Shown here: positions 1 to 64,000 of the stretch, piece after piece
Layout of the letters: every line of letters starts with the position of its first letter
Position numbering within the stretch: position 1 is the stretch's first letter
NCBI GenBank assembly: GCA_043820105.1
Contig: JBDREC010000004.1
Coordinates: 5,682-69,681 of the forward strand
Direction of reading: 5' to 3'
Origin: Pseudomonadota bacterium
GTDB taxonomy: Bacteria; Bdellovibrionota_F; JAHFAK01; JBDREC01
DNA: 64,000 nucleotides
The notes under the pieces: generated by a model
Database searches by the model: none
What the model was told of the DNA's origin: nothing
What the model saw: only the letters and a program-made list of their open reading frames with translations
Position numbers and translations under genes: made by a program

Positions 1-290
1 AAATATACTTTTTTAATTAAGCCTGCTTGAGCCCTGATTGATCTGCCAGATTCCAATAAAGAAGTTGAAAACCATCTCCATGGAAGAAGGGATAAAAAAA
101 CAAACAATAGATAGTCATTGCTTCCTTTTTTAAAAATGACTACAACTAAAAGATAATAAATTAGCATGAAAATCAAAGGATCAAGCATCCACCAGAGCCA
201 ACCAAAAATTGCTCCTTTATTTTTTATTTTAAGTTTCGCAAAAGTGCTGTGCTTAATAAATACTCTATATTTGAAGATGGTTTTTAACAT
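1..290 (-). CDS. ABC-2 type transporter permease, N-terminal part only; the gene continues beyond the window start
   Basis: Reverse-strand translation from ATG at 290: MLKTIFKYRVFIKHSTFAKLKIKNKGAIFGWLWWMLDPLIFMLIYYLLVVV... This matches the conserved N-terminus of ABC-2 (Wzm/KpsM/TagG-like) export permeases (KYRxxxLGxLWxxLxPLLxMxVY). An in-frame stop lies immediately upstream of the ATG. Confidence 0.6.
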   Translation of the reverse strand, partial: MLKTIFKYRVFIKHSTFAKLKIKNKGAIFGWLWWMLDPLIFMLIYYLLVVVIFKKGSNDYLLFVFLSLLPWRWFSTSLLESGRSIRAQAGLIKKVY

Positions 291-742
291 TAATTCTTAT
301 TTAATATTTAAAGATTAAGTTTTTCAAGGTATGATTAAAAAAGTCAAACATGTTTTTGCCAGAATAATGTGTAAGGGGACACGTTAGCCTTTATGTTCTT
401 GATAAGGTATAATTAACTTGAGACATATTATCCTCAAAATATAATTTGTATTTTATTATTGCTTTTATAAGTGCCCGCCTGTAAAGTCTTTTTCACAGCT
501 AGACTTTTTGGTACGATAATTGCAGTTTGAAGAAATCTAGAAAAATTATAAATTAAATATAGGTATAACAACCAATGTCACAATAATATCTAATCATTTT
601 TACGTTCAGTAATTTTATAAATCATGCGATTTTCATTGAATATTTTAAGCAACTGCAACTTGCTGCTTGTAAAGCTATACCTACAGCTTGCTGTTTCATT
701 AATACATCAATTCTATCGCATAATAAAAATGAGGATATTATT

Positions 743-1360
743 ATGTTATCTGCAATATTATTAAATAATATTTCTATACATTCAGAAATAATTGAGTGGC
801 GCTTGGTTCCAACATCTGTACCAAAGGTGAAATGGCTTTGTGGTGGGTGTAAGAGTGCAAGCTTATTTGAATCAACTGGGAAATTTAGAGTTAATGCTCA
901 AAAAAAGACAATTGATGTTTGGCTTATTTATAGCTGCACAAACTGTGGTCATACTTGGAATGCTTCTATTTATAAACGAGTTTCTGCAAAGAATCTAAGC
1001 GCAGAGGAGTTTTTGAGCTTTCAAAGAAATGACGAACCTCTGGCTTTAAAATACGCCTTTGATTTTGAAATGCTTAAAAGAAATAGTGCAATTATTGATC
1101 AAGATATTGAATTTGAAGTTCTTGGCAAGGATTTAAATTTAAAAAATCTTGCATGCAATAGTGAAATCTCTATTGTCATAAAAGGTGCTTATCCTGTTGA
1201 CCTAAGGCTTGATAAAATTCTATCTCAAAAGTTGGGAGTAAGCAGAAATGAACTTAAAAAGCTCATTGATTCTGGCAAAATTCAAATTGCGCCTAAAAAG
1301 AAAGGTCTTAAAAGAAGCTTAAAAGAGGATCTTTTTATTACGATTAAACTTAATAACTAA
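743..1360 (+). CDS. DUF1062-like protein with a C-terminal S4-like RNA-binding segment
   Basis: N-terminal pattern WxLxP...WxCGGC...GKFRVNAQKKxxDVWLIYxCTNCxHTWN is typical of DUF1062. C-terminal RLDKILSQKLGVSRNELKKLIDSGKIQI resembles an S4 domain. GAGGA RBS 8 nt upstream. Confidence 0.5.
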   Translation: MLSAILLNNISIHSEIIEWRLVPTSVPKVKWLCGGCKSASLFESTGKFRVNAQKKTIDVWLIYSCTNCGHTWNASIYKRVSAKNLSAEEFLSFQRNDEPLALKYAFDFEMLKRNSAIIDQDIEFEVLGKDLNLKNLACNSEISIVIKGAYPVDLRLDKILSQKLGVSRNELKKLIDSGKIQIAPKKKGLKRSLKEDLFITIKLNN

Positions 1361-1389
1361 GATATGTTTTTATTAAATTAATCTTAATT

Positions 1390-2658
1390 TTAATTCAATT
1401 GCTCTATCAAATCTATTGCTCTTTTAACTCCATTCTCATTTCTCATAATCTCTGCTGCTTTGACTGCATTTATTTCAAGCTCCTTGGATTCAAGAGACAT
1501 TTGAATTAAAATTGCAAGCTTTTGGGATGTTAAATTCTTTCTATTAATAGATCCTTTTGAAACGTGAATTCTTTTTAATTCTTTTGCCCAAAAAAATTGA
1601 TCCAGAACATGAGGGACAACTATTGATGGAACGGAAGCTAAGACACTTGATTGTGTTGTGCCAGCACCACCATGATGTATTATTAAAGAACATTTTGGGA
1701 AAATTGACTGATGATTGGCACTTGTTACAGGATAAATATTTTTGTCATCTGTCTTGTAATTCAGTTGATCCCACTCGGATTGAAGAATTGCTCGAACACC
1801 TGCTTTTTTTATTGCTTCTATTAATATTTTTGTTGTTTCTTCTGCATATTCGACGCTCACTCCCATCATACTTCCAAAGGTTATATAAATTGGTTTTTCT
1901 CCTGCATTTAAAAATTCTTCTAATCCATCAGGTAATGCCTTATCTTCACCCTCAATTGGCATATTAAAAAAACCACAAATTTTGTGATGATCACTCCAGT
2001 CAGATTGTTTTTCGCATAAAAGAGAACTGATGGCCAAAAGGTTTAAGGTGTTTGAAGAAAAGGCATCTGGAAGCATTTTGTTTATTGGTTTTAAGCCTTC
2101 TTGTAGTCTTAGTTCGTTAAACCTTTTTGAAAAATAAATACTGGTTAATATTTCAGCTGTTTTCCAGAGAAAGGGATTGAAAAATTTTCCTAGATTCGGC
2201 ATGCCACTTGGGGGAATGAATTTTGTTGGAATAGCATTGTAATTTAAGCCAACAGATACATGTTTTTTTTGAAAAAGCTCAGCTGCATTTTTTAATGGAT
2301 GTACAGTAAAGTGACCAATTAAGAGGTCATTTTTTTGACATAGGGCTTTTGAAAACTCGGTCATATCTTTCAAAAAGGGATCATAAATTGCTTCCCAAAT
2401 AATTGATAGATGCTTCATTATGTTGTTAGTTTTTGAAGCTTTTAAAACAAGGTGTTTCATTTTGTCGTGATCAATAATCAAATGACCAACTTTGGAAATT
2501 GAAAACCCAAACTTCTTTGCATAATGGGAATAATCTTTGTTATCACTACTTGAAATGCCAAGAGTAACTTCGTGACCTGCTTCATGTAGGCCCGCTGACA
2601 AGGCGACCATTGGCCGAACATCACCTTCAGATCCCCATGTTTGCAATCCAATTTTCAT
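1390..2658 (-). CDS. GT1-family (UDP-glycosyltransferase/MGT-like) glycosyltransferase
   Basis: N-terminus G.QTWGSEGDVRPMVALSAGLHEAGHEVTL and C-terminal HHGGAGTTQSSVLASVPSIVVPHVLDQFFWA give the GT1 nucleotide-sugar binding signature. Confidence 0.75.
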   Translation of the reverse strand: MKIGLQTWGSEGDVRPMVALSAGLHEAGHEVTLGISSSDNKDYSHYAKKFGFSISKVGHLIIDHDKMKHLVLKASKTNNIMKHLSIIWEAIYDPFLKDMTEFSKALCQKNDLLIGHFTVHPLKNAAELFQKKHVSVGLNYNAIPTKFIPPSGMPNLGKFFNPFLWKTAEILTSIYFSKRFNELRLQEGLKPINKMLPDAFSSNTLNLLAISSLLCEKQSDWSDHHKICGFFNMPIEGEDKALPDGLEEFLNAGEKPIYITFGSMMGVSVEYAEETTKILIEAIKKAGVRAILQSEWDQLNYKTDDKNIYPVTSANHQSIFPKCSLIIHHGGAGTTQSSVLASVPSIVVPHVLDQFFWAKELKRIHVSKGSINRKNLTSQKLAILIQMSLESKELEINAVKAAEIMRNENGVKRAIDLIEQLN

Positions 2659-2773
2659 TTATCTTCCTTGGAATATAAAAGAAATATAGTTTAGCATTTT
2701 CTCATTTGACTTATCAATAAATAATTAATCTATACTCTGTTCATGGAAATTTACAGGAATTGAATTATAAACT

Positions 2774-3862
2774 ATGATGCGATTAAAAAAAAATGAAATT
2801 GATGTCTTAAATTCTTTAAAACTAGAAATTTTAAAAAATGGGTATGATTTTGATCAAACTATAAAGTTTTGTAATGAGGTGAAGTGTAAAATAAGAGATG
2901 AAAAATTTACCTTTACTTATGCGGCCTCCTTATTTGCAAACCAAAAAGATATTAATAATACAATTAAGCTTTTAAATTTTAATGATGAGCCCTTTTCAAG
3001 AGTTTTAAAAAAATATCTAATTGAATCAAATTCTTTTGAACCAGCAGCAATTGTTTTTAAAGATACTTCACCCTATGATGCCTTTGTTAAAACAAATTTT
3101 TACAAAGAGCATAAAAAAAACACTATAAATGCAATAAGGGAATTTGCTAAAGACAATAGACCAAATCATGTGAATGGTGAAATAAGTATTTTAGATGTTG
3201 GTTGTGGAAATGGAATTATGCTGGCTGATATTGTTAATTCCATTGCGAGTTTTCATGGTATAAGAAAATTAAATATTGTGCTCCTTGATCCTTCTTGTGA
3301 GATGTTAAAATCTGCAAAAAAATATTGTGAGGAAAAAATCAATTTTGAAATTGATATAATTTGCATCAACAGTTCCGCGCAAGATTTAACTATGCAAGAC
3401 TATGATTTAATAAAGAGTAAAAAACCTTATTGGTTTATTAATTCAGCTTTTGCATTTCATCACATGCCTTGTGATAAGAAAATTGAAGCATTAAAAAAAC
3501 TTAAATCTATATCAAGTAAATTTCTTTTAACAGAAGTTCATTTTAATCATGATTTGCCTCAAAAAGATTCGCCAGAACTAGTTTATTCTGTTTATAAATT
3601 TTATGGCTTTATTTTTAATGATATTATAAATAGCCCTTTATCAGAACTTGAGAAAAAATCTAGTATGTATCAATTTATGCTAGCAGAAGCAATTAACATC
3701 TTAAGCAAAGAACGTGGAAAAAGGATCGATTATCATACACCTATTGAGCATTGGAAAGAAATCTTTGAACTTTCTGGGTTTCGTGAGAAAAAAACACATA
3801 AAGTAGTAACTTGTCAGGATGGTATTCTTACATTTGTTATGGAAGCTGAAGCAGCTTATTGA
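2774..3862 (+). CDS. Class I SAM-dependent methyltransferase
   Basis: Motif I ILDVGCGNGIMLADIV plus an acidic post-I residue (LLDPS). Substrate unknown. Confidence 0.6.
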   Translation: MMRLKKNEIDVLNSLKLEILKNGYDFDQTIKFCNEVKCKIRDEKFTFTYAASLFANQKDINNTIKLLNFNDEPFSRVLKKYLIESNSFEPAAIVFKDTSPYDAFVKTNFYKEHKKNTINAIREFAKDNRPNHVNGEISILDVGCGNGIMLADIVNSIASFHGIRKLNIVLLDPSCEMLKSAKKYCEEKINFEIDIICINSSAQDLTMQDYDLIKSKKPYWFINSAFAFHHMPCDKKIEALKKLKSISSKFLLTEVHFNHDLPQKDSPELVYSVYKFYGFIFNDIINSPLSELEKKSSMYQFMLAEAINILSKERGKRIDYHTPIEHWKEIFELSGFREKKTHKVVTCQDGILTFVMEAEAAY

Positions 3863-4397
3863 TTTTATCTAGCTTCTTAATTTTTCCCCATTTCTTTTTA
3901 TTAATCTTCATTCTTACAAGGTCCCAGGTTTCATCATCTGACCACCTTACATCATTTTCAAGATAATCAAATTGCTCAAAACCAAGTTTTTTATATAAGC
4001 CCAATGCTACTAAATTAAAAGCAAAAACCTTTAGGTTCACTTCATTCATTTTTAATTTGTAAAAGGCATGATCTAGGGTTAGTGCAACTAAATTAAGTCC
4101 ATAATATTTCCCTGGTTGACCTACTATAATTCTACCAATAGTACATATCTTTTCTTTGTAATCTATTCTTAAAATTTGACTATGACCTATGGTTTTGTTG
4201 TCTGCAGTTTCTGTTGCTTTAAATAAATAAATTAATGGAGGATTTTTGTTTGTCTTTAGAAACAAATTGTTAAGTTGCTTATGATCAAGGGGAAAAGATA
4301 ATTTTATTCCTCCCCACTGCATCAAGAATTTTTCATCAGGGATCCAATTTATTAATAAGTAAAAATCGGTTTTTCCAAATGGTTTAAGTTTTATCAT
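3837..4397 (-). CDS. GNAT family N-acetyltransferase
   Basis: Acetyl-CoA binding motif region GQPGKYYGLNLVALTLDHAFYKLKMNEVNLKVFAFNLVALGLYKKLGF, as in RimJ/RimL-like GNATs. Confidence 0.7.
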   Translation of the reverse strand: MIKLKPFGKTDFYLLINWIPDEKFLMQWGGIKLSFPLDHKQLNNLFLKTNKNPPLIYLFKATETADNKTIGHSQILRIDYKEKICTIGRIIVGQPGKYYGLNLVALTLDHAFYKLKMNEVNLKVFAFNLVALGLYKKLGFEQFDYLENDVRWSDDETWDLVRMKINKKKWGKIKKLDKINKLLQLP

Positions 4398-4552
4398 CCA
4401 TTAGCCTTTAATTTATATAATAATTTTAAATATTTATTTTGTTTTGTCGATTTATATTTTTGTAACATAAATCACTTTTTTTTTAATCATACTTATGATA
4501 TGATATTAATAATATATACAATATATTAGTATAAAAGGGAGGGGTTGGTCCT

Positions 4553-6868
4553 ATGTTGCTTTTATATATTAAATCAACAGGTTATAAGATGGTTAAAAAT
4601 TCTGCTATTGCTTTTAAATTAAGGCTGGCAAGAAAAATGTTAATAATTACAGTTGCTTTGCTGGCTTTAACTATTCTGTTATTTTCAGGCTGTTTGCAAG
4701 GTGAAAATGGCCAGCCTAATTCAGGAACAAGCGGAAATGTGAATGATTCTGAAGGAATAGAGGAAGATAGTATTACAACAGAAGATGATTTAGGTATTGT
4801 TGATTCTGCAGATGTAACTGAGGCAATAGAAGATGCTATTGATAGTATAACATCTCCTGTAAATCTTCCGGTGCCTAGCGAAATAGATGAAGTTGATTAT
4901 GCTTTTACCATTTCTGCAAATCTCCCAGTAACAGACATTGAATCCTCGGCTAAGTTAAGTGATTTTAGTTTAATTTCTAGAAATGATATTATTTCCAGGA
5001 ATGACAATAATCCAGGAAATTCTTCATATTTATCTAAATCTAAAAAACTAAAATATTCAACTTTAGCTTCACCAGCTATAGCTTGTGTTAAGATTGAACA
5101 AGATAGAGTTAGCGGAGAGCTTACAACTAAAGCCTATATTGCAGAAGAAGATGGAACTGTTGTAATCTTTTGGGAGGATTTTCCAGATGAAGTAAATACA
5201 ACTTTTTCAATTTATGTAAAAGATGAAACTTATGGTTGGATACATTTTGAGGATATTGTTACTGAAAGTGATTTAGATGAAGTTTATCATTCAATCGATT
5301 TTTCTAGCTATAGTTCTTCAATTGATTTAGGAAGTTTAGCAATTGAAAACTCAAAACTTATTTCTTCTAGCTCTCTAAATTTAACAAGTTCTCCTGATCC
5401 TGTTGGAGGATTATCTTCTGTTTCTGAGTTTTATGCCTATGGGCACATTACTCAAAGAATAGGCACTGATGATTCAAATACTCTTTATGCAATTACTACT
5501 GATGGATCTGATGTTACAACATGGCTTTTTAATCAGTCACAATTTCTAGATGATGGATATACAAATAATGGTAATTCTGCAAATCTAATTATTACTCCAA
5601 GTGATCTGGCTATTGAGGGGTCCTTTAAACAAACAATTGTGGTTAGTGATGAAGATTATACTTCTTTTTACGCCACATTTTTTAATACCCATTTAATAGA
5701 TTCAACTCTAGATATTAATACCTCTAGTCCTGTATCTTATATGCCTCCAGATGCAATTCACTATGAAGCGGATGATTTTTTAAGAGGGAAACTTTTAGCA
5801 TTTGGGGATAGTCGGAACAAAATATTTTCAGCAGGTGCTTCCAAGTCAATAACAGGAGGGCATGGTGATTATGCTGTCTGGCATTCTTTTACAAGCTCAG
5901 GCATTCTGGTTTCTCCTGAGGTTTATCATGATAATGTGGAAGCAATAGCCCAAGGTATTTATTATGGAGGCACAACTGATGCTGATACAGATGGAACAAA
6001 CTTTGTAATTGCCAATAAGGGCGCTGGAGGAAAAAAGATTGTAGCCAGGTTAATAAATTCTTCCTATAGTATTACTACTACAAAAATATTTGAAGCAAGC
6101 TCAAGCATTTCAGATCCAAGAGTTGCCGTAAATAATTATGGCCATGGTATTATTGTTTTTAAGGCAGATGGAGATTTATATTACTCAATTATTGATACAA
6201 ATGAGGCAAGTATTTCAGATGCAATTCTTTTTGATCTTGCTTCTTTTAATTGTACTTCAGATGGATTTATAGACGTAGTTGTTTTAAACTCTGATAAAGT
6301 AATAATTAAAAATGGTTATAATGCACAGTCAAAAGTTTGTTTAATCGCCTCAGATTACTCTGAGGAGGGACTTGATTTTACAGACTCCTGGACAAAAAAT
6401 CCTTCAGTAGCTTCAAATTACTCAAAACTTGGCTCTATATATGATAAAGACATGCTTGCCTTAATCCACGGATGGCAGCCTGGTTATGGAGAAGCTCTTA
6501 AAATAACAAAATATAATAAAGATGGCTTATCTGATAATGAAAATGGAATTACCATTATAACTTCAGATAGTTCTACTGTCCGAGCTCCAAAGCTAACCAG
6601 TATAAGTGTTTCAGGTGATGCGCAAGGTCGAATTCTTGCTTCTTGGATTGCACAAGTTCCAAATGAAAGCACAGCTTATGTCTATGCAGTTGTTTTTACA
6701 GCCAATGGAGATGTTATTAATTCTGACGATGATAAATTTTTGGTTAATTCAGGAGTATTGAATTATCTTGAAAATGTTTCAGGAGCAATGCTTGATAATG
6801 GGAAATTTGTGATTACCTATACCTTGGCTGGTTCTACCAGTAACTATCTATACAACTTAAGCCTTTAG
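4553..6868 (+). CDS. Large lipoprotein of unknown function, member of the ISRND-motif family
   Basis: Strong RBS GGGAGGGG. Lipobox LLFSGC. Acidic/Ser-rich linker followed by LISRNDIISRND. No recognised catalytic domain. Confidence 0.6.
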   Translation: MLLLYIKSTGYKMVKNSAIAFKLRLARKMLIITVALLALTILLFSGCLQGENGQPNSGTSGNVNDSEGIEEDSITTEDDLGIVDSADVTEAIEDAIDSITSPVNLPVPSEIDEVDYAFTISANLPVTDIESSAKLSDFSLISRNDIISRNDNNPGNSSYLSKSKKLKYSTLASPAIACVKIEQDRVSGELTTKAYIAEEDGTVVIFWEDFPDEVNTTFSIYVKDETYGWIHFEDIVTESDLDEVYHSIDFSSYSSSIDLGSLAIENSKLISSSSLNLTSSPDPVGGLSSVSEFYAYGHITQRIGTDDSNTLYAITTDGSDVTTWLFNQSQFLDDGYTNNGNSANLIITPSDLAIEGSFKQTIVVSDEDYTSFYATFFNTHLIDSTLDINTSSPVSYMPPDAIHYEADDFLRGKLLAFGDSRNKIFSAGASKSITGGHGDYAVWHSFTSSGILVSPEVYHDNVEAIAQGIYYGGTTDADTDGTNFVIANKGAGGKKIVARLINSSYSITTTKIFEASSSISDPRVAVNNYGHGIIVFKADGDLYYSIIDTNEASISDAILFDLASFNCTSDGFIDVVVLNSDKVIIKNGYNAQSKVCLIASDYSEEGLDFTDSWTKNPSVASNYSKLGSIYDKDMLALIHGWQPGYGEALKITKYNKDGLSDNENGITIITSDSSTVRAPKLTSISVSGDAQGRILASWIAQVPNESTAYVYAVVFTANGDVINSDDDKFLVNSGVLNYLENVSGAMLDNGKFVITYTLAGSTSNYLYNLSL

Positions 6869-6992
6869 ATTTTTCTCTAATTTTTAATTTTGTAATATTA
6901 ATCACTATTGTTTCTTTTTATTGTATGATATAATTTATATATACACACATTTTTGTGTCTGATGCAGGGGAGCAATTTTAAGGGGGTAGAAA

Positions 6993-8483
6993 ATGGGGAA
7001 GTGCTGTATTTGTTTTATATCATTGTGTATTTTTCTTTCATGCTCGTCCTTCAATAACTTTGATTATCGATTTTTAGTTGGGTCTTCATCATCTGGCGAT
7101 GAGTCCTATTTAATTTTATCAGGTATTATAACCAGAAATGATCTGCAAAACATTGATAACATATTAACAAGAAATGATCTTTTTCTTAATCGTGAGATTC
7201 TTGAAGTAAATAATGTTGCTATTGATAGTTTAGGCAGTGATTCTGATGAAATTATTCAAAGAAATGATTTATCTGCCACTTTATCAGAAGACATTCTAAT
7301 TAAATCAACATCACTTTTCATGACTTGTGATGCAATTTTGTCAATTAAAAGCTCAAAAGGTTATGAAGAAAGTGATGAAATTAATCTCTATGATTCAAAT
7401 TTCTTATATGCTGATGTGGATTCAGATGGCTATTTTGAGATAAAGGTTTACGCCAGTTCTTACATCGCCCAGCTAACCAATTTTACAATTAGAAATGAAC
7501 TTACTGGAGATCCAATTGTTTCATTTAATTTTCAAAAGGGCAGTGCGCTTTTTGAAGGAATTGAAATGCAAGATGCTGACATCGATTTGGGTGAAATCAG
7601 GTTTAGTTCAGAAAGAGCCAGTATTGATATTAATGATATTCCTGATATTATTGGTATTGAAGAAATAGATGTAGAAGATTCAATTGATGATGAAGCATCA
7701 TTGGAAGCCGGTAGTGAAAACGCTCAAGGGGAAAATGTTTTGACAGATAAAAATGAAAATGAAGATGAAGAAGAAGTTGAGACATATCAGTCCTGCAATA
7801 ATTTAGATTCTATAGATAGCTTATTTTTATCTACTAATATTGATGAAAATGAAGGAAGTATAATCTCAGATTATTCATCTTCTGAAAATGAAGGAACATT
7901 ATACAATGGTTCTTGGGGAAATGGTTCTATTGTAGATGGTATGCAAACAACTTACTTTGATGGCAGCTCAACATTCATTCGTTTTCCTGATATTGGACCA
8001 GCCTTAGAGGATGAAATTACTGTTATGGCATGGGTAGATAGGGCCTCTATATCTTTAGGAGATACAATTATAAGTAAATGGAATATGGATCAAAATGATG
8101 GCGATTCTTTCTTTTTATCTGTTGGTTGGGATGCTGCTTCATTTATGGTTGATACCTGGAATGGATCATATAACGAAGGTGAAGCTATTCATATAAACTC
8201 TAATCGACAGTGGTATCACATTGCAGGTTCTTATACAAAAAACACAATTAAGCTTTATGTAAATGGAGAGCTAATTGGCAGTCAAAATATATCAGGTGAC
8301 GATTTAAAATATGATGCTACAATTCCTTATGATATTGGAAAACAATATAATCCAAATGATGAAGATAGTGAAGACAACTATTGGTTCAAGGGATATATAT
8401 CAGGAGTAAAGGTTTTTAATACAGAAATTTCTGAAGAAGCAATATCTGCATATTATGAGTGTATGGATAATTTTGTAGATTAA
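6993..8483 (+). CDS. Lipoprotein with C-terminal LamG/concanavalin A-like lectin domain, ISRND-motif family
   Basis: Lipobox FLSCSS. IITRNDL/ILTRNDL/IIQRNDL repeats. C-terminal YFDGSSTFIRFPD...TVMAWV...WYHIAGSYTKNTIKLYVNGELIGS matches the Laminin_G_3 pattern. Confidence 0.7.
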   Translation: MGKCCICFISLCIFLSCSSFNNFDYRFLVGSSSSGDESYLILSGIITRNDLQNIDNILTRNDLFLNREILEVNNVAIDSLGSDSDEIIQRNDLSATLSEDILIKSTSLFMTCDAILSIKSSKGYEESDEINLYDSNFLYADVDSDGYFEIKVYASSYIAQLTNFTIRNELTGDPIVSFNFQKGSALFEGIEMQDADIDLGEIRFSSERASIDINDIPDIIGIEEIDVEDSIDDEASLEAGSENAQGENVLTDKNENEDEEEVETYQSCNNLDSIDSLFLSTNIDENEGSIISDYSSSENEGTLYNGSWGNGSIVDGMQTTYFDGSSTFIRFPDIGPALEDEITVMAWVDRASISLGDTIISKWNMDQNDGDSFFLSVGWDAASFMVDTWNGSYNEGEAIHINSNRQWYHIAGSYTKNTIKLYVNGELIGSQNISGDDLKYDATIPYDIGKQYNPNDEDSEDNYWFKGYISGVKVFNTEISEEAISAYYECMDNFVD

Positions 8484-9505
8484 TTTTCTAAATAAAAGTC
8501 ATATATTTTTTTTACACCCGTTTCGTCAAAATCTTTATTAAAAATCATAATTTCATCAATAATACCGTAATAATGATCACCTAAACTTTCAAGACTTGCT
8601 ACATAATCTTCTTTAAAAACAGGACTACAGGCTTCATTGTCATTAATTAAAGATATGTCCTCTTGTCTGTTTTCAATTAATTCTCCGTTTAAAAAAAATG
8701 AAACTTCGAGGATATTTTCAGATATTGCTTTGACGCTAATTCCAACAAACTGAAATGTGTTTTTTTCAAAAGAATAATATGCATCTGTGTTTATATTTAA
8801 ACCACAGCCTTCTATTGATCCCAAATCAAGTCCTGGTCTAAATGATGGAAGGATGTTGCTGTTTTCATCTTGTTCTAAAGCAGCGATAAAAGAAAATGAT
8901 CCACCTCGAATAATTGTTTGTAGATTGTTTAAAATCCTTGTTTCAGTATCCAGACTAATCCACGCAAAGAAAGAAGCACTATCACCAAGCTTAAGACTGT
9001 TGCCAGTATTGCCGTTTACATCATGCATGATTTTTAAAGGATCTGTAAATCCATTTAAATAATAACATTCTCCGCTTGGGCATCTAGAGTTATCTTCAAT
9101 ATATTCATTATGATTTTCAAGATCAACCATTTCACCATATTCTTCAGTGTGCCATGTATGTGTATGGTCAGAAACCCCTATACTGCAGCCATTATGAAAG
9201 TAAAAAGTAAAATCAGTGTCCGCTGTATCATAATTTGGATCTGTTTTTACATACATGGAGTCTTCATAGGAGGTTCGCTTATCAAGATCAAATGAATAAT
9301 ATTCAATGAGTCCATCAACAAGGCCACATCCAATTTCAAATTGTTCACTGGTATCTTGGAGATTGCTTGATGAGCCAAATGGATTGTCTAAATTGCTTGA
9401 GCTACATGATTCTTCGTTGTTAAGCAAAAGTAAAAGTCCATTGGCATAAAGATAAAATGGAAGCAGTAAAAAAAGCGTGATTTTGATGCAGAATTTCATT
9501 TGCAC
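8480..9505 (-). CDS. Secreted LamG/concanavalin A-like domain protein
   Basis: Signal peptide MQMKFCIKITLFLLLPFYLYANG. LKLGDSASFFAWISLD...NTFQFVGISVK...VSFFLNGELIEN is a LamG-like fold signature. Confidence 0.65.
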   Translation of the reverse strand: MQMKFCIKITLFLLLPFYLYANGLLLLLNNEESCSSSNLDNPFGSSSNLQDTSEQFEIGCGLVDGLIEYYSFDLDKRTSYEDSMYVKTDPNYDTADTDFTFYFHNGCSIGVSDHTHTWHTEEYGEMVDLENHNEYIEDNSRCPSGECYYLNGFTDPLKIMHDVNGNTGNSLKLGDSASFFAWISLDTETRILNNLQTIIRGGSFSFIAALEQDENSNILPSFRPGLDLGSIEGCGLNINTDAYYSFEKNTFQFVGISVKAISENILEVSFFLNGELIENRQEDISLINDNEACSPVFKEDYVASLESLGDHYYGIIDEIMIFNKDFDETGVKKIYDFYLEN

Positions 9506-9794
9506 TCCGTATAAAATGTTTTGTGTAATTAATAACTTACAAGAATAATATATGCTTTTTGAATTCGGTTTTAAGTTTTATAACAAAGATTTTTAATAAT
9601 GTCAAATCATCAAAAAGTCAAAAAGTTGGCAGCCAACGTTCAATCCAAAATGGCTCACTCATTTTTAAGCTCATTCACACTTGACCTTTTATATGAAACT
9701 GATAATAAGCAAAATGCTGCAGACAAAAGCCTTAAGTTGTTAGCTGAAGGCTGATCGCTGAAAGCTGATTGCTTATTACTAATAGGTGCTAAAT

Positions 9795-10742
9795 ATGAAA
9801 AATATTCTTGTAATGGGTGCTTCTGGTCAAATTGGTTCAGAATTAACTTGTGCTCTTAGAAAAGAGTATGGTGATTCAAATGTTGTTGCTTCTGATATTA
9901 AAAAAGGTTTATGGGCAAATGCTTGCGATGAAGGACCCTTTGAATATCTAAATGCAACAGAAGGCGAAAAGATTCTAGATGTTGTAAAGAAATACAATAT
10001 CGATACTATTTTCAATCTTGTTGCCTTGTTATCAGCAACAGCAGAAGAAAAACCTCAACTTGCCTGGGATATCAATGTTGGTTCACTTGTTAAAATTTTA
10101 GAAATAGCCAGAGAAAATAATTGTGCAGTTTTTACTCCAAGTTCAATTGGTGCCTTTGGACCTAGTACTCCTAAAGATAAAACCCCACAGCTTACAATTC
10201 AAAGACCAAGCACTATTTATGGTGTAACTAAAGTTTCAGGAGAGCTGCTTTGTGATTATTATTACCAAAAATTTGGAGTTGATACCAGAGGTTTAAGATA
10301 TCCTGGCATTATCTCAAATGTTGCTTTACCTGGCGGTGGAACCACTGATTACGCTGTACATATTTATTATGAAGCTATAAAGAATAAAAAATATACATCC
10401 TTTATTGATAAAGGAACTTTCATTGATATGATGTATATGCCTGATGCATGTCGTGCTGCAATGGAGCTTATGGAAGCAGACCCAGTAAAACTTAATCACA
10501 GGAATGCATACAATGTTACAGCAATGAGTTTTGAGCCAGAAATGCTAGCTAGAGAAATTAAAAAACATATTCCAGATTTTGTGCTTTCATATAACGTTGA
10601 TCCCATAAGACAGAGAATCGCTAATTCTTGGCCTGATAGTATTGATGATACTGCTGCAAAAGAAGATTGGGGATGGAAGGCTGAATTTGATCTTATTAAG
10701 ATGACAGAAGATATGATTAGAGTGTTGAAGGAAAAGTTATAA
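9795..10742 (+). CDS. tdh: NAD-dependent epimerase/dehydratase family protein, probable SDR-type L-threonine 3-dehydrogenase
   Basis: Rossmann motif VMGASGQIGSEL. Catalytic YGVTKVSGELLCDYYYQKFGVDTRGLRYPGIIS. kbl lies three genes downstream. ATG at 9795 with AGGTG RBS preferred over the GTG at 9786. Confidence 0.55.
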   Translation: MKNILVMGASGQIGSELTCALRKEYGDSNVVASDIKKGLWANACDEGPFEYLNATEGEKILDVVKKYNIDTIFNLVALLSATAEEKPQLAWDINVGSLVKILEIARENNCAVFTPSSIGAFGPSTPKDKTPQLTIQRPSTIYGVTKVSGELLCDYYYQKFGVDTRGLRYPGIISNVALPGGGTTDYAVHIYYEAIKNKKYTSFIDKGTFIDMMYMPDACRAAMELMEADPVKLNHRNAYNVTAMSFEPEMLAREIKKHIPDFVLSYNVDPIRQRIANSWPDSIDDTAAKEDWGWKAEFDLIKMTEDMIRVLKEKL

Positions 10743-10746
10743 GAAT

Positions 10747-10774
10747 CGTACAGCGTACAGTGTACAGCGTACGG
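10747..10774. repeat. Tandem heptamer array (CGTACAG)x4, degenerate, immediately 3' of the tdh stop codon
   Basis: cgtacag cgtacag tgtacag cgtacgg read directly from the sequence. Confidence 0.8.
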
Positions 10775-10799
10775 CGTGAAATTTATATGAGGTGAATTT

Positions 10800-11174
10800 G
10801 TGATTTTTGGTATTGGTGTTGATATAATTGAGGTAAGTAGGCTTGATAAAGAAGCTAAGATATCTGATAACTTCTTTAGTCGTGTTTTTACTGAAAAAGA
10901 AATTGAATATTGTGAGTCTAAGAAGTTTTCAGCTCAGCATTATGCTGGTAGATTTGCGGCTAAAGAAGCTTTTTTTAAAGCATTAGGGACAGGCTTAAGG
11001 GATGGATTGACCTGGAAAGATGTAGAGCTCACTAATGATGAACTTGGAAAACCAAGTCTATGTTTTTCAGGAAGAGCAAAAGAAATTATTAAAGAAAAAA
11101 ATATTAAAAATGCGCAAGTATCTTTGTCACATATAAAGAAGCTTGCTAAGGCATTTGTTATACTGGAGACTTAG
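10800..11174 (+). CDS. acpS: Holo-[acyl-carrier-protein] synthase (4'-phosphopantetheinyl transferase)
   Basis: MIFGIGVDIIEVSRL...FSAQHYAGRFAAKEAFFKALGTG is the canonical AcpS signature. GTG start with GAGGTGA RBS. Confidence 0.8.
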   Translation: MIFGIGVDIIEVSRLDKEAKISDNFFSRVFTEKEIEYCESKKFSAQHYAGRFAAKEAFFKALGTGLRDGLTWKDVELTNDELGKPSLCFSGRAKEIIKEKNIKNAQVSLSHIKKLAKAFVILET

Positions 11175-11285
11175 TTATAAGTTGTAAGTCGTAAGTCGTA
11201 AGTCATAAGTCGTAAGTCATAAGTCGTAAGTCGTAAGACATAAGACATTCTTACCACTTATAGCTTACCACTTACCACTTACCAC
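11175..11285. repeat. Inverted pair of heptamer arrays: (GTCGTAA/GTCATAA)x10 followed by (TTACCAC)x5
   Basis: Directly visible. Core GTAAG in arm 1 is complementary to CTTAC in arm 2, giving a periodic 5-bp-helix hairpin. Sits between the acpS stop and the RBS of the acs-like gene. Confidence 0.85.
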
Positions 11286-11304
11286 TTGCTCCAAAGGAGA
11301 CAAC

Positions 11305-13008
11305 ATGAACAATATTGGATCTTATGATGAAAAAGCTAGAGACTTTAATTGGTCAGATTCAGAAAAAGAGCTTGGTTATAAAGATGGTGATGTGATTAAT
11401 ATTGGATGGTATTGTACAGACAGAATTTGCGAAATGGGAAAAGCTGACAAGCTTGCTTTGATTTGGGAAGGAATGACTGGCGAAGAAAAAAAATTTACAT
11501 TTAATGATATTCGCATGGCCAGTAATACTATTGGAAACTACTTAAGAAACTTAGGAGTTGAATCAGGTGAAAGAGTTTGTTTATTCATGGACAAAGTTCC
11601 TGAGCTATATCTTGGCTTTTTGGGGGTTTTAAAAATAGGAGCGATTGCTCAACCTTTATTTTCAGCCTTTGGCGATGAATCACTGCATGTTAGACTTTCA
11701 AACGCTGAAACTTCTGTTGTTGTAACTCAACAAAAACATGTTAATAAGGTTAGAAAGATTCGAGATACTCTTCCATCATTAAAGCATATTATTATTGTTG
11801 ATTATAATGGAAAAAAACCTCTTCAAGAAAAAGAACATGCATTCTTTTTAGGAAATGAAACTCCAGTTGATAAATTTGATATTTTTAAAAGCAAAGCAGA
11901 AACTCCTTCTGTTTTACATTATACTTCAGGAACCACGGGTCAACCAAAGGGTGTTAAGCATGTTCATTATTCATTAATTTCTCAATATATTACAGCTAAA
12001 TGGATTCTTGATATTCAGGAAGATGATATTTATTGGTGCACAGCTGATCCTGGCTGGGTTACTGGAACTTCTTATGGAATAATTGGTGCCTGGTCAAATG
12101 GTGTTACTCAATGCGTGCTTGATAAAGGGTTTTCAGCTGAAAACTGGTATTCTTTCATGGAAAAACATAAAGTAACAAATTGGTATTCAGCTCCAACAGC
12201 CATTAGATCCCTTATGAAAGCAGGAATTGGGGCTGTAAAGAAATTTGATTTATCATCATTAAGACATCTAACATCAGTCGGTGAGCCTTTAAATGCTGAA
12301 GCTGTGGTTTGGTCAAAAGAAGCTTTTGGCAAAGCTTTTCATGATACTTACTGGCAAACAGAAACAGGTTCAATAATGGTAGCTAACTATCCTGGAATGG
12401 AAGTTAAGCCAGGCTCCATGGGAAAACCTTTTCCTGGAATAATTGGTGCGATTTTAGATGAAGAAACATATGAGCCAATTACTGAAGTAAATAAAATCGG
12501 AGCAATTGCTTTTAAACCAGGCTGGCCAGCAATGATGAGAACCTATTGGAACAATGAAGAAACATATCAAAAGAAATTTAAAAATGGTTGGTATCTAACT
12601 GGCGATAGATCTACTGTTGATAAAGATGGATACTTCTGGTTCACAGGACGCGATGATGATGTTATTAATACAGCAGGTCACTTAGTGTCGCCTTTTGAAG
12701 TTGAATCTGCCCTCTTAGAGCATGAAGCTGTAGCTGAGTCAGCAGTAGTAGCAAAACCAGATGATGTTAACATGGAAGTTGTTAAAGCCTTTGTAAGCTT
12801 AAAACCAGGCTTTGAACCAGATAAAGACTTAGAATTAAAAATCATGAATTTTATTAGAAAGAAACTATCACCTCTTGCAATGCCTCAAGAGATTGAATAT
12901 ATGGACAAGCTTCCAAAAACAAGGTCTGGTAAGATTATGAGAAGACTTTTAAAAGCACGGGAATGGGGTGAAGAAATTGGTGATACATCAACTTTAGAAG
13001 ATGATTAG
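11305..13008 (+). CDS. Acetyl-CoA synthetase family AMP-forming acyl-CoA (or acyl-ACP) ligase
   Basis: YTSGTTGQPKGV, IYWCTADPGWVTGTSY, YWQTETGS and C-terminal LPKTRSGKIMRRLLK...GDTSTLED closely track Acs-type enzymes. The protein is shorter than E. coli Acs at the N-terminus. Confidence 0.75.
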   Translation: MNNIGSYDEKARDFNWSDSEKELGYKDGDVINIGWYCTDRICEMGKADKLALIWEGMTGEEKKFTFNDIRMASNTIGNYLRNLGVESGERVCLFMDKVPELYLGFLGVLKIGAIAQPLFSAFGDESLHVRLSNAETSVVVTQQKHVNKVRKIRDTLPSLKHIIIVDYNGKKPLQEKEHAFFLGNETPVDKFDIFKSKAETPSVLHYTSGTTGQPKGVKHVHYSLISQYITAKWILDIQEDDIYWCTADPGWVTGTSYGIIGAWSNGVTQCVLDKGFSAENWYSFMEKHKVTNWYSAPTAIRSLMKAGIGAVKKFDLSSLRHLTSVGEPLNAEAVVWSKEAFGKAFHDTYWQTETGSIMVANYPGMEVKPGSMGKPFPGIIGAILDEETYEPITEVNKIGAIAFKPGWPAMMRTYWNNEETYQKKFKNGWYLTGDRSTVDKDGYFWFTGRDDDVINTAGHLVSPFEVESALLEHEAVAESAVVAKPDDVNMEVVKAFVSLKPGFEPDKDLELKIMNFIRKKLSPLAMPQEIEYMDKLPKTRSGKIMRRLLKAREWGEEIGDTSTLEDD

Positions 13009-13029
13009 AAATTAACAAAGGAGAACAAA

Positions 13030-13278
13030 ATGGATGAAATGAAAAAAGTTATATTAGACTATGTTTATGAAGAATATGTTGAAGATGAAGATGATGAAGT
13101 AACATATGATACTCCACTTATTTCAGGAGGCCTCGTTGACTCATTTTCAATGGTTTCATTAAAAAGATTTTTAGAAAATAAATATAACATCTCAATTCCA
13201 GATGAAGATGCTACCCCTGAGGCTTTTGATTCTGTTGATAAGATTTGTGTTTTAGTTAATAGATTTATTAATAAATAG
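13030..13278 (+). CDS. Acyl carrier protein-like (phosphopantetheine attachment)
   Basis: 82 aa, acidic, with GGLVDSFSMVSLKRFLE carrying the DS(L/F) Ser motif. Adjacent to an AMP-ligase, and acpS is nearby. Confidence 0.55.
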   Translation: MDEMKKVILDYVYEEYVEDEDDEVTYDTPLISGGLVDSFSMVSLKRFLENKYNISIPDEDATPEAFDSVDKICVLVNRFINK

Positions 13279-13340
13279 CTGTAAGCTGTAAGCTGTAAGC
13301 TGTAAGCTTTTCTTACCACTTACCACTTACTACTTACCAC
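13279..13340. repeat. Composite heptamer element (CTGTAAG)x4 + (TTACCAC)x4
   Basis: Directly visible after the ACP stop codon. The reverse complement of this element recurs at 28691-28754. Confidence 0.85.
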
Positions 13341-13360
13341 TTTTATCTCGGAGAGATATA

Positions 13361-14608
13361 ATGGCTTATACTGATGATATAAAAAAGGGTTACAAAGACG
13401 AACTTCAGGGCATAGCAGATGCAGGTCTTTTCAAAAGTGAACGCTTTATTCATGCAGCTCAAGATGCAGACATTGAAGTTGAATTTCCAGCTGGCGCGCC
13501 TATTAAAAAAGTTATAAATATGTGCGCGAATAACTATCTTGGTTTTTCAAGTGATCCTGAGATTGTTCAGGCTGCTCATAATGGTCTTGAAACAAGAGGT
13601 TATGGAATGAGCTCAGTTCGTTTTATTTGTGGAACTCAAGATATTCACAGAGAACTTGAACAAAAGGTTTCTGAATTTTTAGGCTGTGAAGACACAATAT
13701 TATTTCCATCCTGTATGGATGCTAATGCTGGTGTTTTTGAAGCTACTTTAGATGAACAAGATGTTATTATTTCAGATAGACTTGTGCATGCTTCTATCAT
13801 TGATGGCATAAGACTTGCCCCAGCTATGCATGATACTTTTAAACATTCCAATATGGAACATCTTGAAAGTAAATTACAACTGCATGCTGACAAAAGAAGA
13901 AAAGTGATCGTAACTGATGGTGTTTTCTCAATGGATGGTGATTGTGCTAAAATGGATGAAATCGTTGCACTTGGTGAAAAATATGGAGCTTTAGTTTTTT
14001 CTGATGAATCACATTCAACTGGTTTTATCGGCAAAACAGGAAAAGGTGTGCATGAAAAATGTGGTGTAATGGGCAAGATGGATATTATTACAACTACCTT
14101 TGGTAAAGCAATGGGCGGAGCAAGCGGCGGTTGTGTTTCAGGCAGACGTGAAATCGTTGAAATGTGTCGTCAAAAAGCAAGGCCTTATCTTTTCTCAAAT
14201 GCCATGGCTCCTGTAATTATTCAAGGTGTTTTAAAGGTTTTTGAAATTCTATCAGGTTCAACTGAAAGAAGAGATAAGCTGGAATGGAATGCAAATTATT
14301 GGAGACAAGGTCTAACGGATGCTGGCTTTGTATTAAAAGATGGAGATACTCCAATTGTTCCTGTTATGCTTTTTAATGCCAAGCTTTCTCAAGATTTCTC
14401 AATTGGTTTGTATGAAGAAGGAATTTATGCAATTGGATTTTTCTTTCCTGTTGTTCCAAAAGGACAAGCGAGAATCAGAACCCAGCTTTCAGCAGCTCAT
14501 ACAAAAGAGCATCTTGATAAAGCACTTGATGCATTTATTAAGGTGGGTAAAAAATATGAGATCCTAGGAAAAACCAAACAAGAAATCATTGAAATGTATG
14601 GAATGTAA
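13361..14608 (+). CDS. kbl: Glycine C-acetyltransferase (2-amino-3-ketobutyrate CoA ligase), alpha-oxoamine synthase family
   Basis: GLFKSERFI, SVRFICGTQDIHRELEQK, ASIIDGIRL, TDGVFSMDGD and GFFFPVVPKGQARIRTQLSAAHT are near-identical to conserved E. coli Kbl blocks. PLP-Lys region TTTFGKAMGGASGG. Confidence 0.8.
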   Translation: MAYTDDIKKGYKDELQGIADAGLFKSERFIHAAQDADIEVEFPAGAPIKKVINMCANNYLGFSSDPEIVQAAHNGLETRGYGMSSVRFICGTQDIHRELEQKVSEFLGCEDTILFPSCMDANAGVFEATLDEQDVIISDRLVHASIIDGIRLAPAMHDTFKHSNMEHLESKLQLHADKRRKVIVTDGVFSMDGDCAKMDEIVALGEKYGALVFSDESHSTGFIGKTGKGVHEKCGVMGKMDIITTTFGKAMGGASGGCVSGRREIVEMCRQKARPYLFSNAMAPVIIQGVLKVFEILSGSTERRDKLEWNANYWRQGLTDAGFVLKDGDTPIVPVMLFNAKLSQDFSIGLYEEGIYAIGFFFPVVPKGQARIRTQLSAAHTKEHLDKALDAFIKVGKKYEILGKTKQEIIEMYGM

Positions 14609-14726
14609 TCATATATCAGTATTATAATAAAACTCTTTTTTTAATTCCTAAAATCTGCTATAATAGAATTAATCTAAACTTTTAAAACTTTGATAATAAT
14701 AATGAAACCCTTTGGAGGGGGAGTAA

Positions 14727-17009
14727 ATGAAGGCTGTTTTTCAATCATTAATTATTCCATTTGTTCTATTATTCTATCTACTTAGCTGTTCTGCTACTTT
14801 GAAGAATACAGATGATTCACCAGGAGATGAGTCAATTGGCATTTCTGACAATGATGACAGTACAATTGGTGATGATTTAAGTTTAAGTGATGAAAATTCT
14901 TCGGAAAATTTGGAAAGCTCTGATGCAAGCAATTTAGCTGATTCAAGTCTTTCTGCAGGGCAAAGCAATGCAAGTGCTCAGAATGTTTTGGCTTTTTCAG
15001 GGAGTCTTTCCCTTGATGGTATAATTTCAAGAAATGATACTGCAAATATTATAAGCAGAACTGATGTTATAAGTGCTGGTATTACTGTAAGTTCAGCCTA
15101 TAAGGGATTCAATAATTTTAAGTTTTCATCAAGTGCAGAAACTTATGTATTTAAAATTGTTTTAACATTAAATAACCTTGATGAAGGTGAAGTTAATTCT
15201 TATACAACTTACACAACATCAAGTGGGATTTTTAGTGCAAGTGCTGATATTGATTCACTTGGTGATAACACTATTGCAATTTTAGCAGTATATTTTCCGC
15301 AAGAAAGTACAACAGGAGAAATAGAATGGATTTTGCTTGATTATGTTGTTGAACAGGATGAGCTAGCCCTGGTCAATATTTCTGATGAACTTATAGAAGC
15401 GAATTCAACAGTGGATTATGGGACAATATCAAATTCTACGAATGAAAATGGACAGGACATTTTGCAAACCTCAGGAATTATTATTGATGATGAATTAGAG
15501 TTTATGGCTAATAATGGACCCAACTGGCTTTCTAACACCGATATCCGTATTCATCATACTGTTTTTGCTGATGAAACCTTTGAGTATAATATGTCAACTT
15601 TTGCTTTGGATTTGGATGAAAATTTATTTGGTGTTTTTGGTGAATCATGGCTTACAATAGCTGAAAGTGATACTATTGCAGGCAAAGCAATATTAACAGC
15701 TGCTCCACCCACAAGTGCCTCTGGGACATATAAAGCAAAGGTCTGGGTAAAGGATCCCTCTGACAATATTAATCAAACAAACAGAAAATTTCATGTTGCC
15801 AAGAAATGGGATTTTGATAGTTCAACACAGTGTGTTCCTGAAATAGCGTCAGATCCAACTACCCAGTTTAAAAACAATGCATCTTCATATATGCGAATTA
15901 ATAAATATTATACAGGTATGTTACTGGCTTGGAGCTCAAATTTTGGTAATCAAGGCAAATATCAGACAGTAGCCTTAGGAGTAAATAAATATTGCAGCTT
16001 AATGACAGATGGAATCATAAAATTAAAAGCAGATGCTACTTATGACTATGAGCTGATGTATTTAGATACTTATCAAAACCAAGCTCAAGATAAAAACCAT
16101 GTTTTGGCAGTTTCAAAAATAACTTTTGACTTTGGGATAAAGGGGCTGCATTGGGCGATTTACGATTTTGATAGTATCAGTAATGGACAGGCAGAAATTT
16201 TAGTTGAAAATAGTTACATGCTGGAGGAAGGAGATAGTCTTTGGAATCCTAATGGAGGCTCAAATATTAATGGCGAAGGTATTTTTTGTTGGCCTGAAAC
16301 CAATGATGGTTTAACATCTAATAAGTATCTTACCTATAATTTAAGACAGCCTGAATTTTATTCGAGCACCAGAACCTTTGATTTTGATGATACTCCGACT
16401 CCTTTAAAGGTAAACTGTACCAAGTTGCTTTCAGATCAATATGCCTTTGTTGGTGGGGCATCTGATAATATTACTATTTTTTCATTGAGCGCAGAAGACG
16501 GCACTTTGCAAGTGGATTCACAAACGCAAATAGATCCCTCTGGAAATCATAATAGCGGAATAACCATGAGCTCTGTATATGATGGCAATCATTTAGCAAT
16601 AAATTATTTTATTCAAAACGATGCTGAACAGCATCTTTATGGATTTACAATTAATAATTCAGGAGACATCGTAGCAGACAGAGTAAATCTTTTTCAGGAT
16701 AGTGGAATTCTGATCGGACAAAATAATGTTGATCCAATTTTTTCAAGTGGGAGTTCAAATGGCTTAATGGCTACAAGTTTTGCTATTGGAAGTGAAGATA
16801 TAGGTATGCTTTATTTAATGATGAGTTTAACTGACAACTATTCTTATGAGCCTGTTGGATTTCAGCTTTTTTACAATCCTGAGGCCAGCAACATTACTTC
16901 CTATTATCCTGCTCCTTTAATCTTGGCCAGTGGAGAAATTGTATTTTTCTATCAGTATCAGGCTGGGTCAAGCATTGGAAAACTATTTATTATTCCAACC
17001 AGTGACTAG
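14727..17009 (+). CDS. Large lipoprotein of unknown function, ISRND-motif family
   Basis: RBS GGAGGGGGAG. Lipobox LLSCSA. Acidic/Ser linker then GIISRNDTANIISRTDVIS. Confidence 0.6.
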   Translation: MKAVFQSLIIPFVLLFYLLSCSATLKNTDDSPGDESIGISDNDDSTIGDDLSLSDENSSENLESSDASNLADSSLSAGQSNASAQNVLAFSGSLSLDGIISRNDTANIISRTDVISAGITVSSAYKGFNNFKFSSSAETYVFKIVLTLNNLDEGEVNSYTTYTTSSGIFSASADIDSLGDNTIAILAVYFPQESTTGEIEWILLDYVVEQDELALVNISDELIEANSTVDYGTISNSTNENGQDILQTSGIIIDDELEFMANNGPNWLSNTDIRIHHTVFADETFEYNMSTFALDLDENLFGVFGESWLTIAESDTIAGKAILTAAPPTSASGTYKAKVWVKDPSDNINQTNRKFHVAKKWDFDSSTQCVPEIASDPTTQFKNNASSYMRINKYYTGMLLAWSSNFGNQGKYQTVALGVNKYCSLMTDGIIKLKADATYDYELMYLDTYQNQAQDKNHVLAVSKITFDFGIKGLHWAIYDFDSISNGQAEILVENSYMLEEGDSLWNPNGGSNINGEGIFCWPETNDGLTSNKYLTYNLRQPEFYSSTRTFDFDDTPTPLKVNCTKLLSDQYAFVGGASDNITIFSLSAEDGTLQVDSQTQIDPSGNHNSGITMSSVYDGNHLAINYFIQNDAEQHLYGFTINNSGDIVADRVNLFQDSGILIGQNNVDPIFSSGSSNGLMATSFAIGSEDIGMLYLMMSLTDNYSYEPVGFQLFYNPEASNITSYYPAPLILASGEIVFFYQYQAGSSIGKLFIIPTSD

Positions 17010-17096
17010 TCCATTCCTACTTTTCATTCAAATACTTGACATTATCTTTTAAGGGTACTTAAATTAAAAAATCTTATTTGCTTATGGAGTCAAGTT

Positions 17097-17858
17097 ATGC
17101 TTTTCAAATCAATAAAATATTTAATTTTAATTTTAATTTTTGCTCCTTTAGTTGTTAACGCCATGACAGCTGAAGAAATTATAAATAAAGCAAAAAGTGT
17201 CATGAATCAGGATACTTCAAAATCCAGAAGTAAAATGATAATAGTTACAGACAAAGGAAAAGAAAGGATTTTTATCTCAGATTCTTTTTCAAAAAATAAA
17301 GGTGAAAAAAATCTAATAATTTACGTTGAACCCAGCAGGGTCAAAGGACAAGCAGTATTAATGCTTAATAATGCTGATGATATTTGGACCTATTTTCCAA
17401 ACACTGGAAGAGTTCGAAAGATGGCAACACATGCAAAGAAAAGAAAAATGCAGGGATCGGATTTTTCTTATGAAGACATGGGTTCAGGTGATGGATTTTT
17501 AGAAATTTTTAATGCAAAAAGATTAGATGATGAACAAAAAGATGGGTATGATTGTTATAAACTCGAATTAACAAAGAAAAAAGACAAAGACACTTCTTAT
17601 TCAAAGGTTATGCTTTGGATAATTAAATCAAATTACTTGCCAGTTTTCATACAATACTTTGACGAAAAATCCCCGACTTTATTATTAAAAGAATTAACCT
17701 TAAGTGATATTAAAACAATTCAGGGAATCCCAACTCCAATGAAAATGAAGATGGAAAATAAATTAGATAATTCCAAAACAGAAATGGAAACAATCTCAAT
17801 TGAATACGGAGTGGAGCTCAGTGATAACATGTTCACAGAAAAAGGATTGAAAAAATGA
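17097..17858 (+). CDS. LolA-like outer membrane lipoprotein-sorting family protein, partner of the MMPL exporter
   Basis: Signal peptide. About 250 aa with a basic/aromatic-rich pattern. Placed directly upstream of DUF1302-like and MMPL genes, as in conserved RND-associated trios. Confidence 0.5.
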   Translation: MLFKSIKYLILILIFAPLVVNAMTAEEIINKAKSVMNQDTSKSRSKMIIVTDKGKERIFISDSFSKNKGEKNLIIYVEPSRVKGQAVLMLNNADDIWTYFPNTGRVRKMATHAKKRKMQGSDFSYEDMGSGDGFLEIFNAKRLDDEQKDGYDCYKLELTKKKDKDTSYSKVMLWIIKSNYLPVFIQYFDEKSPTLLLKELTLSDIKTIQGIPTPMKMKMENKLDNSKTEMETISIEYGVELSDNMFTEKGLKK

Positions 17859-19060
17859 TGAAAATCTTATTACAATTTATCAAAAATAGAATATTGTTCC
17901 CTTGTTTCCTTGTTCTCTTGTTCTCAATGTTGCATTCTGTTCAAGCTTACTCAACTGACTTAGACATCTACGGCTACTATGAACCACAATATCAGGGTTT
18001 TTATATAAATGATCAATACATACATTTGAATTCCAATAAACTAAGAGTTGACCTTCGATCACAACCCGTGGAATCAGTTGAGTTAAAAGCCAACTTTAAC
18101 TCAATCTTATATTTCGGACAAACCACTTGGAATATTCTAGATTATCTTCCTTCTAGTTTAACGTCATCCTTAAGTAATGAGCTTGCTGCAAATTTTGCAT
18201 TTGATTTTGAAAATCAATATTATCTTGATAATGTATATGCAAAATTTAAAACAGAATATATTGATGTTACAATTGGAAAGCAGCAAATAGCCTTTGGTTC
18301 AGGATATGCCTGGAATCCTATTGATACATTTAATCAAAAAGATGTTATGGATCCAACATATGAAAAAGCAGGTGTTAATGCAATTCGTTTAGAAGGAAAT
18401 ATTGGCACTCGTTTTTCATATGATCTAATGGTTTCACCTGCTGAAGATTTGACAGATTCAGGTAAATTGGCCAGGGCAAAAATATTTTTAGGCAGCTTTG
18501 ATTTTTCAGCTATGTATGTTGAGCAAGCTTGGACCTACACTGATTATTCAACTTTTACTGAAACAAGTTACTTGAGAAGATTAATTGGTGGTGATTTGTC
18601 AGGTGAGCTTTTAGGAGTTGGAATGCATGCAGAAGGTGGATATAGCATTTTAGTTGATGGTGATAATTTTTGGGAAGTTTTAGGTGGACTTGATTATACC
18701 TTTGATTTTGAAACAATGATAATGATTGAATATTATCATAATTCACAAGGAAAAACGAGTTCAGCTGATTACACATTAACTGATTGGATGCAGTATTACG
18801 CACAAGAGAAAAAGACAATCGCACAAGACCAAATATATTTTTATTTAAGTCATCCTCTTAGTGATTTTATTGAAGCAGGCTTATCTGTGATTTCGTGTAT
18901 AAATGATGCAAGCTTTATGGTAGTTCCTATGTTTACATATAGCATGCTAGAAAATGTTGATTTGAGTATGTTTATTGGGGCTAATATTGGTGAAACAGGT
19001 GACTTCTATGGAAGCTCAGCAGGTCAAGGTGGGTTTGTTAGGGCAAAGGTATATTTTTAA
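17855..19060 (+). CDS. Outer-membrane beta-barrel protein (DUF1302-like)
   Basis: Signal peptide. Alternating amphipathic beta-strand pattern. Terminal aromatic residue ...RAKVYF typical of OMPs. Overlaps the upstream gene by 4 nt. Confidence 0.5.
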   Translation: MMKILLQFIKNRILFPCFLVLLFSMLHSVQAYSTDLDIYGYYEPQYQGFYINDQYIHLNSNKLRVDLRSQPVESVELKANFNSILYFGQTTWNILDYLPSSLTSSLSNELAANFAFDFENQYYLDNVYAKFKTEYIDVTIGKQQIAFGSGYAWNPIDTFNQKDVMDPTYEKAGVNAIRLEGNIGTRFSYDLMVSPAEDLTDSGKLARAKIFLGSFDFSAMYVEQAWTYTDYSTFTETSYLRRLIGGDLSGELLGVGMHAEGGYSILVDGDNFWEVLGGLDYTFDFETMIMIEYYHNSQGKTSSADYTLTDWMQYYAQEKKTIAQDQIYFYLSHPLSDFIEAGLSVISCINDASFMVVPMFTYSMLENVDLSMFIGANIGETGDFYGSSAGQGGFVRAKVYF

Positions 19061-19080
19061 AACTTTGCAGTTTTAAAAAA

Positions 19081-19146
19081 GTATTCAGTATTTAGTATTC
19101 AGGAATTTATAAACTGACTGAATACCGAATACCAAATACTAAATAC
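19081..19146. repeat. Inverted heptamer arrays (GTATTCA)x3 ... (GAATACC/AAATACT)x4
   Basis: Directly visible between the DUF1302-like stop codon and the MMPL start codon. Confidence 0.85.
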
Positions 19147-19162
19147 CAAAATGGAGTTTTTT

Positions 19163-21856
19163 ATGCGTAAATGGCTATTTACTAAAGTTTCCTATTGGGC
19201 AACCGATCATCCAAAGAAAACAATTTTATTCTTTTCTTTATTAACCGTAGTTGCCTTTTATTTTACTTCACTATTGGAAATTAAAATTTATTGGGCAGAT
19301 GTTTTGCCAGAAAATGATGCAGCTAGTGCTGAGTTTACTAGAATAATTGAAGAATACGATGCTGCTTCTCAAATCATTTTAGTTGTTAAGGGTGATAATC
19401 TTAAAGAAATGAAAGCTTACGCAAATGATATTGAAAAGCCTTTGAAAAATGTTAATGGAGTTAAATCTGTACTTGTAAAAATAGAAGAGGACTTTATTGA
19501 TAATCACGCTTTAATGCTTGCAAAAACAAAAGACCTTGAAAATTCAAAAGAAATGTTTTCCAATTTATCACTAATCCCCTTGCTGGCTAATATTAATGAT
19601 AATCTAGAAAAGACCTATGTTTATAGTGATGATGAGGATGTTTTATCTAATAAAGAAAAAATAGATGGTGCAATTAATTCATTAGATGGGATTAAAAAGT
19701 TTCTATTAACAATGAAAGAATATGGAGAAGGCAAGTATTCTGATAATACTATGGCTATTGAAGCCGCTGATAAATTCATTGGTGGTGAAAAATATTTACT
19801 GTCTTATTCTCAAAAACATCTTTTAATTATGATTCAGCCAAGTTTTTCAATGGCAGATCAAGAGCAAAGTATTCTTACAGTTAATGAAATTCGCAAAGTT
19901 TTTGCTTCTATGAAATCAAAATATCCAAATATTAAAGCAGGGCTTGCAGGGTCTATTCCAATGGGTGTTGAAGAATTTGAAGCCATAATGGGTGGTTTTT
20001 GGTGGACGATATTTTTAGCTTTTGCTCTTATTATAGGGTTGTTTGTATTTGTTTTCAGAATGTGGATCGCTCCTGTGTTTGCAGGCATTACCTTAATTGT
20101 TGGTTTGGTATGGGCAGGAGCCCTAGCGAGAATTTTTGTTGGTTATCTTGATATGATGACTTATATGTTCGCTATAATTCTAATGGGACTTGGAATTGAT
20201 TACTTTATTCATTTTATTTCCAACTATACTGAAAACAGAAAAGCAGGTTTAAATACCAAAGCTGCCATTGAAATGACCTTCCAAAAAGTTGCTAATGGTA
20301 TAGCAACTGGAGCCCTCACTACATCAGTAGCATTTTTTACCTTAATGGTTGCAGCAACAAAGGGGATGAAGCACTTTGGTTTAATATGCGGTTTTGGTGT
20401 TATTTGTTGTATGCTGGCGTCCTTTACAATATTACCATCTTTAATTGTCTTAAGGGATAAAAGAAGAGAACGCTTGGGTTTAAAAGATAAATATTTAAAA
20501 GCTTCAAGCTTTTCCTTTCTGGGAAGTTTATCATATTACTATGGCAAACTAAGATGGATTGCTTTATCCATCTGCTTGCTTGTTACGGGTTTCTTTTTTT
20601 ATAGAACATTGAATATCGGTTTTGATTTTAATATGCTCAACCTTGAGCCAAAGGGTATGCCTTCAGTTGTCTTACACGATGAAATGATCGAAGAATTTGA
20701 TATGAGCCCTGATTATGCGCTTGTTACGGCAAGCTCTATTGAAGAATCAAGGCGCCTTGCTAACAGAGCAAAAGAATTTCCAGGTATTTCAGATGTGGAT
20801 AGTATTAGCAATTTTGTGCCTAATCCAAGCGAACAGGAAAATAGATCAAAAATTGTGAGAGATATACGCAGTGCTATTTTAACAAATAAAAAAGCTATAG
20901 AAATAGAAAAGTCTGATGCAAATATAATTATTTCTGAGCTTGATAGGCTTTGGATGAATATAACAGAAATGTCTTCATTGGCGTTTCAGTCAGGTCAAGA
21001 GCGCTTAGAGGAAAAATGCTATCAGATGGTAGCTAACCCAGAAAAGGGCGGATTTGATTTTATTAAAGATTTTCTATCTGCTTTTAAAGAAAACGAAGAT
21101 AAGTATTTGGCAGGATTCTCTGACTTTCAAAATGGGTACTTTAGCTTTTTATATGAAAAGATGTTAAAAATGGCCAACCCAGCAACCATAAGTTTAGAAG
21201 ATCTCCCTGCTTCAATTAAATCAAGGTATGTTAGCAAAAAAGGTGATAAGTTTTTGGTTAGTATTTATCCCAAAAATACGGTCTGGTCTATTGATCAGTT
21301 AAAATCATTTAATGAACAATTAATTGCCATAAGCCCAAGGGCAACAGGCACTCCACCAATGTTTTTAAGATTAATTGATCTTGTTAAAGTTGATGGGAGG
21401 AACGCCTGCCTGCTTGCATTGATTGTTGTGTTTATATTGCTGGTGATAGATTTTAGGTCGGCTTTTAAGCCACTTCTTGCTATGATTCCGTTGTTTGCAG
21501 GAGCTCTTTGGATGACTGGTATTTCTGAAATGGCAGGCATGATGTTAAATGTTGTAAATGTTATGGCCTTGCCATTGATTATTGGTATTGGGATCGATGA
21601 TGGGGTTCATTTAGTTCATCGTTATAATATTGAAGGACCTGACAATAAAATCATATTTTCAAGCACAGGCAAGGCAATTTTACTGACCTCTTTAACTACC
21701 ATGATTGGCTTTGGTTCAATAATTATCACTCCGCATCGTGGCATGGCTAGTATGGGTATTATCCTTGTTATTGGGGTTGGAGCATGTTTTCTTACTTCAG
21801 TTTTAATTCTTGCTCCTATATTTGGTATTTTAAAAAAATATTCTAACAAAGGATAA
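19163..21856 (+). CDS. MMPL/RND-superfamily exporter
   Basis: About 900 aa with two blocks of about 6 TM helices each separated by large periplasmic loops (GxxxD...PSLIVLRD). ATG 19163 with GGAG RBS preferred over 19151. Confidence 0.75.
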   Translation: MRKWLFTKVSYWATDHPKKTILFFSLLTVVAFYFTSLLEIKIYWADVLPENDAASAEFTRIIEEYDAASQIILVVKGDNLKEMKAYANDIEKPLKNVNGVKSVLVKIEEDFIDNHALMLAKTKDLENSKEMFSNLSLIPLLANINDNLEKTYVYSDDEDVLSNKEKIDGAINSLDGIKKFLLTMKEYGEGKYSDNTMAIEAADKFIGGEKYLLSYSQKHLLIMIQPSFSMADQEQSILTVNEIRKVFASMKSKYPNIKAGLAGSIPMGVEEFEAIMGGFWWTIFLAFALIIGLFVFVFRMWIAPVFAGITLIVGLVWAGALARIFVGYLDMMTYMFAIILMGLGIDYFIHFISNYTENRKAGLNTKAAIEMTFQKVANGIATGALTTSVAFFTLMVAATKGMKHFGLICGFGVICCMLASFTILPSLIVLRDKRRERLGLKDKYLKASSFSFLGSLSYYYGKLRWIALSICLLVTGFFFYRTLNIGFDFNMLNLEPKGMPSVVLHDEMIEEFDMSPDYALVTASSIEESRRLANRAKEFPGISDVDSISNFVPNPSEQENRSKIVRDIRSAILTNKKAIEIEKSDANIIISELDRLWMNITEMSSLAFQSGQERLEEKCYQMVANPEKGGFDFIKDFLSAFKENEDKYLAGFSDFQNGYFSFLYEKMLKMANPATISLEDLPASIKSRYVSKKGDKFLVSIYPKNTVWSIDQLKSFNEQLIAISPRATGTPPMFLRLIDLVKVDGRNACLLALIVVFILLVIDFRSAFKPLLAMIPLFAGALWMTGISEMAGMMLNVVNVMALPLIIGIGIDDGVHLVHRYNIEGPDNKIIFSSTGKAILLTSLTTMIGFGSIIITPHRGMASMGIILVIGVGACFLTSVLILAPIFGILKKYSNKG

Positions 21857-21859
21857 TTA

Positions 21860-22720
21860 ATGCTTAATGATTTTCTTGAGCTATTGAAGGTTCTTGCAAC
21901 CTTATCGTCTCTTCAGTTGTTGGTGCTATTATTGCCATTTGTTTTGTTTATAATTTTAATTCGCTTTTTAAAAATTGCGTTTGAAATTGTTTTTCCAAAG
22001 GTTTTTGGTCAAAGGCTGTATCTTTTATTTGCTTCAATTGGTACACCCATTCATGAATTAAGTCATGTTATCATGTGCTTAATTTTTAGACATAAGGTTG
22101 TGAGGTTTTCCTTGTTCAATCCTCGGCCAAATGGTACCTTAGGTTATGTTGATCATGACTGGAACAAAAAATCAATTTATCAAAACCTTGGTCTCGTTTT
22201 CATAGGTATGGCCCCAGCGATTTTTGGTTCAATATTAATTTATATTTTAATTAGATTTTTATACCCAAGTTTTTTTATTTTAGAAAGACCCTACTTTACA
22301 CTTAATGATTTAAAGCTTTTTCTTAATTATGAATATGTATTGAAATATTTCGGAATGATTTATGAGCTTTTTATTCTAAAACTGGAGTTTTTATTTTCTC
22401 TAGAAACTTATAAGAATTGGCAAATATATGCTTTAATATTTTTATTAATAGCAATTGGAAGTCATATCTCCCCAAGCAGGGCAGATTTTCAGGGATCATT
22501 AAAATCAAGTATTTTGATAATTGTTTTTGCTTTTGTTTTTATAATAATAATTAATTTTTTAAGTTTTTTTGGAATAATAAATATTTTACCCTTGCTTAAT
22601 AAAGCAGGTGCCATGACAAATGTTTTGTTGCTTGCTTCTATTGTAAATGGATTTTTTTTGGGGTTTTTATTTTTATTATATTTGTTGAAAAGATTATTCA
22701 TTCATTTTATGAAATGGTAG
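21860..22720 (+). CDS. Polytopic membrane protein with HExxH motif (possible membrane-embedded zincin-like peptidase)
   Basis: Multiple TM helices. IGTPIHELSHVIMCLIFRH carries HELSH. No family assigned. Confidence 0.35.
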   Translation: MLNDFLELLKVLATLSSLQLLVLLLPFVLFIILIRFLKIAFEIVFPKVFGQRLYLLFASIGTPIHELSHVIMCLIFRHKVVRFSLFNPRPNGTLGYVDHDWNKKSIYQNLGLVFIGMAPAIFGSILIYILIRFLYPSFFILERPYFTLNDLKLFLNYEYVLKYFGMIYELFILKLEFLFSLETYKNWQIYALIFLLIAIGSHISPSRADFQGSLKSSILIIVFAFVFIIIINFLSFFGIINILPLLNKAGAMTNVLLLASIVNGFFLGFLFLLYLLKRLFIHFMKW

Positions 22721-22745
22721 TGGCAAGCGCTTAAAGGCCTGCCAC
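22718..22745. terminator. Hairpin between convergent genes, possibly a bidirectional terminator
   Basis: gtggcaagcgcttaaaggcctgccac forms a GTGGCA/TGCCAC stem and is followed by aatattttt. Confidence 0.35.
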
Positions 22746-22759
22746 AATATTTTTAAATG

Positions 22760-25159
22760 CTAAATTTGGTCGATTGTTACAAGTCCTTCAAGATCATTTA
22801 TCCAGCCACCATTTATACCCATTGTTATGTTGGCAACAGGTGTTTGATTTCCATTTTCTTGTAGGAAATATGCTAAAGTACCACCTGTGCTAATACTATT
22901 ATCTTCGACATATCTTAAAAGTAATATAGGCGAGTTTTCAAGGTATGATACAACATTTGAGGTACTTCTTTTAAAAGTAATCATTCCATCATAATCGGTT
23001 TTTCCTAATCCAAGACTATACCAAGTTCCATTAAGATTAACCATTACTTGAATACTATGATTGGCTTCTATCTGTTCTCCTTGAGATGTTTGTAAATAAA
23101 AGCTTAAGTTCATTGAGTTGCTATTTTCAAACGCTTGAGCTATTGTTTTTCCTAAATTCAAGGAATCAATAATTCCGGTTTCAATACTGCTTATTAATGA
23201 AGCTTTTGGTATGCTTTGAGATAAATAAGTAAGAATAGTTCCTTCTGCATGGGTAGCTTTATCTTCAGTATGACGAATGGTTAAAATTTTATCAGCTGAT
23301 ATCATATCAATAAAATCGTTTCGATTGACGATGAAAGAAAAGCTTCCACTTACATCAACTGTTCCTGTATTATAATAAGAGTAATTTGATAGAAGTTCAA
23401 ATTCTGTGTTTTCTGTGTGGAAATCTCCATAGGCATCAGTCATTGTAATATTCAAGGTGAATTCAGATGAAACAATATTAACAGCCTCAATAGTTGTTTC
23501 TAAGGAGAGGTCATTTATTGATCCAGCGTTAAGACCAGCAAGCAATACAGCTAAAGACATCGTTTGTCCATTTTGAGCAACTGGAATCATTTCCATAACT
23601 GTTTCATCAACATATGTAGTTGGCTGGTCAATGTATAGAGTTCTTAAATCATTGCCATTGTTTATTAAATTAACCAATTGGGTTCTTATTATTTCAAAGT
23701 AAATTTTACCATCAACATCAGTTGTTTCTGTTGCTAAAATACCCAGATCACCGACACCTGCTATTCTTACTCTCATGTTTGAGCCTTCTTCAATTGGATC
23801 GCCATTTTGATCACTTAATGATAGGCTAATTGAAACATTTTCAGCAATTACAACACAATCATTATCATCATCGTCTATGTCTCCATCACAATCATTATCA
23901 ACAAAATCATCACAAATTTCAGTTGCTCCAGGAAATATAAGTGCATCACTATCATTACAATCATCTGCTAGTAAAAAACCATCAAGATCATTGTCAACAT
24001 CTCCGTTGTTGTTTCCGTCCAAATCATAAAAATATGAAAAAATATTATTGCTAGCCTGTGAAGCATCAGCTGCATATGCAAATGCTCTGTGTTCAATGAT
24101 GGCATCATCAATGCCATCTGGAATTGTGATTGTTAGGTTAGTAAAAACATTGTCCCCTGTTTGAGTTGTAATGTCTTCATCTTCAACAATATAACTTCCC
24201 TGTTGATCATCTGTTAATACATAAGTAATAACTTGAAAACTTACTTCACTAATGTCTTTAATATTATCAGTAATGAGGCTTGAAATCAGATTAAAACTAG
24301 CTGTTACAACTTTGCCTTCTTCTGTAACTTGACTGTTTTGAAAAGCTATTGTGTGATCATCAATTGTTACATCTAATTCTGTATAAATTAATTCTGTTTG
24401 ATAGGTATAATCATTTTCGGCCTCAATTTTTATTACTGTTTCTCCATTTGTGACTATTACGGTATGTGCATATGTGGAGGCTCCTTCCACAAGTTCGAAA
24501 TCATATTGTAAATCTGAGCTTGATTCTTCTCCTGTTGCTATACCATCAACATAATATATTAATGTTGAATTCCAATCATTTGATGGGAATATTATAGCTT
24601 CACCATCTTCCCAGATGTAGGCAGAAAAGGATTGTAAATTATTGTCATTAGCTGAATATGAGTATGCTGTTGTAAAATTACTAGGATCATTTGTGCCTTC
24701 AATACCTTTATAAAAAACAAACTCAGGCCCTTGAGCTGGTGAGGTTTCTGGTACTGTAAACGCTTGGCTGATTTCAAATGATTCGCCATCTAGTTCAACA
24801 GTAGCAATAATGTTTACTTCTGCCAAGGGTTCAAGTTCAAAATTTGCACTACCAATAAACTCTTCACCCACTAGCGAAAGGTCAAAAGATGTTTGCTCTA
24901 CGAGGATATTGCTTTCTAAATCTTCAACATGAATAAGCAGATCACCGATGTCTTGAGCATCATCAATATTTAAGATTTTTACAATAGAATTAACTTCTGT
25001 TAAGGTTTGAACAGCAAGACTTGATTCGTTAGTTTTTTCTGATAAAAAACTATCACCCTTATTTGAACTTGTACATCCAACGAGTCCTATTATAAGGATA
25101 ATAAAAAATAGACTTGAAATGAAATTCAAAAGTGTCCTGTACGTCTTTTCTTTTCTCAT
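22760..25159 (-). CDS. Large lipoprotein with Myxococcus-type Cys-rich 'putative metal-binding motif'
   Basis: Lipobox LVGCTSS. DGFLLADDCNDSDALIFPGATEICDDFVDNDCDGDIDDDDNDC matches the CxDxD...PGAxExCDxxDNDCDG repeat. Confidence 0.6.
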   Translation of the reverse strand: MRKEKTYRTLLNFISSLFFIILIIGLVGCTSSNKGDSFLSEKTNESSLAVQTLTEVNSIVKILNIDDAQDIGDLLIHVEDLESNILVEQTSFDLSLVGEEFIGSANFELEPLAEVNIIATVELDGESFEISQAFTVPETSPAQGPEFVFYKGIEGTNDPSNFTTAYSYSANDNNLQSFSAYIWEDGEAIIFPSNDWNSTLIYYVDGIATGEESSSDLQYDFELVEGASTYAHTVIVTNGETVIKIEAENDYTYQTELIYTELDVTIDDHTIAFQNSQVTEEGKVVTASFNLISSLITDNIKDISEVSFQVITYVLTDDQQGSYIVEDEDITTQTGDNVFTNLTITIPDGIDDAIIEHRAFAYAADASQASNNIFSYFYDLDGNNNGDVDNDLDGFLLADDCNDSDALIFPGATEICDDFVDNDCDGDIDDDDNDCVVIAENVSISLSLSDQNGDPIEEGSNMRVRIAGVGDLGILATETTDVDGKIYFEIIRTQLVNLINNGNDLRTLYIDQPTTYVDETVMEMIPVAQNGQTMSLAVLLAGLNAGSINDLSLETTIEAVNIVSSEFTLNITMTDAYGDFHTENTEFELLSNYSYYNTGTVDVSGSFSFIVNRNDFIDMISADKILTIRHTEDKATHAEGTILTYLSQSIPKASLISSIETGIIDSLNLGKTIAQAFENSNSMNLSFYLQTSQGEQIEANHSIQVMVNLNGTWYSLGLGKTDYDGMITFKRSTSNVVSYLENSPILLLRYVEDNSISTGGTLAYFLQENGNQTPVANITMGINGGWINDLEGLVTIDQI

Positions 25160-25435
25160 AAATTCCCCCTGAAAAAATAATTGATTAATTAATACACTAT
25201 GTTCTTTTAATGATCACTGTCTCCCTTTTAATACTTAATAAATTCATAATATGCCCCCCAGAATTATCCTTTGATTTTTCTGCTAAGAATTAGTGCTATT
25301 TTTGTGCCAATTCTTTATGGTTTCTAAAATACAAATAATATTAAGGTGTTGGTTCGCTGTTTGGGCTTATTATTTTGTTAAAAAAGAAGGTAAAAATTCC
25401 CTTATGTAAAATTCACCTTATGTCATTCAGTCAAA

Positions 25436-26224
25436 TTAAAATAGTGATAGGCATAAAACGGGTATAGTTTTCTCAAATGTAATATTTCCTTGATAATGGC
25501 TTAAAATAGCTTCAACTTCAGGATGTTCTTTATTCCCTTTTTGAGACAATGAATCAATTATTGCCTCTCTAAGCTCATTGTTATCTTTTTCATAATCTAG
25601 ATCACCTAACAAACTAATAAGAGCCTGACTTGCCTTGTCCCCGGAATTAAGCTCACTACCTAAGCTCATGGCAGAACTTATTCTGACAATTGGATCATCA
25701 TGTTTTAAACCTATATTAATCAAAGTGCTTTGAGCCTTTTCACCTTGATTATTAAACTTGCCCAGTGCAAAGGCACACTTGGCCTTAATGTATTGTGATA
25801 TATTTGATTGCATAGCTAATATTAGCCAAGCTTGTGTTTTTTCTGAGGCTAGAAATTTTTCACCAAGTAGTATTGGAACTAAAAATACGAACGAGGGATC
25901 TCTGTATATTAGTGCCCCACCAAGTCTATCAATTATTACTTCCTTTTGTTGATTGCTAATAATATTATCTATATTTTCACAAGCAGCTATGGTCTGTAAA
26001 GATGCAACAGCAGCTCTAAAAACAGCATCATCACTTGTCCCCTTTAAATCTTCAATTAAATTGTCTACATCTGGAAAGATATATGCATCGCTTTTTTGAT
26101 TTACATGGTTAGGGTATAATAATGAGTTTGTTAATAGAAGAAATAAGATAAGAGTAAGCAAGTTCGAAAGTTTCATATAAATGCCCCGCAGCTTTGATAT
26201 ATAACGCATAGCACAAGAGAGCAT
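25436..26224 (-). CDS. Secreted HEAT/PBS-lyase-like repeat protein
   Basis: Signal peptide. Repeated helical units with DPxVRxxAxxALG-like motifs (DDPIVRISSAMSLG). Confidence 0.5.
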   Translation of the reverse strand: MLSCAMRYISKLRGIYMKLSNLLTLILFLLLTNSLLYPNHVNQKSDAYIFPDVDNLIEDLKGTSDDAVFRAAVASLQTIAACENIDNIISNQQKEVIIDRLGGALIYRDPSFVFLVPILLGEKFLASEKTQAWLILAMQSNISQYIKAKCAFALGKFNNQGEKAQSTLINIGLKHDDPIVRISSAMSLGSELNSGDKASQALISLLGDLDYEKDNNELREAIIDSLSQKGNKEHPEVEAILSHYQGNITFEKTIPVLCLSLF

Positions 26225-26293
26225 TTTTTGTCAAGAAAAAGAGTTTATTCTTTTATGGAAAGTTGATTAATATAGATTATTTATTATCCTAAA

Positions 26294-26330
26294 TTTTGAA
26301 TTTTGAATTTTGAATCTTGAATTTTGAATC
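26294..26330. repeat. Tandem heptamer array (TTTTGAA)x5
   Basis: Directly visible, immediately 3' of the transketolase-family stop codon. Confidence 0.85.
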
Positions 26331-26331
26331 A

Positions 26332-28671
26332 TTATTCTGGGATATTTTCTCTGATGGTATTTAATCTCTGATCTCTTTCATTAACGAATTTTTCGATTCC
26401 TTTGAGGATCCATTCTGCTGAGATGTGTGCTTCTTCGCAAACTTCTTCAATTGAACCGCCTGATCTCCATTTATTATCCCAGTCTGAAGAAACAGTATAA
26501 GCTTCAGAGATTTTATTTGAAGTCCAGTCAGTTACTATTTCACGAGATCCGTTTGTAACTACCATTGAATCTAGCCATTCTTTATTAGATACGATTTTTT
26601 CCTGGTAGTCTTTGTCTTGCATTTTGAATAGCTCGTGACTGATTGCTGCAACTATCTTAACATTTATACCTTTAGCATCAAGCTCAGGTAAAATCTTTAA
26701 AATATTAGCAGTAGTGCTTGTTCCTTGAACAAATACAACACCATGTTTTTTGCCTTCTTTATAATCTCTAATTAAATATGCACCTTTAGCTGCTTCAAAG
26801 TGGCTTGCCATTCCAAGCTTTTCTCTGTCTGGAATTTCAATTGGAGGTCTGGTTAGGTGAAGAGCAATAATTGGAACATCAGTTTTCATGGCTTCAGCTA
26901 GAACTACTGGAACTTCATTATGTTCCCATGGGAATAGATTTAAAACATGTCCCTTTGGAAATAGCTTTGAAACTGCTGGAGAGAAAACACCAAAATGTGT
27001 TCTTGAATCTTCAGCTGTTTCTGGGCCTGAATGACCTGAGATCCAAATAGTTTTTCCAACTTTAAAATCACAGTCTTGAGCAAGTTGAGAATAAAGTCTC
27101 ATCATACCATATTTTAAATAAGAAAATGATCCATAAGTTGATGTGGCTGTATAAAATCCACTAAAATCTTTATAAGGATCTAAGGCAAAGTTAACTGAAC
27201 TCATTCCAACTGCAATTCCCGCATTTGCAAATTCAGTGATTTCTTGTGGAAGTAGTGCGCCTAAGTGATTGTCATCTCTATGGTACCAACCGCAGCCTTT
27301 TTTATCTTTGAAATCTTTTGCAAATCCAGAAATGTTAGTTGAATCTGATAAATCAGCAGATGAAACAACAAATAATGGTCTTCCATAATTTTCTTTGCAG
27401 TATGTGTTTACATAAGCACCAAAATTAGCAAGTCCTGCTCTGTTTGGTGATTGTGAGCCTGGTTTTGCCCATACTTCTTCAGGATAATTTTTATAATCCC
27501 AAATATTTTCATCATTTAATGGGTTTTTATCATCTTTAACTGCCACTGTGTCAATGCATTCAGGCACTGAATCACCAATTGCAACTAGAGTATCACAAAC
27601 ATAATCAAGTGCTTCTTGATTGTTTCTTAAAACATCTAGTGCTTTGTTAAGATTGTTCCATGTTTGTTCTTTTAAAGCTTCTTTTGATTCAGGGGCGCCT
27701 TGGCCAAAGCCATCAAAACTTACTTCATATTTGTCAGCAAAGTCTTTTTTTGTTTGCCAGTAAAGGTCTGAGTTTGTGGCATGAGGAGCTCCATGGGAAG
27801 CATTGTCATACTTATAATAGCCTCTTCCTTTTTGTGTTTTCATCCAACCAATATTTGGAACCTTATCATGGTTTTCACCCCAATAAAGTTCGACCATCAT
27901 TTTTGTTAATGGTGCCCAATCAGAACCATTATCTGATTGTGTAACTCTCCATCCGTGTGATCCAAACCAATCTGTTGGTGTTCCATAAACAACATCGCTT
28001 GTTCTGTGACCATCAATTCCATAATCATTCCAGTCAATAACAAAATAAAGATTGTCAAGGCCAAGTCCCCATGCTGAGTTCATTGTTTCATGAACGCAAC
28101 CTGGAGTTAAGCCGCCTTCCCCTTCAAAAGAAATAACCTTAACACCTTTGGCTCCTGACATTTTTAAAGCTAATGCAGCTCCAGCTGAGCCGGGTGCTCC
28201 GTGGCCTGATGGACCTGTATTAAATTTTAAGAACAAGGTTTTTCCTGCCATTTCAGCGTGACCAGGTAAGCCGCCGTGATTTCTAAATTCTAAAATATCT
28301 TCAGGTAAAACAACCTTATTATCTGGAACAAAGTATTTTTTGTCCCCAGTTTGTTTATATTTTGTTCTCATTGCATCAGATAGCACTGACATAACAGCAT
28401 ATATCATTGGAACTGTATGACCGCCTGATAAAATAAATCTATCAGCAAATGTTTTGTCAGGTTTTCTTATATCCCACTTCATTGCACCACTTAATAGGGT
28501 TGCAACAAGTGCATGTACTTTTGATCTTGAGCCACCTGGGTGACCACTTTGTCTTAAGTTTAATGCCATATCAATGACCTGATCAGTACAGTCTTTGACA
28601 ATTTCCCATTTGTCGAAATGCTTTGCGCATTCTTCATATTTTTGATTAATAAAATCACTATTGCATGTCAT
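26332..28671 (-). CDS. Transketolase-family protein, long variant of 779 aa
   Basis: SGHPGGS...DRFILSGGH (TPP-binding N-terminus). GEGGLTPGCVHE...IDWNDYGIDG parallels the E. coli TktA GDGCMMEGISHE...YDDNGISIDG block. Extra C-terminal region of about 100 aa. Confidence 0.7.
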   Translation of the reverse strand: MTCNSDFINQKYEECAKHFDKWEIVKDCTDQVIDMALNLRQSGHPGGSRSKVHALVATLLSGAMKWDIRKPDKTFADRFILSGGHTVPMIYAVMSVLSDAMRTKYKQTGDKKYFVPDNKVVLPEDILEFRNHGGLPGHAEMAGKTLFLKFNTGPSGHGAPGSAGAALALKMSGAKGVKVISFEGEGGLTPGCVHETMNSAWGLGLDNLYFVIDWNDYGIDGHRTSDVVYGTPTDWFGSHGWRVTQSDNGSDWAPLTKMMVELYWGENHDKVPNIGWMKTQKGRGYYKYDNASHGAPHATNSDLYWQTKKDFADKYEVSFDGFGQGAPESKEALKEQTWNNLNKALDVLRNNQEALDYVCDTLVAIGDSVPECIDTVAVKDDKNPLNDENIWDYKNYPEEVWAKPGSQSPNRAGLANFGAYVNTYCKENYGRPLFVVSSADLSDSTNISGFAKDFKDKKGCGWYHRDDNHLGALLPQEITEFANAGIAVGMSSVNFALDPYKDFSGFYTATSTYGSFSYLKYGMMRLYSQLAQDCDFKVGKTIWISGHSGPETAEDSRTHFGVFSPAVSKLFPKGHVLNLFPWEHNEVPVVLAEAMKTDVPIIALHLTRPPIEIPDREKLGMASHFEAAKGAYLIRDYKEGKKHGVVFVQGTSTTANILKILPELDAKGINVKIVAAISHELFKMQDKDYQEKIVSNKEWLDSMVVTNGSREIVTDWTSNKISEAYTVSSDWDNKWRSGGSIEEVCEEAHISAEWILKGIEKFVNERDQRLNTIRENIPE

Positions 28672-28690
28672 GTAAATACTCCGTATTTAA

Positions 28691-28754
28691 GTGGTAAGTG
28701 GTAAGTGGTAAGTGGTAAGTGACAAAGCTTACAGCTTACAGCCTACAGCTTACG
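28691..28754. repeat. Composite heptamer element (GTGGTAA)x4 + (GCTTACA)x4, reverse complement of the element at 13279-13340
   Basis: Directly visible. Lies 20 nt upstream of the transketolase start codon, that is, in its 5'UTR. Confidence 0.85.
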
Positions 28755-28823
28755 ATTATATATTAAATAGTGAATGGCATATAGTAGAAAAATAAATAGA
28801 TTGCAAACTAAAAAAGCTTTGTG

Positions 28824-28851
28824 GTATTTAGTATTCAGTATTCAGTATTCA
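28824..28851. repeat. Tandem heptamer array (GTATTCA)x4
   Basis: Directly visible. Confidence 0.85.
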
Positions 28852-28866
28852 GGATAGGAGATCCTT

Positions 28867-28959
28867 ATGAGGCGATTTAAAAAAATCTTAATCTTAATCC
28901 CAATCTTAATCATAATCCAAATCTCTATTTTATACGGATTGCCCAAAAAAGGTAGATAA
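28867..28959 (+). CDS. 30-aa mini-ORF encoding a signal-peptide-like sequence across an AATCTTA heptamer array
   Basis: TAGGAG RBS 6 nt upstream of ATG. Translation MRRFKKILILIPILIIIQISILYGLPKKGR. The ILILIPILIII stretch is encoded by the repeat tract. Confidence 0.3.
   Translation: MRRFKKILILIPILIIIQISILYGLPKKGR
28884..28925. repeat. Tandem heptamer array (AATCTTA)x6, degenerate, lying inside the mini-ORF
   Basis: Directly visible. The same unit recurs at 57507-57541. Confidence 0.8.
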
Positions 28960-29038
28960 GGTTATTGCTTCAAGCAAAGTTGATCTAAATGGAGAAATTC
29001 CCTTTGTTTTTTTTAATGAGAGTTCTTATGGAAATATT

Positions 29039-29536
29039 TTGGCTGACTCATTTAAGCAGTGTTCTTTGTCAGATGCAGCGATTATTGTGAGTGTTGTCTT
29101 GAATTCTTCATTAAAAAAAGGTGATATCAGGATAAGGGATATTTTTAATTCTCATAGATGGGTAGCTGGTTTATATGTGCTAGAATTAAACGGTGGTAAG
29201 GTTTTAGAAATATTAAATAAATTAACAGAAGAATATCCAAAACCATCACCACTTTTTCCTCAAGTTTCAGGCATTTCATTTGAGCTAACAAGCAAGAAAG
29301 ATGCAAAAAAGATTTCAAATGTTCAAATTAATAGCCAGGCTCTTATTCTTGATAAAACATATAAAATTGTTATGGACGCAGCATTGCCATCTGTTTTAGT
29401 TGATGAGAGAATTATTGAAAAAGGTGTTGCAAAAGATACATGCAATAAAAAATATATGTGGCAAATTTTTGCAGATTATTTAAAATCACAAGGAGAAACT
29501 GCAAACTTTGAAGACAAGAGGATTCTTATAGATTAA
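29039..29536 (+). CDS. 5'-nucleotidase C-terminal-domain-like protein with no canonical start; frame open from 28916, one frame out of register with the upstream mini-ORF
   Basis: The open frame begins right after the repeat. SKVDLNGEIPFVFFNESSYGNILADSFKQ and GDIRIRDIFNSHRWVAGLYVLELNGGKVLEIL resemble the 5'-nucleotidase C domain (ETNLGNLIADAM; GDITxxDLxxVLPFxNxLxxxELTGxxL). Only a TTG at the position where the track starts the ORF. Confidence 0.45.
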   Translation: MADSFKQCSLSDAAIIVSVVLNSSLKKGDIRIRDIFNSHRWVAGLYVLELNGGKVLEILNKLTEEYPKPSPLFPQVSGISFELTSKKDAKKISNVQINSQALILDKTYKIVMDAALPSVLVDERIIEKGVAKDTCNKKYMWQIFADYLKSQGETANFEDKRILID

Positions 29537-29647
29537 TCTTTATTGTTATCGGTTAATTAGCAGTTTGTTTTGAAATAAAGCTATGTTTTCATTCGGTTTT
29601 GTGTTATAATAATAATAATTTTATTTGTCGATTTTTAAGGGGATAAT

Positions 29648-30145
29648 ATGGATAAAAGAGGATTTAGTCTTGTAGAGTTGATGATAGTAGTTGCTATTAT
29701 TGGGATATTAGCTGCAATCGCAATTCCATCATTTATGAATTACATTAAAAAATCAAAACAATCCGAAATATTAACAATGCTAAATGCAATATATGCTTGC
29801 GAAGCAGACTATAATATTGAGAATCAAAAATTTCACACTACAGGTATAATACCAGCTGGTTCATATAATCCTGCTAATTTAGACGGAAATAGAAAACCTG
29901 GCTCTCAGGTAGAGTTTATGAATGATACAGATGGCTTTGCAATAATTGGTTTTGTGCCTGATCAGGATGTTTTTTCTGCTTTTATTGTCAGTTCAACTGA
30001 TGTAACGACAAGTGCTTTTATTAAAATATATTCAGATTTAGATGATGATGGTACGATTGGACTTCACAGCCAACAAATAAAAAGGGACAAGGATACAGGA
30101 AATGCTTATAAGGTTGTTGAGGCGATTCAAAGTATAGACGATTAG
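29648..30145 (+). CDS. Type IV pilin/pseudopilin-like protein
   Basis: Prepilin leader [27 protein letters not shown] (G-1, F+1, E+5). Single Cys, so no C-terminal disulfide loop. Confidence 0.75.
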
Positions 30146-30420
30146 AAGTTCACAGATTAATCCTAAACCTGATATCTCTATTCTTTAAATTAACTTCTTT
30201 TATTTCTAAAAAAAGAATCTGAGCAAAAAACATCTCAATTTATTTTAATCAAATTGATTTTTTCGAGTAAGGAAAAGGCATCTAATATATTTACCCAAAG
30301 ATGTGATTTCTCAAGTTGCTGTAATTAAAGTATTTTTATTGGAATGGTTTTTTGAGATATTGGTATATTACTTGCAAAAAGGTAGCTTGAGATATTTTTT
30401 AACAGACACTAGGGGGAACG

Positions 30421-30924
30421 ATGAAACTAAAGCGTAAAGGACTCACCTTATTAGAACTAATGATCGCAGTTGCTATAATTGGCATTATCAGTGCCATAGC
30501 ATCATCATCTTTGATGGGTTTAATCAAAAAATCAAAGAAATCTGAAATAAGCCATATGGTGAATGGTATCTATGTTTGTGAAGCAGATTATAGTATTGAT
30601 TCACAAAAATTCCATATAACATCTGTTGTGCCTGCTGGTTCATTTAATCCAGCAAACCTTGATGGAAATAGGATTCCAGGATCCCAACAAGAGTTCAAAG
30701 AAGACACAGAAGGTTTTGCAATAATAGGATTTGTTCCTGACCAGGATGTTTACTCGGGATTTAAGGTAGATGCTACAGATGTAACAAGTATGGCATATAT
30801 AAAGGTGATGCAAGATCTTGATGATGATGATACTATTGCTGTTTATTCTCAAAGAATAAAAAGAAATAAGGAAACAGGAGATGCATACAAATTTTCCGAC
30901 TTAGTCATAAGCGTTGAAGATTAA
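30421..30924 (+). CDS. Type IV pilin/pseudopilin-like protein, tandem paralog of 29648-30145
   Basis: KGLTLLELMIAVAIIGIISAIA. Shares CEADYxIxxQKFHxT, [13 protein letters not shown] and [13 protein letters not shown] with the upstream paralog. Confidence 0.75.
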   Translation: MKLKRKGLTLLELMIAVAIIGIISAIASSSLMGLIKKSKKSEISHMVNGIYVCEADYSIDSQKFHITSVVPAGSFNPANLDGNRIPGSQQEFKEDTEGFAIIGFVPDQDVYSGFKVDATDVTSMAYIKVMQDLDDDDTIAVYSQRIKRNKETGDAYKFSDLVISVED

Positions 30925-30925
30925 T

Positions 30926-30956
30926 AATTCAAAATTCAAGATTCAAAATTCAAAAT
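30926..30956. repeat. Tandem heptamer array (AATTCAA)x4
   Basis: Directly visible after the pilin stop codon. Inverted partner at 31114-31145. Confidence 0.85.
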
Positions 30957-31035
30957 TATAATATATAACCAAAATTGAACTAATTATCAGAAACTTATAA
31001 ATTATCCTAAAATATTAGTTGTTTATAAAAAATAT

Positions 31036-31064
31036 CTTGACAGAGTATTGCCTGTGTGCTATAG
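31036..31064 (+). promoter_or_regulatory. Candidate sigma70 promoter for the GntR-family gene
   Basis: TTGACA, 17-nt spacer, TATAGG. Confidence 0.4.
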
Positions 31065-31113
31065 GACTAGTGCAATGTTTAAATAGTTAAACGCATAACC
31101 AAATGGCTGAGTG

Positions 31114-31145
31114 ATTTTGAATTTTGAATTTTGAATTTTGAATTA
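31114..31145. repeat. Tandem heptamer array (AATTTTG)x4 in the 5'UTR of the GntR gene
   Basis: Directly visible. Reverse complement of the AATTCAA/TTCAAAA family. Followed by AAGGAGGTGA RBS. Confidence 0.85.
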
Positions 31146-31156
31146 ATTATAAGGAG

Positions 31157-31543
31157 GTGATCAAAATGATCGAATTTAAACTGGATCTAAAAAGCGGGGT
31201 TCCTTTTTACAGGCAAATTCAAGATCAAATTAGATCTGCAATAGCATCATCGCTGCTTCTTCCTGGACAGCAGCTTCCAACTGTTCGAGATATGGCAGTT
31301 AAGCTTGAAATAAATCCTAATACAGTTAGAAAAGCCTATTCTGAGCTTGAAATTATGGGAATCCTCACAACTCAACAAGGAACAGGTACTTTTATTAGTA
31401 ATCAAAAAATTAATATTGATGAAAATGAAAAAAATCGGATGCTCAATCAAATTTGTGATGAGCTAACTTCAAGAGGTCAAAGATTTAATATTACTTTAGA
31501 GGAAATTATTAATCATCTAAATGGGAGGATTAAAAATGGATAA
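31157..31543 (+). CDS. GntR-family (YtrA-like, short) transcriptional regulator
   Basis: Winged HTH PTVRDMAVKLEINPNTVRKAYSELEIMGIL. 128 aa with no effector domain. Confidence 0.7.
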   Translation: MIKMIEFKLDLKSGVPFYRQIQDQIRSAIASSLLLPGQQLPTVRDMAVKLEINPNTVRKAYSELEIMGILTTQQGTGTFISNQKINIDENEKNRMLNQICDELTSRGQRFNITLEEIINHLNGRIKNG

Positions 31544-32465
31544 TAACATTTCAAAAATTAAAGAACCTAATAAGCCATTTACTTTTACAAATTGGCTTGC
31601 AGTTTTTGTAACAATTATTGTTTTAGCAATCGGTTATTTTATTAATAATGTTTTAGCTCAAGATGGCTATTATACAAACTCCCTTGTTATGGCAATAACC
31701 TTAATATTAGGAGCCTTAACTTTAACTTCAATTAAGATTATAGCTGAATGGGATAGGTTTGTGATTTTGAGATTTGGGAAGTTTCAAAAAATTGCTAATC
31801 CTGGAATTTGTTTAATTATACCAATTGTTGATAAGGTAGCTAAAGTTGTTGATATGAGAACAAGAGTGACTGACTTTAGCTCAGAATCAACTTTAACAAA
31901 AGATACAGTTCCAGTTAATGTTGATGCAATTTGCTTTTGGCTTGTATGGGATGCTAAAAAGGCAATTCTAGAAGTTGAAAAATATTATCAGGCTATTATT
32001 TTATCAGCACAGACTGCGCTAAGAGATATTATCGGAACTCATGAGCTGGCTGAAATATTAACTCACAGGGTTGCTCTTGGAAATAAACTCAAAGAAGTTC
32101 TTGATGAAAAAACAAATCCATGGGGAATAACAGTTCAGTCAGTTGAAATTCGTGACATTATTATTCCTAAAGATCTAGAAGATGCTATGAGTAAACAAGC
32201 TCAAGCTGAACGTGAAAGACAGGCAAGGATTATCTTGGGAACAGCTGAAACAGAGATTGCTGAAAAGTTTGCTCAGGCTGCAAAGTTGTATGAAAAATCA
32301 CCAGAAGCAATGCATCTTCGAGGAATGAATATGTTGTTTGAAGGTTTGAAAGAAAAAGGATCAATGGTAATTGTTCCAAGTTCAGCTTTAGAGACAATGA
32401 ATTTAGGTGCTATGGCAGGACTTGCTTCTTTAAGTAAAAATCAAATTACTGAAAAATCAGATTAG
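31536..32465 (+). CDS. SPFH/band-7 (stomatin/slipin-like) membrane protein
   Basis: N-terminal TM. FVILRFGKFQKIANPGICLIIPIVDKV...VPVNVDAICFWLV is an SPFH signature. ATG 31536 with GGGAGG RBS preferred. Overlaps the GntR gene. Confidence 0.75.
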   Translation: MDNNISKIKEPNKPFTFTNWLAVFVTIIVLAIGYFINNVLAQDGYYTNSLVMAITLILGALTLTSIKIIAEWDRFVILRFGKFQKIANPGICLIIPIVDKVAKVVDMRTRVTDFSSESTLTKDTVPVNVDAICFWLVWDAKKAILEVEKYYQAIILSAQTALRDIIGTHELAEILTHRVALGNKLKEVLDEKTNPWGITVQSVEIRDIIIPKDLEDAMSKQAQAERERQARIILGTAETEIAEKFAQAAKLYEKSPEAMHLRGMNMLFEGLKEKGSMVIVPSSALETMNLGAMAGLASLSKNQITEKSD

Positions 32466-32469
32466 GATT

Positions 32470-34056
32470 TTATCGATATAATTCAGGATAGAGTTCTTCA
32501 TGAAGTAGCATTTGCTGGGTTGTATTAATAAGCTCATATTGGTATTTTGTAATATTGGTTTGATATAGTTCATTACTATTTGGAAAATATTTTTTGCCTT
32601 CACGTAAATATTGATCAGACTTTTCAAAATCTTTTTGTTTTGCAAAGAGCAAAACAAGGCCTGTGTAAGCAATTTCCGTTCTTTCGATTTCTAGCGATTT
32701 TTGAAAAGCGTCTTCAGCTAGATCATAGTCTGCTGTGCATGTTAAGGCAAAGCCAAGGTTATAATAAGAACTTGCTGTTTTTTTAATTTCAAGAGCTTTT
32801 TCATATTCTTTTACAGCAGTCATGCAATAATTTCTGGCTAGCAACATGCTACCATAACTTTCATGAAGAGTTGAGTTCTCTGGTTCTAGTTTTATTGCCT
32901 TTTTATATAGATCATCACTTAGCTCCCATTCTTCTACTTGGTAACAAATGCTTGCAAAAACGAAAAGAAAGGAAATATCGTTAGTACTTTCAGGTAATAA
33001 ATCATAAACTTTTTTTAAATAAAAAAAGGCGTCATCAAGTTCTCCAAGAGTAAAGAGTGTTAAACCCATTAAATAAAGAGCTTCTATGAAATCAAAACCC
33101 ATTTCTTTGGCTTCAGCTACAATCTCACCTACTATTGATATAAGGTCTCTGCTAATAAACCCTCCTTCACTCAATGATGACATGAAAAACTTTCCCCAAA
33201 TAGTATCTGAAAATTCAGTTTTGAAGTCTAGGATGCTTTTATTTACACTGCTTCTTGATAAGCCATCAGAGATACTTATGTCTTCTAATAATTCTCTTAT
33301 ACTAACACTGGAGGTGTTATGTGACTTTTGAACTAAACTATTTGCTAACATTCCAACGACTTTTCCCTGCTTGTTTATTAAGGGACTTCCATAGCATCCT
33401 TGAGGCGCAAGAATATTGGTAATAATTTGGGGGTAAGTTGAACTAAGTGGAGTTTTGCTTACTAATACAACTTTAGCGAAATTAATTTTTCTATATGGTG
33501 CACAAACTAATATAAGATCCTCTCCTTTTAAGGGCAAGTCATCAGAAATTTCCAAATAGTTTGTATCATTAATTTCTTCACCATTTATTTTTACTTCTAA
33601 AGTAGCTACATTTGATTCTTCTTTTATTGCTAAAACTTTAATGACTTCATATGTGGCATTTATTAGTGATGTATCAAAAAAGGAATTACTTGCTTTATTT
33701 TCATAAAATTCTAGTTCAAAGTCTTCATTCGAAAATACATCATATGGTGGTATTAATGCAGAAGTTTCATTATAGGTAGATATTTTCATGTTATGAGATC
33801 CTGAAAACAATAAATTAGACAAAGGAAGTACAATTTGATTTTTGCTTATAAAAAAACCAGTTGCTTCCAAAATCCCTTGTCCATTGTAATATGGTATTTC
33901 AATTTTTACAAGAGTCCTTGAGGTTTGATTTATAAGCTCATCCCAGTTGGTTAGATTTGAATTTTCAAAAGAATAAGAAAAAAGACTAGAAAAGGTAAAG
34001 AAAAATAAGAAAAAGAGTTTTATAAATAAATCTTTAGATATGAGTTTTTGCTTCAT
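32470..34056 (-). CDS. Secreted trypsin-like serine peptidase domain fused to C-terminal TPR repeats
   Basis: Signal peptide. Trypsin_2-like region (GCYGSPLINKQGKVVGM). C-terminal repeated W/Y-LG-Y-A-P helical TPR units. Confidence 0.5.
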   Translation of the reverse strand: MKQKLISKDLFIKLFFLFFFTFSSLFSYSFENSNLTNWDELINQTSRTLVKIEIPYYNGQGILEATGFFISKNQIVLPLSNLLFSGSHNMKISTYNETSALIPPYDVFSNEDFELEFYENKASNSFFDTSLINATYEVIKVLAIKEESNVATLEVKINGEEINDTNYLEISDDLPLKGEDLILVCAPYRKINFAKVVLVSKTPLSSTYPQIITNILAPQGCYGSPLINKQGKVVGMLANSLVQKSHNTSSVSIRELLEDISISDGLSRSSVNKSILDFKTEFSDTIWGKFFMSSLSEGGFISRDLISIVGEIVAEAKEMGFDFIEALYLMGLTLFTLGELDDAFFYLKKVYDLLPESTNDISFLFVFASICYQVEEWELSDDLYKKAIKLEPENSTLHESYGSMLLARNYCMTAVKEYEKALEIKKTASSYYNLGFALTCTADYDLAEDAFQKSLEIERTEIAYTGLVLLFAKQKDFEKSDQYLREGKKYFPNSNELYQTNITKYQYELINTTQQMLLHEELYPELYR

Positions 34057-34281
34057 AAGATACCCCTTAATTTTAATAAGTTTTTAGCCCTTAACATGTG
34101 TGGCGCAACATGTCAAGAAAAGAGGTGGTCTGCGACATTGGGTTCGCTTTTTAAACAAGATAATGTTTTTAAGCTTATGAAATATAAAGAGTTTGAATTG
34201 TTGTTGAATGGCATATTATTTGCATCTTAATTGACCAACAAAAATTTATTTATGTATATTAAACTTTCTGGGGCGGCAATT

Positions 34282-37200
34282 ATGAACAAAACCTTTGTTT
34301 TGATTTTACTTGCATTATTTCTAAATTCATCCTTTGCTTTTACAAATGAATGTATTGATGTCTTTGGGAACAAGCAAAGACAAGCTGATCAAACCACTTC
34401 CTATGCAGAGAAAAAACAGGAAATACCCAACACTTCTAGGCCTTCACAAAATAGTTCAGAACATTTTGTGTCTTTTGTTTCAATTGGACAAATTCAAATG
34501 TACTCAAAATATGTTGCAGGCTTACATGAAATGCATATTTTATTTCAAAATATGACTGAGCTTGTTTTTCATGTTGAAATGCAAGGAGGCCGAGATAAAA
34601 GAAAACTAGTTGTAGCAAATAATGCACACGCATATATTAAGGATTTAGTAAGTGGACAAATTATTAGTGAGGTAAGTGCTGCGAATATTGAAAATAGCGC
34701 GACTTCCATTTACTTTAATCACAGGAATCAAAACCTGTTTCAACTTTCTTTCTCTTTTCATGAAAGAGAAGAACATGATGCAAGACCACCAAGAATAAGT
34801 TTAAACAATAATCAAAATAGTGAAATAAATTATCCAACATTATATCAACATATAAATACATTGGGTCAAGCAAATGGGTCAAGTTTTGGTGATGTGAAAA
34901 TATTAGATATTGAATTTTTAAGAGATAAAAGAAATAGGACTAGGCAATCTTATGTGTGTGAGTATAGGCTTTTGCTTTCAAATGGTGATACAATTGTATT
35001 TAAAGTAGACACTGGTCATCATGGTAAAGGTAATTATACTACAGCTGGGCTTGATGCATATTTGCATCGTTTCGCAGATGGAAATATTATTAAATTAATT
35101 CTAAGTGGATCTGGCAATTTGATTCCAGGTAAAATTAGAATCAATGGACAAGGCTATGATATTCATTTAACTATAGGCTCTCATGAGCAAGAAGTTGTTA
35201 AGGCCCACCCTGATATTGAGACATCTATTATTAGAGAAGCACCATCTCGCCCTAGAAAAAACATTGAAGATTTAAAAAGCCTCGAAAATACAATTCCTCC
35301 AGACAAAAGGTTAATCGAAAAAAAAGCTTTGGCAACTCAAACCTTAACAATTGAAGATGATACTGAAGCCGAATCTAAGGGCTTTGATTCTTTATTATCA
35401 GATTATCCTATTGTGTCTCGAGGAATTTATCCAGATGCAACATCAGCTGATACAATTACATCCTTGGGAAAGATAAGGGGCTCAATAACCTCAAGAACCA
35501 CTAAGTTTACAAGCTTAGTGGCACGTCAACTTTTTAGTGCTGCAAATATTCCAGATAAAGTTGCAATTACTTTAATTGTTGATGTGCATGGAAGTAAGAA
35601 GCATGAGGTGGTGATTAAGACAGAAGAAGGTTGCAATGAACTGATAATCAGAGAGTTTTCTTATTTGCAGCCAATTAAGGATAATGGTCAAATTGTGGGA
35701 TTTAGAAGGATTAGAAAAGAAAATATTATTGCAACATTTGTTAAAAGAGAAGATCATTGGTCTATAATCATTGAAGACATTGAGTTGCGATCTTTTAAGG
35801 CTGAATTTTCAAGGCAAAGCCAAGCAGTTTTTGGCTTTGTTATAGTTTCAAGAAATGAGAATGCACTTAATGCCTCTGAAAAACAAGGATTAAGAAAAAA
35901 TTTTCAAGAAAGACTTAGGCGTTTTGGATATAAAAAGGAAATTGATAAAGAAGAGAAAAAATCGATTCAAAAAAAAGCTCCCAAAGAAGCCATTGAAAAT
36001 GAAATTCGACTGGTTCAAGATACTCTTCAGATTACCTTAGATCAAGGTGCTAAAGAACAAGGTCACCAAGACGAAGGAGAGGCAAAAAGACAAGAAACCT
36101 CAAAAGAGGAAGAAAGAGAAGTTTTACAAGCCGAAGATTCAAGTGAATTTGAGAACCTATCAAGTGAATCAGTGAATAGTGATATGCAAGCAGGCTTTCC
36201 GGAAAACAAAATATTAACCGCTGATCCAGAAGATTGGCTTTTGGGGAGAGCCATATTAAATGCTAAACCTGATCAGTCAATTCCTGTAACCTTGAAATAT
36301 AGATCTGAAACTACAAATGCTGATGTGGTTTTTGTTACATTGAATGTAACGGCTGTAAACCAAAGAGATGTTGGTGATCGCCTTGTGCTTGAAGAAGGTA
36401 TAGTTGAAGTTTTTTATAATGATGAGTTAATAGAAGCAGAAGTGCTTAACCTTTCAGGTTCAAAAGTAATTGGTCTTTATTATTTACACTTAATCAAGGC
36501 CAATAGATATTATCCAATTCTATTTGCAAACTGGGGAAGCAGTGCAGATAATCAAGAATTTTTCATTTCCACCAAGCATGATGGATATCGAGACTTAGTT
36601 ACTATGTTAAATGATAGAATATTATATCCATCGGATATTCTAAAAATTTTTACTGATAGTTTAGAGCATAGAAGATTATTGGCGTATAGATATTTTCAAA
36701 GTTATGGTGGGCCTTTTATGTATTTATATGAATATGATGTTAAAGATATGTCTGGTTTAGATTTTTTAGGTGGAAGTGATTTTCTTGGTTTTAGATTCCC
36801 AAATGGTGAAATAATAGAAGCTAAAGTAAAAAAAGAAGATGCTTCAGGTTTTGCTTTTGATATTAAATATCAAAGTGGCTCACATAATTATTTTGATGTT
36901 GAATTAAGAATAAAGCCAAAAGATTCCAATTCCTTTTATTACATTACACACACATGTTTAGCTTATAGATTTTCACATTATGAAGTTCTAGCCTTATCTT
37001 TATTAAATGTTGCCTTTATAATAAATAAAAATACTGGCGAAATGCATCTTTTACCCTTAAAGCCACCAGGCAAAAAACCTCTTTATAAATCTTCTTCCTT
37101 TAGAGGGTTTCTAAGAAAATTGCCAAAAGCACTTGCAAGTTATGAAATTGATGAATCAGAGTTTGAACACCTTAATAATGGTTCATCAAAAGAAAATAAC

Positions 37201-38757
37201 TCTAGAAAAGAGCCTTCACAGGTTCAGGTAGATGTAGTGGAAGAAAATATACCTTCTTCTTCAATAGCTTCTGAACCAATGGAGGGTACTGGAATAATTG
37301 CAAGACTAGGAAGAATGTTAAGAAAAATTAATATTCCCAAAAAGTTTTCAAAGAAAAAAGATGCCCCTGATGAAGAAAGGCAAGGATCATCTGAAGAAGA
37401 AACTGATGAACAAAGAGAAAATAGATTTGTTAATGTAGCCAGAGTTTTTGATTCTGGTGCTACCACTGAGGATATTGTTGGATCAGGAGAAAGCTTAATT
37501 AATGATACTCTTGAACTATGCAAAAGGGCAAGGCTTGCTGATGTTTCCATCGCTGATCAAATCGATATTAAAAGGCCCTTGGAAATAGATTTTGAAAAGA
37601 TAAATTTTGAAACATTCGCAGCCCTTATGGATAAAGGATATGTTCATCTAGAACAGGACTATTTTCATTTTGAAACTATGATGATGGCAGATTTAAACAA
37701 AGAACTTATTATAAATAGTAGAATAACAATTGGCCCTTTAGAATTATTTTTAACAGGATACATTGATAAAGCTAGTTCAAAAATTAAGTGGGATGATATG
37801 CTAACACAGGGTTCTTTTAAAGGAAATTCTGTTGTTGTTACAACATTACCTGGCTGGGAAAAGACTTTTCCTTTATTGGTAATTGATCCAAGGTCTTTGA
37901 CTAGATTAGATCTTTATTTGACTGTAACACAAGATGGCTTAGTTGTGTATTCTGCAAGAAAATATGTTAGATATGGAAAAAAAGCTCAGCCAGATTATGG
38001 TTTAGACGATCCCAGGAAAATGCTAAGTGATCTGGAAATAAACAAGGACATTGGTATGCTTTTTTCAAACACAAATGTAGAGGGAATGGATTTTATTTTT
38101 TCTGAAGTTGCTCAGACAAATCAACTTTCGACTGGTGAAACTTTTGCACAAGAAGGATATCAGGGCTTTGTAATTAAACCAGGTACTGCTATAAGATTTC
38201 CTTTGCTATATAAGCGAAATAAATGGGTTTTTGATCAAGAGAATTTCCATGTTAGTTTTCTTGGATCTTTTGGTGTCCATTATCTTACAGGAACAAATAA
38301 TGTTCATTTAAGAAGATATGGAAATATTGAAGTTGTAAGGATTCCGAGTCTTAGTATTGCAGTAATTCTTGATCCAAAGACATCTTATTTGCACCCTGTA
38401 CCACTGAGCTATGTTGATATTAAAGCAAAAAAACGAAATAAACGAATTGAGCAGTATCTTGCAGATAATCAAGATAGGATTATTCCCTGGCCAGAGCTTG
38501 GCGAACTTGATGTAACATTATTTTTAAGATTAAAAGTTATAGATATTGTAGATAACATGCAAATACCGGCTAATGAAAGTGAAGCTTTTTGGGCTGGTTA
38601 TGAAAAGCTATTGACACCTCCAATTAACTTTTCAAAGGAAGAATTTATTGCTGCCATGACTAGGATTATTGATTGTGCGGATGCCAACGGTAGGGCTGAA
38701 TTTGAAGAAGTGAGACAAGTTCTTGAAGAAGTTTTGCTAAGACTGGGTTTAATTTAA
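34282..38757 (+). CDS. Giant secreted protein (about 1490 aa) with no recognised domains
   Basis: Signal peptide MNKTFVLILLALFLNSSFAF. Long charged linker (KEEEREVLQAEDSSEFEN). The track start at 34231 is TTG; ATG 34282 is chosen. Confidence 0.55.
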   Translation: MNKTFVLILLALFLNSSFAFTNECIDVFGNKQRQADQTTSYAEKKQEIPNTSRPSQNSSEHFVSFVSIGQIQMYSKYVAGLHEMHILFQNMTELVFHVEMQGGRDKRKLVVANNAHAYIKDLVSGQIISEVSAANIENSATSIYFNHRNQNLFQLSFSFHEREEHDARPPRISLNNNQNSEINYPTLYQHINTLGQANGSSFGDVKILDIEFLRDKRNRTRQSYVCEYRLLLSNGDTIVFKVDTGHHGKGNYTTAGLDAYLHRFADGNIIKLILSGSGNLIPGKIRINGQGYDIHLTIGSHEQEVVKAHPDIETSIIREAPSRPRKNIEDLKSLENTIPPDKRLIEKKALATQTLTIEDDTEAESKGFDSLLSDYPIVSRGIYPDATSADTITSLGKIRGSITSRTTKFTSLVARQLFSAANIPDKVAITLIVDVHGSKKHEVVIKTEEGCNELIIREFSYLQPIKDNGQIVGFRRIRKENIIATFVKREDHWSIIIEDIELRSFKAEFSRQSQAVFGFVIVSRNENALNASEKQGLRKNFQERLRRFGYKKEIDKEEKKSIQKKAPKEAIENEIRLVQDTLQITLDQGAKEQGHQDEGEAKRQETSKEEEREVLQAEDSSEFENLSSESVNSDMQAGFPENKILTADPEDWLLGRAILNAKPDQSIPVTLKYRSETTNADVVFVTLNVTAVNQRDVGDRLVLEEGIVEVFYNDELIEAEVLNLSGSKVIGLYYLHLIKANRYYPILFANWGSSADNQEFFISTKHDGYRDLVTMLNDRILYPSDILKIFTDSLEHRRLLAYRYFQSYGGPFMYLYEYDVKDMSGLDFLGGSDFLGFRFPNGEIIEAKVKKEDASGFAFDIKYQSGSHNYFDVELRIKPKDSNSFYYITHTCLAYRFSHYEVLALSLLNVAFIINKNTGEMHLLPLKPPGKKPLYKSSSFRGFLRKLPKALASYEIDESEFEHLNNGSSKENNSRKEPSQVQVDVVEENIPSSSIASEPMEGTGIIARLGRMLRKINIPKKFSKKKDAPDEERQGSSEEETDEQRENRFVNVARVFDSGATTEDIVGSGESLINDTLELCKRARLADVSIADQIDIKRPLEIDFEKINFETFAALMDKGYVHLEQDYFHFETMMMADLNKELIINSRITIGPLELFLTGYIDKASSKIKWDDMLTQGSFKGNSVVVTTLPGWEKTFPLLVIDPRSLTRLDLYLTVTQDGLVVYSARKYVRYGKKAQPDYGLDDPRKMLSDLEINKDIGMLFSNTNVEGMDFIFSEVAQTNQLSTGETFAQEGYQGFVIKPGTAIRFPLLYKRNKWVFDQENFHVSFLGSFGVHYLTGTNNVHLRRYGNIEVVRIPSLSIAVILDPKTSYLHPVPLSYVDIKAKKRNKRIEQYLADNQDRIIPWPELGELDVTLFLRLKVIDIVDNMQIPANESEAFWAGYEKLLTPPINFSKEEFIAAMTRIIDCADANGRAEFEEVRQVLEEVLLRLGLI

Positions 38758-38835
38758 ATCTTAAAGAATAGTTGTTTTTCAAATAATTTTAATTTATATT
38801 TTTTTTATTATTTCTATTAATTTTTAGGCATATTC

Positions 38836-39978
38836 ATGGATAATTTTCCTTGGGAACTTATCAATCCATATTGTGATGAAGTTGATGAAAAAAATATTGG
38901 TGTTTTTTTTAAAGATCCCAAGTTCTTGGAACTTAATACAACAGTTTTAAATGCAATTTATTATAGGATAAGAAAAAATCCCGATTTAACTAAATTACCT
39001 CAAAACATTGTTTCAGAATTATCTCAGATTTATCATCGAAATTTAGCTAGAAATACATTGTTAAGACAAAACCTTTTAGATATTTTAGGTCAATTTAATG
39101 CTAATGGACTGCAATGCATAGTTTTAAAGGGCGGGATTTCCCTTTTTCAATCAATTTATCCAACAAACGCAATTAGATATATGGGAGATATTGATTTATT
39201 AGTAGATTCAAATGATTTTGAAAAGGCTAAATCGCTTTTAAATAAGAATAATTATTTTTTAAAAGATGATGGCTCTTTTTATAATGATGATACCATTTTA
39301 TTTATAGACCTACACTCTTCAAAAAACAGACAATATAAAAATAAAAAAATCGATATTGACCAATTTATTAAGAAAGCACAGGTGATAAGTGTTGATGGTG
39401 TAGATGTTCGAATTCCATCTCATATAGACCAGTTATGGTATTATTTTTACCATTCCTTTTATAGGCATTCTTATCTTGCTGAACCTGATAATCCAGAAGT
39501 TTTGCTCGAGTTGATATCATATATTAAGTCTTATGAGGGTTTGATTGATTTTAATGAACTTATTCAAAGGGCTTTTCATAGTAAGTGTGAACTCGTTTTT
39601 GCTATTGTTGTTTATCTGCTTGATGAAAGGTTTTCTACCTCACTTTTAGATGATCGTCTTCATGATCCAAATCTTGCCCTTTTTTTATCTTGGATAAAAT
39701 ATTCAAAACAAATAAATAAGAAATATCACTATGCTCTTAGTAGATATAATCAAATAAATATTACACGACCTGGTTTGTTTAGAAAGTTCGTTCAAACCAT
39801 AAAGGTTTTAATAATTACTCCTGTGTTATTTGAAAAAAAAGAATTTATTCTCAGTTTTTATAAGGTTAAGAATTCAAGATTATTGCCATTGTTAAAAACT
39901 ATCCATATATTTAGACTTTTTTTTCTAAATTGTTTTATTTGGTTTAAATGGATAATTTTTTATTTGAAAAAACATTAA
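38836..39978 (+). CDS. PF14907-type 'uncharacterised nucleotidyltransferase' family protein
   Basis: LKGGISLFQSIYPTNAIRYMGDIDLLVDSNDFEKA matches the LKG...R.MGDIDLLV core of the family seen beside HprK-like kinases in lasso-peptide loci. Confidence 0.6.
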   Translation: MDNFPWELINPYCDEVDEKNIGVFFKDPKFLELNTTVLNAIYYRIRKNPDLTKLPQNIVSELSQIYHRNLARNTLLRQNLLDILGQFNANGLQCIVLKGGISLFQSIYPTNAIRYMGDIDLLVDSNDFEKAKSLLNKNNYFLKDDGSFYNDDTILFIDLHSSKNRQYKNKKIDIDQFIKKAQVISVDGVDVRIPSHIDQLWYYFYHSFYRHSYLAEPDNPEVLLELISYIKSYEGLIDFNELIQRAFHSKCELVFAIVVYLLDERFSTSLLDDRLHDPNLALFLSWIKYSKQINKKYHYALSRYNQINITRPGLFRKFVQTIKVLIITPVLFEKKEFILSFYKVKNSRLLPLLKTIHIFRLFFLNCFIWFKWIIFYLKKH

Positions 39979-39997
39979 GAATAAAAAGGATGAAATA

Positions 39998-40288
39998 ATG
40001 AGTATAAATCCAGAAACCATTATAATAAAAAATAAAAATCTTTTAGATCGTGATGTCAAAGATGGCAGTGTGCTGTATGATATAAAAAAAGGGAATGTGC
40101 ATGTTCTAAATAGTTATGCTTCCTTTGTTTGGTTATCTATGGAAGATGAATGTGTTTTTCAGGATTTAGTAAACTCAGTAAAGCAAGAGTTATCAGATTC
40201 TCAAATTGATCATAATGAGAAAATTTCTGAGCTTATTAAAAAATTTATTTATGATGGATTAATTGAGATTAAAAATAGTGAGTCTTGA
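39998..40288 (+). CDS. PqqD-family protein (RiPP recognition element-like)
   Basis: VHVLNSYASFVWLSMEDECVFQDLVNSVKQEL...ISELIKKFIYDGLIE fits the PqqD pattern hxLNxxxxxIWxxxDGxxTxxEIxxxLxxxY...DVxxFLxxLxxxGLI. AAGGA RBS. Confidence 0.7.
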   Translation: MSINPETIIIKNKNLLDRDVKDGSVLYDIKKGNVHVLNSYASFVWLSMEDECVFQDLVNSVKQELSDSQIDHNEKISELIKKFIYDGLIEIKNSES

Positions 40289-41106
40289 TGATTTTATATT
40301 ATAATGTAAATGCTATAAGTTTTTCAATTCAAGCTAATAAAAAATTAGCAATTTTAATTAAACAACAAATATATCCTTCAGCAATTATTTCTGAAAAAAC
40401 TATTGAAACTGAAATTAATTATTTAGTAAAAAACTCAAATGGATATTTTGAGATTTATGAAAATAAGTTGAGACTTTATAAATGCAAAAGACTTGAATAT
40501 TTAGTTTCAAAGTTGGAATGGTATATTACTGGCAAAATTTTGAGAGAACTAAATGGTTTTTTGCAAATACATGCAGCCGGAATTGTCAAAAATAATAAGG
40601 CAACCCTTGTTATTGGTGATCATGGAATTGGCAAGACTATTATTTTAACCTATTTTTTATTAAAAGGTTATCGTTGCTTATCAGATGATATTATTTTGCT
40701 TAACCCAAAAGATTTAAGCGCTCATTGTTTTGCACGTGGATTTAAAATTAATAAAGATACTTATAGAATATTGCCAAAACTAAAACAGGAGTTTTTGGAA
40801 AAAACAATAAATAAGAATTGGGATTTTCGTATTAATGCAAAAGATATTAGAAAAAATGCATTTACAAAAAAAGCAAAGATTGAAAAAATTATTTTTGTCA
40901 AAAAAAACCATGAAAAAAAGCAAATAATTTATAAAATAGGTCAATCCGAAGCTTTTATAGATTTACTATTAAATTCTTTGAATTATAAGGAACATGAAAA
41001 ATATGGAATTAATATATTGGCGGATTTGATAGATAATAGCCAAGCGTATTGTCTTAAACGAGTTGGGTTTTTATCAATGATAAAGCAGATTGAAGCTATC
41101 TTATAA
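40288..41106 (+). CDS. HPr kinase/phosphorylase C-domain-like kinase (HprK-related)
   Basis: LQIHAAGIVKNNKATLVIGDHGIGKTIILTYFLLKGYRCLSDDIILL parallels the HprK P-loop region GxSGxGKSxxALxLxxRGHxLVxDD. Its start overlaps the PqqD stop (TGATG). Confidence 0.65.
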   Translation: MILYYNVNAISFSIQANKKLAILIKQQIYPSAIISEKTIETEINYLVKNSNGYFEIYENKLRLYKCKRLEYLVSKLEWYITGKILRELNGFLQIHAAGIVKNNKATLVIGDHGIGKTIILTYFLLKGYRCLSDDIILLNPKDLSAHCFARGFKINKDTYRILPKLKQEFLEKTINKNWDFRINAKDIRKNAFTKKAKIEKIIFVKKNHEKKQIIYKIGQSEAFIDLLLNSLNYKEHEKYGINILADLIDNSQAYCLKRVGFLSMIKQIEAIL

Positions 41107-41122
41107 TAAAAGGATAATTTTT

Positions 41123-42058
41123 ATGATACCATATTACATTCGTATGCTAAATGATGAAAATAGAATTAATCATTTCAAAAAAGCTATTTTTGAATGTGTT
41201 AAAGAAGGTGATGTTGTAGTAGAGATTGGTTCAGGTTTAGGAACTTATTCCTTTTTTGCTGCTTTAGCAGGCGCTTCAAAAGTATATGCTATTGAAGAAA
41301 CAGCTATTATTGAAGATTCAAAAAGTTTGGCCATGGAAAATGGGCTTATTGATAAAATTGAATTTATTAAAGCTGATTCTACTAAGGTTTCTTTACCTGA
41401 AAAAGCAGATGTTTTGATATTTGAAGACTTTAGTGCATCTTTTATTACTTCGCGCTGCAATAAAATTATAGTTGATGCAAAGGCTCGATTATTAAAAGAA
41501 AATGCTAAAATATTGCCATTTTGCTCTGAACTTTACCTTTCTTTACTAAAATCTGAAAAAATATATAAAGAACTTTCTTTAAAAAATGAGGGTGATTTGT
41601 ATGGTTTAGATTTTTCTTCTCTTTTTAAAAAGGGAATGAATAATTGGTATGTTGAAAAACTTGAAAGTAAAGATATTCTTTCAGAATCAAAATTGCTAAG
41701 AAGCTTTGATTTCTATATTGATAATGATTTTTCCTTTAATGAGGACTTAAGTTTTCAGCTTGAAAGTTGTGAAATATTTGGAATAACTTCATGGTTTGAT
41801 TTGAAAATTACAGACCAAGTATTTTTGTCAAACTATCCAAGCTCTTTACCAACTGTTTGGGGGCAGGCAATTTTTCCATTTGAAAAACCTGTTAAAATAA
41901 ATGAAAGCCAAAAAATCACTCTTTCTATGTGTAATCAGCAAAATGTTGAAATGACTGAACAATATTTTTCCTGGTCTCTAAAGGTAGGTGATGTATGTTA
42001 TAATGGCTCTACTTTTAAGGGTTTTTCCTTGGATGTTGAAAGTCTTGTAATGAAATGA
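41123..42058 (+). CDS. Protein arginine N-methyltransferase (PRMT)-like class I SAM methyltransferase
   Basis: YYIRMLNDENRINHFKKAI (compare PRMT HEEMLKDxVRTxxY), motif I VVEIGSGLGTY, post-I AALAGASKVYAIE, ADVLIFEDF (compare VDIIISEWMGY). ATG 41123 with AAGGA RBS. Confidence 0.6.
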   Translation: MIPYYIRMLNDENRINHFKKAIFECVKEGDVVVEIGSGLGTYSFFAALAGASKVYAIEETAIIEDSKSLAMENGLIDKIEFIKADSTKVSLPEKADVLIFEDFSASFITSRCNKIIVDAKARLLKENAKILPFCSELYLSLLKSEKIYKELSLKNEGDLYGLDFSSLFKKGMNNWYVEKLESKDILSESKLLRSFDFYIDNDFSFNEDLSFQLESCEIFGITSWFDLKITDQVFLSNYPSSLPTVWGQAIFPFEKPVKINESQKITLSMCNQQNVEMTEQYFSWSLKVGDVCYNGSTFKGFSLDVESLVMK

Positions 42059-42106
42059 AACAGACCCTGTCCTCGGCGCAAGCCGCTGATATTAAAGGCT
42101 AAAATT

Positions 42107-42135
42107 GGCTTGCAACATTGCTAAACATTTGCTAT
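42107..42135 (+). promoter_or_regulatory. Near-consensus sigma70 promoter upstream of the small Tat-signal peptide gene
   Basis: TTGCAA, 17-nt spacer, TATAAT. Confidence 0.5.
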
Positions 42136-42183
42136 AATATTAATTCAAATGGGAGAGTTTAACTATCGACATTATGGGTTACA

Positions 42184-42375
42184 ATGAAAAATAATAGACT
42201 TAATCTTGAAGACAATAAAAAACCTAAGAATGAATCCAGAAGAGAATTTCTTAAAAAAGCAATTTTGGCTACAGCTATTGCAACACCAATGGTGCAAACT
42301 TTTAAAATAAAAGAACTAAGAGCTGATCCGCCTTCCTGGAGTATGGGAATGGGTGGTAATCCAATGGGCATGTAG
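42184..42375 (+). CDS. Small 63-aa protein with twin-arginine (Tat) signal and Met/Gly-rich C-terminus
   Basis: SRREFLKKAILATAIATP matches S/T-R-R-x-F-L-K followed by a hydrophobic region. The C-terminus is PPSWSMGMGGNPMGM. Confidence 0.5.
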   Translation: MKNNRLNLEDNKKPKNESRREFLKKAILATAIATPMVQTFKIKELRADPPSWSMGMGGNPMGM

Positions 42376-42388
42376 TTTTGTAGTTTTT

Positions 42389-44251
42389 TTATGATATTGG
42401 GTCACTTTTGTCTTCAGAAATATCAACAATCATTACTCTTTCTTTTATTCCTGAAAGGTAAACAACTTCATATCCTATAAAAAGTTCATCTTCTGAATAT
42501 TTCGGTAATAGATTTCCAAGTTCATTTGTGTCAATTGTATAAATACTCAGGGCTTGTATTTGATTGAGCATGCCTTTTACATTTTTTCCAAAAATTAGAC
42601 CCGCTACTTTTGCAAGCACTGTGGGTTTAACTTCAGATCTATATAGATTTGCTCTAACTGAATCTCCATTTAATGCAACATATGCTTCAAGCTTTTTTTG
42701 TTTTGTTGATTTTTGTATGAGCCTTCCTATTCCCGCATTTTTCGAAAGATCTTGATAGCCTTGAGCAAAATCACCTATAAAACTAAATAATTGGAGCGAG
42801 TTTTCTGCAACATATTGAACAACTTCAAAAATTTCAGGATCATCATAAGTGGCTTCACTGAGGTTTCTATCATAAGCTGCTAAAATATTTTTTTTCATCA
42901 TGTCATAATAAAGCCAAACTGGTGTTGATTTATATTCGTCTTCATAGAGTAGTTGAAGCCAAATAGTTTCACTGTCTTCTTTTACAAGAATATCTAATAG
43001 TCCAATTTTAACATTTGTAAGTCTTTTAAGACCATAACTTTTACTCACTGATGCTGGGACTTCAGTTGTTAAAGATAAAACTATGTTTGGAGTTTCTTTT
43101 TGATTTGAGTTAAAATATGAAAAATCTGGACTAGCCTCTTTTTCGAACAAGCCAACACTTGCAAACAATGCTTTAACTTGTGTTTTCAGTGTGTTAATGC
43201 TGTCATCATCTCCAGGAAGAACATTGTCAATTGTATTTAAGTAAACTTTAGCAACTGTAAAAGCAGAAGCATATGGATAATTCATTAACTCATCTGTTGC
43301 CGCCAAAACTAATCTATCAGCCAATTCTTTGTTTGGGCCTAATGCTTTTCTTAATTGCCATAACACATATCCAAATACTTCACCTAGATCGTGGACTTCC
43401 ATGTTGGACTGATATGCTACTTTCTTTTCTGCATTTCTTATTGGATCTGATCCACCAAAAACAAGACCAATCATTGGGCTTTCAAGAGTCATCATTGCCA
43501 TGTAGTCAGCAAAGGCTTCGTTATAGCCGCCATCAACTTCTGCATTAAATAAAACACGATCACCTAGTATTTGATCAAATATAAAGTGTCCTGTTTCATG
43601 TATTATAACACTTGGATCATATCCAGCTGAAACAAGACGTTCTTTTGATAATATTTTCGTTAAAAAGCTATTTTTTGCAGGAAGAAAGCTTAAGGTCATA
43701 TCTTCTGAATTAAAAAAAGCATTGTTTTCGCTTCTTATATTAGTGATAGGATCATTGACTTCTCTGTCAACATAGACTTGGAGCTTTTCATTAGTAGTAA
43801 AATCAAGACTTTCAAGTTTTTTAAGGAAGGTGTTAATCCAATAGTAAACAGTGCATTGCCTTATTATGCTGCCATTTTTATCTCTTGCTTCATCTTTTTC
43901 CCAAAACATCTTATCTGATACTGTATCAACTGCTACAAAAAAATTTCCTTTTTCTCTTAAAGGAACTAGATTTTGCTCTTCATCGCAATCATTATTACAT
44001 AAAATAATGTTATCATTTTGAAAAAAAACATCTTGGTATGGATTGCTAAATGCCTGACTAGGAGAAGTTGTTTCAACAAAGCGAAGCAAAGCTGCTGGCA
44101 CTTGATTTTCACCTAAGTCTCGCCACAATTCTTTTGCTTGCGCTGATTTGTAGTTCATTACAACAGGTAAATATGTTTTTGGAAAAATTGAAGAATAGAA
44201 AAATATGCTTAGGAAACTAAGTACTATTATAAGGTTATATCTTTGTTTCAT
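42389..44251 (-). CDS. Secreted thermolysin-like (gluzincin) zinc metalloprotease
   Basis: Signal peptide. HETGHFIFD (HExxH) followed by GGYNEAFADYMA (the NEAxAD third-ligand motif of the M4-like clan). Confidence 0.65.
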   Translation of the reverse strand: MKQRYNLIIVLSFLSIFFYSSIFPKTYLPVVMNYKSAQAKELWRDLGENQVPAALLRFVETTSPSQAFSNPYQDVFFQNDNIILCNNDCDEEQNLVPLREKGNFFVAVDTVSDKMFWEKDEARDKNGSIIRQCTVYYWINTFLKKLESLDFTTNEKLQVYVDREVNDPITNIRSENNAFFNSEDMTLSFLPAKNSFLTKILSKERLVSAGYDPSVIIHETGHFIFDQILGDRVLFNAEVDGGYNEAFADYMAMMTLESPMIGLVFGGSDPIRNAEKKVAYQSNMEVHDLGEVFGYVLWQLRKALGPNKELADRLVLAATDELMNYPYASAFTVAKVYLNTIDNVLPGDDDSINTLKTQVKALFASVGLFEKEASPDFSYFNSNQKETPNIVLSLTTEVPASVSKSYGLKRLTNVKIGLLDILVKEDSETIWLQLLYEDEYKSTPVWLYYDMMKKNILAAYDRNLSEATYDDPEIFEVVQYVAENSLQLFSFIGDFAQGYQDLSKNAGIGRLIQKSTKQKKLEAYVALNGDSVRANLYRSEVKPTVLAKVAGLIFGKNVKGMLNQIQALSIYTIDTNELGNLLPKYSEDELFIGYEVVYLSGIKERVMIVDISEDKSDPIS

Positions 44252-44426
44252 TTTGGCACTCCTTCTTCTATCATTAATTCACATGATATTGCTTTGAGCA
44301 AGTACTATGCCAGGCTCGGCATGTGGGTTTAAGGTTCTGATATGAAATCGAAAAATGGATTAAGGTTTTCTTTATTCACCTGTTTAAAGTAGTATCATTA
44401 TGGGATTAAATTATAATAAAAGGAGG

Positions 44427-46619
44427 CTAATTGGATTCTGCGTATTGAAATATTAGGGAAATAATATCAGGAGATGTATTGGGGTTATCAATAAGGCATA
44501 CTATGGGAAGATTAACTTTATATTCTTCAGTTTGATATGGTATTGCTGTTGTTACATTGACAATTGGAGTATCAAGAGAAATGCTTGTGCCAATGGAATC
44601 ATACAATTGGCTTCCGCTTGATATGGTAAGGGGTTTTGTAATTACTGATCTTTCACTTCCATTTGAAATGTCAACAGTGTATGTTGCAACTTTAAAAGCC
44701 GAATCAAGCCAGATGTTATTAAAAGTATTGGCACTGTCAACTTCTATAACCTCAACTGTTCTTTCTATTTTTGTTGGAATATCAAGATTATTGCTTTGAT
44801 TTAATATTGCTGCTTTCAGTATTTTTTTGCCATTGTTTTCTACTACATAAGAAGCTATTATTACCTTTGCTTCTTTAGCATGGTATAATCTTGGTGGATT
44901 GACCATTTCACTATCATCGAGGCTTATTTCTTCGATACCAACAGTATTCATTTCAGTGTCATTTTCTAAGGACATGACAGTAATTGTATTTCCATGAATC
45001 ATATATAATCTTTTTTTGCTTAAAGCAAAGTCAATTTCATTAAGACTTGTAATGTTGCTGGCAAGTTGTATTGGTTCCTTAAATTCTAATTTTACACCAT
45101 CTTCAATTTGAATTAGACTAATTGGAAATGCTAAGGCAGTTTGTTCTGTTGAGCTGAGAACTACAATATAGCCATAGTTAAGATTTTCTTGGCATAGGAT
45201 TTTTATCTCTTTGCTAAAAGAAGTTGATCCTTTTGTGACAGTATGTTCATTGCTGATATTACCTTCTCCTACTTTCAGGAGATTAAAAATATGTTTAGTG
45301 TTAGTTGCCTCAGCTGATATAAAATAAGTTGAGGTTTGATACTTAATTGCATCTGATAAAAATATTTTATCATCTGATGTTATGTTTTGAGAACTGCTTT
45401 CTGTGTCTTCAATACTTAAAGTTGTGATTACTTCAGGTTGTTGCTCTTTATATTTATTTAATAATATGTATTTTGTTGCAAAGAGTCCATTCGGCTTTTC
45501 TTCTTTGGCAGCAATAAAATATGAGTTAGGGTGTAAATACTTTATTTTAGGAGAAAAAGCCAAGCTTGATAAATCAGTTAATTCATATATTGTGCTTTTA
45601 TTAGTTTCAAATACGGGAATAGATTCGATATTTGTAGTTGTTGTGATTAATACATTATCTATTACCATAAATATAGAAAGTCGAAGTCTTGAAAAGTTAT
45701 TTTCACTGTTTGTTGAAAGGCTAATATTTGCAATTATATCCATTGTGCTATCAGCATAACTTTCTTTTTCCAGGCTTACTGAAATTTCAGAGCAGGTTCC
45801 ATATATACATTCATAATTAAAGTATATATGGTCAGTTGAGGCCACGCCATCTAATAGAGTCTTTGATAATGAATCATTTTCTGCTAAGTAAAGGTTGTGA
45901 TAAATCATAGCTTCTTTTTCATAAGAACTTACAGCTGTTTCATTTGAGAGTGAATACTCAAAATCAGCGTCAGCTGTTGATACATTAAGGTCTCCAAGGT
46001 CAATGTCACTTGAGCCATCTGATAAGGCGTCTGAAAGCTTGAAAATATCATTTAATGTTGCAATTCTTTCTTCATAATATTCTCCATCTGCATCAAGCAT
46101 TGGAAGATAAACAGAAACAAAGTGATATTCTTCGTCTTCGTCTAATGCAACTGAAAAATAACCACTTGAATTTAAAACCGCGTTAGGACTTGACTCATCT
46201 AATGTCAGGGTTTCAGTGATATCGCTGTTAAGTGAATGTACCTTAATAATCAGTGCTAGATTATCACTTGTTATTTCACTGCATTTTAATGCAGTGCTTT
46301 TGGGTGCTTTGGTAATATCAGATCTGGTAATAATATCTGTGCCTGTATCTTCATTTGAGTCTGTTCTTGTAATTATTCCCATATCATAAAGATCAGTTCT
46401 TGTGATTATTGTATTATCAGCAGATAGAGTGCCCAGGTCGTTATTATTGATAAGTTCTATTGTTTCTTCTAGATCTATGGTTCCGCTTATTGAGTAATCA
46501 GCAGAAGTGTTTGGGGTGTTTCCATTGTTTTCTTCTGAAGAAGTGAAAATTGTACAAGAATTGATAGAGATTGAGATTATGATTAAAATTAAGCTTTTTG
46601 TAAGTTGAATCTTGCTCAA
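44427..46619 (-). CDS. Large lipoprotein of unknown function, ISRND/TRTD-motif family
   Basis: Lipobox ISINSC. IITRTDLYDMGIITRTDSNEDTGTDIITRSDI near the N-terminus. Confidence 0.6.
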   Translation of the reverse strand: MSKIQLTKSLILIIISISINSCTIFTSSEENNGNTPNTSADYSISGTIDLEETIELINNNDLGTLSADNTIITRTDLYDMGIITRTDSNEDTGTDIITRSDITKAPKSTALKCSEITSDNLALIIKVHSLNSDITETLTLDESSPNAVLNSSGYFSVALDEDEEYHFVSVYLPMLDADGEYYEERIATLNDIFKLSDALSDGSSDIDLGDLNVSTADADFEYSLSNETAVSSYEKEAMIYHNLYLAENDSLSKTLLDGVASTDHIYFNYECIYGTCSEISVSLEKESYADSTMDIIANISLSTNSENNFSRLRLSIFMVIDNVLITTTTNIESIPVFETNKSTIYELTDLSSLAFSPKIKYLHPNSYFIAAKEEKPNGLFATKYILLNKYKEQQPEVITTLSIEDTESSSQNITSDDKIFLSDAIKYQTSTYFISAEATNTKHIFNLLKVGEGNISNEHTVTKGSTSFSKEIKILCQENLNYGYIVVLSSTEQTALAFPISLIQIEDGVKLEFKEPIQLASNITSLNEIDFALSKKRLYMIHGNTITVMSLENDTEMNTVGIEEISLDDSEMVNPPRLYHAKEAKVIIASYVVENNGKKILKAAILNQSNNLDIPTKIERTVEVIEVDSANTFNNIWLDSAFKVATYTVDISNGSERSVITKPLTISSGSQLYDSIGTSISLDTPIVNVTTAIPYQTEEYKVNLPIVCLIDNPNTSPDIISLIFQYAESN

Positions 46620-46788
46620 AACTATGTACCCCCGATATGCATTGGAAATTATAATCTTTATGCATATATATGTATATTATAGCACAAGACGAAGAAATAG
46701 AAAAGTGATGAATGTCACATAATTGTTTGGATTTAGAAAAACAAGATAAGCCTATGAAAATATAATAATTTATGTTTAAGCGCTGGCC

Positions 46789-48279
46789 TTATGCTGTGAT
46801 TTTCTTTTGTTTTGTTGACCAGATATAAAAGCCTACCATGGCTATTGTTGAAACGAATCCAACGCTTCCGAGTATCCACCAAATGATCCAGGGATTGTGA
46901 AGGTTCCATAGCATTTGAGTAGCTGAATCAAGTGTAGCTCCACTTCCCATTTTTTCAACTAAGGTTTCCATTATCTTTGTATTAGGAAATTGTTTTTCAT
47001 CCATGATCAAGGAAGCATCCATGCCAATATTATTTATAAGATATTCTCTTGCAAAAAAATATTTTGAAGCAAGTTTGTCATATAATGGGCCTGAGACACC
47101 ATTCCCAAGCGCCCAGCCTATGGCAAATGGAATATTAGAATACCCCATGTAAAGTGCTTTTTTATCTTTTGGAGCTGTCATTCCTATGTATTCTGAAAAT
47201 TTCGGACTACAGGCCATTTCACCAAAGGTAAAAACTATAATCATGATTACACAAAGGAAACCAATATTAGTAGCACCTGATCCAATAAAGCCAACAATTG
47301 AAATTACCATTCCACCGATTAAAGCTATTAGGGGGTTAAATTTTCCTGATAGCCAGCTAAGTGGAATAACAAACAAGATAATGGCAATTGGATTAATGTT
47401 AATAATCATTTCTGGTTTTACATGCCCTGAATCCATTATTGTATTTGAGCCCAAGATTGCACTAAAAATAGAAGCAACATCTTTTGTGTTGGTCCATTCA
47501 TCAATGAAGTTAGGCAGAAGATCCCAAAGTTGCATAAACATAAACCAGAAGCCAGAAAAGATTAGTAAGAAAATTAAAAATTGTTTATCTTTTAAAGTTG
47601 TAAGCGCTTCAATAAATGTTTGAGTTGCTGATTTTGGAATTGCATTTGGATCTTTTTCAAATTCATCGAAAAAGAAAATTGCAGGGATATAGTTAATGGC
47701 TGTGACTATGGCTGCTGCATAAAAAACATAACTCCAGGTTGGGGCTGATTCTGATCCTCTTAGGTTTGCAGCTAAGAAAGGAGCAAGAGCTCCACCAATA
47801 TTTACAACCCAATAAAAAAGACCAAAACCTACAGAAGAATTGTCTTCTGTAACTGTTTTAGCAATTGTTCCATGAGCTGAAGGTTTGAAAATTGCAGTTC
47901 CAGTACCTATTAATATAGCTGCAAATAACATTGACCAGAAGCCAATAGCTTTTGCCATAACAATATAGCCAGCAATATTAATTGCAAAGGCAACATATAA
48001 AGATTTTTTATAACCGTAATTGTCAGTATATCCCCCACTTATCATTGGTAATAAGCATTGAATTAAAGCCCAGATCATATAGATCATGCCTTTTTCTGTG
48101 TAGGTAAGACCAATACCCAACTGATCTGATGAGGCAACCAGGTAAAGTGGAAGAACAGCCCGAACTCCAAAAAATGCAAGACGTTCAAACATTTCCATGA
48201 TGTTAGCTATCCAGAAATTCTTTGGAAATGCCTTTACTTGCTGTAAGAATGGAGCTTTACTTTTCTTTACTTCATGCAT
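46789..48279 (-). CDS. POT/PTR2-family MFS peptide:proton symporter
   Basis: EMFERLAFFGVRAVLPLYL matches the ExxERFxYYG POT signature. About 12 TM. Confidence 0.7.
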   Translation of the reverse strand: MHEVKKSKAPFLQQVKAFPKNFWIANIMEMFERLAFFGVRAVLPLYLVASSDQLGIGLTYTEKGMIYMIWALIQCLLPMISGGYTDNYGYKKSLYVAFAINIAGYIVMAKAIGFWSMLFAAILIGTGTAIFKPSAHGTIAKTVTEDNSSVGFGLFYWVVNIGGALAPFLAANLRGSESAPTWSYVFYAAAIVTAINYIPAIFFFDEFEKDPNAIPKSATQTFIEALTTLKDKQFLIFLLIFSGFWFMFMQLWDLLPNFIDEWTNTKDVASIFSAILGSNTIMDSGHVKPEMIININPIAIILFVIPLSWLSGKFNPLIALIGGMVISIVGFIGSGATNIGFLCVIMIIVFTFGEMACSPKFSEYIGMTAPKDKKALYMGYSNIPFAIGWALGNGVSGPLYDKLASKYFFAREYLINNIGMDASLIMDEKQFPNTKIMETLVEKMGSGATLDSATQMLWNLHNPWIIWWILGSVGFVSTIAMVGFYIWSTKQKKITA

Positions 48280-48441
48280 TTTATCTCCTTTGTAGAATTA
48301 TTAAGGTTCGTTTTTTTGAAGGGCGTAATTGAATAAACCATGCTCGAATCAATACATCATTATATAATAAGAAGAAAATCGATAGCAGTAATGTTTTTAG
48401 ATGACAAGAAAAATATTTAGCTGGTAGTTAGTAGTGGATAT

Positions 48442-48492
48442 GGAGGTAGCCTCTTCTCCCCTCCAATTAATTATTATTTATTAATTATTGGT
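48442..48492. repeat. Intergenic element: GGAGG...CCCCTCC hairpin plus AT-rich ATTAATTATTATTTATTAATT block
   Basis: Directly visible. The same 21-mer and the same G/C hairpin type recur at 52571-52684. Confidence 0.7.
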
Positions 48493-48811
48493 TATTAAAA
48501 AAAGAATTTCCAAAAATTAATAGAAATAAACTAAAAACTAAAAAGTCAAAACATAAACAATGTTAAATATATATAATTCAAGCGATCAGGAAATCCTTCA
48601 CCCCTTGTGCCAGTGAAATAGCGCACATAAGAAAGCATTGACATCGTTAATATGCACCAAGCTTGCCCTGTGATTAAAGGCAGAAAAACCTTACATAAAG
48701 TTGAAACTCAAGCCGTCCTAAAAGTGTCGAAATTGTGAAAAAAAAGTTACGGAATAAGTTCTTGATATTATTGAAATGTGACAAGGATGTGAAAAAAATA
48801 TGAAAAAGATG

Positions 48812-48840
48812 TTGACAAAATAAGTTTCTTTGCTTATAAG
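48812..48840 (+). promoter_or_regulatory. Near-consensus sigma70 promoter driving the ORF-free segment
   Basis: TTGACA (48812-48817), 17-nt spacer, TATAAG (48835-48840). Confidence 0.5.
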
Positions 48841-48846
48841 CTATCT

Positions 48847-50016
48847 TACAAGGCAGGGAAAAATAGCCCACGGTAGAGAAAGCCAACACTGACTAATCCT
48901 AACTAGTTAAGCATTCAGCTTGCTGAGCGCTTAATAAAATGTGTCAGTACTATGCTAAGTCAAGTTCTTAAGGGAAGTCAATGCCAGCTGGTAACAGCTA
49001 GTAAATTTTCCGGAGAAAAAATGATCTTTGAGCTTGAGCATATTTGAGTAGCTAGGAATAACGAGGCTAAAAACCTCCCAAAGGATGTTAGCTGTATTAG
49101 GGTCAAACCTATCGCCGTTAACTAGTTGCATTGTTTGTAAAACTCTAAAGGCACGCAAAAGCTACAGTCTGGCAACAGGCGGTAGTTAGAAATGCCATAA
49201 GAGGAGGAAGATTTTAACCGGATCTTCTAAATAGCATTGTAGCGAAAACCTTAAAGGGGAAAAAGCTAAGAAAGCTAAAACCGCTAGAAACAGACTTTTG
49301 TTTGTCAAGGCGGGGAAGCCTCATAATTGGTAAGAGGCCCTGAGGTTCATGAAGCCTCGTGAATTAATCGAGCTTGCTTGATTTTGGAACGAGATGGATA
49401 AGAGCGTGAGGGCATGTTAATAGTGACGAGCTATTAATACTGATTATGCGGAAGTTAAAGCTTTGGAAGCTAAATCCTAAAAGTGTAGCTTGGTTGAAAT
49501 AACACCAAGACGTTTTACTGGGAAAGATTAAACTTCGAAAGGTTAATCAAAACCTATGGAAGCTACAAAAAGCAGCCTCGGATAAGCTGCTTGCACGTTA
49601 GTCCCAGTTTGACAAAAAACGCTATAAGGACGTAAAACCTCGGTGAAAGGTCAAAGAAGCCTAAAAACTTCGAGACAGGTTAGTGCGAACACTCTATAGT
49701 AGAGTCAAAGTTCATAAGAGGATAAGCAGGTGGTCAAACATCTGCAAGACGGTAAACAATTGAAAGCCTGGAAGTTGTTAAAACAACATGTAGGCCGCTA
49801 ATTAACCAGAAAATTAACTAAATTGTTTACATATAAAACTCTAAAGAACCTGATAACTGCACAAGAGGCGTTAATGTAAGACCAAAAGGGTCAAACCTTT
49901 AGGATTATTTTAACTAGCATTTTCCTGGATGATCTTTGGAGAGGAAAACTCTTTCAGGTTATTGGATCCTGCCTTATAAAAAGCCAACTAGCAAATTTTG
50001 CTAGTTGGCTTTTTTA
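48847..50016 (+). ncRNA. Candidate large (about 1.2 kb) structured non-coding RNA of unknown family
   Basis: No ORF of 60 aa or more on the + strand. GC visibly higher than flanking CDS. Recurrent GGTCAAACCT, AAACCUC and GAAGCCUC motifs and many local hairpins. Bounded by the promoter above and a strong terminator. Confidence 0.4.
49982..50016 (+). terminator. Rho-independent terminator
   Basis: agccaactagcaaa/tttgctagttggct is a perfect 13-bp stem followed by TTTTTT. Confidence 0.8.
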
Positions 50017-50224
50017 GTTTGTGCTTTGTGTGAATAGAGTAACTATAATTGTTGTTGGCACAATATTGTCCCAGTTTAAACAAAATAATAGCTTGTAAAA
50101 GTTCTGCAGTGCCTTGATATGATAGCGATAAATACTGTTGAAAAGCCATTGGCATCAAATTTGCAATTGTCTAAAAAAGTGGCTATTATAGCTTGTTTAT
50201 TTAACTTAATTTATGGAGTATATT

Positions 50225-50788
50225 ATGAGGCACTTATTTTTATTTTTTATCATGATTAATCTTTTTAGCTATTTGTATGCAGGTGAAAATTTAGATTTTC
50301 CCTTGCTTGGGATGAATGTCAAATGCGTTCAATCAACCGGTTCCACGGATACTGATTCTTTTGTTACTTACGAGGATCAGGTAATTACTTCAGAAACAAG
50401 TTCTACTATGATGCAGAGAAGCTTTTCATTTGATGATTCGTATTTTGTTTTATCGCTAAATAAATCAGGCCAGATATTATCAGGCGCTGATAATAGTTTT
50501 TTAGGATTTTCATACTATTTGACTCTTTCCAGGGTATATAATGAATTTTCTTTAGATGAACCAAAGGTAAAAGGCAAAACAACTGCCTTGGTTAATTTTA
50601 TTGTAAATAAAGATGGTTCTATAAGAGGTCATTATCATGAGTCATTTGACATTCCAAGTGATCCATTAAGCACATATCGAGATGGAGTTGCTCCTTATAT
50701 CGGCTTTAGATATTTTGTAAAACAATCTGCAGTAAATTGGCAGGAGATTATCTTGTCATGTTCTTTAGAAAACGTTTCTGTGTATTAA
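50225..50788 (+). CDS. Secreted hypothetical protein
   Basis: Signal peptide MRHLFLFFIMINLFSYLYAGEN. GGAG RBS before ATG 50225. Confidence 0.5.
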   Translation: MRHLFLFFIMINLFSYLYAGENLDFPLLGMNVKCVQSTGSTDTDSFVTYEDQVITSETSSTMMQRSFSFDDSYFVLSLNKSGQILSGADNSFLGFSYYLTLSRVYNEFSLDEPKVKGKTTALVNFIVNKDGSIRGHYHESFDIPSDPLSTYRDGVAPYIGFRYFVKQSAVNWQEIILSCSLENVSVY

Positions 50789-50855
50789 AAAATAATTGAA
50801 TTTTACAAAAAGTAGTGTTACCTGAAGTTTTATGCAATTTCTTTAGGTAAAATAG

Positions 50856-52568
50856 ATGAGAACCCTCCAAAATTTAGATTTTGTCATAATCATAGCATAT
50901 ATTGTAATATCTCTGGCTTTTGGCTTAATTTACACTAAAAAAGCATCAAAATCTGTTGAGAATTTTTTTTTATCAGGGAGATCTTTGCCTTGGTGGTTAA
51001 TTGGTATATCAATGGCAGCTACAAACTTTGCAATTGATACACCACTAGTTATTACAAAATTTGTTTATAAAGAAGGCATAGCCGGTGTTTGGTTTTTCTG
51101 GGCTTTTGGTATAACTTATGTTTTAATGACCTTTTTGTTTTCTAAACTATGGAGAAGAGCAGAAGTTTTAACTGACGCTGAAATAATTGAACGAAGATAC
51201 AGCGGCAAATCAGCCAAAGGTTTAAGGCTTTTTAAAGGATTTTATTTTGGAGTTTTGGTCAATTGCTTTGTAATGGGTTGGGTTTTCAGGGCTCTTATTA
51301 AAATTATGACAGGTGTAACAGATCTTGATACTACTACTATTCTTGTAGTTTTTACGACTATTGCTTTTATTTATACTGTTGCCTCTGGTTTTTACGGTGT
51401 TGTTATTACTGACTTTGCTCAATATATTGTCGCTTTTTTAGGGGCAATTTTGCTTGCGGTTTTAGCTGTGAACGAAGTTGGAGGAATTTCTGTTTTACTT
51501 GCTAAGCTTGAAACCCTTCATGCAGGCAAAGGGATCACAAACTTTTTTCCACGCATTGGTTCTGAATCACAGCTAATGCCATTTTCTGTTTTTCTGATGT
51601 ATATTATGGTTCAGTGGTGGGCTTATAAATATTCTGATGGTGGAGGAAAACATATTCAAAGAATTTCAGCAGCTAAAAATGAAAAGCACGCAGTAGCAGG
51701 TTCTTTTTTATTTACAATTTTATTTTATGGAATCCAAACCTGGCCATGGATCATTACAGCTCTTTGTTCAGTTGTTGTATTTGGTGAAGTCGCTGATCCT
51801 GAAATGACTTATCCAATGATGATGGCTAAAGTGCTTCCTGTTGGTATTCTGGGGCTTGTGGTTGTTGCCTTGCTTGGGGCTTTTATGTCAACAATTGATA
51901 CACATTTAAATCTAGGCGGCTCATATATTATAAATGATATTTACAGAAGGTTTATTAATAAAAACGCTAGCGAAAAACATTATGTTTTTATGTCTAGAAT
52001 TATGATGCTGGTAATACTTATACTTTCTGTTTGTATTGCTTTAATTATGGATTCAGTTACTTCTGCCTGGAAATTTATTATGGCCTTTTCTTCAGGAGCT
52101 GCTGTAACCTGGATTTTAAGGTGGTTTTGGTGGAGGCTTAATGCCTGGACAGAGATTTCAGCAATGCTTGCCTCTGGAATAGTTACAACACTTTTACAAT
52201 ACCAGTTTCCAGACATGGTTTTTTCTTTAAGAATAATGCTCATTATATCAATTTCAACCGTGATTTGGCTTGTTGTTACTTTTCTCACAAAGCCAGTAGA
52301 TGAAAAGGTTTTGCTTGAGTTTGTCAAAAAAGTTGGCCCTGGATCTCCTGGTTGGAGATATATTTACAAAAAATATAATGTTGAAACTTCTATGTATTTT
52401 GGAAGGGCAGTTGTTAATTTCTTTTTGGGACTTGTTGTTTTGTTTGGAGTTAATTTTGGTATAGGAAATATATTGTTACAAAGTTATTTGTATGGAATTT
52501 TCTTATTGATAGCTGCTGGGATTTCGTTTTTAATAATTTTGAAAAGACTAAAACAAGATAATGTGTAG
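50856..52568 (+). CDS. Sodium:solute symporter (SSS) family transporter
   Basis: N-terminal SSS pattern FFLSGRSLPWWLIGISMAATNFAIDTPL. About 13 TM. Confidence 0.7.
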   Translation: MRTLQNLDFVIIIAYIVISLAFGLIYTKKASKSVENFFLSGRSLPWWLIGISMAATNFAIDTPLVITKFVYKEGIAGVWFFWAFGITYVLMTFLFSKLWRRAEVLTDAEIIERRYSGKSAKGLRLFKGFYFGVLVNCFVMGWVFRALIKIMTGVTDLDTTTILVVFTTIAFIYTVASGFYGVVITDFAQYIVAFLGAILLAVLAVNEVGGISVLLAKLETLHAGKGITNFFPRIGSESQLMPFSVFLMYIMVQWWAYKYSDGGGKHIQRISAAKNEKHAVAGSFLFTILFYGIQTWPWIITALCSVVVFGEVADPEMTYPMMMAKVLPVGILGLVVVALLGAFMSTIDTHLNLGGSYIINDIYRRFINKNASEKHYVFMSRIMMLVILILSVCIALIMDSVTSAWKFIMAFSSGAAVTWILRWFWWRLNAWTEISAMLASGIVTTLLQYQFPDMVFSLRIMLIISISTVIWLVVTFLTKPVDEKVLLEFVKKVGPGSPGWRYIYKKYNVETSMYFGRAVVNFFLGLVVLFGVNFGIGNILLQSYLYGIFLLIAAGISFLIILKRLKQDNV

Positions 52569-52570
52569 TG

Positions 52571-52684
52571 GAGGGGCTTGTTTTCCCCCTAACATTAATT
52601 ATTATTTATTAATTGTTAATTATTAATTATTCAATGCTCTTCAAATAACCAATAATTAATAAATAATAATTAACAATTAATGTT
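52571..52684. repeat. Intergenic element: GAGGGG...CCCCT hairpin plus an approximately 95-bp AT-rich imperfect inverted repeat containing ATTAATTATTATTTATTAATT
   Basis: Directly visible. The arms aacattaattattatttattaattgttaatt and ccaataattaataaataataattaacaattaatgtt are near reverse complements. Confidence 0.7.
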
Positions 52685-52704
52685 AAGAGAAAGAAAATTG
52701 AACT

Positions 52705-53178
52705 ATGAAGATAGATATTTTACTTCCATTTAAAATAAAAAAGAGTTTTGTTAAAGAAGGAAGCCAGGAATACTTAAAAAGAATAAAAAGATATTCAAAT
52801 GTAAATGTGGTTAATATAAAAGAGGAAGCGAAAAAGAATGTTGTTGATCCTTCCCTAATAATGGAAAAAGAGGCCACACGAATAAATGAAAAATTAAGAA
52901 AGAGTTCTTTTACTATTTGTTTGTCAGAAAATGGAAAGAGAGTTGATATAAATAAACTTGAAAAGATAATTAGAGATAAACAAATATCCGGCAATCCAGA
53001 TTTTTCCTTTGTTATTGGCTCTGCCTTTGGACTTGATAAAGAGCTTCAAAAAAACGCGCACTTAAATCTTTCAATTTCAGAATTTACACTTTCCCATGAA
53101 ATGGCATTCTTGGTGTTGACAGAACTTTTATACAGAGTATTTGCAAAGATGAATAATGAGCCTTTTTCCAGGTATTGA
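52705..53178 (+). CDS. rlmH: 23S rRNA (pseudouridine1915-N3)-methyltransferase RlmH (SPOUT)
   Basis: 157 aa. IGSAFGLDKEL and LSISEFTLSHEMAFLVLTELLYRVFA...NEPFSRY align with E. coli RlmH IGGPEGL...[22 protein letters not shown]...NHPYHR. Confidence 0.75.
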   Translation: MKIDILLPFKIKKSFVKEGSQEYLKRIKRYSNVNVVNIKEEAKKNVVDPSLIMEKEATRINEKLRKSSFTICLSENGKRVDINKLEKIIRDKQISGNPDFSFVIGSAFGLDKELQKNAHLNLSISEFTLSHEMAFLVLTELLYRVFAKMNNEPFSRY

Positions 53179-53310
53179 TATCTAAATATGGCTTTTTTAA
53201 ATTTAAAGAGCGTTGAATATTTCCATAATAATGATTTTTGTGGACTAAATTAGATTTATCTGAGATAAGTAAAATCAATAAATGTTATACATTTTTAAAA
53301 TAACATAAAT

Positions 53311-54723
53311 ATGGTCGAAAAAAATAAAAAAATAATTTCTAAATCTGATCCCAGATTAAGCCAATTTATCGATTCTGCTACTGACTGTTTTACTCTTTGG
53401 GATGCTAATTTTGATCTAATAATGATCAATAAAACAGGTCAAAAGATGTTCAATCTCAAAAAAGAAGATATTTTGGGAAAAAATATGCTAGAGCTGGTTC
53501 CAAACGTGAAAGAAACAGGAAGATATTTTAAACACAAAAAAGTAATGGAAACAGGCAAGCCTTTTTATGAATCAAACTTTGTGCCACATTCTAGTTTTGG
53601 AGATAAGCATCTTGATGTAAGATCATTTAGAGCAGGGGATATGCTTGGAATGATTACCACAGACATAACTAAACGAATTGAAACTTTAGAAGCCCTGCAT
53701 GCACAGGAGAAAAATTTCAAGGATTTGGCAGAAAACGCTGGAGTTGGTATTTTAATAGCAGTAGATACAGGGACACATGTTTATGCAAATAAATGTGCTT
53801 CTAAAATAACAGGCTATTCTATTAAAGAGCTTTTAAAAATTGGAGTTTCAGGACTTATCAATAAAAAAGATCAAAAAAAGATTTTAGCTTATACTGACAA
53901 AAGAATACAAAACAAACCAGTTATAAAAAGCTATGAAACTGTATTTATAAGAAAGGATAAAACTAAAATAATCGTTGAAATTGAAGCTGCAAGAACCTTT
54001 TGGAAGTCACAAGCAGCAAGTATGGCCATTTTTAAAGACATTACGAATCGTAAAAACTTGGAAAAAAAGATTTTTGAAATGTCTAAAAAGCTAATTATAA
54101 ATCAAGAAAATGAAAGAAAGAGAATCTCTCGTGAAATTCATGATGATCTAGCTCAATCTTTGGTTGCTCTTAAGCTTAGTATGCAATGTGATAATTTAGA
54201 AAGCATGTCAAGAGCAGAGCTCAAAATGAAAAATACTAAAATTATAAAATCAATTAATGATATTATTCAGAAAACTCGTAGTATTGCCGCAATGATAAGA
54301 CCAAGCATTTTGGAAGGACAAGACCTTAATTCAGCAATTGAAAATATTATTTCAGAATACTCTGAAAAGTTTCAAATTAAGATTAAGCTTTCAATTGATA
54401 ATCTTAAGAAACTTGTAGATTCTGATTTAAAGATTAATATTTTAAGAATCGTTCAAGAAGCATTAATGAATATTGCAAAGCATGCAAATGCCAGCACAGT
54501 AAATATTTCAATTGAAAAGAATCAAGACTATCTTTATTTGAAAATAAAAGATAATGGCATTGGGTTTAACACGGAACTTAGAAATGGAGATAAAAAAGGA
54601 ATAGGTATTAATATTATCAAAGAAAGGGTAGAGCTTTTGCATGGTACAATTCAAATAAAATCTACTATTAATAAGGGAGCAAGCTTAAATGTAAAGGTGC
54701 CATTAAAAAACAATACTTCCTAG
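53311..54723 (+). CDS. Cytoplasmic PAS-domain sensor histidine kinase, HisKA_3 (NarL-partner) type
   Basis: Two PAS-like regions. H-box ERKRISREIHDDLAQSLVAL. HATPase_c motifs (NASTVNISI...DNGIGF). Confidence 0.75.
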   Translation: MVEKNKKIISKSDPRLSQFIDSATDCFTLWDANFDLIMINKTGQKMFNLKKEDILGKNMLELVPNVKETGRYFKHKKVMETGKPFYESNFVPHSSFGDKHLDVRSFRAGDMLGMITTDITKRIETLEALHAQEKNFKDLAENAGVGILIAVDTGTHVYANKCASKITGYSIKELLKIGVSGLINKKDQKKILAYTDKRIQNKPVIKSYETVFIRKDKTKIIVEIEAARTFWKSQAASMAIFKDITNRKNLEKKIFEMSKKLIINQENERKRISREIHDDLAQSLVALKLSMQCDNLESMSRAELKMKNTKIIKSINDIIQKTRSIAAMIRPSILEGQDLNSAIENIISEYSEKFQIKIKLSIDNLKKLVDSDLKINILRIVQEALMNIAKHANASTVNISIEKNQDYLYLKIKDNGIGFNTELRNGDKKGIGINIIKERVELLHGTIQIKSTINKGASLNVKVPLKNNTS

Positions 54724-54791
54724 TGAGCTATTTTTTTCTTTCAATTTAATAATTCTTGTGATAGGAAGCACAGCGTCATAAATAAATCGGA

Positions 54792-55598
54792 GTGTTTGCT
54801 TTGGATTTTAAAGATAAATCAATAATTGCAATGATTCATGTTCCTGCTTTGCCTGGAACTCCTAAAAATTCTCATTCTATTGATGAAATTGTTGCTATTT
54901 GCCTTGAGGAAGCTTCAGTTTTTGATGCACTTGATATTGAAACAATCATGATTGAAAATATGCACGACCTTCCTTATGAAAAATCAAAGGTTTCACCAGA
55001 AATTACAGCCTCAATGGCAGTTGTTGCCAGAGAACTTAAAAATAAATTTACTGATAAAAAATTTGGAATACAAATCCTTGCTGGTGCTAATAAAGAAGCT
55101 TTGGCTGTTGCCCAGGCTGCAGATTTTAATTTTATTAGAGCTGAAGGCTTTGTATTTGGGCACCTTGCTGATGAAGGATATATTGATTCTTGTGCTTCAG
55201 AATTAATGAGATATAGAAAAAACATTCGCGCTGAAAGTATAAAAATATTAACTGACATTAAGAAAAAGCATAGCTCTCACTCGATTACAGCTGATCTTGA
55301 CATAAGTGAAGTTGCAAAGGCTGCTCAGTTTTTTCTTTCTGACGCTGTAATAATAACAGGATCTCACACTGGTTGTGAGCCTTCTTTAGAAGAGATTAAA
55401 AAAGTTAAGCAAAATTTGGATATTCCAGTGATTCTTGGATCCGGCTTAACAGAAGATAATATAGAAAAATATTATTATGAAGCCGATGCCTTTATTGTTG
55501 GGTCTTTTTTTAAAGAGGATGGGATTTGGAGTAATGGTTTAGATAAGAAAAGAATAGAAGGGTTTCTGAGTAAAGTTAGAATGTTGAAAGGCTTTTAA
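54792..55598 (+). CDS. BtpA/SgcQ-family TIM-barrel protein
   Basis: IAMIHVPALPGTP...IMIENMHDLPYEKSKVSPE...LMRYRKNI follows the BtpA pattern IGxIHLxPLPGSP...ENxxDxPF...RYR. Confidence 0.6.
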   Translation: MFALDFKDKSIIAMIHVPALPGTPKNSHSIDEIVAICLEEASVFDALDIETIMIENMHDLPYEKSKVSPEITASMAVVARELKNKFTDKKFGIQILAGANKEALAVAQAADFNFIRAEGFVFGHLADEGYIDSCASELMRYRKNIRAESIKILTDIKKKHSSHSITADLDISEVAKAAQFFLSDAVIITGSHTGCEPSLEEIKKVKQNLDIPVILGSGLTEDNIEKYYYEADAFIVGSFFKEDGIWSNGLDKKRIEGFLSKVRMLKGF

Positions 55599-55600
55599 AA

Positions 55601-55672
55601 GTATTCAGTATCTATTAGTCAGTATTTAGTGGTTTTTTTCTGAATACTGAATACCGAATACTAAATACCAAA
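55601..55672. repeat. Inverted heptamer arrays (GTATTCA-like)x4 ... T7 ... (TGAATAC/CGAATAC/TAAATAC)x4
   Basis: Directly visible between the BtpA stop codon and the psuK RBS. Same family as 19081-19146 and 28824-28851. Confidence 0.85.
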
Positions 55673-55694
55673 ATTCACAATAAGGAATTTTAAA

Positions 55695-56561
55695 ATGCAA
55701 TATAGCAATGGTACTATTTATATATTTGGTGCAATTATTCTAGATCTTATTGTTAAAAAAGATAAGTTCATTCCCAATACATCAAATATTAGCAAAATTG
55801 ATATGTCCTTAGGTGGCGTTGGATATAATATATTTAGAGGAATTTCTTATCCAAACAAGAAAATGGTGACAATGCTTGGCGAAGATTTTGTTAATGATTA
55901 CATTTTAAAAAATATGAATCCTGAAAATGTGATTTATAAGACCATTCCCAACATTCCTAATAGTAAATATATCGCCTTTATGGAATCAGGAGAACTTTTA
56001 TTATCTACAACTGGCTTAGAAGAACCAGTAGATTTTTTTGATGAATACTTTATTGATCATTGTTTAGAGCATCTTACAAACAAGGATATGGTAATTATAG
56101 ATTCTAATTTGCAACCAGATATTTTAAAACATATTATTGATAAATGCTCTTGGGCTGGAGCCAGAGTTGTTTTTGAAACTGTTTGCGTTGAAAAAGCTCA
56201 GCGTTCAAAGGATGTTGTGCGAGATGCTTTTTTAATAACGCCAACTATTGAAGAGCTTGAAGCAATTACTGCTTATAATTGTGACAATGATGTTTTAGAT
56301 TTTATGCATAGACGAAATATTGAAAATACTGTGCTTACTCTTGGAAAACAAGGAATAAAATGGTTTCGTGGAGGAGATAAAAATTCCATTGAGTCAATTC
56401 AACCTCATAGAGTTTTAAATGTTGATAATACAAATGGTGCAGGAGACAAGCTGCTTGCAACCTTAATAGATAATCTTTATAGAGGTCAAGAAATTGAAAA
56501 AGCAATAGATTATGCTCTTTATGCTGTTGAAGAGCTTCTAATGAGCAGAGTTAAGAAATGA
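55695..56561 (+). CDS. psuK: PfkB-family carbohydrate kinase, probable pseudouridine kinase
   Basis: NTNGAGDKLLATLI (PfkB GAGD motif). Overlaps and precedes psuG, as in yeiC-yeiN. Confidence 0.6.
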   Translation: MQYSNGTIYIFGAIILDLIVKKDKFIPNTSNISKIDMSLGGVGYNIFRGISYPNKKMVTMLGEDFVNDYILKNMNPENVIYKTIPNIPNSKYIAFMESGELLLSTTGLEEPVDFFDEYFIDHCLEHLTNKDMVIIDSNLQPDILKHIIDKCSWAGARVVFETVCVEKAQRSKDVVRDAFLITPTIEELEAITAYNCDNDVLDFMHRRNIENTVLTLGKQGIKWFRGGDKNSIESIQPHRVLNVDNTNGAGDKLLATLIDNLYRGQEIEKAIDYALYAVEELLMSRVKK

Positions 56562-57478
56562 ATCTAAGCGAATTCCTTTATATTAACCCTAAAATAAAAG
56601 ATGCCATTCAAAATAATAAACCTGTAGTGGCTTTGGAATCAACAATTATAGCCCATGGAATGCCGTATCCTCAAAATCTTGAAACAGCTTTAATGCTTGA
56701 ATCTATAATTAAAGACACAGGATGTGTGCCTGCAACGATTGCTATCTTAGATGGCAGGATAGTTGTAGGTCTTTCTTTAGAAGAAGTTGAGAAAATTGCT
56801 CAAGGAAAAGACATTTTAAAGGTTTCAGCTGCTGATATTTCCTATGTTTTAGGAAAGGATTTGAGCGGAGCAACAACTGCTGGAGCAACAATGAAACTTG
56901 CTTGCTTAGCAGGAATAAGGGTTTTTGCAACAGGCGGAATAGGTGGAGTTCATAGGGGTGTTGAAAATACTTTTGATATTTCATCTGATTTGAAAACCAT
57001 CTCTGAAACTCCGATTATTACAGTTTCAGCTGGTGCGAAGGCCATTTTAGATCTTCCTAAAACCTTAGAACACTTAGAGACTTTGAATGTTTTAGTCCTG
57101 GGCTATCAAACAAATGAGTTTCCTGCTTTTTATTCAAGAGAGTCTGGCTTAAAATTAAATCACAGTGTAATTAAGGCATCTGAAATCGCTTCAATTTTTT
57201 CAGCCCAAAAAGCGATTAATGAAAATAGTGGAATCTTAGTAGCTAATCCAATTCCAGAAGAATTTGAAATTAAGGCAGAGCTTATTAATTCTGTTATTGA
57301 TAAGGCTATTTTAGAGGCAAAGAATCAAGGTGTTTCAGGAAAAGAACTAACTCCATTTTTACTAAAATATATTAAAGATAAAACAAGTGGTGAATCTTTA
57401 AAAGCGAATATTGAGCTTGTTAAGAATAATGTTAAGCTTGCTTGTGAAATCGCAAAGTTGCTGGTTGCTGGTTGCTAG
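56558..57478 (+). CDS. psuG: Pseudouridine-5'-phosphate glycosidase
   Basis: VVALESTIIAHGMPYPQN...VFATGGIGGVHRG is characteristic of PsuG/YeiN (IndA family). Confidence 0.8.
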   Translation: MNLSEFLYINPKIKDAIQNNKPVVALESTIIAHGMPYPQNLETALMLESIIKDTGCVPATIAILDGRIVVGLSLEEVEKIAQGKDILKVSAADISYVLGKDLSGATTAGATMKLACLAGIRVFATGGIGGVHRGVENTFDISSDLKTISETPIITVSAGAKAILDLPKTLEHLETLNVLVLGYQTNEFPAFYSRESGLKLNHSVIKASEIASIFSAQKAINENSGILVANPIPEEFEIKAELINSVIDKAILEAKNQGVSGKELTPFLLKYIKDKTSGESLKANIELVKNNVKLACEIAKLLVAGC

Positions 57479-57487
57479 TTGCTGGTA
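57457..57487. repeat. Tandem heptamer array (GTTGCTG)x4 overlapping the psuG 3' end
   Basis: gttgctg gttgctg gttgcta gttgctg. It encodes the C-terminal LLVAGC and contains the TAG stop. Confidence 0.8.
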
Positions 57488-57506
57488 TTATATCTGTCTT
57501 CTGAGT

Positions 57507-57541
57507 TCTTAACTCTTAAATCTTAAATCCTAATCCAATCC
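57507..57541. repeat. Tandem heptamer array (ATCTTAA)x5, degenerate
   Basis: Directly visible. Overlaps the 3' end of the minus-strand gene 57530-58258. Confidence 0.75.
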
Positions 57542-58258
57542 GCTATCGTCTTCTTCGATCTCTACTTCTTCTTCTTCTTCTTCTTCTTCTATTTCCCTAC
57601 TCATTTCATCTGCAATAGCGATCAACGCCATTCCACCAATAGTTGATAAATGGCTATATCCAGGTTCTTTGCCAAGCTCCATAAGAAAAACAGGTCCAAA
57701 AAGTTCAGTGAATATTTTCCCATTTTCAATATCTAGTTTGGCTGAACTAGCTATCATCTTATTTATAATTTTAACTGTTTGAGCGCTTGCATTTTTAATT
57801 TTTTCTTTATCATTTATTTCAGAAACAACCTGTGAAATGTAGTCTCCTAAGTAAATGCTTAGGGATCCAGGAAAAAGAGAAATAATGGCTAATTGTTCAA
57901 TAGTCTTCATATCAATATTTTCTTTTATCGATGAAAGAATTTCCCGGCAATCAGATCTGACAATTTGAAAAGTGGCCAATAATGCTGGCTGTTTTATAAA
58001 GCAAGTCTTGCCTTCCTGTCTTAGTGTGATACCGCTTAAAGGGTTGATTTCTGCTTCAAGCTTCAAATTTTCAAATTCTACTGATTTGTTCCCTATATTA
58101 ATGCTTATTCCATAATTTTTCTCAAGGATATTATTAAGTAGAAAAATAAATTCAGTATTACCTTCATATGCTTTTATTTGTTCTGCACTGACAACATTGC
58201 CAATAATAAGTGAGATTATTACTATTAGCAGACTAAATTTAATAAATAAATTTTTCAT
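57530..58258 (-). CDS. Secreted hypothetical protein with C-terminal poly-Glu tail
   Basis: Signal peptide. C-terminal EIEEEEEEEEVEIEEDD is encoded by a (CTT)n tract on the + strand. Confidence 0.5.
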   Translation of the reverse strand: MKNLFIKFSLLIVIISLIIGNVVSAEQIKAYEGNTEFIFLLNNILEKNYGISINIGNKSVEFENLKLEAEINPLSGITLRQEGKTCFIKQPALLATFQIVRSDCREILSSIKENIDMKTIEQLAIISLFPGSLSIYLGDYISQVVSEINDKEKIKNASAQTVKIINKMIASSAKLDIENGKIFTELFGPVFLMELGKEPGYSHLSTIGGMALIAIADEMSREIEEEEEEEEVEIEEDDSGLD

Positions 58259-58625
58259 TTTGATGGCTCCTTTGCTTGCGATTTTTTACTCACATAATGT
58301 ATTATTTCAGCAATTGCTGTGCCAAAAGCTGCCCAGAAAAATGGTGTGTAATATCGAGCAGTTATTTTGAGTCTTTTTTGTCTTTTATGTTAAAGGTTAA
58401 GTATTTTACTATAAACTAAGGCTTTAAGGGATGTGGCTGTCTCAGGACCAGAATTTAGATTTGTGACTTATTTAGGCCTATTAAAATTCAATTTAAGTTT
58501 CTGTTTACAAGTGTTTGAAAATATAAGGATAATGTTTTGTGGTTTTGGCACATTCTTTGCAAAAGTTGTTTAAGAATTCAAGGAGGAATTTTTTTAATTT
58601 AAACTAGGTTGTTAAAATAAGGGAT

Positions 58626-59285
58626 ATGAAAAAGCTATTCTTAAAATACTCATTATGCTTATTGATTTCATTTATTAGCTATAATCTTATATCTTGTTCT
58701 GTGGAAAATTCTTTTGATGAACAAATCTTTGCACCACTTGATGTTTCGGTTTTCTCTGTTAATGAAGATTTTGATTTTGAAATATATACAGATAATGACA
58801 ATGACCATATTATTGATATTTTTGATAATTGTCCTGAGGTAAAAAATAATAACCAACGAGACACAGATAATGATGGTCTTGGTGATGCCTGTGATAATGA
58901 TGAAGAATTGAGTAATGAAGCGCAAGAGTCATCTGTTTCGAGCGATGACAATAATGATAGCACTTCTGATAAAAATTATGATGATGAGAATAACGAAGAT
59001 GATTTTATTGATACTGATAATGATGGAATTGAAGATGAATCTGATAATTGTCCAGATATTTCGAATGAATATCAGTATGATGAGGATTTTGATGGATATG
59101 GAGATTCCTGTGATCAGTGTCCACTTGATCACGATGATGATATGATTGATTCTGATAATGATGGAATAAAGGACCTTTGTCCAGCGGATTCTGATTTAGA
59201 TGAGCTTGACCCTGTAGCTGGATATACATCTAGAGGCAATCGCGGAACAGAAAGCAAATGCTCTTATGGAAGCTTTTGTAAGTAA
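58626..59285 (+). CDS. Lipoprotein with thrombospondin type-3-like Ca-binding repeats
   Basis: Lipobox LISCSV. Repeated DxDxDGxxDxxDNCP motifs (DTDNDGLGDACDND; DTDNDGIEDESDNCP; DSDNDGIKDLCP). Confidence 0.6.
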   Translation: MKKLFLKYSLCLLISFISYNLISCSVENSFDEQIFAPLDVSVFSVNEDFDFEIYTDNDNDHIIDIFDNCPEVKNNNQRDTDNDGLGDACDNDEELSNEAQESSVSSDDNNDSTSDKNYDDENNEDDFIDTDNDGIEDESDNCPDISNEYQYDEDFDGYGDSCDQCPLDHDDDMIDSDNDGIKDLCPADSDLDELDPVAGYTSRGNRGTESKCSYGSFCK

Positions 59286-59348
59286 TAAATATAAAATCAT
59301 AATTAAATACAATTGCAATTTATTTCCAGCTTAAGTTAAATTCGCTTC

Positions 59349-60413
59349 ATGACAAAAAAGATAATACATATTGATATGGATTGTTTTTATGCAGCCATCG
59401 AAATTAGAGACAATCCAGAATTAAAAAACAAACCCGTAGCCGTTGGAGGTAGCCCTGATGAAAGAGGCGTTTTAGCTACAGCTAATTATGTTGCAAGAAA
59501 GTTTGGAGTTCATTCTGCACTTTCATCAAGATCAGCGGTGCAAAGATGTTCTAAGCTTATAATAATACCTCCTGATTTTAAAAAATATAAGGAAGAAAGC
59601 CGAATTATAATGGATATCTTTCATGATTATACAGATCTTATTGAGCCACTTTCTTTAGATGAGGCCTTTTTAGATGTTACTTTTTCTGAAAAACATAAAA
59701 ATAGCGCAACCTTGATAGCTAAGGAAATACTAAATAGAATAAAAACTGAAAGGAACTTAACAGCCTCCGCTGGAGTTGCACCTAATAAGCTATTAGCCAA
59801 GATTGCTTCTGATATTAATAAACCCAATGGTATTTTTATAATTACACCAAAAGATATAGATTCATTTGTTTTTAAATTACCAGTTAAAAGACTTTTTGGG
59901 GTTGGGAAGGTTACAGAAAGTAAGATGAAGGCCTTGGGAGTAAACTCGTGTTCTGATTTGCAATTTTTAACAAAAACAAAACTGCAAAAAGAGTTTGGAA
60001 AATTTGGGAATCAGCTTTTTAATATGTGCAGAGGTATTGATACTCGTGATGTTGATACGTCAAGAGTGCGAAAATCCTTAAGTGTTGAAAGAACATTCAA
60101 TGAAGATCTTGTTAATTTGTTTGAATTAAAAAAAAATCTACCCTCTATTTTTGATGAATTTTCAAGAAGGTTTTTAAAAATCAAAAGAACTGCTAGGATT
60201 AAAGCGTGTTTTGTTAAAATTAAATTCAATGATTTTACACAAACAACTGTAGATAGTTGTGAATTAAAAGAGCCATCTTTATCATCTTTTAAGGCCCTTT
60301 TAGAAAGAGGGTTTTTGAGAAAAGAAATACCAGTTAGATTAATAGGTCTGGGGGTTAGACTTGATAGTGATAAAAATGAAGAAGAAAGACCTTATCAAAT
60401 GGGACTTTTTTGA
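59349..60413 (+). CDS. dinB: DNA polymerase IV (Y-family)
   Basis: IIHIDMDCFYAAIEIRDNPELKNKPVAVGG...LSLDEAFLDVT is the canonical DinB N-terminus and palm. Confidence 0.85.
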   Translation: MTKKIIHIDMDCFYAAIEIRDNPELKNKPVAVGGSPDERGVLATANYVARKFGVHSALSSRSAVQRCSKLIIIPPDFKKYKEESRIIMDIFHDYTDLIEPLSLDEAFLDVTFSEKHKNSATLIAKEILNRIKTERNLTASAGVAPNKLLAKIASDINKPNGIFIITPKDIDSFVFKLPVKRLFGVGKVTESKMKALGVNSCSDLQFLTKTKLQKEFGKFGNQLFNMCRGIDTRDVDTSRVRKSLSVERTFNEDLVNLFELKKNLPSIFDEFSRRFLKIKRTARIKACFVKIKFNDFTQTTVDSCELKEPSLSSFKALLERGFLRKEIPVRLIGLGVRLDSDKNEEERPYQMGLF

Positions 60414-61882
60414 GCCTTTCTTTTGCTTGCTACATCAAGCCATTTTTTACCAATTAATAGGGCTATCGGAGAAATCATTGTTGAAATACCTACTATAATC
60501 CACATTAGTTCAGTGTTTCTAGGACCTTCAGCTGGACAGAGATTGGCTAATAATATTCCTGTTATTGGTCCTGCGCCGACTTTTGCGAAAAACATGGGAA
60601 CCAGTGAAAGGGACATATAGGAAGCTATTTGATCTTTGGGTGCAACCTCTGCTGTGTAATCATACAGTCTTGGAGACCAAAGGGCTTCACCAACTGATAG
60701 AAAAACCTGGAAAAGTACTATCATTAGAATACTTTCATTAATACCCATAAATAAAACTGATGCTGCACTTATGAAGCAGCCAATTATAATTACCTTATAG
60801 GCGTGCAATTTACCAGTTAGTGCTGTCATAACAGGAACCAGGAATATAATTATTATTGGATTAATAATATATAATTTTCCAGTCCATTCCTTAAGGCCAA
60901 TGCGATCCATGTACATCGGATAGAGGGAGTGATTATATTGAAAAATCATTTTAACTAGAACCAAAAGGAACATGAAAATAATGAATATCCAGAAAAGTCT
61001 GTCTGAGCCAACTTCTTTCATGATTTCCCAAGGCATTTTCTTCTTCTTGTTAGCCGGTTCTTTGCTTTCTTCAACTTTTGTTTCTGCTTTTATTTCCTTT
61101 GATGCGATTTCTCGATAGGCTTCTTTAGGAATAGTGTTTCTGACAAAGAAAAACACTAAAAATAAAGAGGCTATTGTACTTATAATAGCAACAAAAAACA
61201 CACACTGTATGGGGGAAATTGATAAATTCAAACCTAAAAAATTAAAATTAATGGCTGTTTTAAAGATTCCTCTAACTGAATCTAAAACTAGTCCAGCCAT
61301 AACTGCACCAACATTCATAACTACATAATACCAGGAAAAGGCATATCTCTGAACCTTTTTAGTGGAAAAAATCTTAACTGCGGCTGTTATTAGGGGGATC
61401 ATATAGGCAAAGCCAATTGAAAGAACTGCAAGACCTGGATACACTACCCAGGGATTTACAGTAAAGGTTATGGCAATTCGGCCAACCAGAGCGATTCCTA
61501 ATCCAAGTAAGAGAGCTTTTTTTATGCCTAGGCTGTCGGCTATAAAGCCAACAAACAGCATAAAAAAGGACATTGAGGCTGAGAAGATTCCAAAAACGGT
61601 GCCTGCCATTGTGTCTGATAAGCCCATGTCTTTAGTCAAAAAATGCATTAACACAAGCACTGATGAAAAGTAACAAAGGGATTCAAGGACTTTAATAGCA
61701 AAAGCGATCCAGATTTCTCGCGGACAATAAAATAGACCCTTAAGGCCAATCCAATAATCTAGAAAGACTTCTTTTAAGTAGCTTGTTCCTGATTTTGCTG
61801 TAGCTTCCATTTTCTCCTCCAATATTAGGTTTACATAATACCCATAACTTCCTAACATGTCTGTGAATATTTTTATTGGCAT
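60395..61882 (-). CDS. MFS transporter
   Basis: 12-TM profile. GFIADSLGIKKAL (MFS motif A-like). Confidence 0.65.
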   Translation of the reverse strand: MPIKIFTDMLGSYGYYVNLILEEKMEATAKSGTSYLKEVFLDYWIGLKGLFYCPREIWIAFAIKVLESLCYFSSVLVLMHFLTKDMGLSDTMAGTVFGIFSASMSFFMLFVGFIADSLGIKKALLLGLGIALVGRIAITFTVNPWVVYPGLAVLSIGFAYMIPLITAAVKIFSTKKVQRYAFSWYYVVMNVGAVMAGLVLDSVRGIFKTAINFNFLGLNLSISPIQCVFFVAIISTIASLFLVFFFVRNTIPKEAYREIASKEIKAETKVEESKEPANKKKKMPWEIMKEVGSDRLFWIFIIFMFLLVLVKMIFQYNHSLYPMYMDRIGLKEWTGKLYIINPIIIIFLVPVMTALTGKLHAYKVIIIGCFISAASVLFMGINESILMIVLFQVFLSVGEALWSPRLYDYTAEVAPKDQIASYMSLSLVPMFFAKVGAGPITGILLANLCPAEGPRNTELMWIIVGISTMISPIALLIGKKWLDVASKRKAQKSPI

Positions 61883-62047
61883 GCTAATATTCTGAAAGCA
61901 AGATAAAAAATTATATGAAAAATTTTAATATTTCTTGGTTTTTGCTTGTGTGGAAAGATGTTCAAGGAATCTTCTTGCTTTTTAAAGCCTTTTTTGATGA
62001 ATCAATAAGCTAGAAATGTCGGATAAATTATTATTGGGAAAAAACTT

Positions 62048-63292
62048 ATGTCACATGAAAAGATATCAAGTGAAACAGTCATATCTATTTTGCGTACAAC
62101 AGATGAGCTACATAATTTAAAAGATGTTGACGCTGTAATTGATCACTTGTTGCATGAATCACGCAAATTGACAAACTCTGAGGCTGGTTCTGTTTTTTTA
62201 ATGGAAGGCAATGAGCTCGTTTTTTCATATGTGCATAATGACGTTTTGTTTCAAAAAAACGATTCAAGTGCCGCGATTTATGAAGATATTAAAATTCCTG
62301 TAAATAAAAATTCAATAGTTGGGTATTCAGCAATTACTGGTGAAATTCTTTCAATAGATGATGTTTATAATATTAGCAATGCTGTTCCTTATAAATTCAA
62401 TGATGCCTTTGATAAAAAATCAGGATATGTAACAAAATCAGTCTTAACAATTCCTTTAAAAACCATGCAAGAAAATCTTGTTGGTATAATGCAGCTTATA
62501 AATACAAAAGACAAATCTGGAAATATCGTAAATTTTTCTGAGGAAGACAAACTTTATGTTCCACTTCTTGCTTCTTATGCAACTGTTGCAATTGAGCGTG
62601 GAAAGATGAATAGGGAATTGATTCTTAGGATGATGAAATTAGCAGAACTTAGAGATCCCCTGGAAACAGGTGGCCATGTTCAGCGTGTGGGTGCATATTC
62701 TTCTGAGATATATCAACACTATGCTGTGAAAAAGGGAATAGATAAAAAAGAAATGAAAAATACAAGAGACCTCATACGTTTGGCAGCAATGCTCCATGAT
62801 GTTGGGAAGGTTGGCATTTCAGATACAATTTTAAAAAAACCAGCAAAACTTGATGAAGATGAATTTAATCAAATGAAATTGCATACTATTTATGGAGCTC
62901 AAGTTTTTGTTAATAAAACAGCATCTCCTATTGATGATATGGCAAGAGAAATTGCTCTTCACCATCATCAAAAGTTTGATGGCACTGGTTATCCGGGTGT
63001 TGTTAATAACCTGTCTGAACTACAAATTTTTAATGATAAATGCTTAAAGGGTGAGGATATTCCGCTTCCTGCTAGGATTGTAGCCCTGGCGGATGTATTT
63101 GACGCTTTGTCATCAGCCAGATATTATAAGCCGCCCTGGCCAGATGATAAAATCATCAAGGTCATTAAGGAAAACTCTGGAACTCAATTTGATCCTGAAA
63201 TGGTTGATTCATTTTTAGATATTTTTGATGTAATGGTTGCCATTAGAAATAAATATAAAGATGATATTATGCCAATGCTTTCTAGAAAGTAA
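62048..63292 (+). CDS. GAF-domain HD-GYP phosphohydrolase (probable c-di-GMP phosphodiesterase)
   Basis: N-terminal GAF-like region. LAAMLHDVGKVGI ... HHHQKFDGTGYP is the HD-GYP signature. Confidence 0.75.
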   Translation: MSHEKISSETVISILRTTDELHNLKDVDAVIDHLLHESRKLTNSEAGSVFLMEGNELVFSYVHNDVLFQKNDSSAAIYEDIKIPVNKNSIVGYSAITGEILSIDDVYNISNAVPYKFNDAFDKKSGYVTKSVLTIPLKTMQENLVGIMQLINTKDKSGNIVNFSEEDKLYVPLLASYATVAIERGKMNRELILRMMKLAELRDPLETGGHVQRVGAYSSEIYQHYAVKKGIDKKEMKNTRDLIRLAAMLHDVGKVGISDTILKKPAKLDEDEFNQMKLHTIYGAQVFVNKTASPIDDMAREIALHHHQKFDGTGYPGVVNNLSELQIFNDKCLKGEDIPLPARIVALADVFDALSSARYYKPPWPDDKIIKVIKENSGTQFDPEMVDSFLDIFDVMVAIRNKYKDDIMPMLSRK

Positions 63293-63379
63293 GGCCCTTG
63301 CAATATTTTGTAAATTCTTCCTTAAAAGCTTTAACAGCTGGAGCCTTATACTTTTCATAATTAATTTTGGGAGTTTACA

Positions 63380-64000
63380 ATGAAAATTAAAATATTTTTC
63401 ATCTTTATTTTTTCACTTATATATTTTTCAAATTCATTTTCAGATGAAACTTCAAAAGCTATCATTTGGAATCCTGACAAAGCAAATATTGGAAAAACTG
63501 CCAAAACGAATTTAATTAAAGGCATAAAAATATTATATGGTGAAAAAAGTGATATACTAATGATAGAAACAGAAAAACAACCAAGTATCTCTGCAAAAAA
63601 ATTTAATTATTCAAAATATGATAAGCAATTGGCAAAACTAGTAGTTAATCTATATGGATCAAAAAGTACTTATGAGGTGGGGAAAGCATTTTTATTTAAG
63701 GAAACAGCTGTAAGAAGTATTAAGTTTATTGAACATTTAGATGATTTAAACATTACAATTGAACTTAGAAATACTTATGATTTAGATGTGTATTTTAGTT
63801 CAACTCCTTCTGCTATAATGATTGAGTTTTTTAAATTAAATGTTGTGCCCTATGAAAAAGAAATTCCAATTGAAACAATTAATAAAATTGCAGATGACTC
63901 TGATAAAAAAGTAGAGCAGCCCAAACCTGAAACCAACGCAGAGGCGAAAAAGGAAACAAGCGTAAGCTTTATTCAAATAAAGAGTAAGCCAAAAGGAGCT
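63380..64000 (+). CDS. AMIN-domain secreted protein (AmiC/PilQ-type N-terminal domain), 3'-truncated by the window end
   Basis: GGGAG RBS. Signal peptide. VRSIKFIEHLDDLNITIELRNTYDLDVYFSSTPSAIMIEF resembles the AMIN domain. Open to the end of the window. Confidence 0.5.
   Translation, partial: MKIKIFFIFIFSLIYFSNSFSDETSKAIIWNPDKANIGKTAKTNLIKGIKILYGEKSDILMIETEKQPSISAKKFNYSKYDKQLAKLVVNLYGSKSTYEVGKAFLFKETAVRSIKFIEHLDDLNITIELRNTYDLDVYFSSTPSAIMIEFFKLNVVPYEKEIPIETINKIADDSDKKVEQPKPETNAEAKKETSVSFIQIKSKPKGA

What the first reader, a model, noticed from the sequence alone, without database searches (positions are those of the whole stretch)
28855..29536. Candidate slipped-strand contingency locus: signal-peptide mini-ORF through an AATCTTA array, out of frame with a 5'-nucleotidase C-domain body that has no start codon
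A perfect RBS (TAGGAG, 6-nt spacer) precedes ATG 28867. The 30-aa ORF reads MRRFKKILILIPILIIIQISILYGLPKKGR and stops at 28957-28959. It has a basic n-region and a hydrophobic core encoded by the (AATCTTA)n tract. The downstream protein-like frame is open from 28916 and has no ATG. It encodes ...KVDLNGEIPFVFFNESSYGNILADSFKQ... and GDIRIRDIFNSHRWVAGLYVLELNGGKVLEIL, the 5'-nucleotidase C-terminal domain signature. The two frames differ by +1. Loss of one A from the A6 run at 28945-28950, or a unit change in the heptamer tract that also removes the TAA at 28913-28915, would fuse signal peptide to enzyme domain. This is the classic architecture of phase-variable genes. It could also be a decaying pseudogene, since the metallophosphatase N-domain is absent.
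Basis: partly seen in the sequence, partly recalled or inferred. Interest (0 to 1): 0.6.

Follow-up and report, generated by a model that had tools for sequence, protein, structure and literature searches.

The report
Frameshift-broken secreted nucleotidase-like gene
This is one small gene for an exported, probably non-catalytic 5'-nucleotidase-like domain, split into a 30-residue signal-peptide stub and a startless body by a single extra base in an ordinary run of six A's; it is a routine broken gene (or a base-calling slip), not a repeat-driven on/off switch.

Summary
The coordinates, both reading frames, the ribosome-binding site, the stop codons and the A6 run are as described. The body is a genuine 5'-nucleotidase C-terminal domain (Pfam 57 bits; AlphaFold pLDDT 89; TM 0.83 to solved enzymes).

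The "AATCTTA heptamer" is wrong. The tract has period 6 (ATC-NNN, Ile-Leu) and is imperfect, so unit changes keep the frame and cannot fuse the two ORFs. The only plausible lesion is one base in the A6 run. Removing one A gives a 222-aa protein: signal peptide plus a stand-alone C-domain. Intact proteins found elsewhere have the same architecture and size (216-220 aa), so the missing metallophosphatase domain is not a sign of decay.

A6 is not hypermutable. There are 198 A/T runs of 6-9 in the window's 43 intact ORFs, and a published phase-variation cut-off for poly-A/T is 10 or more. I found no frameshift-stimulating signals. No relative is close enough to test for length variation.

Most likely this is a recent real frameshift (a null allele or young pseudogene). 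A consensus error is the main rival.

Genuine heptamer arrays do exist, but they lie in 11-12 of the window's 35 intergenic spacers, which is a known kind of feature.

The parts
28855..28860 (+). Shine-Dalgarno-like TAGGAG, 6 nt upstream of ATG 28867. It sits in the loop of a small AGGAT/ATCCT hairpin.
   Evidence: sequence
28867..28959 (+). 30-codon ORF encoding the N-terminal signal peptide or membrane anchor of the ancestral gene. It has a basic n-region (MRRFKK) and an 18-residue hydrophobic core, and stops at TAA 28957-28959.
28885..28926 (+). Decayed hexanucleotide repeat (ATC-NNN, 7 units) that encodes the hydrophobic core. It is frame-neutral.
   Evidence: TRF period 6/18; codon view; ATC excess, P=5e-6
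28945..28950 (+). A6 run, the most likely site of the 1-nt insertion. Deleting one A fuses the two frames into a 222-codon ORF.
   Evidence: It is the only run of 5 or more bases inside the 41-nt interval (28916-28956) where a 1-nt deletion can fuse the frames. The confident AlphaFold structure and the family homology both begin at the two Lys codons of this run.
28916..29536 (+). Body reading frame (+1 relative to the mini-ORF), 206 codons plus stop, with no ATG/GTG/TTG before 29039.
28967..29377 (+). 5'-nucleotidase C-terminal domain (PF02872), residues 34-170 of the repaired protein. The fold is intact, but the family's conserved R..ETNLGN, GGIR, PF and GGDGY motifs are replaced.
28964..28966 (+). 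ATT codon used as the start in the public annotation (190-aa product MFH1726924.1 = P0001). It has no signal peptide and no well-placed SD.
28824..28852 (+). (GTATTCA) x4.1 heptamer array that abuts the SD. It is part of a window-wide set of intergenic heptamer arrays.
28688..28753 (-). Composite (GTAAGCT)n-(CTTACCA)n heptamer hairpin just upstream of the SD of the divergent transketolase-like gene. It belongs to the neighbour, not to the broken gene.
   Evidence: fold -21.3 kcal/mol, z=-2.4

Best explanation
Positions 28867-29536 are a single gene. Its ancestral product is a 222-residue exported protein: an N-terminal signal peptide (or membrane anchor) followed directly by a stand-alone, divergent 5'-nucleotidase C-terminal domain. 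That domain has lost the family's conserved substrate-binding motifs, so it is probably a non-catalytic binding or structural module.

In the sequenced allele one extra A in a short homopolymer (A5 to A6, 28945-28950), just after the hydrophobic core, shifts the frame. Ribosomes starting at the well-placed SD and ATG make only the 30-residue signal-peptide stub and stop at 28957. The domain-coding body lies in the +1 frame with no proper start, so it is essentially untranslated.

I take the frameshift to be a real, recent, ordinary replication-slippage mutation: a null allele or young pseudogene of a dispensable gene. I do not think it is a selected switch.

Shown: the one-gene architecture, the position of the frame break, the domain identity, the frame-neutrality of the repeat, and the ordinariness of the A6 run.

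Inferred: that the lesion is in the A-run, that it is real rather than a consensus error, and that it is recent.
For: - One base restores a 222-aa ORF. Its layout and size match intact stand-alone proteins P0148 (216 aa) and P0111 (220 aa), each with a signal peptide and a single PF02872 domain. P0111 has no metallophosphatase neighbour.
- The strong SD and ATG belong to the stub. The body has none.
- Family homology and confident predicted structure begin at the Lys-Lys encoded by the A-run: pLDDT is 55 for residues 1-10 and 93 from residue 11, and KKVDKVIA aligns with KKLEKVIA of P0006.
- The body is otherwise undamaged. It has 206 sense codons without a stop in a 32% GC genome, a complete C-domain fold (TMq 0.83), and no second lesion. 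That argues the break is recent.
- Real rather than artefact: the other 43 ORFs are unbroken, and every Pfam match among those scanned covers all or nearly all of the model, although those ORFs contain 198 A/T runs of 6-9 bases. The assembly is therefore not prone to homopolymer errors.
- Not a switch: the repeat has period 6, and A6 is below the cut-off of 10 or more.
Against: - There is only one sequence of this locus. The only hit in 5.8 billion protein clusters is the same locus, and the next relative is 32% identical. Neither the reality of the extra A nor its age can be checked.
- An undamaged body is equally what a consensus error or a functional recoding site would leave.
- The lesion could in principle lie elsewhere in the 41-nt permissive interval.
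- The lesion could also be the junction of an old out-of-frame deletion of an N-terminal catalytic domain, since several of the best hits are full-length enzymes.
Confidence: 0.55

Rival explanations
1. Consensus or assembly artefact. The organism really has A5 (or A8) and an intact 222-aa gene, and the extra A is a homopolymer miscall in the metagenome-assembled genome.
For: - The source is a MAG.
- The lesion sits in a homopolymer.
- The body shows no other damage.
- The repaired product matches a known architecture.
Against: - None of the other 198 A/T runs of 6 or more, including 67 of length 7-9 that should be more error-prone, breaks an ORF in 55 kb of coding sequence.
- Every Pfam match in the neighbouring genes scanned covers all or nearly all of the model.
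- An isolated error at a run of only 6 is therefore unlikely a priori.
Confidence: 0.22
2. True contingency locus. Reversible slipped-strand mispairing at A6 toggles export of the domain ON and OFF. Possibly it is helped by a genome-wide tendency to slippage, as the many heptamer arrays might suggest.
For: - The frame break lies in a homopolymer at the 5' end of a gene for a surface or secreted protein, which is the typical location and gene class.
- The genome shows abundant SSR arrays.
- The body is intact.
Against: - A6 is below the published cut-off for poly-A/T tracts, 10 or more (PMC6321876).
- A/T runs of 6-9 are everywhere in intact genes here: 131, 50, 14 and 3 runs of length 6, 7, 8 and 9.
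- The only real repeat inside the ORF is frame-neutral.
- The distant stand-alone homologues have no tract at this position.
- No population data exist.
Confidence: 0.07
3. Recoding. A fraction of ribosomes (+1 slip of tRNA-Lys or tRNA-Pro on CCC-AAA-AAA-G), or of RNA polymerases (one A lost on the A6 run), restores the frame, so the gene is expressed at a deliberately low level.
For: - tRNA-Lys can re-pair perfectly one base downstream within AAAAAA-G, and CCC to CCA is also possible (sequence).
- CCC is a rare Pro codon here, 58 of 544.
Against: - No slow codon follows. GGT and AGA are among the commonest Gly and Arg codons.
- There is no stop at the shift site.
- There is no upstream SD-like stimulator, and no downstream structure (28930-29010 folds no better than shuffles, z=+0.63).
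- 75 in-frame AAA-AAA pairs, 28 of them followed by G, occur in ordinary genes of the window.
- The homologues P0111 and P0148 are single ORFs.
- From my own knowledge, known transcriptional slippage sites use longer runs.
Confidence: 0.04
4. Two separate genes, as in the public annotation: a 190-aa cytoplasmic C-domain protein initiated at ATT 28964 (or at TTG 29039), preceded by an unrelated small hydrophobic peptide or upstream ORF.
For: - NCBI's pipeline called exactly this product (P0001).
- The ATT lies 5 nt after the stub's stop, so termination-reinitiation is conceivable.
- Some short homologues lack a signal peptide (P0096, P0146).
Against: - ATT is a very rare start, and no SD lies at a proper distance.
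- The body frame stays open 48 nt upstream of the ATT.
- Homology and predicted order begin upstream of the ATT, at the A-run.
- The stub is a textbook signal sequence with no mature part.
- A single base joins the two into a known architecture.
Confidence: 0.06
5. Remnant of a full-length enzyme. An out-of-frame internal deletion removed the roughly 300-codon metallophosphatase domain of an SP-N-C 5'-nucleotidase. The frame break is the deletion junction, and the locus is decaying.
For: - The best-scoring relatives are multi-domain enzymes: P0002 (Metallophos plus two C-domains) and P0006 (Metallophos plus one C-domain).
- Homology starts at the inter-domain linker.
Against: - The C-domain is no more than 32% identical to anything and has lost the conserved substrate-binding motifs, yet it keeps a 206-codon open frame and a confident complete fold. 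That indicates long evolution under selection as a stand-alone module, not drift after a deletion.
- Stand-alone homologues with a signal peptide and one C-domain, of the same length, exist.
- No N-domain remnant is present in the 195-nt spacer or elsewhere in the window.
Confidence: 0.06

Closest known systems
C-terminal (substrate-binding) domain of bacterial and eukaryotic 5'-nucleotidases: UshA, Thermus 2Z1A, CD73 (Pfam PF02872)
   Same: Sequence membership above the Pfam cut-off. phmmer hit to 2Z1A residues 330-480. The predicted fold superposes with TMq 0.74-0.84.
   Different: No metallophosphatase catalytic domain in the gene or in the window. The conserved R..ETNLGN, GGIR, PF and GGDGY positions are replaced, so nucleotidase activity is not expected.
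Stand-alone exported 5_nucleotid_C proteins, e.g. P0111 (220 aa, assembly GCA_054919995.1) and P0148 (216 aa)
   Same: A signal peptide followed by a single PF02872 domain, and the same total length as the repaired 222-aa product. The same loss of the canonical motifs.
   Different: Only 21-33% identical. They are uninterrupted ORFs with no repeat tract in the signal-peptide region. The function of this subgroup is unknown.
SSR-driven phase-variable (contingency) genes of Campylobacter, Neisseria and Haemophilus
   Same: A frame break in a homopolymer near the 5' end of a gene for an exported protein.
   Different: The tract is A6, against accepted cut-offs of 7 or more G/C or 10 or more A/T (PMC6321876). 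The in-ORF repeat has a unit of 6, which is frame-neutral, like the trinucleotide repeats that paper excludes. No length variation has been observed, and such runs are ubiquitous in intact genes here.
Intergenic heptanucleotide repeats: TAACTGA repeats upstream of start codons in Beggiatoaceae (PMC4679880); cyanobacterial and Xanthomonas heptamer SSRs (PMC4692102)
   Same: The flanking arrays (28688-28721, 28726-28753, 28824-28852) and about a dozen others in the window are short period-7 arrays confined to intergenic DNA, often ending 13-25 nt before a start codon.
   Different: There are many different units rather than one. They are frequently arranged as inverted pairs that fold into hairpins of 5-bp helices separated by 2x2 internal loops. 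They lie outside the broken ORF and do not explain the frame break.

Membership tests
5'-nucleotidase C-terminal domain (PF02872) | Profile-HMM score above the curated gathering threshold | tested here: met
   57.3 bits against 23.6, E=2.6e-15, profile positions 3-143 of 158
5'-nucleotidase C-terminal domain (PF02872) | The alpha/beta fold of the C-domain | tested here: met
   AlphaFold pLDDT 89.1, pTM 0.88. Foldseek E=3e-18, TMq 0.83 to 2Z1A. UshA and CD73 also match.
Catalytic 5'-nucleotidase / UDP-sugar hydrolase (UshA/CD73 type) | N-terminal dimetal metallophosphatase domain in the same protein | tested here: not met
   Only PF02872 was found. NCBIfam UshA scores 48 bits against a cut-off of 600. 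tblastn shows no other copy or remnant in the window. The upstream spacer is 195 nt of repeats.
Catalytic 5'-nucleotidase / UDP-sugar hydrolase (UshA/CD73 type) | Conserved C-domain substrate-binding motifs (R..ETNLGN, GGIR, PF, GGDGY in the family consensus). The roles of these residues are from my own knowledge of UshA. | tested here: not met
   The window protein has F.NESSYGNIL, SVVLNSS, RW and SVLVDER at these positions
Stand-alone exported 5_nucleotid_C proteins | One ORF with an N-terminal signal peptide plus a single PF02872 domain, about 216-222 aa | tested here: inconclusive
   Met only after deleting one A. As sequenced, the two parts are in different frames. Comparators are P0111 and P0148.
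SSR-mediated phase-variable (contingency) locus | Repeat tract in the ORF whose unit length is not a multiple of 3 | tested here: not met
   The AATCTTA tract has period 6 or 18 with 79-87% matches
SSR-mediated phase-variable (contingency) locus | Homopolymer long enough to be hypermutable (poly-A/T of 10 or more in PhasomeIt) | tested here: not met
   The run is A6. The cut-off is from PMC6321876. The window's 43 intact ORFs hold 198 A/T runs of 6-9.
SSR-mediated phase-variable (contingency) locus | Tract length varies between cells, strains or samples, with ON and OFF alleles both seen | not testable with these tools
   No second copy of the locus was found in 5.8 billion protein clusters, 1.84 billion representatives, GTDB genomes or JGI metagenomes
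Programmed +1 frameshift or transcriptional slippage | Slippery site followed by a slow or stop codon and flanked by a stimulator (SD-like element or RNA structure) | tested here: not met
   The following codons, GGT and AGA, are common. There is no significant structure (z=+0.63). The motif is frequent in normal genes.
Programmed +1 frameshift or transcriptional slippage | The frameshift is conserved in homologues | tested here: inconclusive
   The distant stand-alone homologues are single ORFs. No orthologues are available.

The most novel reading that the evidence does not exclude
The break is genuine and functional. In this orphan, repeat-rich lineage, export of a non-catalytic nucleotidase-like module would be set by slippage on the short CCC-AAA-AAA-G site, either reversibly in DNA or at low level by RNA polymerase or the ribosome. 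The hexamer-built signal peptide and the heptamer array that abuts the SD would add further length-variable control. That would make it a contingency or recoding site with a far shorter tract than any accepted one.
Probability: 0.1. Interest if true: 0.5.

Novelty: already known. Interest (0 to 1): 0.15.

Why it matters
It matters little for biology and more for annotation.

- The public record calls a 190-aa protein from an ATT start. It should instead carry a frameshifted or pseudogene flag, or a corrected 222-aa exported product.
- The case is a useful caution. An eye-catching repeat in a signal-peptide region can be frame-neutral, and a six-base A-run in a 32% GC genome is background, not a switch.
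- If read-level data showed a mixed A5/A6 population, the locus would become a modestly interesting example of variable expression of a stand-alone 5'-nucleotidase-like domain, whose function is unknown.
- The more interesting material lies around the gene: the pervasive intergenic heptamer arrays and hairpins, and a candidate 1.2-1.4 kb non-coding RNA elsewhere in the window.

Tried and rejected
1. Heptamer reading of the in-ORF tract. Rejected by TRF and the codon view.
2. Looking for orthologues or other alleles to see tract variation. All of the following gave nothing usable:
   - word-indexed search of 5.8 billion clusters with the repaired protein, which returned only the locus itself;
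   - exhaustive phmmer against 1.84 billion representatives, where the next hit is 32% identical;
   - a synteny search through the neighbouring transketolase-like gene in GTDB genomes, where the best hit is 72% identical in an unrelated, non-syntenic MAG and none of the 15 loci encodes a relative;
   - a JGI metagenome scan with the body protein, with no relative found;
   - a JGI scan with (CTTACCA)3 to fish out related genomes, which gave more than 120 stretches but no close relative;
   - exact-product look-ups for P0001 and P0151, neither on record.
3. Taxonomic placement through a conserved neighbour. Its best relatives are no more than 58% identical and scattered over several phyla, so this is an orphan lineage.
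4. Programmed frameshift signals: RNA folding around the site, codon rarity and motif frequency. Nothing was found.
5. A general homopolymer-error problem in the assembly. Rejected, because the other genes are intact.
6. A promoter-spacing phase-variation model for the flanking heptamer arrays. The only sigma-70-like match has its -35 hexamer inside the array and its -10 outside, so changing the copy number would not change the spacer. Promoter-like hits are also no more frequent than in shuffles.
7. Rfam and tRNA scans of the window. No matches.

Full report
**What is in the sequence**

- TAGGAG (28855-28860) lies 6 nt before ATG 28867.
- The ORF reads MRRFKKILILIPILIIIQISILYGLPKKGR and stops at TAA 28957-28959.
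- An A6 run occupies 28945-28950.
- The +1 frame is closed by TAA at 28913-28915, and is then open from 28916 to the stop at 29534-29536.
- That frame has no ATG, GTG or TTG before the TTG at 29039.

**The repeat was misread**

TRF reports period 6 (5.7-6.7 copies, 79-82% matches) and period 18, not period 7. In codons the tract is ATC-TTA, ATC-TTA, ATC-CCA, ATC-TTA, ATC-ATA, ATC-CAA, ATC-TCT.

It is a real, decayed tandem repeat. ATC accounts for only 10.9% of Ile codons in the window's genes, yet it supplies 7 of the 9 Ile codons here, at strict 6-nt spacing (P=5e-6). A unit of 6 preserves the frame, however. Gaining or losing units would only lengthen or shorten the hydrophobic core, and can never join the two frames.

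**What the gene is**

Deleting one A from the A6 run produces a continuous 222-codon ORF.
- Pfam places residues 34-170 in 5_nucleotid_C: PF02872, 57.3 bits against a cut-off of 23.6.
- NCBIfam sees only partial, sub-threshold matches to the C-terminal parts of UshA-type enzymes.
- The nearest solved protein by sequence is Thermus 5'-nucleotidase 2Z1A, residues 330-480.
- An AlphaFold model of the +1-frame product is confident, with pLDDT 89.1 and pTM 0.88. Order begins at residue 11 or so, which is the Lys-Lys encoded by the A-run.
- The model superposes on the C-domains of 2Z1A, E. coli UshA and human CD73, with TMq up to 0.84.
- The family's conserved positions (R..ETNLGN, GGIR, PF, GGDGY in the alignment consensus) are replaced in this protein. 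No metallophosphatase domain exists in the gene or anywhere in the window. Enzymatic 5'-nucleotidase activity is therefore not expected.

**The missing N-domain is not decay**

An exhaustive search of 1.84 billion representative proteins found 641 relatives, all 32% identical or less. Most are full-length enzymes. The set also includes intact short proteins with a signal peptide followed by a single PF02872 domain: P0148 (216 aa) and P0111 (220 aa). P0111 sits between prfB-like and M28-peptidase genes with no metallophosphatase neighbour.

The repaired 222-aa product has the same layout and length as these proteins, and shares their loss of the canonical motifs. Other top hits match through an extra, second C-domain copy; P0002, for example, has Metallophos plus two 5_nucleotid_C domains. 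So the ancestral gene was a stand-alone exported C-domain protein, and the 30-aa ORF is its signal peptide or membrane anchor.

**Is the A-run a switch?**

I found no evidence that it is.
- The window is 32% GC. Its 43 intact ORFs contain 131, 50, 14 and 3 A/T runs of length 6, 7, 8 and 9.
- A6 is far below the poly-A/T cut-off of 10 or more that was derived from experimentally phase-variable tracts. The same paper excludes frame-neutral repeat units (PMC6321876).
- The stand-alone homologues have neither a tract nor a frame break in their signal-peptide regions.
- For programmed recoding, the codons after the run (GGT, AGA) are among the commonest for Gly and Arg.
- No stop or SD-like stimulator flanks the site, and the downstream RNA folds no better than shuffled sequence (z=+0.63).
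- In-frame AAA-AAA pairs occur 75 times in ordinary genes of the window.

**Real mutation or artefact?**

The public annotation of this MAG calls a 190-aa protein from the ATT at 28964 (P0001 = MFH1726924.1). That drops the signal peptide and starts inside the region of homology.

Every other ORF of 100 aa or more in the window is unbroken, and every Pfam match among those scanned covers all or nearly all of the model. This holds despite the 198 homopolymer runs those ORFs contain, 67 of them longer than this one. The assembly is therefore not prone to homopolymer errors, and an isolated miscall at a run of six is less likely than a real mutation in a dispensable gene.

The body has no second lesion, which means the break is recent, or else it is an error. 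I put a real frameshift at about 0.55-0.6 and an artefact at about 0.2. Smaller shares go to phase variation, recoding, the two-gene annotation, and an out-of-frame deletion of a former N-domain.

No comparative test is possible.
- The locus is unique in the protein collections.
- The synteny and metagenome searches found no relative.
- Even a conserved neighbouring enzyme has no relative above 58% identity.

**Surroundings**

Genuine heptamer arrays exist, but outside the ORF.
- Three lie in the 195-nt divergent spacer: TAAGTGG x4.9, AGCTTAC x4.0 and GTATTCA x4.1.
- About a dozen more lie in 11-12 of the window's 35 intergenic regions.
- In a scan of periods 4-12, five clear arrays were found at period 7, all intergenic, against one at period 6 and none at any other period.
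- Many are inverted pairs that fold into hairpins of 5-bp helices separated by 2x2 internal loops (z from -2.4 to -8.1).
- A (GTAAGNN)n-(CTTACCA)n composite ends 16-18 nt before the start codons of three different genes.

Intergenic heptamer over-representation, and heptamer repeats just upstream of start codons, are already described in Xanthomonas, Nostoc, other cyanobacteria and Beggiatoaceae (PMC4692102, PMC4679880). These arrays do not account for the frame break.

**Verdict**

This is an ordinary frameshift in a short homopolymer, breaking a small gene for an exported, divergent, stand-alone 5'-nucleotidase-C-like domain.

Noticed in passing
window 10747-10777, 11173-11287, 13277-13342, 19121-19150, 26292-26329, 28688-28753, 28824-28852, 30926-30957, 31114-31144, 48466-48498, 52594-52681, 55640-55668, 57457-57533: Short tandem arrays of period 7 (4-11 copies, many different units) fill 11-12 of the 35 intergenic spacers. 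In a scan of periods 4-12, five clear arrays were found at period 7, all intergenic, against one at period 6 and none at any other period. It is the same kind of feature as the heptamer SSRs of Nostoc, Xanthomonas and Beggiatoaceae, but here with many units in a 32% GC orphan lineage.
   Followed up: partly
window 11175-11304 (+), 13270-13360 (+), 28672-28760 (-): The same composite element, (GTAAG-NN)n then (CTTAC-CA)n, lies upstream of three unrelated genes: AMP-binding enzyme, aminotransferase and transketolase-like. It ends 16-18 nt before the ATG. It folds into a long hairpin of 5-bp helices separated by 2x2 internal loops (-21 to -45 kcal/mol, z -2.4 to -8.1). It may be a 5'-UTR or inter-cistronic RNA element whose arms can grow by slippage while staying complementary.
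   Followed up: partly
window 19075-19150 and 55599-55680; half-element at 28824-28852: A second hairpin family: (AGTATTC)n, a loop, then (GAATACY)n, just upstream of two genes (z -5.7 and -4.7). Upstream of the broken gene only the left arm is present, abutting the SD.
   Followed up: partly
window 30926-30957 and 31114-31144; 26292-26329: (AATTCAA)n starts immediately after the stop codon of two genes, the pilin-like gene and the transketolase-like gene. At 30926 and 31114 the array and its exact reverse complement, (TTGAATT)n, bracket a 157-nt spacer that holds a sigma-70-like promoter in front of the GntR-family gene.
   Followed up: no
window 28672-28690 (-), 13343-13358 (+), 28851-28866 (+): The Shine-Dalgarno GGAG of several genes sits in the loop, or partly in the stem, of a 5-7 bp hairpin placed directly before the ATG and directly after the heptamer arrays.
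   Followed up: no
window about 48600-50020 (+): About 1.2-1.4 kb with no ORF longer than 71 aa in any frame, inside a window that is 87% coding. GC is 0.39-0.43 against an average of 0.32, and the + strand is purine-rich. There is a TTGACA-17-TATAAG promoter-like site near 48812-48840 and a strong intrinsic terminator at 49976-50016. The motif RAAACCT (AAACCT core) occurs 7 times against 0.8 expected. No Rfam family matches. It is a candidate large non-coding RNA.
   Followed up: partly
window 28964-29536 (+): The public annotation (MFH1726924.1) starts this gene at an ATT codon, giving a 190-aa protein without a signal peptide. That is most likely a by-product of the unrecognised frameshift.
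   Followed up: yes
window 29648-30145 and 30421-30924 (+): Two tandem paralogous genes for type IV pilin-like proteins (N_methyl motif, 165 and 167 aa) lie immediately downstream of the broken gene.
   Followed up: no
window 26332-28671 (-): The 779-aa transketolase-like protein has its closest relatives (54-72% identity) in MAGs labelled Deferribacteres, Chloroflexota, KSB1, Planctomycetota and others, with no shared synteny. It is a widely scattered family, and it offers no taxonomic anchor for this genome.
   Followed up: partly
window 10800-14608 (+), small ORF about 13030-13277: An apparent operon: phosphopantetheinyl transferase, AMP-binding enzyme, a small unlisted carrier-protein-like ORF (motif ...GGLVDSFSMVSL...), and a class I/II aminotransferase. 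The genes are separated by the heptamer hairpins.
   Followed up: no
loci L019-L098 (JGI metagenome contigs): Exact (CTTACCA)3 occurs in more than 120 metagenome contigs of varied GC content. None of them is a close relative of this genome, so this heptamer unit is not lineage-specific.
   Followed up: partly

What the first reader, a model, noticed from the sequence alone, without database searches (positions are those of the whole stretch)
38836..42058. Four-gene peptide or protein modification cassette (NTase PF14907-like, PqqD-like RRE, HprK-like kinase, PRMT-like MTase) without a lasso cyclase or protease
The genes are translationally coupled: 39978/39998, a TGATG overlap at 40288, and an overlap at 41106/41123. 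The nucleotidyltransferase family and the HprK-like kinase are the accessory enzymes that accompany lasso-peptide loci such as paeninodin-type clusters. PqqD is the leader-peptide-binding RRE. Here there is no Asn-synthetase-like cyclase, no transglutaminase-like B2 protease and no ABC exporter. A eukaryote-like PRMT-fold methyltransferase is present instead. This implies phosphorylation, nucleotidylation and N-methylation of a recognised peptide or protein by an RRE-guided system that does not match a characterised RiPP class. I recall that database curators have flagged an uncharacterised 'HprK-related kinase / PqqD / nucleotidyltransferase' neighbourhood; this may be a variant with an added PRMT. 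Candidate substrates are the 63-aa Tat peptide just downstream and the giant protein just upstream.
Basis: partly seen in the sequence, partly recalled or inferred. Interest (0 to 1): 0.8.

Follow-up and report, generated by a model that had tools for sequence, protein, structure and literature searches.

The report
Tat-leader peptide modification gene cluster
The four enzymes are real and, together with the small 63-residue peptide gene next to them, form a conserved peptide-tailoring operon related to the phosphorylating accessory genes of lasso peptides; it is unusual because the peptide's recognition leader looks like a twin-arginine export signal and because it carries an arginine-methyltransferase-like enzyme.

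Summary
Four tightly packed + strand genes encode a PF14907 nucleotidyltransferase, a PqqD-type RRE, an HprK/PEPCK-fold P-loop kinase and a full type-I-PRMT-fold methyltransferase.

The main new result is that the 63-aa 'Tat peptide' (42184-42375) belongs to the system. A homologous small ORF lies within 618 bp of the cassette (under 200 bp in all but two) in 25 non-redundant loci from several phyla, and nowhere else in 889 kb. It has RRxFLK, an invariant Pro ten residues later ((Y/I)xxP, the lasso-type RRE motif), an AxA-like site and a hypervariable Gly/Pro/Met/Cys/His/Trp-rich tail.

None of these loci has a lasso cyclase. More distant homologues of the methyltransferase sit in genuine lasso clusters.

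The closest described system is the 'linear polyphosphorylated peptide' (LPP) family of Bacillota (2026). This cassette lacks that family's dedicated signal-peptidase-like protease and ABC exporter. It adds a Tat-like leader and a PRMT-like enzyme.

Most likely mechanism, inferred and not shown: RRE-guided Ser phosphorylation and further decoration in the cytoplasm, then Tat export and signal-peptidase cleavage.

I rate it a new variant of a known kind, interest about 0.7. The upstream giant protein is not supported as a substrate.

The parts
38836..39978 (+). PF14907 nucleotidyltransferase (380 aa). It has a GDID metal-binding motif at residues 117-120 and a hydrophobic C-terminal tail.
   Evidence: PF14907, E 3.3e-35. 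The D-x-D motif is present in 27 of 27 cassette NTases. Homologues lie beside the cassette in L003, L006, L008, L012, L013, L015, L016, L019, L021, L025-L034.
39998..40288 (+). Discrete PqqD-type RiPP recognition element (96 aa).
   Evidence: PF05402, 24.5 bits against a cutoff of 23.4. The best NCBIfam hits are ScmD and lasso_PqqD_Bac, both below cutoff. Profile A6 hits the lasso RREs TfuB1 (2.4e-7) and TbiB1 (7e-7), PqqD, and 9x8z/9x90. It lies immediately upstream of the kinase in 10 of the 12 kinase-anchored loci, with gaps of 158 and 307 bp in L023 and L016.
40288..41106 (+). HprK/PEPCK-fold P-loop kinase (272 aa from ATG 40288; the ORF listing gives TTG 40285). Numbered from the TTG start: P-loop GDHGIGKT 111-118, His96, LSDD 132-135.
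   Evidence: TIGR04352, E 3.6e-19. 1145 relatives in the representative library. H96, G116 and K117 are invariant across 40 relatives. HPr kinases are the top PDB sequence hits. The AF2 model (pLDDT 93.9) matches PEPCK (TMq 0.6-0.66) and HprK/P.
41123..42058 (+). Type-I-PRMT-fold SAM methyltransferase (311 aa) with a non-canonical active site. The first Glu of the double-E loop is kept (FED). The second Glu is replaced by Ser. THW is replaced by TVW.
   Evidence: PRMT_C, E 1.7e-13. 126 homologues. Profile E about 1e-52 to PRMTs, with residue mapping. AF2 pLDDT 90, TM 0.86 to PRMT1. The start codon was corrected.
42110..42138 (+). Sigma-70-like promoter match (TTGCAA-17-TG-TATAAT) in the 125-nt gap upstream of the precursor gene. 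Suggestive only.
   Evidence: The scan as a whole is not above the shuffle expectation (24 found against 22.6 expected).
42184..42375 (+). Precursor peptide gene (63 aa): MKNNRLNLEDNKKPKNESRREFLKKAILATAIATPMVQTFKIKELRA|DPPSWSMGMGGNPMGM.
   Evidence: The family HMM hits 25 non-redundant small ORFs. All lie within 618 bp of a cassette gene and none lie elsewhere among 8577 ORFs in 889 kb.
42235..42255 (+). Twin-arginine motif S18-R-R-E-F-L-K24 of the precursor.
   Evidence: R20 and F22 are invariant and K24 nearly so in 25 sequences. Tat-signal models are hit weakly: TIGR01409 in 8 of 25, PF10518 in 3 of 25, TIGR02811 in 5 of 25.
42277..42288 (+). I32-A-T-P35, equivalent to the (Y/W)xxP motif that lasso and LPP RREs bind. 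It lies inside the h-region of the signal-like leader.
   Evidence: The Pro lies exactly 10 residues after RRxFLK in 24 of 25 sequences (13 in L023), with Tyr three residues before it in 22 of 25 (Ile in the window and L002, Cys in L026). Motif function is taken from PMC13381572.
42325..42372 (+). Predicted core D48-M63 after an L-R-A signal-peptidase-type site. It has 4 Met, 4 Gly, 3 Pro and only two hydroxyl residues (S51, S53). It has no Arg or Lys.
   Evidence: The cleavage site and the acceptor residues are inferred, not shown.

Best explanation
This is a five-gene operon for a ribosomally made, post-translationally modified peptide. It is a cyclase-less relative of the phosphorylating branch of lasso-peptide biosynthesis and the counterpart, outside Bacillota, of the recently described linear polyphosphorylated peptides (LPPs).

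Proposed steps:
1. The 63-aa product of 42184-42375 is the substrate. This is shown by co-occurrence.
2. Its first ~47 residues serve two roles. They are a twin-arginine signal peptide (SRREFLK, a moderately hydrophobic h-region and an L-R-A cleavage site). They are also the RRE-binding leader, through the (Y/I)xxP element fixed 10 residues after the RR motif.
3. The PqqD protein binds that element, as lasso B1 and LppB proteins do, and presents the short Gly/Met-rich tail to the enzymes (inferred).
4. The HprK-fold kinase phosphorylates a Ser near the start of the core, S51 or S53, possibly repeatedly (inferred from PadeK, PsmK and LppK).
5. The PF14907 enzyme adds a sugar-type group to the phosphate (inferred from PsmN).
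6. The PRMT-fold enzyme adds a methyl group to an acceptor that is probably not a canonical substrate arginine (unknown).
7. These steps need ATP, SAM and nucleotide sugars, so they must happen in the cytoplasm. The decorated peptide would then leave through the Tat pathway, and general signal peptidase I would remove the leader. That would explain why no protease or exporter is encoded (inferred).

The Met/His/Cys/Gly-rich cores across the family hint at a periplasmic metal-binding role. That is speculation.
For: - Gene identities.
- Cassette synteny across phyla. KSB1 and soil contigs carry all four genes in the same or a permuted order; L002 holds PqqD, kinase and MTase on a 3.7-kb contig. 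Of the 13 closest MTase homologues in metagenomes, 11 have the kinase within 300 bp. All 4 of them with at least 1.5 kb on both sides carry kinase, PqqD, NTase and precursor.
- Precursor linkage. Of 12 loci found with the kinase alone as bait (Nitrospirota, Spirochaetota, Nitrospinota, Ca. Scalindua and others), 9 have a precursor-HMM hit. Most lie within 35 bp of the kinase and the farthest is 458 bp away. A tenth locus has a truncated copy.
- One library protein (P0150) is a kinase fused to a C-terminal 'SRRSFLGRAAKIAYTAPVIVTL...' peptide.
- Leader architecture: conserved leader and hypervariable tail.
- The (Y/W)xxP motif is the known RRE-binding element of lasso and LPP leaders. The RRE Asp that binds the leader Tyr in those systems aligns with the conserved Asp of this family (PMC13381572).
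- Enzyme precedents. HprK-like kinases phosphorylate Ser of lasso and LPP precursors (PMC8498205; PMC13381572). PsmN is required for hexose addition to phospho-Ser (PMC6993621).
- No cyclase homologue and no lasso-type leader in any of the 27 Tat-type loci. By contrast, 23 of 80 loci anchored on more distant MTase homologues are true lasso clusters.
- Related cassettes often sit among sugar-nucleotide and polysaccharide genes, as LPP clusters do (PMC13381572).
- Sec-signal RiPPs (bufferins) are a precedent for using general export (PMC11626156).
Against: - Nothing here is biochemical.
- The window peptide scores below the curated cutoffs of the Tat-signal models (12.7 against 16.7 bits for TIGR01409). 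Pfam TAT_signal does not hit it.
- The h-region is only moderately hydrophobic (mean Kyte-Doolittle 0.05-1.5). In the Nitrospirota members it is interrupted by Lys and Arg. The leader could therefore be a Tat look-alike.
- No Tat genes lie next to any locus.
- No single Ser, Thr or Tyr is conserved across all cores.
- The NTase is missing from several related loci that have ample flank (L017, L018, L022). The MTase is missing from all 12 kinase-anchored genome loci. Both are therefore accessories.
- The kinase and the PqqD both fall below NCBIfam equivalog cutoffs.
- In the LPP study, the NTP transferase showed no activity in the heterologous host.
- The window peptide has Ile where most relatives have Tyr, and its PqqD has Glu/Lys where most have Asp. 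The covariation is not clean, because L003 has Tyr with Glu.
Confidence: 0.55

Rival explanations
1. The leader only resembles a Tat signal. The RRxFLK...(Y/I)xxP region would be purely an RRE and enzyme recognition sequence. The modified peptide would stay in the cytoplasm, or would leave by an unlinked exporter after cleavage by an unlinked protease.
For: Scores against the Tat-signal models are weak or below cutoff. Charged residues interrupt the h-region in many members, and hydrophobicity is low. No tat genes are nearby. In bufferins the signal peptide was dispensable for modification, which shows that signal and leader roles can be separate.
Against: The S-R-R-x-F-L-K heptad matches the Tat consensus almost perfectly, and R20 and F22 are invariant. 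It is followed at a fixed distance by a small-x-small site (AWA, ARA, LRA), as real signal peptides are. The absence of a protease and an exporter in every locus is most simply explained by general export. tat genes are normally unlinked to their substrates (established knowledge).
Confidence: 0.2
2. The PRMT-fold enzyme is a real arginine methyltransferase that acts on the leader. The only invariant Arg in all precursors is the second Arg of the twin-arginine motif. Methylating it would gate or block Tat export until the other modifications are finished.
For: The enzyme has the full type I PRMT fold and is strongly homologous to PRMTs. The predicted core of the window peptide has no Arg or Lys. 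R20 is the only invariant Arg.
Against: The second Glu of the double-E loop and the THW His, both needed for guanidinium binding in PRMTs, are replaced across the clade. Homologous MTases also occur in lasso clusters whose leaders have no RR motif. Tat-type loci without the MTase have the same RR motif.
Confidence: 0.08
3. The cassette is the tailoring half of an ordinary lasso-peptide pathway whose cyclase, B2 protease and exporter lie elsewhere in the genome.
For: The kinase, NTase and RRE are typical paeninodin-type accessory genes. Distant MTase homologues sit in true lasso clusters.
Against: None of the 27 Tat-type loci has a cyclase homologue or a lasso-type leader within their flanks of up to 8 kb. 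The leader family is distinct (RRxFLK, no YxxPxLxxxGxxxxxT). The window core lacks an Asp or Glu at positions 7-9 for ring closure. Nothing lasso-like is found among the scanned ORFs of the window from 11.3 kb onward.
Confidence: 0.05
4. The enzymes modify something other than the small peptide, such as the giant upstream protein, a surface glycan or a lipid-linked intermediate. The small ORF would be an unrelated Tat-exported protein.
For: Related cassettes often lie in polysaccharide loci. The kinase also resembles FomB, a small-molecule kinase.
Against: The giant protein, the M36-like protease and the 730-aa protein have no homologues beside any other cassette. The small ORF is the only non-enzyme gene that travels with the kinase across phyla. 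A discrete RRE implies a peptide substrate. A kinase-precursor fusion exists.
Confidence: 0.07

Closest known systems
Linear polyphosphorylated peptides (LPP) of Bacillota: LppA/K/B/S/D/N (Popov et al., Nat Commun 2026, PMC13381572)
   Same: [quoted passage not shown] Neither has a macrolactam cyclase. Both are often found near polysaccharide loci. In LPP the leader is removed at a signal-peptidase-I-type site.
   Different: Here there is no dedicated SipW-like peptidase and no MsbA-like exporter. The leader carries a twin-arginine motif and looks like a complete Tat signal. A PRMT-fold methyltransferase is added. The hosts include Nitrospirota, Planctomycetota, KSB1 and a 'Pseudomonadota' MAG, whereas LPPs were reported as restricted to Bacillota. 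The leader consensus also differs: RRxFLK-x7-(Y/I)xxP against YxxPxVLxHQxIxFETxxS.
Phosphorylated and phosphoglycosylated lasso peptides (paeninodin, pseudomycoidin)
   Same: The same three accessory families are present: an HprK-like kinase acting on a precursor Ser, a PF14907-type NTP transferase needed for hexose on the phosphate, and a PqqD/B1 RRE. Distant homologues of the window's MTase lie in such lasso clusters.
   Different: There is no cyclase, no B2 protease and no ABC exporter. The precursor is not of lasso type. The known lasso kinases target the C-terminal Ser, whereas the window core ends in Met.
NCBIfam 'HPr-rel-A system' (TIGR04352 HprK-related kinase A + TIGR04353 PqqD family peptide chaperone)
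   Same: TIGR04352 is the best-scoring curated family for the window kinase and for all eight cassette kinases tested, seven Tat-type ones and one lasso-type one. The alignment is full-length in the best of them. The kinase/PqqD pairing is the same.
   Different: All scores (30-136 bits) are below the 200-bit equivalog cutoff. The window PqqD scores 14 against a cutoff of 35 for TIGR04353. No curated model exists for the precursor family. What the curated system's substrate is could not be looked up here.
Bufferins and other MNIO-modified RiPPs with Sec signal peptides (PMC11626156)
   Same: The precursor carries a general-secretion signal instead of relying on a dedicated exporter. The product is periplasmic. 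The cores are rich in metal-binding residues.
   Different: The signal is Sec, not Tat. The enzymes are unrelated (MNIO/DUF2063). In bufferins the signal is dispensable for modification, whereas here the RRE motif lies inside the signal.
Eukaryotic type I protein arginine methyltransferases (PRMT1/3/6/8, CARM1)
   Same: The fold is complete, including the N-terminal YY helix, the Rossmann domain and the C-terminal beta-barrel (TM 0.86). The SAM-binding motifs and the first Glu of the double-E loop are kept.
   Different: The second Glu is replaced by Arg or Ser, and the His of THW by Val, across the clade. The enzyme is bacterial and sits in a peptide-modification operon. The acceptor is unknown.

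Membership tests
LPP (linear polyphosphorylated peptide) biosynthetic clusters | Discrete RRE of lasso B1 / PqqD type | tested here: met
   PF05402 above the gathering score. The profile hits TfuB1, TbiB1 and 9x8z/9x90.
LPP (linear polyphosphorylated peptide) biosynthetic clusters | HprK-like kinase | tested here: met
   TIGR04352, E 3.6e-19. HPr kinases are the top PDB hits. PEPCK/HprK fold.
LPP (linear polyphosphorylated peptide) biosynthetic clusters | Uncharacterised NTP transferase (LppN/PsmN type) | tested here: inconclusive
   PF14907, E 3.3e-35, with a DxD motif.
LPP (linear polyphosphorylated peptide) biosynthetic clusters | Archaeal-type signal peptidase I (SipW-like LppS) as leader peptidase | tested here: not met
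   No S24/S26 peptidase among the scanned ORFs of 100 aa or more from 11.3 to 63.3 kb of the window. None in the Pfam-annotated flanks of L003, L006, L008 and L012.
LPP (linear polyphosphorylated peptide) biosynthetic clusters | MsbA-like ABC exporter | tested here: not met
   No ABC transporter among the window ORFs scanned, which cover 11.3-63.3 kb.
LPP (linear polyphosphorylated peptide) biosynthetic clusters | Precursor with the YxxPxVLxHQxIxFETxxS leader and a variable C-terminus | tested here: not met
   Only the (Y/I)xxP element and the variable tail are shared. The rest of the leader is RRxFLK plus a signal-like h-region.
LPP (linear polyphosphorylated peptide) biosynthetic clusters | Polyphosphorylation of a Ser near the start of the core | not testable with these tools
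   This needs mass spectrometry. The candidate acceptors are S51 and S53.
Lasso peptide biosynthetic clusters | Asn-synthetase-like macrolactam cyclase | tested here: not met
   No cyclase among the window ORFs scanned. A cyclase HMM built from 12 lasso-type loci hits none of the 27 Tat-type loci.
Lasso peptide biosynthetic clusters | Transglutaminase-like B2 leader protease | tested here: not met
   No Transglut_core3 among the window ORFs scanned.
Lasso peptide biosynthetic clusters | Leader with YxxPxLxxxGxxxxxT, and a core with an Asp or Glu at position 7-9 | tested here: not met
   A regex for the lasso-type leader finds none in Tat-type loci. The window core DPPSWSMGMGGNPMGM has no acidic residue at positions 7-9.
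NCBIfam HPr-rel-A system (TIGR04352 / TIGR04353) | Kinase scores at or above the 200-bit equivalog cutoff of TIGR04352 | tested here: not met
   68.9 bits for the window kinase. 85-136 bits for seven related Tat-type kinases.
NCBIfam HPr-rel-A system (TIGR04352 / TIGR04353) | PqqD scores at or above the 35-bit cutoff of TIGR04353 | tested here: not met
   14.2 bits.
Twin-arginine (Tat) signal peptides | S/T-R-R-x-F-L-K motif, an uncharged h-region and an AxA-type cleavage site | tested here: inconclusive
   SRREFLK is present, followed by a 15-residue uncharged stretch and an L-R-A site. However, TIGR01409 gives 12.7 bits against a cutoff of 16.7, and PF10518 does not hit the window peptide. 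Relatives are hit in 8 of 25 and 3 of 25 cases.
Twin-arginine (Tat) signal peptides | Tat-dependent export | not testable with these tools
   This needs a reporter fusion in wild-type and tat-mutant hosts.
Type I protein arginine methyltransferases | PRMT fold with the beta-barrel / oligomerisation subdomain | tested here: met
   PF22528, E 1.7e-13. TM 0.86 to PRMT1.
Type I protein arginine methyltransferases | Intact double-E loop (two Glu) and THW loop | tested here: not met
   The first Glu is invariant. The second is Arg in the clade consensus and Ser in the window. THW is replaced by (S/T)VW.

The most novel reading that the evidence does not exclude
The cassette defines an undescribed class of ribosomal peptides in which a genuine twin-arginine signal peptide has been co-opted as the RRE-recognised leader. 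The PqqD protein would then act both as substrate recruiter and as a Tat 'proofreading' chaperone. It would hold the peptide in the cytoplasm until an HprK-like kinase, a phospho-group-decorating transferase and a PRMT-fold methyltransferase have acted. The Tat pathway is used because it can carry a bulky, charged, pre-modified cargo. The exported products would be short Met/His/Cys/Gly-rich periplasmic peptides, possibly metal (copper) ligands. The PRMT-fold enzyme would have a non-arginine acceptor, for example the phosphate or its appended group, which would be a new chemistry for this fold.
Probability: 0.35. Interest if true: 0.85.

Novelty: new variant of a known kind. Interest (0 to 1): 0.7.

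Why it matters
- It would extend the newly described linear phosphorylated peptide family from Bacillota to diderm and uncultured lineages. The variant replaces the dedicated protease and exporter with general Tat export and signal-peptidase processing.
- I found no natural RiPP with a Tat-signal leader in the searchable literature.
- It gives a defined peptide substrate, a binding motif and only two candidate acceptor serines. The chemistry of two poorly understood enzyme families then becomes directly testable: PF14907 transferases and bacterial PRMT-fold methyltransferases with an altered active site.
- It shows that PRMT-fold enzymes recur as tailoring enzymes in kinase-containing lasso clusters. 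The lasso-modification review I checked (PMC9266682) does not mention this.
- The Met-, His- and Cys-rich cores suggest a possible family of exported metal-binding peptides.

Tried and rejected
- **Word-index homologue searches.** For the kinase the search returned only the protein itself and one weak hit (P0002, E 6e-4). For the NTase it returned only itself. The exhaustive representative search was needed for the kinase.
- **Locus scan with the 40-sequence kinase alignment.** It was too diverse, so I used a 10-sequence subset.
- **Covariation between the leader Tyr/Ile and the RRE Asp.** The window and L002 have Ile with Glu/Lys, but L003 has Tyr with Glu. This is inconclusive and confounded by relatedness.
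- **TatA-like genes.** A regex found none beside any locus or in the window. This is uninformative, because tat genes are usually unlinked.
- **The ~65-aa C-terminal extension on some MTase homologues.** Pfam finds nothing. Only P0075 hits my PqqD HMM, weakly (E 2e-4).
- **Promoter and terminator scan.** The total is not above chance, and no terminator was found.
- **Upstream giant protein, M36-like protease and 730-aa protein as system members.** Rejected: none has a homologue beside any other cassette.
- **Conserved phospho-acceptor.** None is found across all cores. A hydroxyl residue in the first five core residues is common, but chance would give that about 60% of the time.
- **Literature searches.** 'HprK-related kinase', 'SynChlorMet' and RRE-Finder with HPr kinase found nothing, and 'PF14907' returned only an unrelated phosphonate-biosynthesis paper. 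Neither RRE-survey paper mentions kinases or Tat.

Full report
**1. The observation**

The window comes from a 157,935-bp MAG contig labelled 'Pseudomonadota bacterium' (locus tags ABIA04_00755 and ABIA04_00760). Its GC content is about 32%, and the cassette is lower at 27.9%.

- The nucleotidyltransferase (38836-39978) matches PF14907 at E 3.3e-35. The PqqD-like ORF (39998-40288) passes the Pfam gathering score for PF05402, at 24.5 against 23.4 bits.
- The kinase is poorly seen by Pfam: Hpr_kinase_C gives 13.5 bits. It matches NCBIfam TIGR04352 'HprK-related kinase A' at E 3.6e-19, which is 68.9 bits against an equivalog cutoff of 200. It also matches FomB.
- The fourth ORF matches the PRMT beta-barrel subdomain at E 1.7e-13.

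The junctions need small corrections. PqqD and the kinase overlap as TGATG, with the ATG at 40288. The NTase-PqqD gap is 19 nt. The kinase-MTase junction is a 16-nt gap, with the MTase ATG at 41123 preceded by AAAGGA. My MTase query began at 41114 and so carries three extra N-terminal residues. Positions quoted from alignment A3 are therefore the real residue number plus 3.

**2. Fold-level checks**

A profile of 40 kinase relatives hits HPr(Ser) kinases first in the PDB (3tqf, 1knx, 1ko7, 1jb1). In that alignment His96, Gly116 and Lys117 are invariant, and the LSDD, FPR and N233 positions are nearly so. An AF2 model (pLDDT 93.9) aligns over its whole length with ATP-dependent PEP carboxykinases (TMq 0.6-0.66). 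Its nucleotide-binding half aligns with the HprK/P C-terminal domain. The relation between HprK/P and PEPCK is established knowledge.

The methyltransferase clade gives E about 1e-52 against PRMT8, PRMT6, PRMT3, CARM1 and PRMT1. Its model (pLDDT 90.1) superposes on PRMT1 at TM 0.86. The first Glu of the double-E loop is invariant. The second Glu is Arg in most members and Ser in the window. The His of the THW loop is Val. The fold is therefore PRMT, but arginine specificity is doubtful.

The PqqD profile's nearest solved relatives are the lasso RREs TfuB1 and TbiB1. PqqD itself follows, and then two 2026 entries named 'PqqD family protein' and 'lasso peptide biosynthesis PqqD family chaperone'.

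**3. Is the cassette conserved?**

The word-index search found no close relatives of the kinase or the NTase. It found 126 relatives of the MTase at 26-54% identity over the aligned part, about 30-40% for most full-length hits. I looked up where six of these are encoded.

- Two soil contigs and a JGI contig carry small ORF - NTase - PqqD - kinase - MTase in the window's order (L006, L007, L012).
- KSB1-type contigs carry PqqD - kinase - MTase - NTase (L003-L005), and others carry PqqD - kinase - MTase - small ORF - NTase (L008, L009).
- A 3.7-kb contig carries small ORF - PqqD - kinase - MTase (L002).
- One more distant MTase stands alone (L010).

The exhaustive search found 1145 kinase relatives at E ≤ 1e-3 among 1.84 billion representatives.

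**4. The key result: the 63-aa ORF is part of the system**

The small ORFs beside these cassettes share an N-terminal region with the window's 63-aa ORF and have unrelated C-termini. I built HMMs for the five gene families and searched every six-frame ORF of every fetched locus.

*Kinase-anchored set.* This set is independent of the precursor. It has 12 species-representative genome loci: eight Nitrospirota (including Thermodesulfovibrionales and Ca. Sulfobium), and one each of Ca. Scalindua, Spirochaetota, Nitrospinota and Acidobacteriaceae.
- PqqD lies immediately upstream of the kinase in 10 loci, with gaps of 158 and 307 bp in L023 and L016.
- The precursor HMM hits 9 loci, most within 35 bp of the kinase. 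A tenth locus has a truncated copy.
- The NTase is present in 5 loci. The MTase is present in none.

*MTase-anchored set.* This set has 80 metagenome loci. Of the 13 closest MTase homologues, 11 have the kinase within 300 bp. All four with at least 1.5 kb on both sides have kinase, PqqD, NTase and precursor.

Altogether there are 25 non-redundant precursor hits. All lie within 618 bp of a cassette gene, under 200 bp in all but two, and none lie elsewhere among 8577 ORFs in 889 kb. One library protein, P0150, is a kinase fused to a C-terminal 'SRRSFLGRAAKIAYTAPVIVTL...' peptide with a Cys-rich tail.

By contrast, the upstream 1508-aa protein, the convergent M36-like protease and the 730-aa protein have no homologue beside any other cassette.

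**5. Anatomy of the precursor family**

- The n-region varies in length.
- [R/K]-R-x-F-[L/I]-[K/R] follows, with the second Arg and the Phe invariant.
- A Pro lies exactly ten residues later in 24 of 25 sequences (13 in L023). A Tyr lies three residues before it in 22 of 25 (Ile in the window and L002, Cys in L026).
- A moderately hydrophobic stretch ends in a small-x-small site: AWA in the Nitrospirota group, ARA, WA or LRA elsewhere.
- The tail is hypervariable and enriched in Gly (17%), Pro, Trp, Met, Cys and His.

Examples of tails:
- DPPSWSMGMGGNPMGM (window)
- (SMG)n repeats (L002)
- SPM/MM-rich (L036)
- CPGVGNCG...HSM (six loci)
- GHGHKHTPHGWW (L003)
- KPTGPPKKKK (three loci)
- C...FxEKxF...CW and DGFFDQ..RFFxNLFHS (Nitrospirota)

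Tat-signal models hit family members only weakly: TIGR01409 in 8 of 25, PF10518 in 3 of 25, and the window peptide is below cutoff. No curated NCBIfam model covers the family.

**6. Relation to lasso clusters**

The neighbours of 20 Tat-type loci are enriched in sugar-nucleotide and polysaccharide genes: DegT ×5, Epimerase ×5, Polysacc_synt_2 ×4, Bac_transf ×3 and GT1 ×3. The window's own surroundings are not.

The loci anchored on more distant MTase homologues carry a second small-ORF family with the classical lasso leader (K)KxYxxPxLxxYGxxxxLT. Their neighbours include Asn_synthase in 12 of 64 proteins, plus Transglut_core3 and ABC transporters.

A cyclase HMM and a lasso-leader regex split the data cleanly. 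In the 80-locus MTase-anchored metagenome set, 23 loci are lasso-type and 10 carry the Tat-type precursor. Across all fetched loci, 27 are Tat-type (duplicates and the window included). No locus is both.

The PRMT-fold enzyme is therefore a recurrent partner of HprK-like kinases in two settings: true lasso clusters and the cyclase-less Tat-leader system.

The Tat-type kinases are closer to TIGR04352 (85-136 bits, full length in the best) than a lasso-type one is (30 bits). All are below the cutoff.

**7. What is known**

- HprK-like kinases phosphorylate the C-terminal Ser of paeninodin-type lasso precursors. A PF14907-like 'NTP transferase', PsmN, is required for adding one or two hexoses to that phosphate. 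Its D134/D136 pair is essential (PMC8498205; PMC6993621). The window NTase has the matching GDID motif.
- In May 2026 Popov et al. described linear polyphosphorylated peptides (LPPs). [quoted passage not shown] They are often embedded in capsule loci. The precursors carry YxxPxVLxHQxIxFETxxS. The kinase polyphosphorylates Ser3 of the core, and the RRE binds the (Y/W)xxP motif. The family was reported as restricted to Bacillota. Tat, methyltransferases and Gram-negative hosts are not mentioned (PMC13381572).
- Bufferins are a precedent for RiPP precursors that use a general (Sec) signal peptide and act as periplasmic copper ligands (PMC11626156).
- Full-text searches combining twin-arginine with RiPP terms found only engineered or irrelevant cases.
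- A 2022 review of lasso modifications lists carboxyl-O-methyltransferases and PIMT-type methyltransferases, but no PRMT-like enzyme.

**8. Mechanism**

*Shown.* Five genes travel together. The enzyme folds are established. The leader is conserved and the core is variable. No cyclase, protease or exporter is present.

*Inferred from characterised relatives.*
- PqqD binds the (Y/I)xxP element. The Asp that holds the leader Tyr in LppB and TfuB1 aligns with the conserved Asp of this family.
- The kinase phosphorylates a core Ser. In the window, S51 and S53 are the only hydroxyl residues of the predicted core.
- The NTase decorates the phosphate.

*Inferred from the sequence alone.* The leader is a working Tat signal, cleaved after L45-R-A47. 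Export would follow cytoplasmic modification, and that would account for the missing protease and pump.

*Unknown.* The methyl acceptor is not known. The window's core has no Arg or Lys, and the enzyme lacks two PRMT catalytic residues. It also serves lasso precursors that have no RR motif. Its one constant partner is the kinase. An acceptor on or near the phospho group is therefore as likely as any residue. The idea that it methylates the twin-arginine is kept as a low-probability rival.

**9. Weak points**

- The Tat models score the window peptide below threshold.
- The h-regions of many relatives contain Lys and Arg.
- No phospho-acceptor is conserved across all cores.
- The NTase and the MTase are dispensable in parts of the family.
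- Leader-RRE covariation is inconclusive.
- I could not model the complex or obtain the LppK, LppN or PsmN sequences for direct comparison.

**10. Verdict**

The system is best filed as a new variant of the lasso-derived linear phosphopeptide kind. It fails the LPP membership test on the peptidase, the exporter and the leader. It adds a Tat-like leader and a PRMT-fold enzyme.

Noticed in passing
L041, L043, L053, L056, L060, L063, L080-L082, L087-L092, L094 (for example L056:2571-2696, L060:4818-4988): More distant homologues of the PRMT-fold methyltransferase (about 30% identity) sit in genuine lasso-peptide clusters. Those clusters contain an Asn-synthase-like cyclase, an HprK-like kinase, PqqD, an NTase and small ORFs with the lasso leader (K)KxYxxPxLxxYGxxxxLT. 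The lasso-modification review I checked does not list a PRMT-like tailoring enzyme.
   Followed up: partly
P0150 (415 aa): A kinase homologue is fused at its C-terminus to a precursor-like peptide: SRRSFLGRAAKIAYTAPVIVTL...ALAQ followed by a Cys-rich tail. It could be a natural fusion or a gene-calling read-through. Its genomic context could not be looked up.
   Followed up: no
P0005, P0008, P0009, P0040, P0044, P0075 (C-terminal ~65 residues): About a third of the cassette-type MTase homologues carry an extra C-terminal segment whose pattern (..L..L.G..S...IA..L...FP......A...V) resembles a PqqD/winged-helix RRE. Pfam finds nothing. Only P0075 hits my PqqD HMM (E 2e-4). The window MTase lacks this segment.
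   Followed up: partly
window 39840-39978 (NTase C-terminus); also L003, L013 and L016 NTases: The NTase ends in a ~30-residue hydrophobic or amphipathic tail (LLPLLKTIHIFRLFFLNCFIWFKWIIFYLKKH). This suggests membrane association of the modification machinery.
   Followed up: no
window 42389-44251 (- strand): A 620-aa secreted protein with an HETGH zinc-protease motif and a weak M36 (fungalysin) match lies convergent with the precursor gene, 13 nt after its stop. It is not conserved beside other cassettes, so it is probably unrelated. It is nevertheless an extracytoplasmic protease right next to an exported peptide.
   Followed up: partly
window 34231-38757 (+ strand): A 1508-aa protein with an N-terminal signal-like segment has no Pfam or NCBIfam match at all, and no homologue near other cassettes. 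The neighbouring 730-aa ORF (44427-46619, - strand) also has no family match.
   Followed up: partly
window 22760-25159 (- strand): A 799-aa protein carries a MopE-type putative copper-binding motif (PF11617, E 2.8e-10), 14 kb from the Met-rich precursor. No link is shown. I note it because of the metal-ligand-like cores.
   Followed up: no
window 38836-42375: The cassette has lower GC (27.9%) than its flanks (32-34%) and than the window as a whole (32.4%). This is compatible with horizontal acquisition.
   Followed up: no
window 29648-30145 and 30421-30924 (+ strand): Two tandem genes encode 165- and 167-aa proteins with type IV pilin-like N-terminal methylation motifs (PF07963).
   Followed up: no
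L004:704-1366, compared with L003: In one KSB1-type contig, a 220-aa ORF that looks like a transposase-family protein lies between the PqqD gene and the kinase gene. In the near-identical contig L003, an ORF of the same length (1524-2186) lies at the same place but was not called as a gene, and the kinase ORF was called shorter.
   Followed up: no
L002:106-393: The precursor of the closest cassette relative ends in YMGYMEYMG followed by twelve SMG repeats. One member of the precursor alignment also matched the NCBIfam 'His-Xaa-Ser repeat protein HxsA4' model (E 5.5e-8). I did not determine which member that was.
   Followed up: no

What the first reader, a model, noticed from the sequence alone, without database searches (positions are those of the whole stretch)
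48812..50016. Approximately 1.2-kb ORF-free, GC-enriched transcript unit with consensus promoter and strong terminator: candidate large structured ncRNA
Between a TTGACA-17-TATAAG promoter and a perfect 13-bp-stem/T6 terminator there is no + strand ORF of 60 aa or more. GC content is clearly higher than in neighbouring CDS. That is the hallmark of structured RNAs in AT-rich genomes. Motifs recur: GGGTCAAACCT at 49099 and 49886; AAACCUC and GAAGCCUC, which are anti-SD-like CCUC tracts; GGAAGC. Many local hairpins are visible, for example gcagc-ctcggataa-gctgc. The segment does not match rRNA, RNase P, tmRNA, 6S or group II intron signatures that I can recognise. Large bacterial ncRNAs of this size class (OLE, GOLLD, ROOL and similar) are rare and mostly of unknown function.
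Basis: partly seen in the sequence, partly recalled or inferred. Interest (0 to 1): 0.75.

Follow-up and report, generated by a model that had tools for sequence, protein, structure and literature searches.

The report
Orphan 1.2-kb structured noncoding RNA candidate
A 1.2-kb gene-free stretch in an uncultured AT-rich bacterium very likely encodes one large, tightly folded noncoding RNA that matches no known RNA family, but no relative was found anywhere, so conservation and function remain untested.

Summary
Window 48298-50209 is by far the longest stretch of the 64 kb with no open frame. Its core, 48845-49976, has 39.8% G+C against 32.4% for the window. It lies between an 11/12 sigma-70-like promoter (TTGACA-17-TATAAG) and a strong intrinsic terminator.

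The + strand folds far better than chance: z = -8.0, against -3.0 for the - strand and +0.8 to -2.2 for four gene controls. The 5' and 3' ends pair in a 20-bp clamp that starts 2-3 nt after the predicted start and ends 2 nt before the terminator. Structural modules recur inside the molecule: three G[GUCAAA]C hexaloop hairpins on different stems, and three CUCU/AGAG helices beside 3x3 A-rich internal loops.

Rfam 15, Pfam on six-frame translations, and phage, plasmid, viral, genome and metagenome searches gave nothing. The host lineage is itself an orphan (the neighbouring protein and RlmH hit only themselves), so covariation could not be tested.

Best reading: a new, stand-alone, trans-acting scaffold-type RNA of about 1.17 kb. 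Expression, conservation and function are unproven.

The parts
48812..48840 (+). Sigma-70-like promoter: -35 TTGACA (48812-48817), 17-nt spacer, -10 TATAAG (48835-48840). An A-rich tract lies just upstream. The predicted start is near 48847-48848.
   Evidence: Read. One of only two exact TTGACA-N17-TATAA sites in the 64 kb, both intergenic. Not listed by the consensus scanner because the -10 hexamer ends in G.
48847..50015 (+). Predicted primary transcript of about 1.17 kb, the candidate ncRNA.
   Evidence: Bounded by the promoter and the terminator. No ORF. G+C 0.398. MFE z = -8.0 on the + strand.
48850..48878 (+). P1 closing helix, 5' strand (AAGGCAGGG, AAUAGCC, AGAG). It pairs with 49949-49975.
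   Evidence: Pair probabilities are 0.96, 0.99 and 0.82. Found as inverted repeat I3. It contains G.U pairs that would be C.A mismatches on the - strand.
49949..49975 (+). P1 closing helix, 3' strand (CUCU, GGUUAUU, UCCUGCCUU). It ends 2 nt before the terminator stem.
49074..49083 (+). P2 long-range helix, 5' strand (CCUC CCAAAG). It pairs with 49934-49944.
   Evidence: Pair probability 0.74-0.79.
49934..49944 (+). P2 long-range helix, 3' strand (CUUUGG, GAGG). It pairs with 49074-49083.
   Evidence: Pair probability 0.74-0.79.
48914..48927 (+). G(CUUG)C tetraloop hairpin. A second one is at 49366-49383.
   Evidence: probability 0.94-0.98. GCTTG occurs 6 times against 1.5 expected.
48986..48999 (+). 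GNRA (GUAA) tetraloop hairpin. A second GNRA (GCAA) hairpin is at 49167-49180.
   Evidence: probability 0.99-1.0.
49087..49122 (+). Hairpin H-A with hexaloop G[GUCAAA]C. Its base is GUUAGC/GUUAAC and it is followed by UAG.
49143..49203 (+). Module 1: CUCU-AAA-GGCA (49143-49153) pairs with UGCC-AUA-AGAG (49193-49203). This gives a 3x3 A-rich internal loop and encloses the GCAA hairpin.
   Evidence: Pair probabilities 0.97-0.98. Exact repeats TAAAACTCTAAAG and CATAAGAGGA.
49322..49448 (+). High-confidence branched sub-domain closed by a 10-bp helix (CAUAAUUGGU/ACUGAUUAUG).
   Evidence: Pair probabilities 0.93-0.99.
49676..49927 (+). 3' domain. A long pseudo-symmetric stem carries modules 2 and 3 (CUCU-AUA-GUAG 49692-49702 with CUGC-ACA-AGAG 49857-49867; GUUC-AUA-AGAG 49710-49720 with CUCU-AAA-GAAC 49839-49849). 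It also contains hairpin H-C (49726-49745, loop GUCAAA), a 10-bp helix 49752-49761/49821-49830, and hairpin H-B (49870-49914, loop GUCAAA).
   Evidence: Pair probabilities 0.95-1.0..
49978..50015 (+). Intrinsic terminator: 17-bp stem (13-bp G+C-containing core) followed by T6. An upstream A5 run makes it formally bidirectional.

Best explanation
A stand-alone gene for one large (about 1.17 kb), stable, highly structured noncoding RNA, transcribed from the + strand.

Shown by computation:
- The region has no coding capacity.
- It has its own promoter-like site and a strong terminator.
- Folding is strand-specific and far beyond chance.
- A 20-bp helix (P1) clamps the 5' and 3' ends.
- Structural modules recur inside the molecule.

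Inferred:
- The RNA acts in trans as an architectural scaffold.
- Its three identical G[GUCAAA]C hexaloops and three near-identical CUCU/AGAG helices with 3x3 A-rich internal loops are repeated docking sites.
- They dock either a protein partner present in several copies, or loop-receptor contacts that build a compact tertiary or multimeric RNA particle, as in OLE, ROOL and GOLLD.
- P1 plus the terminator hairpin protect both ends from exonucleases, as in other stable RNAs.
For: 1. It is the longest ORF-free gap in the window: 1912 nt against 340 nt or less elsewhere.
2. G+C is 0.40 against 0.32. Long G+C-rich intergenic regions in AT-rich genomes are a published enrichment criterion for structured ncRNAs (abstract of PMC8723152, seen).
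3. Whole-length fold z is -8.0 on the + strand and -3.0 on the - strand. Four equal-length mRNA-sense controls give +0.78, 0.02, -2.19 and -2.24.
4. All 200-nt windows from 48900 to 49899 have z between -1.4 and -4.4 on the + strand, while the flanks are near 0.
5. 39 of the 360 predicted pairs are G.U, which exist only on the + strand.
6. P1 has pair probability 0.82-0.99. It starts 2-3 nt after the predicted start and ends 2 nt before the terminator.
7. Of 46 GTCAAA sites in the window, only the three inside the RNA sit on real stems of 4, 5 and 7 bp. The background probability of a stem of 4 bp or more is 0.03. The loop is invariant while 5 of 7 stem positions change on both sides.
8. The exact repeats TAAAACTCTAAAG and CATAAGAGGA pair with each other in both copies, but in swapped 5'-3' order.
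9. There are two GNRA and two G(CUUG)C tetraloops.
10. The exact promoter pattern is found only at two intergenic sites in 64 kb.
11. Pfam finds nothing in six-frame translations.
Against: - No homologue was found anywhere, so there is no evolutionary covariation and no proof of conservation.
- There are no expression data.
- The -10 hexamer lacks its usual final T.
- Single-sequence MFE models are unreliable in detail. The helices closing the central part (49237-49627) have probabilities of only 0.2-0.3.
- The module 'covariation' is between copies within one molecule, and I chose those copies partly because they fold.
- The scaffold or docking function is inference only.
Confidence: 0.62

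Rival explanations
1. Non-functional spacer or decayed remnant (dead gene, dead mobile element) whose apparent structure is fortuitous.
For: No homologue and no conservation could be shown. The host is an uncultured MAG with many orphan genes.
Against: - z = -8.0 with strand asymmetry, against gene controls no lower than -2.24.
- Elevated G+C in an AT-rich genome, where neutral DNA would drift AT-rich.
- The promoter, P1 and terminator are in exact register.
- No Pfam trace in six frames, with 32-59 stops per frame.
- The gap is 5-6 times longer than any other in a compact window.
Confidence: 0.13
2. Not one RNA but a cluster of elements: several small RNAs, or a nest of palindromic repeat elements (REP or MITE-like) between terminal inverted repeats.
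For: There are many independent local hairpins, short internal repeats and a diverged internal duplication 49118-49263 / 49814-49948. The ends form an imperfect inverted repeat.
Against: - There is only one strong + strand terminator, at the very end.
- Long-range helices P1 and P2 span 860-1125 nt with probability 0.74-0.99.
- Palindromic DNA elements should fold equally on both strands, but the values are -8.0 against -3.0.
- There is no second copy of any part elsewhere in the 64 kb.
- No transposase or integrase lies nearby.
Confidence: 0.1
3. A giant cis-acting leader or attenuator that controls the downstream orphan secreted protein (50225-50788) and the SSF symporter by read-through of the terminator.
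For: Same strand as the downstream genes. The terminator lies 210 nt before the next start codon. AACUAGCA at 49912-49919 repeats part of the terminator's 5' arm and could compete for its 3' arm (read). Weak sub-threshold Rfam 'leader' hits overlap the terminator.
Against: - Those Rfam hits are driven by the terminator hairpin alone and lie far below gathering scores.
- The downstream gene has its own promoter-like site at 50160-50189.
- P1 closes the molecule before the terminator, which suggests a self-contained RNA.
- No known leader is this large.
Confidence: 0.06
4. A protein-sequestering sponge RNA of the CsrB/RsmZ (CsrA) or CrcZ (Hfq/Crc) type.
For: It is large and A/G-rich with repeated motifs. 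GGA is mildly enriched, 25 against 18 expected.
Against: - Only 1 of 21 predicted hairpin loops contains GGA, and only 6 of 25 GGA are unpaired.
- A-N-GGA is not enriched, 6 against 6.4 expected.
- AANAANAA occurs 0 times against 4.2 expected.
- A sponge for an unknown protein that reads GUCAAA loops is not excluded. That case is counted under the main explanation.
Confidence: 0.04
5. An mRNA for one or more very small proteins.
For: Three tiny ORFs of 10, 18 and 23 aa have SD-like sequences upstream.
Against: They would cover under 15% of the transcript, and their start codons lie inside predicted stems. No + strand ORF reaches 35 aa. No ORF of the region is in the 15-billion-protein collection. 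phmmer of the 67-aa - strand ORF gave only one junk hit at E = 1e-4.
Confidence: 0.03

Closest known systems
OLE RNA (ornate, large, extremophilic; Bacillota)
   Same: A large, ornate, stand-alone chromosomal ncRNA with many helices. It is a stable RNA that serves as an RNP scaffold and forms an RNA-only dimer (PMC12286853).
   Different: OLE is about 600 nt, highly conserved, restricted to Bacillota and linked to the oap genes. Here the RNA is about 1170 nt with no Rfam OLE match. Its neighbours are unrelated (POT/MFS transporter, orphan secreted protein, SSF symporter). The host is a Gram-negative-type orphan lineage.
GOLLD and ROOL RNAs
   Same: They are among the largest bacterial ncRNAs of unknown function. 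They are built from many hairpins whose loops make kissing and A-minor contacts, and they assemble into RNA-only multimers (PMC12286853). The repeated identical loops and A-rich internal loops here could play the same role; this is inference.
   Different: GOLLD and ROOL are encoded in phages or prophages, often near tRNA islands. Here there is no tRNA in 64 kb, no phage genes, no Rfam match and no similarity to phage or viral DNA. This RNA is also longer than the 'exceeding 800 nt' quoted for many GOLLD members.
Stable housekeeping RNAs with paired termini (RNase P RNA, 6S RNA, tmRNA, rRNA)
   Same: Own promoter and terminator, G+C above the genome average in an AT-rich host, 5' and 3' ends paired in a terminal helix, and GNRA and CUUG tetraloops. 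The comparison rests on general knowledge of these RNAs.
   Different: No covariance-model match to any of them, even at E up to 10. ARAGORN finds no tmRNA. The size fits none of them.
CsrB/RsmZ and CrcZ sponge RNAs
   Same: One motif is presented repeatedly on separate hairpins of a single ncRNA.
   Different: The repeated motif is GUCAAA, not GGA or AANAANAA. The RNA is 3 or more times larger and globally closed by long-range helices.

Membership tests
Any Rfam 15 family (4227 models, including OLE, GOLLD, ROOL, HEARO, raiA, RNase P, tmRNA, 6S, SRP, rRNA, group I and II introns, riboswitches) | Covariance-model score at or above the family's gathering threshold. | tested here: not met
   There were 0 matches at gathering in the whole window. 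At E up to 10 on 48300-50300, nearly all of the 24 weak hits are centred on the terminator hairpin and all are far below threshold.
OLE RNA | Genomic association with oapA/oapB/oapC and a Bacillota host. | tested here: not met
   The neighbours are a POT/MFS transporter, an orphan 187-aa protein, an SSF symporter and RlmH. LolA-like and pilin-like genes indicate a diderm host.
GOLLD / ROOL | Phage or prophage context, often next to tRNA islands. | tested here: not met
   No tRNA in 64 kb. No phage-type genes among the annotated ORFs. No similarity to phage records or viral contigs.
GOLLD / ROOL / OLE (how they work) | Homo-oligomeric RNA-only assembly through kissing loops and A-minor contacts. 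| not testable with these tools
   This needs an in vitro transcript plus native gel, mass photometry or cryo-EM. Only the raw material is seen here: identical loops, A-rich internal loops and palindromic AACUAGUU tracts.
Group II intron (including ORF-less and circularly permuted forms) | Domain V/VI catalytic core, six-domain architecture, and often an intron-encoded reverse transcriptase. | tested here: not met
   No Rfam intron model hit even at E up to 10. No RT or other Pfam domain in six frames.
CsrB/RsmZ-type CsrA sponge | Many GGA or ANGGA motifs exposed in hairpin loops. | tested here: not met
   One GGA in 21 predicted loops. ANGGA occurs 6 times against 6.4 expected, and 6 of 25 GGA are unpaired.
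CrcZ-type Hfq/Crc sponge | Repeated A-rich AANAANAA motifs. | tested here: not met
   0 occurrences against 4.2 expected.
MITE / REP-type repeat element | Multiple dispersed copies, terminal inverted repeats with target-site duplication, and strand-symmetric folding. | tested here: inconclusive
   There is no second copy in the 64 kb and folding is strongly strand-asymmetric. The rest of the 158-kb contig and of the genome could not be read.
Decayed protein-coding gene | Residual, possibly frameshifted, protein homology. | tested here: not met
   Pfam on all six frames with stops masked gave nothing better than E = 0.1. The ORFs are absent from the protein collection. phmmer gave one junk hit. 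Only Pfam-level and one-ORF searches were possible.
Bona fide structured ncRNA (generic standard) | Evolutionary covariation supporting the helices, in an alignment of independent homologues. | not testable with these tools
   No homologue was retrievable. Only covariation between copies within the molecule is available.

The most novel reading that the evidence does not exclude
This is the founding member of a new class of very large (over 1.1 kb) ornate bacterial RNAs from a deep, uncultured diderm lineage. Its three identical GUCAAA hexaloops and three CUCU/AGAG A-rich internal-loop modules would be loop-receptor pairs. These would drive a compact tertiary fold or an RNA-only multimer comparable to ROOL and GOLLD cages, but chromosomal rather than phage-borne.
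Probability: 0.15. Interest if true: 0.85.

Novelty: new variant of a known kind. Interest (0 to 1): 0.6.

Why it matters
Bacterial ncRNAs longer than about 500 nt outside the rRNA, RNase P and tmRNA set are very rare. The few known ones (OLE, GOLLD, ROOL) have recently turned out to form unprecedented RNA-only assemblies (PMC12286853).

A real 1.17-kb, self-contained, highly structured RNA would be larger than the sizes quoted here for these three classes (about 600 nt for OLE, over 800 nt for many GOLLD members). It would be the first from this kind of lineage and from a non-phage context. It would also be a direct target for in vitro transcription, probing and cryo-EM, because the sequence and its predicted ends are defined here.

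It also shows the limit of comparative discovery. In orphan lineages such RNAs are invisible to covariation-based pipelines and must be flagged from single-sequence evidence.

Tried and rejected
**Known RNA families and coding remnants**
- Rfam at gathering and at E up to 10: no family.
- tRNA and tmRNA scan: none.
- Pseudogene test with Pfam on six-frame translations: nothing.
- blastn (distant mode) against phage and plasmid records: no match.

**Searches for relatives through neighbouring genes**
- SSF symporter in 185,579 species genomes: 21 loci at 57% identity or less. nhmmer found no RNA homologue and there is no comparable ORF-free gap.
- POT/MFS transporter in the 5.8-billion-protein set: the best non-self hit is 60% identical. 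The contigs of P0002 and P0003 have unrelated neighbourhoods and short upstream spacers.
- The downstream 187-aa protein and RlmH hit only themselves.
- The source contig is not in the gene-position index.

**'Spurious ORF' trick to find homologous loci**
- None of 9 ORFs from the region is in the collection.
- phmmer of the 67-aa ORF against 1.84 billion representatives gave one junk hit.

**Pattern scans built from the internally repeated modules**
- Metagenome scan 1: 0 hits.
- Metagenome scan 2: one hit, L029, a flagellin 5' UTR in another organism with no wider similarity.
- Four viral scans: only chance hits, and nhmmer was negative on all loci.

**Sponge hypotheses**
- CsrA and Crc/Hfq sponge signatures were tested and rejected.

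**Literature**
- A literature search for a GUCAAA loop motif returned only noise.
Full report
**1. The observation**

- TTGACA (48812-48817), a 17-nt spacer and TATAAG (48835-48840) are present.
- The exact pattern TTGACA-N17-TATAA occurs only twice on both strands of the 64 kb: here, and at 9578-9605 (- strand) in the spacer upstream of the gene at 8480-9505. Both are in promoter position.
- It is an 11/12 match, not a full consensus. The -10 hexamer ends in G instead of the highly conserved T, which is why the scanner did not list it.
- The terminator is an 18-nt perfect inverted repeat (49978-49995 / 49997-50014; 17 pairs in the fold) with a 13-bp G+C-containing core and six T.
- The longest + strand ORF inside is 34 aa.
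- Window 48298-50209 (1912 nt) has no stop-free run of 80 aa or more in any of the six frames. All other such gaps in the window are 340 nt or shorter.
- G+C is 0.38-0.43 between 48950 and 49850, and 0.398 over the body, against 0.324 for the window.
- The recurring motifs are real and non-random against dinucleotide shuffles: GTCAA 8 against 1.05, GGTCAAA 4 against 0.1, AAACCT 6 against 0.77, AAAACCT 4 against 0.34.

**2. Is it a structured RNA, and on which strand?**

*Whole-length folding.* The body 48840-49976 folds at -339.6 kcal/mol on the + strand, against -279.5 +/- 7.5 for shuffles (z = -8.0). The - strand gives z = -3.0. Four equally long mRNA-sense segments of genes in the same window give z = +0.78, 0.02, -2.19 and -2.24.

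*Local folding.* Every 200-nt window from 48900 to 49899 has a negative + strand z, between -1.4 and -4.4. Windows in the flanking genes and in the AT-rich spacer 48300-48800 scatter around zero.

*Strand.* The predicted structure pairs 61% of the bases. It uses 39 G.U pairs among 360, which exist only on the + strand and explain the strand difference.

*Architecture.*
- A 9+7+4-bp terminal helix, P1 (48850-48878 with 49949-49975), has pair probabilities of 0.96, 0.99 and 0.82. It starts 2-3 nt after the predicted start and ends 2 nt before the terminator stem.
- A second long-range helix, P2, joins 49074-49083 to 49934-49944 (probability 0.74-0.79).
- Well-defined domains lie at 48888-49042, 49087-49228, 49322-49448, 49517-49608 and 49676-49927.
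- The helices that close the central region (49237-49627) are uncertain, at 0.2-0.3.
- Two GNRA loops (GUAA, GCAA) and two G(CUUG)C tetraloops are present.

**3. Evidence for selection on structure from within the molecule**

*Hexaloop hairpins.* Three hairpins carry the same hexaloop closed by G-C, written G[GUCAAA]C: 49087-49122, 49726-49745 and 49870-49914. Of 46 GTCAAA sites on both strands of the window, only one of the 41 outside the RNA has a flanking stem of 4 bp or more, and that one is a trivial T-run/A-run pairing. Three of the five inside have stems of 4, 5 and 7 bp. The background probability of 4 bp or more is 0.03. I aligned the three with one external hairpin. The loop is invariant, while 5 of 7 stem positions change on both sides and keep pairing; 0 of 500 shuffles reach this. 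The sample is tiny and partly selected for folding, so this is supportive only.

*Two-strand module.* The exact 13-nt repeat TAAAACTCTAAAG (49138, 49834) and the exact 10-nt repeat CATAAGAGGA (49196, 49713) pair with each other in both copies. Both copies form the same module: CUCU-AAA-G opposite C-AUA-AGAG, which is a 4-bp helix next to a 3x3 A-rich internal loop. The two strands are in opposite 5'-3' order in the two copies. A third, similar module is CUCU-AUA-GUAG opposite CUGC-ACA-AGAG (49692 / 49857). A two-strand motif that recurs in swapped order is hard to explain by simple sequence duplication. It points to a structural element.

*Other features.* A diverged duplication (49118-49263 and 49814-49948, 60% identity) also exists. 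CTAG is avoided in the rest of the window (observed/expected 0.55) but is at 2.0 here.

**4. What it is not**

- Rfam 15 finds nothing at gathering in the whole window. At E up to 10 the hits are noise, almost all centred on the terminator hairpin. ARAGORN finds no tRNA or tmRNA. It is therefore not OLE, GOLLD, ROOL, HEARO, raiA, RNase P, 6S, SRP, rRNA, a group I or II intron, or a known riboswitch or leader.
- Six-frame translations carry 32-59 stops each and match no Pfam family.
- None of the ORFs in the region is in the 15-billion-protein collection. phmmer with the 67-aa - strand ORF gave one junk hit.
- Only three tiny ORFs (10, 18 and 23 aa) have an SD-like sequence.
- CsrA and Crc/Hfq sponge signatures are absent.
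- The neighbourhood is ordinary chromosome: POT/MFS transporter, orphan secreted protein, SSF symporter, RlmH, PAS histidine kinase, pseudouridine-metabolism genes and DinB. There is no integrase, transposase, phage gene or tRNA.
- No second copy of any part occurs in the window.

**5. Relatives**

None could be found.
- The source is an NCBI MAG labelled 'Pseudomonadota bacterium' (158-kb contig).
- The best non-self homologue of the adjacent transporter is 60% identical and lies in unrelated neighbourhoods.
- SSF relatives in 185,579 species genomes reach 57% identity at most (Deltaproteobacteria and Oligoflexia MAGs). They have no similar RNA and no comparable gap.
- The downstream 187-aa protein and even RlmH hit only themselves.
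- Two metagenome scans and four viral scans with patterns built from the repeated modules gave nothing, or chance hits that nhmmer did not extend.
- Phage and plasmid blastn were negative.

Failure to find homologues says more about the orphan host than about the RNA.

**6. Most likely mechanism**

*Shown (by computation).* This is a self-contained transcription unit with no coding capacity. Its + strand RNA is exceptionally structured and closed by a terminal helix, and it carries repeated structural modules.

*Inferred.* It is a stable, trans-acting architectural RNA. P1 and the terminator hairpin protect the ends. The three identical hexaloops and three A-rich internal-loop modules act as repeated docking sites. 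These would serve either several copies of a protein or loop-receptor contacts that compact the RNA or join copies of it. The latter is how kissing loops and A-minor contacts build the OLE dimer, the ROOL octamer and the GOLLD 14-mer (PMC12286853).

I put about 0.62 on 'real structured ncRNA gene' and about 0.3 on the scaffold or docking mechanism specifically. The rivals are a neutral remnant (0.13), a cluster of small elements or a repeat element (0.10), a giant cis leader (0.06), a CsrA or Hfq sponge (0.04) and a small-protein mRNA (0.03).

**7. Comparison and novelty**

It works most like the large ornate RNAs (OLE, GOLLD, ROOL) and like stable RNAs with paired termini. It fails every membership test that could be run: no covariance-model match, a different gene context, a different host, and a greater length than the sizes quoted for those three classes in the papers consulted here. 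If real, it is a new family within the loose kind 'large ornate bacterial ncRNA of unknown function'. I rate it as a new variant of a known kind rather than categorically new, because nothing yet shows a new principle.

**8. Verdict**

Interest is 0.6. The single-sequence evidence is unusually strong and rich in internal modules, and the molecule is directly testable. Expression, conservation and function are all unproven.

Noticed in passing
L029:8-78 (JGI contig Ga0256324_1013824): The only metagenome hit to the module pattern lies in the 5' UTR of a flagellin gene of a higher-G+C organism. It is a long irregular hairpin (z = -4.55) whose tip is a 9-bp stem with the same G[GUCAAA]C hexaloop. 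It shows no other similarity to the window RNA and has no Rfam match. The stem far exceeds what the pattern required, so the GUCAAA hexaloop may be a more general RNA motif.
   Followed up: partly
window 9578-9605 (- strand): This is the only other exact TTGACA-N17-TATAA site in the 64 kb. It lies in the spacer upstream of the - strand gene 8480-9505, which suggests the organism does use near-consensus sigma-70 promoters.
   Followed up: no
window 50225-50788 and 52705-53178: The 187-aa signal-peptide protein just downstream has no homologue other than itself in 5.8 billion proteins. RlmH has no hit at E of 1e-20 or better except itself. Both point to a deep or fast-evolving orphan lineage.
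   Followed up: partly
window 48298-48811: A 514-nt AT-rich (28-31% G+C) spacer separates the divergent POT/MFS gene from the RNA promoter. It carries two direct repeats that end in TGTGAAAAAAA (48720-48744 and 48774-48798), the second just upstream of the -35. These could be an UP element or regulator sites. TCCTAAAAGTGT at 48716 recurs exactly at 49475 inside the RNA.
   Followed up: no
window 49601-49618 and 50068-50085: An 18-nt repeat, GTCCCAGTTTGACAAAAA and GTCCCAGTTTAAACAAAA, has one copy inside the RNA and one beyond the terminator, in the promoter region of the next gene. The first copy contains UUUGAC, the exact complement of the GUCAAA loops, so a pseudoknot or kissing partner is possible. 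It could also be chance.
   Followed up: no
window 48899-48910, 49118-49127, 49910-49919, 49985-50007: The palindromic tract (U)AACUAG(UU) recurs four times, including in both arms of the terminator. 48901-48910 and 49118-49127 are a perfect 10-bp complement. CTAG occurs at 6.8 per kb in the RNA against 1.6 per kb elsewhere.
   Followed up: partly
window 41090-42058: This ORF has protein arginine methyltransferase (PRMT) oligomerisation-domain hits, a eukaryote-like enzyme that is unusual in bacteria. It is flanked by several large ORFs with no Pfam match (40285-41106, 42389-44251, 44427-46619).
   Followed up: no
window 34231-38757: A 1508-aa ORF has no Pfam domain at E of 1e-5 or better.
   Followed up: no
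window 29648-30924: Two tandem ORFs of about 165 aa carry the N-terminal methylation (type IV pilin-like) motif. They are separated by spacers of 220-275 nt that are ORF-free at the 60-aa level.
   Followed up: no
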